Assembly: GCA_038279365.1 (NCBI GenBank)
Contig: JAYODI010000007.1
Location: 34,997 to 52,060, forward strand
DNA length: 17,064 nt
Origin: Candidatus Latescibacterota bacterium
Lineage (GTDB): Bacteria > Latescibacterota > UBA2968
Reading direction: 5' to 3'
Below, in pieces: positions 1 to 17,064 of this stretch. Both the position numbers and the translations under genes were made by a program. Numbering within the stretch: the first letter of the stretch is position 1; each line of letters begins with the position of its first letter. The notes beneath the pieces are model-generated. The model was not told where the DNA came from and ran no database searches. It was given only the letters and a program-made list of their open reading frames with translations.

Positions 1-44
1 AAAACCAAGTCATAAACACTTAAACGCCAAGCTCAAAACATTCA

Positions 45-93
45 CCATCTGCCATTTGCCGTTTCACGTTTGCCATTTGCCATTTCACGTTTG
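45..93. repeat. Tandem heptamer array (7 units, consensus MCRTTTS) with a higher-order 21-bp duplication
   Basis: ccatctg ccatttg ccgtttc acgtttg ccatttg ccatttc acgtttg; 52-72 and 73-93 differ at one base. Lies 5 nt past the stop codon of the dehydrogenase. Confidence 0.9.
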
Positions 94-98
94 CCCAC

Positions 99-1046
99 TT
101 AATACCCCGCCGACTTATCAACCGCACTGATCAACGCTTCTCCTTGGGCAAACCGCTGCAAATTTTCCAAAACCAATGCCTGATTGCGTCCGGCACGCTC
201 TGGGGCATTGCCTGCAATATGTGGTGTAATAATCACATTGCGCATTTGCCACAAAGGGTGTTCATCTGGCAGGGGTTCAGGATCAACCACATCCAACCCA
301 GCACCTGCAATCTCACCTTTTTGTAATGCCTCAACCAACGCATCGGTCTTCACAGTATTGCCACGCCCCACTGTAATCAACAGGGCCGTTTTTTTCATCT
401 TAACAAACGCATCTCGATCAAACATCCCACGCGTTTCGGGTGTATCGGGCACAGAAACCACAATCACATCGGCTTGCGCCAACAAGTCATCAAACCGCTC
501 ATTGCCCCACACCGTAACATCACGGGGTTCGTCACCCACCACAGCACGACGCAACGCAATGACATGCATATCAAATGCTTTTGCCATACGCGCCAAATGT
601 TGTCCCACGCCTCCAAAACCTACCAAACCCAATGTCTTGCCCCCTACCTCAAATACCTTTTTGCCAGCATCACCCTCATGGCGGTTCCATCGACCATCTC
701 GCACACACAACGCAATGCCACGCGTAAGCCCCAACATCAGTGCAAATGCATGCTCTGCCAACAATGGGCCCACCACATCGCCTTTGGCACACGTCAATGT
801 CACATTCGATTTTAAAAAAGCTGGACAAACCAAACGATCTACCCCAGCACTTGAGATATGAACCCAACGCAAATTGGGACTCACCTTCAAAACATCTTCC
901 CACAAATTGCCTGGGCTGCCAATTAAAATATCGGCATCGGTAACCACATCCAACAAATTATCACGTGAAGCATTGACATATTCAATATTGGGCACAACGG
1001 CCCGCACAGCCTCTTCGTCTAATTTTTGTAGCGCAACAAGTTTCAT
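99..1046 (-). CDS. D-2-hydroxyacid dehydrogenase family protein, NAD(P)-dependent
   Basis: Rossmann motif GLVGFGGVG; SAGVD, LAEHA, PDTPETRG, VGRG, GLDVVDPEPLP and TPHIAG give the Arg-Glu-His triad. Start placed at ATG 1046 after AGGGG (ORF track extends to 1067). Substrate not predictable. Confidence 0.92.
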   Translation of the reverse strand: MKLVALQKLDEEAVRAVVPNIEYVNASRDNLLDVVTDADILIGSPGNLWEDVLKVSPNLRWVHISSAGVDRLVCPAFLKSNVTLTCAKGDVVGPLLAEHAFALMLGLTRGIALCVRDGRWNRHEGDAGKKVFEVGGKTLGLVGFGGVGQHLARMAKAFDMHVIALRRAVVGDEPRDVTVWGNERFDDLLAQADVIVVSVPDTPETRGMFDRDAFVKMKKTALLITVGRGNTVKTDALVEALQKGEIAGAGLDVVDPEPLPDEHPLWQMRNVIITPHIAGNAPERAGRNQALVLENLQRFAQGEALISAVDKSAGY

Positions 1047-1088
1047 AAAAGCCCCTATAAGAAACAATCCATTGAATATGAACGCATA

Positions 1089-1718
1089 TTATTCTTCTGA
1101 CAGTTTTAAAATATCTGCGGAAATACCCTCTAAAATATATGGCTTATATTTTTTAAATCGCACACGCGGGCGAAACCAATTGCCATCTTTTTTGGCATTG
1201 CCAGGTACTTGAACCAAGCGCTTCAAATTAACTTTTTGAAAGTCTGCCTCACCAAAAAACCAACGCGCCAACAATTTGGGCAATTTTTGACGGTTTTGAT
1301 CCTGAAATTCTAAAGGTTCATCCATAGGAAAAAACAACATCCCATCATCGAGTACGCTCACATCACGCATATGTGCCTGAGCCGCCTCGGTCAATTGCCC
1401 CACATCTCTGACCACCACACTGGTTACACACGCAATATCATCTTCGGTGATCACATCAACAAACAAAGACCGCAAACGGTTTTTTAAACCACCATACATA
1501 TCCAAAAGGCTCTTAGACCGAGGATTGACACCTGCAAAGACCTGCCCCAACTCATTATATCGCTCACATTCTGCAACAAAATCATCTTCATTATCAAATA
1601 ACCCAACGCCAATCAATTGATCGTCATCATATGCATTTAGCTGGGTCAAACCAAGCTCAGGCTTGTGTTGTAATAAATCATAGAAACGACGAACATCGCG
1701 TTCCTCAAAACGTTTCAT
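1089..1718 (-). CDS. Hypothetical protein, 209 aa; possible degenerate RepB/AEP primase-like fold
   Basis: Fills the gap between argH and the dehydrogenase; ATGA overlap with the argH stop (1715-1718). VFAGVNPR, TEDDIACV and NLKRLVQVPGNAKK resemble RepB-type primase motifs. Gene call is solid, fold call tentative. Confidence 0.75.
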   Translation of the reverse strand: MKRFEERDVRRFYDLLQHKPELGLTQLNAYDDDQLIGVGLFDNEDDFVAECERYNELGQVFAGVNPRSKSLLDMYGGLKNRLRSLFVDVITEDDIACVTSVVVRDVGQLTEAAQAHMRDVSVLDDGMLFFPMDEPLEFQDQNRQKLPKLLARWFFGEADFQKVNLKRLVQVPGNAKKDGNWFRPRVRFKKYKPYILEGISADILKLSEE

Positions 1719-3130
1719 CCATCTGCCCTTCCCTGACGTGCAAGCAATAATTTTTGACCTGATGCCACTTGTTTCAATACCGAATCTCGGCCCGTCCCCC
1801 CATATAAATTTCGTTGTGCCGTACTTTGTACGGGTGACAACACGGTTTTAATGTCTTCATCAAAGACATTCGATGCGGCTTTTAACGTCTCCAAATCTAA
1901 GGCTTCCAAACGCACCCCCCGATCCAGCGCGGTGCGTACCAATTCTCCCACAATGCGATGGCTTGTTCTAAAAGGTACCCCTTTTCGCACCAAATAATCG
2001 GCCAAATCGGTTGCCAAAATCATGCCATCTAAAGCCGATGTCATACGCGCCCCCTTCACCACCATCGTTTCCCAGGCACCAGCAAAAACATCTAAAGAAA
2101 TACAGATGGTATCCACCGTATCAAAAAAGGGTTCTTTGTCTTCTTGCATATCTTTGGCATATGTCAATGGAATGGCTTTCATCACAGTGAGCAACGACAT
2201 CAAATTGCCATAGACACGGCCTGTTTTACCACGCACCAATTCCAAAGAATCGGGGTTCTTCTTTTGAGGCATCATGCTCGACCCCGTGCTAAATGCGTCA
2301 TCCAACTCAACAAAACCAAACTCCGAAGACGACCACATAATGAGGTCTTCACAAAATCGGCTCAGGTGCCCCATTAAAATGGAAGCCGCCGACATAAACT
2401 CCAAATAATAATCGCGATCACTCACGGCATCTATGCTGTTATCGGTGACACGCTCAAAACCAAGTGTTTCACGCACAAATTCGCGATCCACAGGAAAAGC
2501 ACTGCCAGCCAATGCACCAGACCCCAATGGCATCGCATTTGCGCGCGCCCAACAATCCACAAACCGACCTCGATCGCGATCCAACATCCAAAACAAGGCC
2601 ATTGCATAATGGGCAAACCGAATGGGCTGCGCTTGTTGCACATGGGTATAACCTGGTAAAATCACATCCAGATGTGCTTCTGCCGATTGCAACAAAACCT
2701 GCATCAAACCATCAATGCGCGTTACAGTCTCATCAACGGCTTGCCGCAAATACAACCGCTCATCCAATGCCACCTGATCGTTGCGGCTTCGCCCCGTATG
2801 AATCTTGGCACCCGCATCGCCCACCAACGCCGTGAGGCGTTTCTCAATGGCCATGTGAATATCTTCCAAATCATCTGTCAAAGGCAACTGTCCGGCATCC
2901 AATTCACTTTCGACCTGATCCAACCCTGCAAGCACCTGATCGCGCTCGGCTTCACTTAATACCCCAATGCGCGTCAAGGCTTTGGCCTGTGCCCGGCTAC
3001 CCTCAATATCTACCTTGTATAAACGTTGATCAAAACCAATGGACGCATTAAACTTTTCCATCAACTTTTCAGTCGACTTCCCAAAACGCCCCCCCCAGAG
3101 TTTTTCTGAAGAAGATTGTGATTCACTCAT
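1715..3130 (-). CDS. argH: Argininosuccinate lyase
   Basis: KLWGGRF, EDIHMAIE, HTGRSRNDQVA, PGYTHVQQAQP, fumarate-lyase signature GSSMMPQKKNPD, ATDLADYLVRKGVPFR. Start placed at ATG 3130 (MSESQ) after AAAGG. Confidence 0.97.
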   Translation of the reverse strand: MSESQSSSEKLWGGRFGKSTEKLMEKFNASIGFDQRLYKVDIEGSRAQAKALTRIGVLSEAERDQVLAGLDQVESELDAGQLPLTDDLEDIHMAIEKRLTALVGDAGAKIHTGRSRNDQVALDERLYLRQAVDETVTRIDGLMQVLLQSAEAHLDVILPGYTHVQQAQPIRFAHYAMALFWMLDRDRGRFVDCWARANAMPLGSGALAGSAFPVDREFVRETLGFERVTDNSIDAVSDRDYYLEFMSAASILMGHLSRFCEDLIMWSSSEFGFVELDDAFSTGSSMMPQKKNPDSLELVRGKTGRVYGNLMSLLTVMKAIPLTYAKDMQEDKEPFFDTVDTICISLDVFAGAWETMVVKGARMTSALDGMILATDLADYLVRKGVPFRTSHRIVGELVRTALDRGVRLEALDLETLKAASNVFDEDIKTVLSPVQSTAQRNLYGGTGRDSVLKQVASGQKLLLARQGRADG

Positions 3131-3151
3131 CTCAAAACCTTTCATAAACAA

Positions 3152-3218
3152 CAAAGTGCATAGACGCTTGGCCCAAAGCCCATCGCTATGCACTTTGCCT
3201 TTTGCGCGTTGCGCTCTA
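3152..3218. repeat. Intergenic hairpin (perfect 12-bp inverted repeat) within a heptamer-phased array between argG and argH
   Basis: caaagtgcatag (3152-3163) / ctatgcactttg (3186-3197); the right arm is part of cgctatg cactttg ccttttg cgcgttg cgctcta (3184-3218). Confidence 0.75.
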
Positions 3219-4472
3219 AATGCCTTCTAATAAATCTTTCTCAATTTGACCCGCAGCATGTTCGGCTTTGGCACTTACCCCCAACACATTCAAAAAACCT
3301 TCCGAATCGCGGTGATCATAATCGCCCACATCTTCCATGGAAGCCGTTTCTTCCGAATATAAAGAATGAGGCACATCTTTCGACGCTTTAAATGTCACGG
3401 TGCCCTTATAAGCCGCCACGGTGACTTCACCTGTTAATAAATTGGCCACGGGCTTAAGCGCACCGCGCATCATTTGCGAAGCCAAATCGTAATAATATCC
3501 TTGGTAAATTTGCTCGGCCATATCAACCGAAATGGCATCATAAAACCTTCTGGCACGACGATCTAAAACCTGCTGAAGCAAAAACTCGTAACATTCACTG
3601 AGCAAACACAAACCAGGGCTTTCATAAACACCCCGCGACTTGATGCCCACAAAACGATTTTCAACCGTATGTATGCCAATGCCCACGCCATTACGCCCAC
3701 CCACTTCATTGGCTTTTAAAATCGCCTCAACGGCATTAACATCCACGCCATTAACATTTACAGGACGACCATTTTCAATACGCACCGTAAACAGTTCGGG
3801 TTTATCGGGTGCTTGTGCCGGAAACACACCCATGCCGGGTTCAATAAAATCTGCCGCCACTTCCAACGACTCCAACTTACCCGCTTCGTGAGTCAAACCC
3901 AAAAAGTTGGCGTCTGTTGAATACGGCTTTTCATAACTGGCCGTAATGGGCAATTTGTGCATGTGACAATAATCGATCATCTCCTTGCGCCCACCAAACA
4001 TATCTAAGTAGGCATTGTCGCGCCAAGGTGCATAAACCGACACCACAGGCTTGAGCATATTGGCCACCAATTGGAAACGCACTTGGTCATTGCCACGCCC
4101 TGTTGCACCATGAACCAATATATCAATGTTGCGTTTGTTCATCTCTTGCAACAAACCGCGCGTGGTCACATGGCGTGCAATACCTGTGGTATTCCAATAA
4201 CCACCTTCATAACGCGCTTGAGCAATCAACATGGCCACAGCCGTTTCTGCCAAATCTTGTTTTAAATCAATCAATACCGCTTCAGATGCACCACACGCCA
4301 ACATGCGCTTGCGAATATCGTCCATATCTATTTCATCGGGTTGACCAATATCACCCGTCAAACTCACCACATTCACGCCGCGATCCACCATCCACTTGGT
4401 TACCGTACAACTGTCTAACCCACCCGATGATGCCAACGCAACAGTTTTGCCACGCAAATCATTAATTGTCAT
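3216..4472 (-). CDS. argG: Argininosuccinate synthase
   Basis: PP-loop SGGLDS, HGATGRGNDQVRF, APWR, YSTDANFLG, VENRFVGIKSRGVYESPG; SD GGAAGGGA upstream. Confidence 0.97.
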   Translation of the reverse strand: MTINDLRGKTVALASSGGLDSCTVTKWMVDRGVNVVSLTGDIGQPDEIDMDDIRKRMLACGASEAVLIDLKQDLAETAVAMLIAQARYEGGYWNTTGIARHVTTRGLLQEMNKRNIDILVHGATGRGNDQVRFQLVANMLKPVVSVYAPWRDNAYLDMFGGRKEMIDYCHMHKLPITASYEKPYSTDANFLGLTHEAGKLESLEVAADFIEPGMGVFPAQAPDKPELFTVRIENGRPVNVNGVDVNAVEAILKANEVGGRNGVGIGIHTVENRFVGIKSRGVYESPGLCLLSECYEFLLQQVLDRRARRFYDAISVDMAEQIYQGYYYDLASQMMRGALKPVANLLTGEVTVAAYKGTVTFKASKDVPHSLYSEETASMEDVGDYDHRDSEGFLNVLGVSAKAEHAAGQIEKDLLEGI

Positions 4473-4523
4473 AAATCCCTTCCTCTCACAATCCTCAACC
4501 CTACACTGTCGTTTAAGACCAAA

Positions 4524-4563
4524 CGTGCCTCTCCCCCAAGAGGGAGAGGCACGGGGTGTAAAG
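4524..4563. repeat. GC-rich REP-like palindrome between argD and argG
   Basis: cgtgcctctccc (4524-4535) - ccaaga - gggagaggcacg (4542-4553), perfect 12-bp stem, followed by ggggtgtaaagg; resembles CCTCTCCC-N-GGGAGAGG type extragenic palindromes. No convincing U-tract on the minus strand. Confidence 0.7.
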
Positions 4564-4564
4564 G

Positions 4565-5755
4565 TTAACTCAAAAATTCGTCCAAAGCAGCCACGGCAAT
4601 GTCAATATGTTCTTTTTCGATAACCAACGGCGGCAAAAACCGAATCACATCGGGCCCTGCCACACACACCAAAATATTCTTTGCCCGCAGTGCGGTCACC
4701 GCATCATTGGCTGGTGTATCTTTGATTACAATACCGGCAATCAAACCTTTACCACGAATTGCGGTCACCTTGTCATGTTTTTCTTTCAACGCATTCAATT
4801 TGCCAAATAAATAATCACTCTTTTCTTGTACGCTTGCGATAAACGTTGGATCAGACAAGGTTTTAAACACCTCAACCGCCACCGCACACGACACGGGATG
4901 ACCACCAAATGTAGCCGCATGATCACCTGGTTCTACAGCATTGGCCACATCTTGTGTCATCAATGTTGCACCAATGGGCAAACCGCCAGCCAATGGTTTG
5001 GCAAGGGTCATAATATCGGGCGTTACACCTGAATGTTGATAACAAAACAATTTGCCAGTACGCAACAAACCACTTTGTACTTCATCAAAAATAAGCAACA
5101 TTTTCATTTCGTCACACAGTGTGCGCAACCCTTCTAAAAACTTAGGATCGGCAAAATAGATGCCCCCCTCAGCCTGCAAGGGTTCTAAAATAACAGCCAC
5201 AGTTTCACTATCTGCCAATTTTTCTACAGACTCCATATCGTTCAAATCGGCAAATGAAATCCCTGGCAACATCGGCCCAAACCCTTTGTGATACTTAGGT
5301 TGTCCCGTTGAAGAAATGGAACCATATGTGCGACCGTGAAAAGAATTTTTCAGCGAAATAATTTTGTTTTTGGGTTTGTCAGGAAAGTTTTTATATCCCC
5401 ATTTTCGGGCAAATTTCAATGCCGCTTCAATAGACTCGGTACCACTGTTGCAAAAAAAGGCACGATCGGCAAATGAGTTTTCACACAACAACTGCGCCAA
5501 CTGAGGTGCAGGAATGGTGTGATACAAATTGGATACATGAATCAACTTGCCCAATTGGGCATTGGCGGCATCTTGAATCAACTTGTTATTATATCCCAAT
5601 GCATTGACAGACAAACCACTTACAAAATCGAGATATTTTTTCCCATCTGTATCTTGCAAATAAACACCGTCACCACTTTCTAACACAAATTGTGGCCGAC
5701 CATAGGTTTGTAAAATATACTTCTGTTCCAGGTCTATGACTTCTTTTGTGGTCAT
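4565..5755 (-). CDS. argD: Acetylornithine aminotransferase (class III PLP-dependent)
   Basis: YLDFVSGLSVNALG, HVSNLY, FFCNSGTE, SFHGRT, EPLQAEGG, FDEVQSG, TLAKPLAGGLPIGA (PLP lysine), TFGG, IRFLPPL; arg operon context. Start at ATG 5755 after AGGAG. Confidence 0.95.
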   Translation of the reverse strand: MTTKEVIDLEQKYILQTYGRPQFVLESGDGVYLQDTDGKKYLDFVSGLSVNALGYNNKLIQDAANAQLGKLIHVSNLYHTIPAPQLAQLLCENSFADRAFFCNSGTESIEAALKFARKWGYKNFPDKPKNKIISLKNSFHGRTYGSISSTGQPKYHKGFGPMLPGISFADLNDMESVEKLADSETVAVILEPLQAEGGIYFADPKFLEGLRTLCDEMKMLLIFDEVQSGLLRTGKLFCYQHSGVTPDIMTLAKPLAGGLPIGATLMTQDVANAVEPGDHAATFGGHPVSCAVAVEVFKTLSDPTFIASVQEKSDYLFGKLNALKEKHDKVTAIRGKGLIAGIVIKDTPANDAVTALRAKNILVCVAGPDVIRFLPPLVIEKEHIDIAVAALDEFLS

Positions 5756-5837
5756 GATCACTCCTATTTTTATTGAACGTGAAGAACGCAAAAAAGAGGC
5801 TCTTGCCAAAGTCTTCTTGCGAGATCCGTTCCCAATT

Positions 5838-6722
5838 TTATTGTATAATCTCGGTGCCAATGCCTTCACGCGTAAACGTTTCAAGCAACAACGCATGTGG
5901 CACACTGCCATCTATAATATGTGTTTTGCGAACACCGCCTTTCACTGCACGCTCACAAGCGCGCAGTTTAGGAATCATGCCCCCCTTTGCAATGCCATCA
6001 GTAATCAACCCTTCCACATCATTGACATGCAAAGATGAAATATGAGAGCTTGGGTCTGAAGGGTCGCGCATAATGCCGTTGACGTCTGTCAAAAACACCA
6101 ACTTCTCAGCTTGTAATGCACGCGCAATTTCACCCGCGGCTGTATCGGCATTCACATTATAACTCTCACCATCGGGTCCTAGCCCAATGGGGGCAATCAC
6201 AGGAATCGTACCCTCTTCACAGGCCAAACGGATGGGTTCGGGGTCAATTCGGGCCACATCGCCAACATATCCGATGTCTACCTGTTTCTTTTCCCCATTT
6301 TCCTCCACCGTGGCCAAATATTTGGTCACATACATGACCCCAGCATCTTTGGCAGACATGCCACGTGCCCGCCCATCCAACATTTCCAAACCATCGCATA
6401 TACGACGATTTACTTCACCAAACAGTGTATCTTCAACAACCTGCATCGATGCTTTGTCGGTTACGCGCAACCCATTAATCCATTGAGATGCAATGCCCGA
6501 TGCTTCCAACCGTCGGCTAATCTCTTTGCCCCCACCATGCACCACAACAGGGCGCATGCCCACTGTTTCCATAAACACCAAATCGGCCATAACCGTTGGC
6601 GAACCACCTTCATTAGGTTGTGTACTGCCCCCATATTTCACCACCACAATCTTATTGCGAAATGAGCGAATATAAGGGAACGCCTCAATCAGCGTTGATG
6701 CTTTTTCAATAATTTTGTCCAC
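5838..6722 (-). CDS. argB: Acetylglutamate kinase
   Basis: EAFPYI, VVKYGGS, VVHGGGKEI, GLRVTD, YNVNAD, LTDVNG, GGMIPK, HIIDG, GIGT. Start either GTG 6722 (after GGGGGA) or ATG 6755 (abutting the upstream stop). Confidence 0.96.
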   Translation of the reverse strand: MDKIIEKASTLIEAFPYIRSFRNKIVVVKYGGSTQPNEGGSPTVMADLVFMETVGMRPVVVHGGGKEISRRLEASGIASQWINGLRVTDKASMQVVEDTLFGEVNRRICDGLEMLDGRARGMSAKDAGVMYVTKYLATVEENGEKKQVDIGYVGDVARIDPEPIRLACEEGTIPVIAPIGLGPDGESYNVNADTAAGEIARALQAEKLVFLTDVNGIMRDPSDPSSHISSLHVNDVEGLITDGIAKGGMIPKLRACERAVKGGVRKTHIIDGSVPHALLLETFTREGIGTEIIQ

Positions 6723-6755
6723 AAAATCCCCCTGCTGGGTTTCATCTTTCAACAT

Positions 6756-7850
6756 TTATATCACTTCCAAATAGTCTTTATCAGGCAGTGCTGGAAACGG
6801 TGCTGCAGGTAGCGTTTGATACCAATACGCCACTGAGGCTATATCATCTTGCAAAGGCAAATAACGACGCCCCTCACTGGTTCGGTTGCGCCATCCCAAG
6901 GCTTGTATGGTTACCCGCAAGTCTTCTTCAAATCGCACAGGGTCCATAATATGCCAGCGATACATGCCAAAACGCGTTTGTGAATCGTACAAACCATCAG
7001 GCCGAATCACCTGAGGCAAACCCGCATAGGGTGTGGTAAATTCACGATACCCACCCCGATCTTTGCCCAAATCAAAATTGTATGACCCACAAAAATAATC
7101 TTCTGTGCCCGTACCACATATGGTGGGAAATTCGCCATCACCATCCATATAAAATTTGATCTCGCCTTCCCCCCACCATTGCGTACTGTTCACACCCCAA
7201 GCCATATAAACACCCACCAAATGCCCCTTGCCTTTTATGCCATCTACAATCGTATACACATCTTTATACGGCAATGGATTGGTTCGACGAAATTGTGCAT
7301 GAAAATAGGCACATTCTTCTGGCACTTCGGTCAATGTGTAATTGACCTGATAATAAAGTGTCATTGGATCTTCTGCAATATTCTCTAAGGTAATGCGACA
7401 CCGCTTTCGAAAAGGCATTTCCCAATAACAATTAAAGGCACTGCCAGGGTTTACACACACGGGCAAAGAAGTCACTTGTGCATAACGGCCCCAACCACAT
7501 GCGAAAAAATCACCTACGGGACATTCAACCGATGGTTCGTCTTGACCATCCCAATAAATACGCAAAATACTAAATCGCCAATGTCCTGTGGGTGTCATCC
7601 AAATCTGTTGAATGGCACCTTGTCCATCTATATCTGCCAATGTAAATGTTTCACCGGGTTGAATCCGCACAGATGGCGAAACCTTCCACCCCTGCCCCAA
7701 ATCACGTGCAGGCCCAGCACCAGTCCCTTCGATGGCCATGCCGCCTTTGCCTTTTTCACCCGTAAAATTTTCTGGGCTGATTGACCGCGTAACCGCATTG
7801 GACAACTGAGACAAGTTGCCCAAATGAAGACCCAAACCGTTAAAACGCAT
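6756..7850 (-). CDS. Glycoside hydrolase family 172 (DUF2961) protein
   Basis: TRSISPENFTGEKGKGG, IYWDG, PVGDFF, NCYWEMPF, YFHAQFRR, WWGEGE and GTGTEDYF (the two catalytic Glu motifs of GH172), YRWHIMDP, DDIASVAYWYQ; SD GGAGG; no signal peptide. Confidence 0.9.
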   Translation of the reverse strand: MRFNGLGLHLGNLSQLSNAVTRSISPENFTGEKGKGGMAIEGTGAGPARDLGQGWKVSPSVRIQPGETFTLADIDGQGAIQQIWMTPTGHWRFSILRIYWDGQDEPSVECPVGDFFACGWGRYAQVTSLPVCVNPGSAFNCYWEMPFRKRCRITLENIAEDPMTLYYQVNYTLTEVPEECAYFHAQFRRTNPLPYKDVYTIVDGIKGKGHLVGVYMAWGVNSTQWWGEGEIKFYMDGDGEFPTICGTGTEDYFCGSYNFDLGKDRGGYREFTTPYAGLPQVIRPDGLYDSQTRFGMYRWHIMDPVRFEEDLRVTIQALGWRNRTSEGRRYLPLQDDIASVAYWYQTLPAAPFPALPDKDYLEVI

Positions 7851-7865
7851 AACGCCCCTCCAAAA

Positions 7866-8633
7866 TTAACTCTCTAATGTGCGATACCAATAACGATACA
7901 ATTCTTCAAAACCAATCGACTCATACACATGCAATGCAGGTGCATTGCTTTCTTCTACTTGCAAATAAGCCATTTTTGCACCAGCTTTGCGTGCCCGATT
8001 TAGCAACGTCCACACCAACAACCGGCCATAACCTCGGTTGCGCTTTTCTTTGTCGGTCACCAAGCCAAACAGACCCGCAAATTCACCCTCGCGAATCGTA
8101 AACCCACCGGCAACAGGTTCATCACCATCCATCAACATCACAAATCGAGCCGGTACAGCCAAATTGTCCATCATATCACGAAACGCTTCTTCATCATAAT
8201 CGCTGAGTTCTTTCAATTTCACATAGGTATGAAACCATTCCGGATCAGGGCGTGTCCACACCCGCACATCGCCCGTTTCGGGAATCACAACCTTGTACAA
8301 ATCCAGAGTCTCTATCAATGTTACCGCTTCATAACCATAACCGCGAGCCGCCAAAACAGAATCCAATTGAGGGGGCTGATTTAAGGGCGTCATTTTAAAA
8401 ATAGGACGCAAACCCCGCTCTCGATACATGGCTTCACAAACCGGAATCTTTTCATCCACACTGCGATGTCCCCTATAGATGGGGCTGACAGAATTGGCCC
8501 GACGCGTATACCCATCGGCCAAGCGAATCACCCAACCATCGTATAAAACCTGTTGCATCGCAGGACATGCATTTAAACATCGCTCTTCTATATCGCGAAT
8601 TTTTTGCCCCGCTTCTGTCTGAAAAACGTCCAT
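7866..8633 (-). CDS. GNAT family N-acetyltransferase (YobR-like two-domain type)
   Basis: N-terminal DGWVIR..GYTRRANSV family motif; acetyl-CoA motif RNRGYG; YLQVEESNAPALHVYESIGF. Start at ATG 8633 after GGAG. Confidence 0.9.
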   Translation of the reverse strand: MDVFQTEAGQKIRDIEERCLNACPAMQQVLYDGWVIRLADGYTRRANSVSPIYRGHRSVDEKIPVCEAMYRERGLRPIFKMTPLNQPPQLDSVLAARGYGYEAVTLIETLDLYKVVIPETGDVRVWTRPDPEWFHTYVKLKELSDYDEEAFRDMMDNLAVPARFVMLMDGDEPVAGGFTIREGEFAGLFGLVTDKEKRNRGYGRLLVWTLLNRARKAGAKMAYLQVEESNAPALHVYESIGFEELYRYWYRTLES

Positions 8634-8714
8634 AAACACTCCAACAACCCGCTCTCAGCACCCAACCTCGATGCGCAAATAGGAAGATTGAGTCAAAAAC
8701 GACACTGACCGTCA

Positions 8715-9659
8715 TCAGCTTGTTTTATAAGCCCCATCTATGCCATGGAGCCGTGACAAACCTTGCATCAAATTCATATTCTCAACAGCTTGACTCGCCG
8801 CACCTTTGCCCAAATTATCTTCTAAGGCATTAATATAAACAAACCCATCATCCACCCCTAACTTTATCACCAACAAATGTGTGCCCACCACATCTCGCGT
8901 GCCCCACACATGATCTGCGGAATCTTCGACCACTTTTACCAAATCATCATCGACATATGCAGAAGCAATGGCCGCCCGAAGTTTTACCGCCACCTCACTG
9001 GCCGTTTGCGCTTTCAAATCGTCACTCAATGCCACACGGATGTTGGAATTAATGCCCGCAAATACAGACCGCAAAACAATGGGTGTAAAATTTACAGCAA
9101 ACCCTGAATACAACGCCATCTCTGGCACATGTTTGTGTTTTTTTCCAAAACTATAGGTCACTTCATTGGCCGTTTCTTCTACTTCAGCCCGTGCCCCCGA
9201 ATTGCCCGATGTAGCAACAACAGTGGCTTCACCTTGTATCAACCCCTTAAGTGGGCGCAAAGACAATATCACGCTGGTCGGATAACAGCCAGGGTTGCCC
9301 ACCAACCGCGCCGAGGCAATCTGTTCGGCAAACAATGCAGGCATCCCATAAACCGATTCTTTGAGCAACTCTGGTGCCGTGTGCGTTAAGCCATAACCCG
9401 CTTCAAACTGCTCCACTGGCAAGCGAAAAGCACCGCTCATATCAATAACCTTGCACCCTGCCGCCAATGCTACAGGTGCAAACTGCATCGATTCGGGGTC
9501 TTTGGTAGCCAAAAACACCACATCACACTTTTCCAACTCACCTTCTTGGCGTTTGGAATTTTGTTTAAACGTTACTTCGGCCTGGTCGTGATGAGCCAAC
9601 ACCTTTTGAAGCTCTTGCCCCACCATGCCCGTATCGCCAAATATGCCCACAGAAATCAT
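8715..9659 (-). CDS. argC: N-acetyl-gamma-glutamyl-phosphate reductase
   Basis: GDTGMVG nucleotide-binding loop, VIDMSGAFRL, YGMP, catalytic NPGCY, HKHVPE, DNLGKGAASQAVENMN; ATGA overlap with argR stop. Confidence 0.95.
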   Translation of the reverse strand: MISVGIFGDTGMVGQELQKVLAHHDQAEVTFKQNSKRQEGELEKCDVVFLATKDPESMQFAPVALAAGCKVIDMSGAFRLPVEQFEAGYGLTHTAPELLKESVYGMPALFAEQIASARLVGNPGCYPTSVILSLRPLKGLIQGEATVVATSGNSGARAEVEETANEVTYSFGKKHKHVPEMALYSGFAVNFTPIVLRSVFAGINSNIRVALSDDLKAQTASEVAVKLRAAIASAYVDDDLVKVVEDSADHVWGTRDVVGTHLLVIKLGVDDGFVYINALEDNLGKGAASQAVENMNLMQGLSRLHGIDGAYKTS

Positions 9660-10129
9660 GGCATCATCTCCTCAATTCGATCACGCAAACGCCGACAATC
9701 TACTTCAGATCGGCACAAAATAAAAATAGTATTTTCACCAGCCAAAGTCCCCACAACCTCTGGCCAACTCACCTGATCAATGGCCTCACATACACCTTGT
9801 GCATGCCCAGTGATGGTCTTAATCACAGCCGTATGTCCCGCACCATCTACCCGCATCACAAAATCGCGCAATTCCCGCCGCAACAAGGCATCACCTTTAA
9901 GCAAAGCACGCCCAATGGGTTCACTTGCTGAAGGCACCTGATATTGAAACCCACCCGCACCATCGGGCGCTTTAACCACACCCAATTCTTTAATGTCTTT
10001 AGACAACGTAGACTGTGTTGTATCAATACCCACAGCCTTGAGCGCATCACTCAAACCTTCTTGACGCGCAATGGGTTGCGAAGAAATCAGTTCCAAAATT
10101 TTTTGATGGCGTTTTTGCTTCTCAGTCAT
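9656..10129 (-). CDS. argR: Arginine repressor
   Basis: KRHQKILELI, TQSTLSKDIKELG (winged HTH), VIKTITG, VVGTLAGENTIFI; heads the arg operon. Start at ATG 10129 after GGAGG. Confidence 0.92.
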   Translation of the reverse strand: MTEKQKRHQKILELISSQPIARQEGLSDALKAVGIDTTQSTLSKDIKELGVVKAPDGAGGFQYQVPSASEPIGRALLKGDALLRRELRDFVMRVDGAGHTAVIKTITGHAQGVCEAIDQVSWPEVVGTLAGENTIFILCRSEVDCRRLRDRIEEMMP

Positions 10130-10158
10130 ACACCCTCCATAGTTCAAACAGACTTAAG

Positions 10159-10187
10159 AATGTATCACAATGCCACAATCACGTCAA
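10159..10187 (-). promoter_or_regulatory. Sigma70-type promoter of the arg operon
   Basis: Minus strand TTGACG (10187-10182), 17-nt spacer ending in TGA (extended -10), TACATT (10164-10159), about 30 nt upstream of the argR start. Confidence 0.8.
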
Positions 10188-10222
10188 GAATAAAAATTCT
10201 AACATTGGAATATTTATGGAAT
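10185..10222. promoter_or_regulatory. Tandem ARG-box-like operators
   Basis: Cores AGAATAAAAATTCT (10187-10200) and GGAATATTTATGGA (10207-10220), 20-bp period, versus consensus TGMATwwwwATKCA; the first abuts the -35 hexamer. Confidence 0.7.
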
Positions 10223-10258
10223 AAAAAAGTGTAGAGACAATTTTATCTCTACACTTTT
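10223..10258 (-). terminator. Intrinsic terminator downstream of the S9 peptidase (possibly bidirectional)
   Basis: aaaagtgtagaga (10225-10237) / tctctacactttt (10246-10258); minus strand reads hairpin then TTTTTT. Confidence 0.85.
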
Positions 10259-10362
10259 CCCATTGAGTCAATTTCAACGTTTTTTATAGCACGATTCCCA
10301 AAGTTTATTAACAAGGCCAAGTCCTACTCTGGATTGATTTGCTCCTAATCTCTGAAGCAAAT

Positions 10363-12702
10363 TCAATTTTCCTTAGCATAGGTATCCAGCCACGTCACCA
10401 TCTCCCACAACATATGCATCAACGACTCACGTGCCCGATAGCCGTGACTCTCGTGTGGCAACATCACCAATCGACACGTTACACCGTGGCCTTTGAGGGC
10501 ATTGTAAAACCGTTCGCTCTGCATTGGAAATGTGCCCGAATTGTTATCGGCCTCACCGTGCATCAACAACAAAGGTGCTTTGATCTTGTCGGCATGCATA
10601 AAAGGTGACATGGCGGCATACACTTCAGGTGACTGCCAAAGTGAACGTTCTTCGGCCTGAAAGCCAAACGGGGTCAGTGTGCGGTTATAAGCCCCACTTC
10701 GGGCAATGCCACAACAAAACAGATCGGTGTGCGCCAACAAATTGGCCGTCATAAAACCACCGTAAGAGTGCCCCCCCACACAAATGCGCTTTGGATCGGC
10801 CACACCCAGGCGTACCACCTCATCAACCGCCGCTTTGGCACTTGCTGTTAATTGTTTCACATATGTGTCATTGGCTTCCAAATCACCTTCACCCACAATG
10901 GGCATAGATGGTCCATCCAAAATTGCATACCCACTGGCCAACAACGGCAATGCAGAAAGTGGGCTGATGCGCACAAATCGATAGGGTGAATCTTTGACCT
11001 GCCCTGCGGCATCAGCACTTTTAAACTCACGAGGGTAAGCCCACATCAGCAAAGGCAAAGGCCCCGTTTCTTTTTTATAACCCGGTGGCAAATACAACGT
11101 TGCATTCAGTTGAACACCATCTTCACGCTCATAAACAATCAGCTCTTTTTGCACATCGACCAAATGGGGTAAGGGATGTGTAAAATGCGTGACCTGTTTG
11201 ACTTTGTTGGTGGACAAATTTTGTAAAAAATAATTGGTCGGCTCTTGCACCGATTCTCGCCCCAGCAAAACCAACGGGCCATTGACATCAATCACAGCCA
11301 CTGGCCGTTCATAAAGGGGCGGCATGGAATGCATCAACCGCTTACTCGCCTTTGTTTTTAAATCGTAGCTGTCTAAAAACGGGCGATCACCCTCATTGGA
11401 AGCCCCATCACCCACCAAAAACAAAAACCGCTCATCTGCATCGGTTTGCAACACACGCCGTCCTGTGGCATTGCGCACCAACAGTGGCACACCTGGGTCA
11501 CCATAGCGATCTTCCCAAGACCGATCAAACAAAATCTCGGGTTTGACGTTGCCATCGGGATAAATACGCCACGTGCGAATCCGACGGGTTTTCCACCATC
11601 TCTCAGACACCAAAGCCAAATTGCCACTGCCCCAAGTGCGCCCCACATAACGCATAGAAAGGGCAATGATCTCTAATGGCTCGGCATCAAATGGGGCATT
11701 TAGGGCAAACATCCGATCACGCACATCCACCTCAACCGAAGGATCTCCCCCATCTTGTGCGGTCACCCACGTGACCGTTGCGGGCACATCTGCACGCCAA
11801 CCAAACCCACGTGGACCATCGGGCACCGCATCAAATGCAATGGGCACAGACTCTGCCAAAGGCAAATCAAACAATGGGCGCACCATTTGCCCCTTGCTGT
11901 CCCAAATATCAACACGCACAGGAAATCGATAAGAAGGCACCAAATAAGAAAAAGGACGGTGCATCGTTTCAATCAAAATAAATTGACCATCGGGAGAAGG
12001 TTCCGAACGGCATATCAAATCGGGTGCACCTAATTTTTGCATCGTACCATCTAAATAAACACACACAACTTGCGCCATACAGTAATACTCAAACAACGCT
12101 TCATCGTGTGGATTTTTAAGCAAATCTTGATAGGTGCGCGAAGGTGCTGTCTGCGCGATATTCTCTTGAATGACAGGCCCATCGGGAATCAAGACCGCCT
12201 CTGGTGGTGCACCTCGCCCCTCACAAACGGCACGCACGATAAGCCCCGAACCATCGGGTAACCAAACCAGTGGCGTGCCCCAAATGCTGTTTAAAACCAA
12301 ACCTTCAATCGGTCTCACCTCACCCGTGGCCACCTCACCCAACCACAATGTAATCCCATGAGATCCGGTAACAGAAAAAGCAAAGTATTGGCCATTGGGC
12401 GACCAATGTGCTTGCCCCAATCGTGCCCCATCAGGCAAACCTTTCACAGCCATTTCTTGCCCATCATCCACACGTTTAAGCGTCAACCCATTATAATGGC
12501 TCACACGGCTTTGTCCATTGGTCATAGGATCTATGCGCACCCCTGCCAAACGCAACTCTAACCGTGCCACATCTTCGATGGGGGGGTAGCCTGGTCGATG
12601 CATCAACAACATATGGGTATGCGAAGGATCCAAACTGATCCCTGGCGTTAAAGGTGCATCAACCACATCGGCAAGTGCCTTGGGTGGCATTTGATAAGGC
12701 AT
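10363..12702 (-). CDS. S9 family serine peptidase, glutamyl endopeptidase (CGEP/S9D)-like
   Basis: Triad motifs GGHSYGG (Ser), HGEADNNSGT (Asp), PHESHGY (His); WAYPREF, ARSGAYNRTLTPFGFQ, RTYQDLL typical of the CGEP-like group; N-terminal propeller WSP repeats; SD GGAGG. Confidence 0.9.
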   Translation of the reverse strand: MPYQMPPKALADVVDAPLTPGISLDPSHTHMLLMHRPGYPPIEDVARLELRLAGVRIDPMTNGQSRVSHYNGLTLKRVDDGQEMAVKGLPDGARLGQAHWSPNGQYFAFSVTGSHGITLWLGEVATGEVRPIEGLVLNSIWGTPLVWLPDGSGLIVRAVCEGRGAPPEAVLIPDGPVIQENIAQTAPSRTYQDLLKNPHDEALFEYYCMAQVVCVYLDGTMQKLGAPDLICRSEPSPDGQFILIETMHRPFSYLVPSYRFPVRVDIWDSKGQMVRPLFDLPLAESVPIAFDAVPDGPRGFGWRADVPATVTWVTAQDGGDPSVEVDVRDRMFALNAPFDAEPLEIIALSMRYVGRTWGSGNLALVSERWWKTRRIRTWRIYPDGNVKPEILFDRSWEDRYGDPGVPLLVRNATGRRVLQTDADERFLFLVGDGASNEGDRPFLDSYDLKTKASKRLMHSMPPLYERPVAVIDVNGPLVLLGRESVQEPTNYFLQNLSTNKVKQVTHFTHPLPHLVDVQKELIVYEREDGVQLNATLYLPPGYKKETGPLPLLMWAYPREFKSADAAGQVKDSPYRFVRISPLSALPLLASGYAILDGPSMPIVGEGDLEANDTYVKQLTASAKAAVDEVVRLGVADPKRICVGGHSYGGFMTANLLAHTDLFCCGIARSGAYNRTLTPFGFQAEERSLWQSPEVYAAMSPFMHADKIKAPLLLMHGEADNNSGTFPMQSERFYNALKGHGVTCRLVMLPHESHGYRARESLMHMLWEMVTWLDTYAKEN

Positions 12703-12715
12703 AAAACCTCCGTAA

Positions 12716-12799
12716 GGGTGGAGAGAAGAAAAAAGGGAAAAGAAAGAAGAGGATAAAACGCCCCTCTATCCTCTTCCTATTTTCTTCTTTCTTCTTCCA
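12716..12799. repeat. Purine/pyrimidine imperfect hairpin of heptamer units (NNNAAGA / TCTTNNN)
   Basis: Left arm gagaaga aaaaagg gaaaaga aagaaga ggataaa; right arm tctatcc tcttcct attttct tctttct tcttcca; perfect core gaagaggata / tatcctcttc. Confidence 0.75.
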
Positions 12800-12806
12800 T
12801 CATGCT

Positions 12807-13946
12807 CTATTGATCAAACCATTTTTTATAATAAAAAGGACTTGAAACATCTTCGTTGAGTTGCTTCACCACTTCATAAAAGTGCAAATCCAGTGGCATT
12901 TCGTGTGCGTCTAAGCGAGGGAAAGGGTTAAAATCATCCGTGGCCAAAACCTTGCCTATTTCAGCCAACATGCCCAAGCCCAACTCGGGCACATCTACGC
13001 GCCGAATCCCTGCTTTTTCCATGACCTTGTCATAAACAAATGACATGGTCGATCCTCCAGGAATAAAGGGCAATGCGCGTGTTCGCATCACGGGCAAAAA
13101 GATATCGACCAATTTTTTACCTGTGCCATAGGCTGCCGATGTGGCTGCTTGCAAGGCATCTTTGGGCAAATACAAACTGGTCGAATAAGCACCATTACGC
13201 CCATATTCAACCGCTTGAGGATCGCGGCTGATTTTGTCCAAACTGCCACGCCAATCGCAAAATGCCGAAACCGCCACCGAAATACCCGCATCCACTAACG
13301 CATCTGTAAATTGCACCGCCATATCGCCCATAAACAAACGCGTGGCCTCAATTGCGCGATCGTTTAATGGGGTTAATTGCCACTGAAACAAACCTTCATC
13401 ATCCACATCTTTCACAAATACAGGCGGATGATCAGGCAACAAACCCGAGCTGGCCGCCGCCATCGAATTGATATAAATCACATCTTTGGCATTGGCCTCT
13501 TGAAGTGCCGCAACAATCGCATCCAATGCTTTTCCTTCTAAAGCATAACCATCGTTAATCCAGTGAAAGCGATTGCCCATATTTGCAGCATCAGCACGTT
13601 TTTGCATATCGGCTCCAGAAGCATATCCCAAAGACTTCGACAAATCACGTGCCACAACCGTCAAACTGCCACTGTCTTTCACCAAATCCAACAATGCCGC
13701 CACCACAGCACACCCAATGCCCAAACCCGTGCCACCAATAATCACAAAATGTTGTCCTTTTGCCCAATCCAAATCATAATTGTTCCAAAATATTTTTTGC
13801 GCCGCTTGGCGTTCATCTAACAACTGCTTGGCCTCTGTTGGAAAAGCTTCTACAGCTTCTTTGCTTGGCCGCTCTATGGCTGGCGCACCTTCTTTAATAC
13901 GCAACCCTGGTGTAGGTTGAGCAAACGGACTTGGAGATGAGACCAT
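12807..13946 (-). CDS. Hypothetical protein, distant FabV / trans-2-enoyl-CoA reductase-like oxidoreductase
   Basis: VIIGGTGLGIG Rossmann loop; YINSMAA, IEATRLFMG, TRALPFIPG, KVMEKAG and RLDAHEM occur in the same order as FabV/Ter motifs. Start at ATG 13946 after GGGAGG. Gene certain, family tentative. Confidence 0.65.
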   Translation of the reverse strand: MVSSPSPFAQPTPGLRIKEGAPAIERPSKEAVEAFPTEAKQLLDERQAAQKIFWNNYDLDWAKGQHFVIIGGTGLGIGCAVVAALLDLVKDSGSLTVVARDLSKSLGYASGADMQKRADAANMGNRFHWINDGYALEGKALDAIVAALQEANAKDVIYINSMAAASSGLLPDHPPVFVKDVDDEGLFQWQLTPLNDRAIEATRLFMGDMAVQFTDALVDAGISVAVSAFCDWRGSLDKISRDPQAVEYGRNGAYSTSLYLPKDALQAATSAAYGTGKKLVDIFLPVMRTRALPFIPGGSTMSFVYDKVMEKAGIRRVDVPELGLGMLAEIGKVLATDDFNPFPRLDAHEMPLDLHFYEVVKQLNEDVSSPFYYKKWFDQ

Positions 13947-14130
13947 ATAATCCTCCCTATTGAATGACAAAATACGCATTTAATCTGCACACAAATATAT
14001 CAAAATGATCCAAAATCAATGATGCCCCAACACACGATTATTGCACAACGCAAAACATGCACAGCCCTTATCATCAAAACGTCTGACACCAACAAATTCA
14101 TTCACGACAAACACCTTATCGTGCCAGACC

Positions 14131-16656
14131 TCACGCACCAGTGCCTCTTTGCCCTTCCCAATCAATCGAATAACCCGTTAGCTCAAAAAACATGGCGGCA
14201 ACTTTTTGGCGATCTTCATCACCAGGCACATGGATCACAGGCACCACCACTCGGTCTGGATATATTTTGGGGGCACCGCGCATCACCCACGCATCAGGGG
14301 TCAATTCACGTGCTTTTTGAGAAATTAATTCTTGGTTCGACGATGGGCGCACCTGCACCCCCCAACCAATGCGCTTTCCCAGCTCATTCATTAACGCTTG
14401 ATATCGCGCCCCTACTTGCGGAGAAATAAATGCCAGCTCGATATATGTACCCTTTAAACCAATCTTAGAGGGCATATGTTTTTCTTTTTGAAACGCCCGA
14501 CGGATTTCTTGATATGCTCTGTTAATTTCCCAAGCCCCTTTATTTTTGGGCCCAGCTGTAATCGCCACCTTTTCATCTGGGCGATCTAATACCAAGTGAA
14601 ATCCCGTTCGGCCATTAAAATCATCTTCCGCTTTCTTTTTTAACATCGCCCAATCTGTAACATCTTTATCAACCGCAACAGCAACAACCACCTCGCGCTG
14701 CCCCAAACGCAATGCAGGTGCTTTAAGAGCCGTTGCTCCTTGTGGCACCATAGCATTTGCCTCTTCAAACAAACGCCCCTGATGCGGTGTTTCTCGAAGG
14801 CGCAATGTCCAGCCCGTCTCCTCTTCTAACCGCTTTAGCAAGTCGCCATATTGCGATACAATCACATCGGGAAAGTGAAACGCCAACTCATACACACCCT
14901 CATCCACAAAGGCACTACACTTAAACAAACCCGCTTCTGCCGGAAAGGCATTTTGTATGCGCAAGCGGGCTTCGTTCATTTCCATAGGGCCATCATAAGC
15001 CCCCGTATCTTCGGCCACATGATATAAAAACGGACGACGGCGGTCAGGCTCAAAATACCGCCGACCTTCACGCAATAACAAACGAAAAGCTTCTACTTCA
15101 GAAAGGGTGGTCATTTCACTTCCAAACCACATTTCAGCCAACTCCTGTACGCGAAAAGGGCCTTTTGCATCGGTCTCAATGACATACGCACGCACCTCTT
15201 CAAGCGTGGTATCACTCAGTGCGCGCCCACCAGAAATGCCCGAACGAGGCACACGGCGGCCATATCCTTTGCGACTGCGTGTTTGTTCAACCTCAACCGT
15301 ATAAGAGCCACCGTTTTCGGGCAATTGAACCCCATCGGGCAAATGCGCATCCAAACCCACAGCCAATGCTTTGCGCGCATCGTCATCGCCATGAACCAAA
15401 AAACACGTGCGCGGTTTTAATCGCTGAACCAACCCCGTTAACTCACCACTGTCTGCGTGTGCAGATAACGAATAGGGTTCCACACGACAGGCCACAGACA
15501 CACGTTCACCATTGAGCATCAATACCCGATCTTGGCCATCTTTGTTCTGCATCAAATCCAACAGGGCACGGCCAGGAGATTCTTCATCTTGATATCCTGT
15601 CATCGCAATCAAATTGTTTGCTTCACGCGCCAATCGTTCGGCATAATAACTCGATGCCCCACCAATCAGCATGCCCGAACTGGCCACAATACAACACGGT
15701 GGGCCAGATAACACACGGGTGCGATCTGATGGTTTATCGACAGACATCACATGTTCGGCATAAAAAACAGCCTCACCCTTATCCACTTTTCGGCGCAGTG
15801 GAGGGGCCAAATCGTCAACAAAAGAGGCATACACCGCATTCACCGCACGCACCATTCCGTCCACATAAATCGGAAAGGTTGGAATATCGCCACGCCGCAT
15901 CGCTTGTGCCAAAATCAAAATCACTTCTTGTGCACGCCCCACAGCAAAAGCAGGAATAAGCACCTTACCTCCTGCCTCAATCACCTGAGCCACACGCATC
16001 GCCAACGCCGTCTCTTGCTGAGATCGGTCGGCATGTTGGCGATTGCCATAGGTCGATTCCATCACCATCACATCGGGGCGACACTGAGGCACCACCATGC
16101 CAGGAATGGTGAGTTGATTGGCCACAGACACATCACCCGTCATCAACACACTCTCATGTTTGCCTTCAATGTAAATAGACGCCGCACCCAAAATATGCCC
16201 CGAAGGAACCCATGTAGCCGACAAAGCCCCACCACAAATAGGTACTGTGGCGACCCAAGGAACATCTTCAATTCTCGCCAATGCCGCATCGGCTGCCTCG
16301 GGTGGATACAGAGGCAACTCGCCATCTTTTTCGCCCCTTTGCGCCATCAACTTCACCGCATCAGACATCAAAACCTGCGTGATGGCTTTGCTTGCAGGCG
16401 TCATGCGTATCTTTACCTCAGGTGCCAAACTCGCCACCAACACAGGCAAAGCCCCCGTATGATCCGTATGTGCGTGTGTCACCAACATCTCTTCAGGCAT
16501 GCCCACATCATCCAAAACCGAAAAATTGGGCAACTGAGAACCTTGCGCCGCTCCCATACGAATGCCCGCATCAACCAAAATGCGATGACCTTCCATTTCT
16601 ATGAGTGTACAAGACGCACCAACTTCATCGGCACCGCCTAAAAAGTGCAGTTTCAT
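14131..16656 (-). CDS. MBL-fold beta-CASP ribonuclease (CPSF73/aCPSF-like) with long C-terminal extension
   Basis: LGGADEVGASC, VDAG, THAHTDH (HxHxDH), SGHILGA, TGD, ESTYG, IPAFAVGRAQE, GYQDEESPGR, SAHAD, VHGD; core ends near residue 450, followed by about 390 extra residues. Confidence 0.92.
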   Translation of the reverse strand: MKLHFLGGADEVGASCTLIEMEGHRILVDAGIRMGAAQGSQLPNFSVLDDVGMPEEMLVTHAHTDHTGALPVLVASLAPEVKIRMTPASKAITQVLMSDAVKLMAQRGEKDGELPLYPPEAADAALARIEDVPWVATVPICGGALSATWVPSGHILGAASIYIEGKHESVLMTGDVSVANQLTIPGMVVPQCRPDVMVMESTYGNRQHADRSQQETALAMRVAQVIEAGGKVLIPAFAVGRAQEVILILAQAMRRGDIPTFPIYVDGMVRAVNAVYASFVDDLAPPLRRKVDKGEAVFYAEHVMSVDKPSDRTRVLSGPPCCIVASSGMLIGGASSYYAERLAREANNLIAMTGYQDEESPGRALLDLMQNKDGQDRVLMLNGERVSVACRVEPYSLSAHADSGELTGLVQRLKPRTCFLVHGDDDARKALAVGLDAHLPDGVQLPENGGSYTVEVEQTRSRKGYGRRVPRSGISGGRALSDTTLEEVRAYVIETDAKGPFRVQELAEMWFGSEMTTLSEVEAFRLLLREGRRYFEPDRRRPFLYHVAEDTGAYDGPMEMNEARLRIQNAFPAEAGLFKCSAFVDEGVYELAFHFPDVIVSQYGDLLKRLEEETGWTLRLRETPHQGRLFEEANAMVPQGATALKAPALRLGQREVVVAVAVDKDVTDWAMLKKKAEDDFNGRTGFHLVLDRPDEKVAITAGPKNKGAWEINRAYQEIRRAFQKEKHMPSKIGLKGTYIELAFISPQVGARYQALMNELGKRIGWGVQVRPSSNQELISQKARELTPDAWVMRGAPKIYPDRVVVPVIHVPGDEDRQKVAAMFFELTGYSIDWEGQRGTGA

Positions 16657-16700
16657 GTCGCGTACCCGGTCATTGTGGAATGTGATCGTTTACCTTCACA

Positions 16701-16769
16701 AGCCAGATGTAAGACACAAGAAGTAAAAAGGAACACACACTTCTTGCCTCTTGCCTCTTATTTCTGGCT
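16701..16769. repeat. Imperfect hairpin of heptamer units in the predicted 5' UTR of the beta-CASP gene
   Basis: Left agccaga tgtaaga cacaaga agtaaaa (16701-16728); right tcttgcc tcttgcc tcttatt tctggct (16742-16769); units pair in register. Confidence 0.7.
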
Positions 16770-16776
16770 GCCACAG

Positions 16777-16805
16777 AATATACACCCACACCCACACGAA
16801 TCCAA
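16777..16805 (-). promoter_or_regulatory. Candidate sigma70 promoter for the beta-CASP gene
   Basis: Minus strand TTGGAT (16805-16800), 17 nt, TATATT (16782-16777); lies downstream of a probable terminator. Confidence 0.5.
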
Positions 16806-16882
16806 ACCTTTTGAACAAATAACACATCAAGAATTGTTCGTGTCTACAAAAAACAAAATGACTCATTTCCCAAATTGTTTTA

Positions 16883-16929
16883 CAAACAAATGTGAGCGAC
16901 TCGCATATTACATACAAATCGCTCACATT
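16883..16929 (-). terminator. Probable intrinsic terminator of the upstream partial gene
   Basis: aatgtgagcga (16889-16899) / tcgctcacatt (16919-16929), 11-bp perfect stem extendable by G-U pairs on the minus strand, then TTTGTTTG; 27 nt after the TAA at 16957. Confidence 0.6.
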
Positions 16930-16956
16930 CTTTCGCCACACAAACCCAGCAACAGA

Positions 16957-17064
16957 TTAAAGCGCACGGTTATCCAATGCATATGCCAAATTTCCACCAC
17001 TCCCCAAAGCCCATGTGCCTCGAAACAGCGACTGGCGTTTTTTAGGCATCTTTTCAATAATTTC
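16957..17064 (-). CDS. 3' end of an unknown gene entering from the right edge (partial)
   Basis: Open frame from the edge: EIIEKMPKKRQSLFRGTWALGSGGNLAYALDNRAL-stop, followed by a terminator-like hairpin. Too short to assign. Confidence 0.5.
   Translation of the reverse strand, partial: EIIEKMPKKRQSLFRGTWALGSGGNLAYALDNRAL

Follow-up and report, generated by a model that had tools for sequence, protein, structure and literature searches.

A bacterial CPSF-type beta-CASP nuclease family with a winged helix and a duplicated KH-like array in its C-terminal tail

Termination and the formation of 3' ends are driven, in eukaryotes as well as in archaea, by beta-CASP nucleases of the CPSF73 type. The bacterial beta-CASP enzymes studied so far are, to our knowledge, confined to RNase J and short proteins like TTHA0252. 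The stretch of Candidatus Latescibacterota DNA analysed here (17,064 nucleotides, hereafter the window) encodes an 841-aa protein in which a CPSF73-type core is followed by a long C-terminal tail. According to the original prediction, made from the DNA letters alone, the tail holds four degenerate KH-like domains and turns the FttA architecture around. All strings quoted in that prediction were found in the 841-aa product (RSRKGYGRR at residue 460, LEEVRAYVI at 485, FLYHV at 543, MEMNEARL at 558 and WEINRAY at 709), as were the helix-TG junctions ETGW (613), RTGF (683), RIGW (762) and LTGY (826). The span proposed there, 14131-15220, corresponds to residues ~480-841 plus the stop codon, leaving the basic linker just outside. 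Only 11 further open codons precede the start (open frame 852 aa), so the protein has no N-terminal extension. The parts of the gene are collected in Table 1.

Table 1. Positions in the window of the gene and of the parts of its product
Feature	Position	Strand	Residues	Description and basis
Whole gene	14131..16656	-		841-aa beta-CASP nuclease with C-terminal tail; stop codon 14131-14133; ORF list and translation
Catalytic core	15310..16656	-	1-449	MBL/beta-CASP; TIGR03675 and PDB matches, motif positions
Basic linker	15208..15309	-	450-483	Low-confidence; pI 10.8
Winged helix	15013..15207	-	484-548	H-H-H-strand-strand; separate fold prediction
A1	14785..14994	-	555-624	KH-type-II-like without GXXG, acidic; VIA superposition
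A2	14572..14784	-	625-695	alpha-beta-beta(-beta)-alpha-beta, related to A1; hhalign
B1	14338..14535	-		First half of second module, KH-like; hhalign to A1, VIA wide
B2	14146..14337	-	774-837	Duplicate of A2; hhalign

The core was intact, as had been predicted. All seven MBL (1-4) and beta-CASP (A, B, C) motifs were located (D29, HAHTDH at 61-66 for HxHxDH, H154, D175, E200 as motif A, H400 as motif B and H422 as motif C), which places the protein among the beta-CASP nucleases, and NCBIfam and PDB matches spanned residues 2-448. A His at motif C is reportedly typical of RNA-acting beta-CASP members, as Callebaut et al. are said to have described in 2002. Motif B = His and motif C = His are listed for enzymes of this kind in PMC3553952. 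The best matches in NCBIfam and the PDB were likewise RNA-acting beta-CASPs, with aCPSF1 (2xr1, E 6.9e-53), CPSF73 (9.1e-52), IntS11 (2.6e-49), Cas14 (8yhd, 5e-48) and TTHA0252 (4.4e-35) in the PDB, and PF07521 (RMMBL) was among the precomputed Pfam assignments of homologues. By its motifs the core is predicted to be a catalytically intact CPSF73/aCPSF1-type metallo-nuclease.

The aCPSF1 model TIGR03675 matched residues 2-448 (E 3.2e-83) with 280.1 bits against a cut-off of 580.2, and the match covered model positions 176-624 only, residue 2 corresponding to position 176, so that the KH part of the model was unmatched. With this score and no N-terminal KH pair before the MBL domain, the 841-aa protein is, judged from its sequence, not a member of aCPSF1/FttA. 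The RNase J model (TIGR00649) gave 32.1 bits against a cut-off of 400 over residues 2-77 only, which does not make it an RNase J. The core is also closely related to that of Cas14, the effector nuclease of type VII CRISPR (NF045584, E 3.4e-72), but the score with this model was 243.7 bits against a cut-off of 800, the C-terminal region of Cas14 differs from the tail described here, and no cas genes lie beside the gene in the window. TTHA0252 is also a bacterial MBL/beta-CASP RNase, but a more distant one that lacks the tail.

The tail was predicted to contain two aligning modules, and these were confirmed as residues 555-695 and 708-837. Self-blastp of the tail returned the identity match alone and detected no repeat, and the duplication was judged by shuffle-calibrated Smith-Waterman alignment in its place. 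Residues 553-704 aligned with residues 705-841 with a score of 88, as compared to 27.7 +/- 4.7 for shuffles (z 12.9; 0/1000 shuffles reached the score). The further claim of two sub-repeats in each module did not reach significance when one sequence was used by itself (z -1.0 to 0.35), and the sub-repeats were recovered only with family profiles. There, hhalign probabilities were 96.1% for A1-A2, 94.2% for A1-B2, 90.5% for A2-B1, 99.1% for A2-B2 and 99.5% for A1-B1, with B1-B2 as the weakest pair (33%) and controls against the winged helix at 0.1-0.9%. Judged by these profiles, all four half-modules are related. The tail is a winged helix followed by a two-domain module that occurs twice in tandem, each copy consisting of a KH-type-II-like domain and a related alpha-beta-beta-alpha-beta domain.

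The AlphaFold and Foldseek comparison that had been proposed as a check was carried out on the 392-residue tail. The model had a pLDDT of 87.6, with values of at least 90 at 284 of the 392 residues. Foldseek gave 11 matches at E<=1e-3, of which eight were aCPSF1/FttA chains and two were NusA. For A1 and for B1 the best solved structural match was the KH2 domain of archaeal aCPSF1/FttA, not KH1. A1 superposed on KH2 of 3af5 (78-146), 2ycb (67-137) and 9bct_J (75-142) with Z 9.0-8.2 in VIA (67-69 residues aligned at rmsd 2.1-2.5 A and 16-19% identity, the rmsd at Z 9.0 being 2.2-2.3 A over 68-69 residues), and B1 on 3af5_A 75-146 with Z 7.6 (VIA wide; 64 residues, rmsd 2.0 A). Z values below those for aCPSF1 KH2 were obtained with two further proteins that have type II KH domains, NusA (KH1-KH2; Foldseek E 6e-4 to 9e-3, VIA Z 5.7) and uS3 (Z 6.4-7.1). 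The secondary structure was H-E-E-H-H-E in B1 and H-E-E-H-E in A1, which has a single long helix. The tail's junctions of the form helix-[ST]G[WFY]-strand may resemble the way in which type II KH domains end. On these predicted structures A1 (Z 9.0) and B1 (Z 7.6) have the type II KH fold, at Z values of 7-9 that are only slightly over the stated VIA background of 7-8.

The claim of four degenerate KH-like domains thus held for A1 and B1 and less well for A2 and B2. The best structural matches of A2 were C-terminal domains of the CDF transporters MamB/CzcD and eS7 (Z 7.2-8.0, a generic level), and those of B2 were the eS7 C-terminal domain and FKBP26 (Z 7.3); these two are counted as KH-like only because of their profile relation to A1. 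A link at the sequence level between the tail and any solved KH domain was not found: the best PDB hits with the single sequence had E 0.013-0.47 (phmmer; 2ycb_A 0.47) and none was significant, a 38-row profile gave no hit with E under 0.042 and none to a KH protein, and KH families were absent from the precomputed Pfam lists of 77 homologues. ESM Atlas matched residues 480-841 with a best score of 0.79, which is uninformative because this match is probably the tail's own family.

The predicted lack of GxxG loops was seen across 38 family sequences. GXXG was conserved at the KH loop in no half-module, in which the tail differs from the type II KH domains of NusA, uS3 and Era, and GxxG anywhere in the domain occurred in 0/38 (A1), 3/38 (A2), 13/38 (B1) and 4/38 (B2) sequences. 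At about the GXXG position B1 has instead a G-x-[RK]-Y pattern, with G749 in 31, R751 in 26 (Lys in 6 more) and Y752 in 33 of the 38. P596 of A1 was present in all 38 sequences, and helix starts of the type ME-x-N were also conserved. The family median net charge of A1 was -3.5, and the medians of A1, A2, B2 and the winged helix lay between -1 and -3.5. B1 and the linker were basic throughout the family.

The linker had a median net charge of +3 in the 23 family members that possess it, and its start was poorly modelled (pLDDT <50 for tail residues 1-18). The suggested winged helix was upheld when this segment was folded separately (pLDDT 90.1, pTM 0.82; H14-24, H33-41, H48-60, E65-67, E74-77): its three helices and beta-hairpin wing superposed on solved winged helices, and almost all matches listed by Foldseek and VIA were winged-helix domains, all of them weak (best E 0.023, best Z 6.6). 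The top matches, IclR/TtgV, Zalpha/Zbeta, the kleisin WHD and TFIIE-beta (Z 5.4-6.6, E>=0.023), would indicate the fold class only and no specific family. LACTB2, a human MBL-fold endoribonuclease, also carries a winged-helix-like domain after its MBL domain (4ad9_A 215-288, Z 6.1-6.2, a generic level), but it has neither the beta-CASP insert nor the KH-like array. W510, F535 and R541 were near-invariant in the winged helix.

The architecture of core, linker, winged helix and duplicated KH-like modules is real and widespread. The tail family comprised 430 bacterial clusters at 50% identity (E<=1e-3), including cultured Clostridium, Thermoanaerobacterium and Pseudobacteroides species, and the tail was nearly always fused to this beta-CASP core, which was present in 24 of the 30 long or odd-length members checked. 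Module number differed between members (P0103, P0172), and variable module number is common in binding arrays. The sources annotate the family only as 'MBL fold metallo-hydrolase', and literature searches, with most subscription journals outside their coverage, returned no description of this bacterial architecture. Occurrence was scattered over several phyla and patchy inside Latescibacterota, where 36/151 sampled genomes had a match to the tail, in four of the 36 to linker and winged helix only. No tail relatives were found on plasmids, phages or viral contigs with one distant query or pattern set each, a search of limited sensitivity, and Rfam gave no match on the window.

The gene lies beside genes for a FabV-like protein and an S9 peptidase and arg genes, and it is in stable synteny with metabolic genes in Latescibacterota loci. 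No RNA-metabolism gene and no partner gene was conserved in the neighbourhoods examined. A conserved downstream gene of ~380 aa in Latescibacterota was considered as a partner and rejected, as it resembles trans-2-enoyl-CoA-reductase (Atlas 0.93-0.94); it was absent from the 47 loci outside the phylum. The genome that carries the gene described here also encodes Rho (700 bits) and RNase E/G, has RNase Y in two copies, and contains a pair of short paralogues of the beta-CASP type (463 and 467 aa).

We consider it most likely, with a probability of roughly one half, that the protein is an RNA nuclease with the tail as its targeting arm. The core would have endonuclease and/or 5'-3' exonuclease activity on RNA, and the tail would keep hold of a partner machine or of single-stranded nucleic acid. 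Contacts with nucleic acid would most plausibly be made by the linker and B1, both of them basic, the latter through its conserved G-x-[RK]-Y loop. In PMC11616081, PMC3095777 and PMC3553952, the KH domains of FttA and MTH1203 are described to bind U-rich RNA and to set the choice of cleavage site. Several observations weigh against RNA targeting: the missing GXXG, the acidic A1, the modest Z values and the lack of a sequence link to KH, together with the generic A2 and B2 folds, matches to T3SS ring-building domains (YscD, Foldseek E 1.8e-4) and the lack of conserved RNA-metabolism genes nearby. The ribonucleases and Rho already present in the genome, and the occurrence of the tail in a minority of phylum genomes, point the same way.

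T3SS ring-building domains mediate protein-protein contacts, and the tail might mainly be a protein-protein module for oligomerisation or docking, and not a binder of nucleic acids, which we regard as doubtful. The absence of GXXG from every domain and the negative median charges of A1, A2, B2 and the winged helix are consistent with such a role, and so are the Foldseek and VIA matches listed, which include YscD and PrgH of T3SS basal-body arrays as well as dimerisation domains from CDF transporters. RNase J, CPSF73 and IntS11, with dimerisation domains at the C terminus, would offer parallels, as would KH-like domains that lack GXXG (KHa of aCPSF1, ring-building motifs of T3SS). PMC3095777 argues that KHa of MTH1203, in which GXXG is missing, is probably no canonical RNA binder. 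CPSF73 and IntS11, like the protein described here, have a C-terminal extension after the core (core similarity E ~1e-49 to 1e-52, residues 5-455), and PMC11616081 describes their C-terminal sequences as dimerisation modules for CPSF100 and IntS9. The C-terminal domains of CPSF73 and IntS11 were not among the structural matches of the tail listed, and neither was that of RNase J. Against a purely protein-binding tail stand the basic linker and B1, the basic-aromatic pair conserved in B1, the best single-domain match being the RNA-binding KH2 of aCPSF1 and not KH1, and the lack of a conserved partner in the neighbourhood. When two copies of the 392-aa tail were modelled as a homodimer, the score was 0.00 as compared to a mark of 0.42, which weighs neither way on self-association.

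It is also rather unlikely that the protein is an accessory nuclease of genome defence or DNA transactions, working with SNF2-type helicases or SMC-like (Wadjet) systems, in which the winged helix and the KH-like array would bind DNA or foreign nucleic acid. The patchy occurrence within the phylum and the scatter over phyla fit such a role, as does the core's kinship with the defence effector Cas14. JetA and JetB lay directly downstream on the same strand in 2/47 non-Latescibacterota genome loci (L030 and L048), with JetC also in L048 (TIGR02680, 493 bits, above cut-off). SNF2 helicases were found at most two genes away in 3/47 genome loci (L033, L042, L047) and 2/43 metagenome loci (L083, L113), flanking the gene on both sides in L113, once at a 7-nt gap; the genomes of L033, L042 and L047 have only 3-5 SNF2-like matches each. 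Type I R-M genes adjoined the gene in L034, and ParB-like domains were fused C-terminally in P0165 and P0209. However, loci from related organisms are not independent of each other, the 841-aa protein itself matched no known anti-phage defence family (PADLOC 2.0, 0 families at E<=1), and 144 of 161 neighbour proteins checked had no PADLOC match, several of the 17 matches being generic ATPases or kinases. The metabolic synteny in Latescibacterota, the lack of matches on plasmids, phages and viral contigs and the His at motif C, as noted above, also speak against a role in defence.

We regard it as very unlikely that the family is a domain-permuted FttA counterpart in several phyla, a 'torpedo' coupled to RNAP that would cleave nascent RNA and aid termination or the clearance of stalled complexes. 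Its KH2-derived array would then read nascent or foreign RNA, and the nuclease would act on elongation complexes, perhaps with SNF2/RapA-like ATPases. In favour of this, the core type is that of FttA, CPSF73 and IntS11, and FttA KH2 is the domain to which the KH-like ones come closest. A few loci have adjoining SNF2 helicases that partly resemble RapA (RapA model E 8.4e-66 in L033 and 9.9e-65 in L113), and torpedo beta-CASPs and RapA-related factors are discussed in the review PMC8501993. Against it, the domains stand in reverse order and have degenerate KH loops, A1 is acidic, Rho is encoded in the genome, most of the phylum's genomes sampled gave no match to the gene, and the neighbourhoods examined showed no association with nusG, nusA or rpo genes. 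Of the original prediction, the inverted placement of KH-like domains C-terminal to a CPSF-type core stood, although the protein is not itself an aCPSF1/FttA. The archaeal enzymes (TIGR03675; 2xr1, 2ycb, 3af5, 9bct) share the MBL/beta-CASP core type and KH-type-II-like domains with the family, but they carry two KH domains at the N terminus, whereas here four related domains without GXXG and a winged helix are C-terminal; aCPSF1/FttA is near-universal in archaea, whereas the family described here is bacterial and patchy.

The nuclease with its tail as targeting arm remains our preferred reading. The analysis defines a large unannotated bacterial family that combines a CPSF-type core with a winged helix and with KH-like domains in duplicated modules. 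It also provides an instance in which two domains of life have KH-like domains at opposite ends of a shared catalytic core. The domain boundaries and conserved residues (P596, G749, R751, Y752, ME-x-N), together with host species that are tractable, open roles in bacterial targeted RNA processing, RNAP clearance and defence to testing. If the family were to be a counterpart of FttA after all, bacteria would have a second, Rho-independent and nuclease-driven route to termination or to the clearance of stalled RNAP.

The nuclease gene is a single open reading frame. The original prediction had placed a CPSF/FttA-like ribonuclease at 14131..15220, which was found to be the 3' part of this frame (residues ~480-841 and the stop codon), and all the sequence strings cited for it were found in the 841-aa product in the order stated. 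Residues 1-449 are a complete beta-CASP nuclease core, with the full set of catalytic motifs (HAHTDH at 61, H154, D175, E200, H400 and H422). The best NCBIfam model for the core was aCPSF1 TIGR03675 (E 3.2e-83), to whose positions 176-624 residues 2-448 aligned. At 280 bits this match was far under the cut-off of 580 bits, and nothing in the nuclease matched the model's KH part. Cas14 was the second model (3.4e-72) and RNase J was far behind (4.1e-8, residues 2-77 only). Among PDB sequences the core matched, in rank order, aCPSF1 (2xr1, 6.9e-53), CPSF73 (9.1e-52), IntS11 (2.6e-49), Cas14 (5e-48), FttA (1.4e-47) and TTHA0252 (4.4e-35). The frame extends no more than 11 codons beyond the ATG (852 aa in all), so an N-terminal KH region is absent from the nuclease.

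Positions of features in the window, in the nuclease (residues) and in its tail (tail numbering)
Feature	Position	Strand	Remarks
Nuclease gene	14131..16656	-	Single ORF, 841 aa
390-aa protein, downstream of nuclease gene	12807-13979	-	No NCBIfam or PDB sequence match
Terminator-like hairpin after 390-aa gene	12778-12744	-	15 pairs
Arginine biosynthesis cluster	1715-10147	-	argR, argC, CG3035-like N-acetylglutamate synthase relative, argB, argD, argG, argH
364-aa ORF inside arginine cluster	6756-7850		No NCBIfam match at E<=1e-5
argB	5838-6755
argD frame	4565-5911		74-nt overlap with argB
Disordered basic linker	residues 450-483		pLDDT <50 at tail residues 1-18 (AlphaFold2)
H-H-H-E-E elements	tail 35-98		AlphaFold2
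Winged helix	residues 484-548
Module A (domains A1, A2)	residues 555-695		A1 555-624; A2 625-695
Module B (domains B1, B2)	residues 708-837		B2 774-837

The duplicated modules of ~130-140 aa that had been noticed by eye were confirmed, as residues 553-704 against 705-841 gave a Smith-Waterman score of 88, compared to 27.7 +/- 4.7 for shuffled sequences (z 12.9), and none of 1000 shuffles equalled it. The sub-repeats proposed within each module were not significant in this single sequence (half-modules relative to shuffles, z -1.0 to 0.35), but they did appear with family profiles. For these an alignment of the tail only (38 sequences, several phyla) was split into domains and compared with hhalign, giving probabilities of 99.5% for A1-B1, 99.1% for A2-B2, 96.1% for A1-A2, 94.2% for A1-B2, 90.5% for A2-B1 and only 33% for B1-B2; the winged helix, as a control, gave 0.1-0.9% with each of the four domains. 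By the shuffle-tested repeat and the profile relations together, the tail is a duplicated two-domain module, the two domains being distant relatives of each other. The most conserved feature common to the repeats was the helix-[TI]G[WFY]-strand junction of the original prediction, with a near-invariant T/G at tail positions 235-236 and 378-379 and G-W at 166-167.

An AlphaFold2 model of the tail was built with 61 sequences (protein numbering is tail numbering + 449). Mean pLDDT was 87.6, with 284 of 392 residues at >= 90, and the pTM of 0.45 means that the single domains are confident and their relative arrangement is not. Foldseek against the PDB gave 11 matches at E<=1e-3, namely eight aCPSF1/FttA chains (top match 9bct_J, 1.6e-5), two NusA and the T3SS protein YscD. 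With VIA-align, A1 (tail 105-175) superposed on KH2 of aCPSF1/FttA (3af5 78-146, 2ycb_A 67-137, 9bct_J 75-142) at Z 9.0-8.8, rmsd 2.2-2.3 A, 68-69 residues and 18-19% identity, the KH2 boundaries being taken from PMC3095777 and PMC11616081. A search independent of Foldseek placed B1 (tail 254-324) on the same KH2 (3af5_A 75-146, Z 7.6, rmsd 2.0 A, 64 residues). The matches of A2 and B2, at Z 7.2-8.0, were to the C-terminal domains of CDF transporters and of eS7 and to FKBP26; by the alignment tool's own note, such Z values can come from a common arrangement. Sequence searches of the tail gave no link to any solved KH domain.

The winged helix, previously suggested as possible, was folded by itself (83 aa, 35 sequences) with pLDDT 90.1 and pTM 0.82. 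Among the matches listed, nearly all Foldseek rows and all 50 VIA rows were winged-helix domains (Zalpha/Zbeta, IclR/TtgV, MarR, Fur, kleisin C-terminal WHD, TFIIE-beta, the C-terminal domain of the MBL RNase LACTB2 and the RNase R N-terminus), every one of them weak (best E 0.023; Z 5.4-6.6). The model supports the fold class for the segment after the linker and does not support a specific family.

GxxG loops had not been seen in the tail, and in the 38-sequence alignment this motif was present in A1 of none of the sequences and was not conserved in A2, B1 or B2. In MTH1203 the GXXG is at 114-117, and its K115 and Y116 have been proposed to contact RNA (PMC3095777). The equivalent stretch of A1, at about residues 600-604, was derived from near-gapless VIA-align ranges rather than residue-level superposition, and corresponds to B1 749-752 through the A1/B1 Smith-Waterman alignment. 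There B1 carries G (31/38), x, R (26/38, with K in a further 6/38) and Y (33/38). B1 is basic (pI 10.2 in the nuclease, family median net charge +1), as is the linker (median +3), and A1 is acidic (median -3.5). Given the degenerate KH loops and the acidic A1, a large part of the tail may instead serve to dock proteins.

With the tail as query, a word-indexed search gave 77 proteins, nearly all of ~830-860 aa, named, where a name was given, 'MBL fold metallo-hydrolase', 'Cft2 family RNA processing exonuclease' or 'uncharacterized protein', and with precomputed Pfam matches to MBL, beta-CASP and RMMBL families only. An exhaustive search of 1.84 billion representatives gave 430 clusters at E<=1e-3, 268 at <=1e-10 and 43 at <=1e-30. 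The beta-CASP core was present in 24 of 30 long or odd-length members checked and absent from P0103, P0172, P0209, P0219, P0190 and P0097. P0209 and P0172 are probably truncated, since their start falls inside the core or winged helix; P0103 (668 aa) has a winged-helix-like start and several modules. Module number differs among members, with as many as five matched stretches. A ParB/Spo0J-like N-terminal-type domain follows the last KH-like module in P0165 (~956-1020) and P0209 (~794-869). A literature search, including passages of PMC3553952, PMC3095777, PMC8501993 and PMC11616081, found no description of this bacterial architecture.

One-genome-per-species contigs gave 67 loci, 20 of them labelled Latescibacterota. 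The other 47 carry the labels Clostridium, Thermoanaerobacterium, Thermoanaerobacter, Pseudobacteroides, other Bacillota, Chloroflexota, Deltaproteobacteria/Myxococcales, Vulcanimicrobiota, Microthrixaceae and Spirochaetaceae. Within the phylum of the window, 36 of 151 sampled genomes had a tail match (own family 26/29, next 7/19, third 2/64, others 0/38). Four of the 36 (G085, G097, G126, G150) matched in linker and winged helix only, in frames of ~520-640 aa or a fragment. Matches of this kind (query 4-104), in open frames of ~520-640 aa, were seen in G074, G126, G150, G097 and G037. These frames suggest a shorter form in the phylum, with beta-CASP and winged helix and without KH-like modules. 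Relatives of the tail were not found in the viral contigs, plasmids and phages searched.

All window genes are on the minus strand, which fits the strongly negative plus-strand GC skew in every 1-kb window of 1-17064 (-0.14 to -0.32), the coding strands being G-rich. In the ESM Atlas the 390-aa protein was near trans-2-enoyl-CoA reductase (PF12241) clusters (scores 0.93-0.94), as a lead only; its gene is followed by an S9-type peptidase and then the arginine operon, where the true start of argD is probably later because of its overlap with argB. The gene for the 390-aa protein (~380 aa across loci) comes after that for the nuclease at 14 of the 20 Latescibacterota loci but at none of the other 47, and was rejected as a conserved partner in favor of lineage synteny. 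No neighbour was general among the 47. A PADLOC scan of 161 proteins encoded up to two genes away from the nuclease at these loci (90 at E<=1e-10, 71 at E<=1e-20) matched 17 proteins in 14 loci, several being generic ATPases, kinases or regulators. In L030 (4478-6636, a Deltaproteobacteria MAG) and L048 (2747-8632, a Clostridiales MAG), two loci labelled as different phyla, the nuclease gene is followed immediately by JetA and JetB (Wadjet), which share its strand and begin 105-233 nt after it; L048 also has JetC above cut-off. Type I R-M M and S genes were near the nuclease in L034, and a type II methyltransferase in L046. SNF2 helicases were found at genome loci L033:4385-6688, L042:1123-4464 and L047:7250-9892 and, among 54 further metagenome loci, some repeating genome loci (e.g. 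L090 and L036), within two genes at L083:1194-5561 and L113:3822-6461 and 9222-11984. In L113 they flank the nuclease on both sides, one merely 7 nt downstream; in L102 the SNF2 gene (63-3116) is five genes away. Their closest models, all below cut-off, were SCO1167, pilus-regulating Snf2, ZorD, DrmD and RapA, and orientation varies among loci. The three genomes checked contain only 3-5 SNF2-like matches each; in the Clostridium magnum record a second match lies a short way upstream of the other. The association with SNF2 genes appears non-random, in a minority of loci of which related ones are not independent. Given the patchy spread and the SNF2, Wadjet and R-M neighbours, the nuclease may instead have a role in defence or DNA transactions.

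Apart from a resemblance in fold and the RapA-like neighbours at a few loci, nothing specific in this analysis supports a putative FttA-like termination role. The nuclease falls outside aCPSF1 in score, domain order and GXXG, and for this reason the proper name for it is CPSF73/aCPSF1-like bacterial beta-CASP nuclease and not FttA. Its architecture is established. The predicted function, to which we give a probability of about 0.5, is that of a nuclease acting on RNA and targeted by its tail, as indicated by the type of core, its intact motifs and the KH2-like domains. No RNase J scored above cut-off in the genome of the window (6.03 Mb, 98.5% complete). This genome does have Rho (700 bits), RNase E/G, two genes that pass the RNase Y family cut-off (G000:C160:16958-18484 and G000:C96:9838-11370; 687 and 602 bits) and two short beta-CASP paralogues (467 and 463 aa), one of them (C96:40351-41670) sharing a contig with an RNase Y gene. 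As judged from this gene content, the long nuclease is an addition to a full RNase set and not a replacement.
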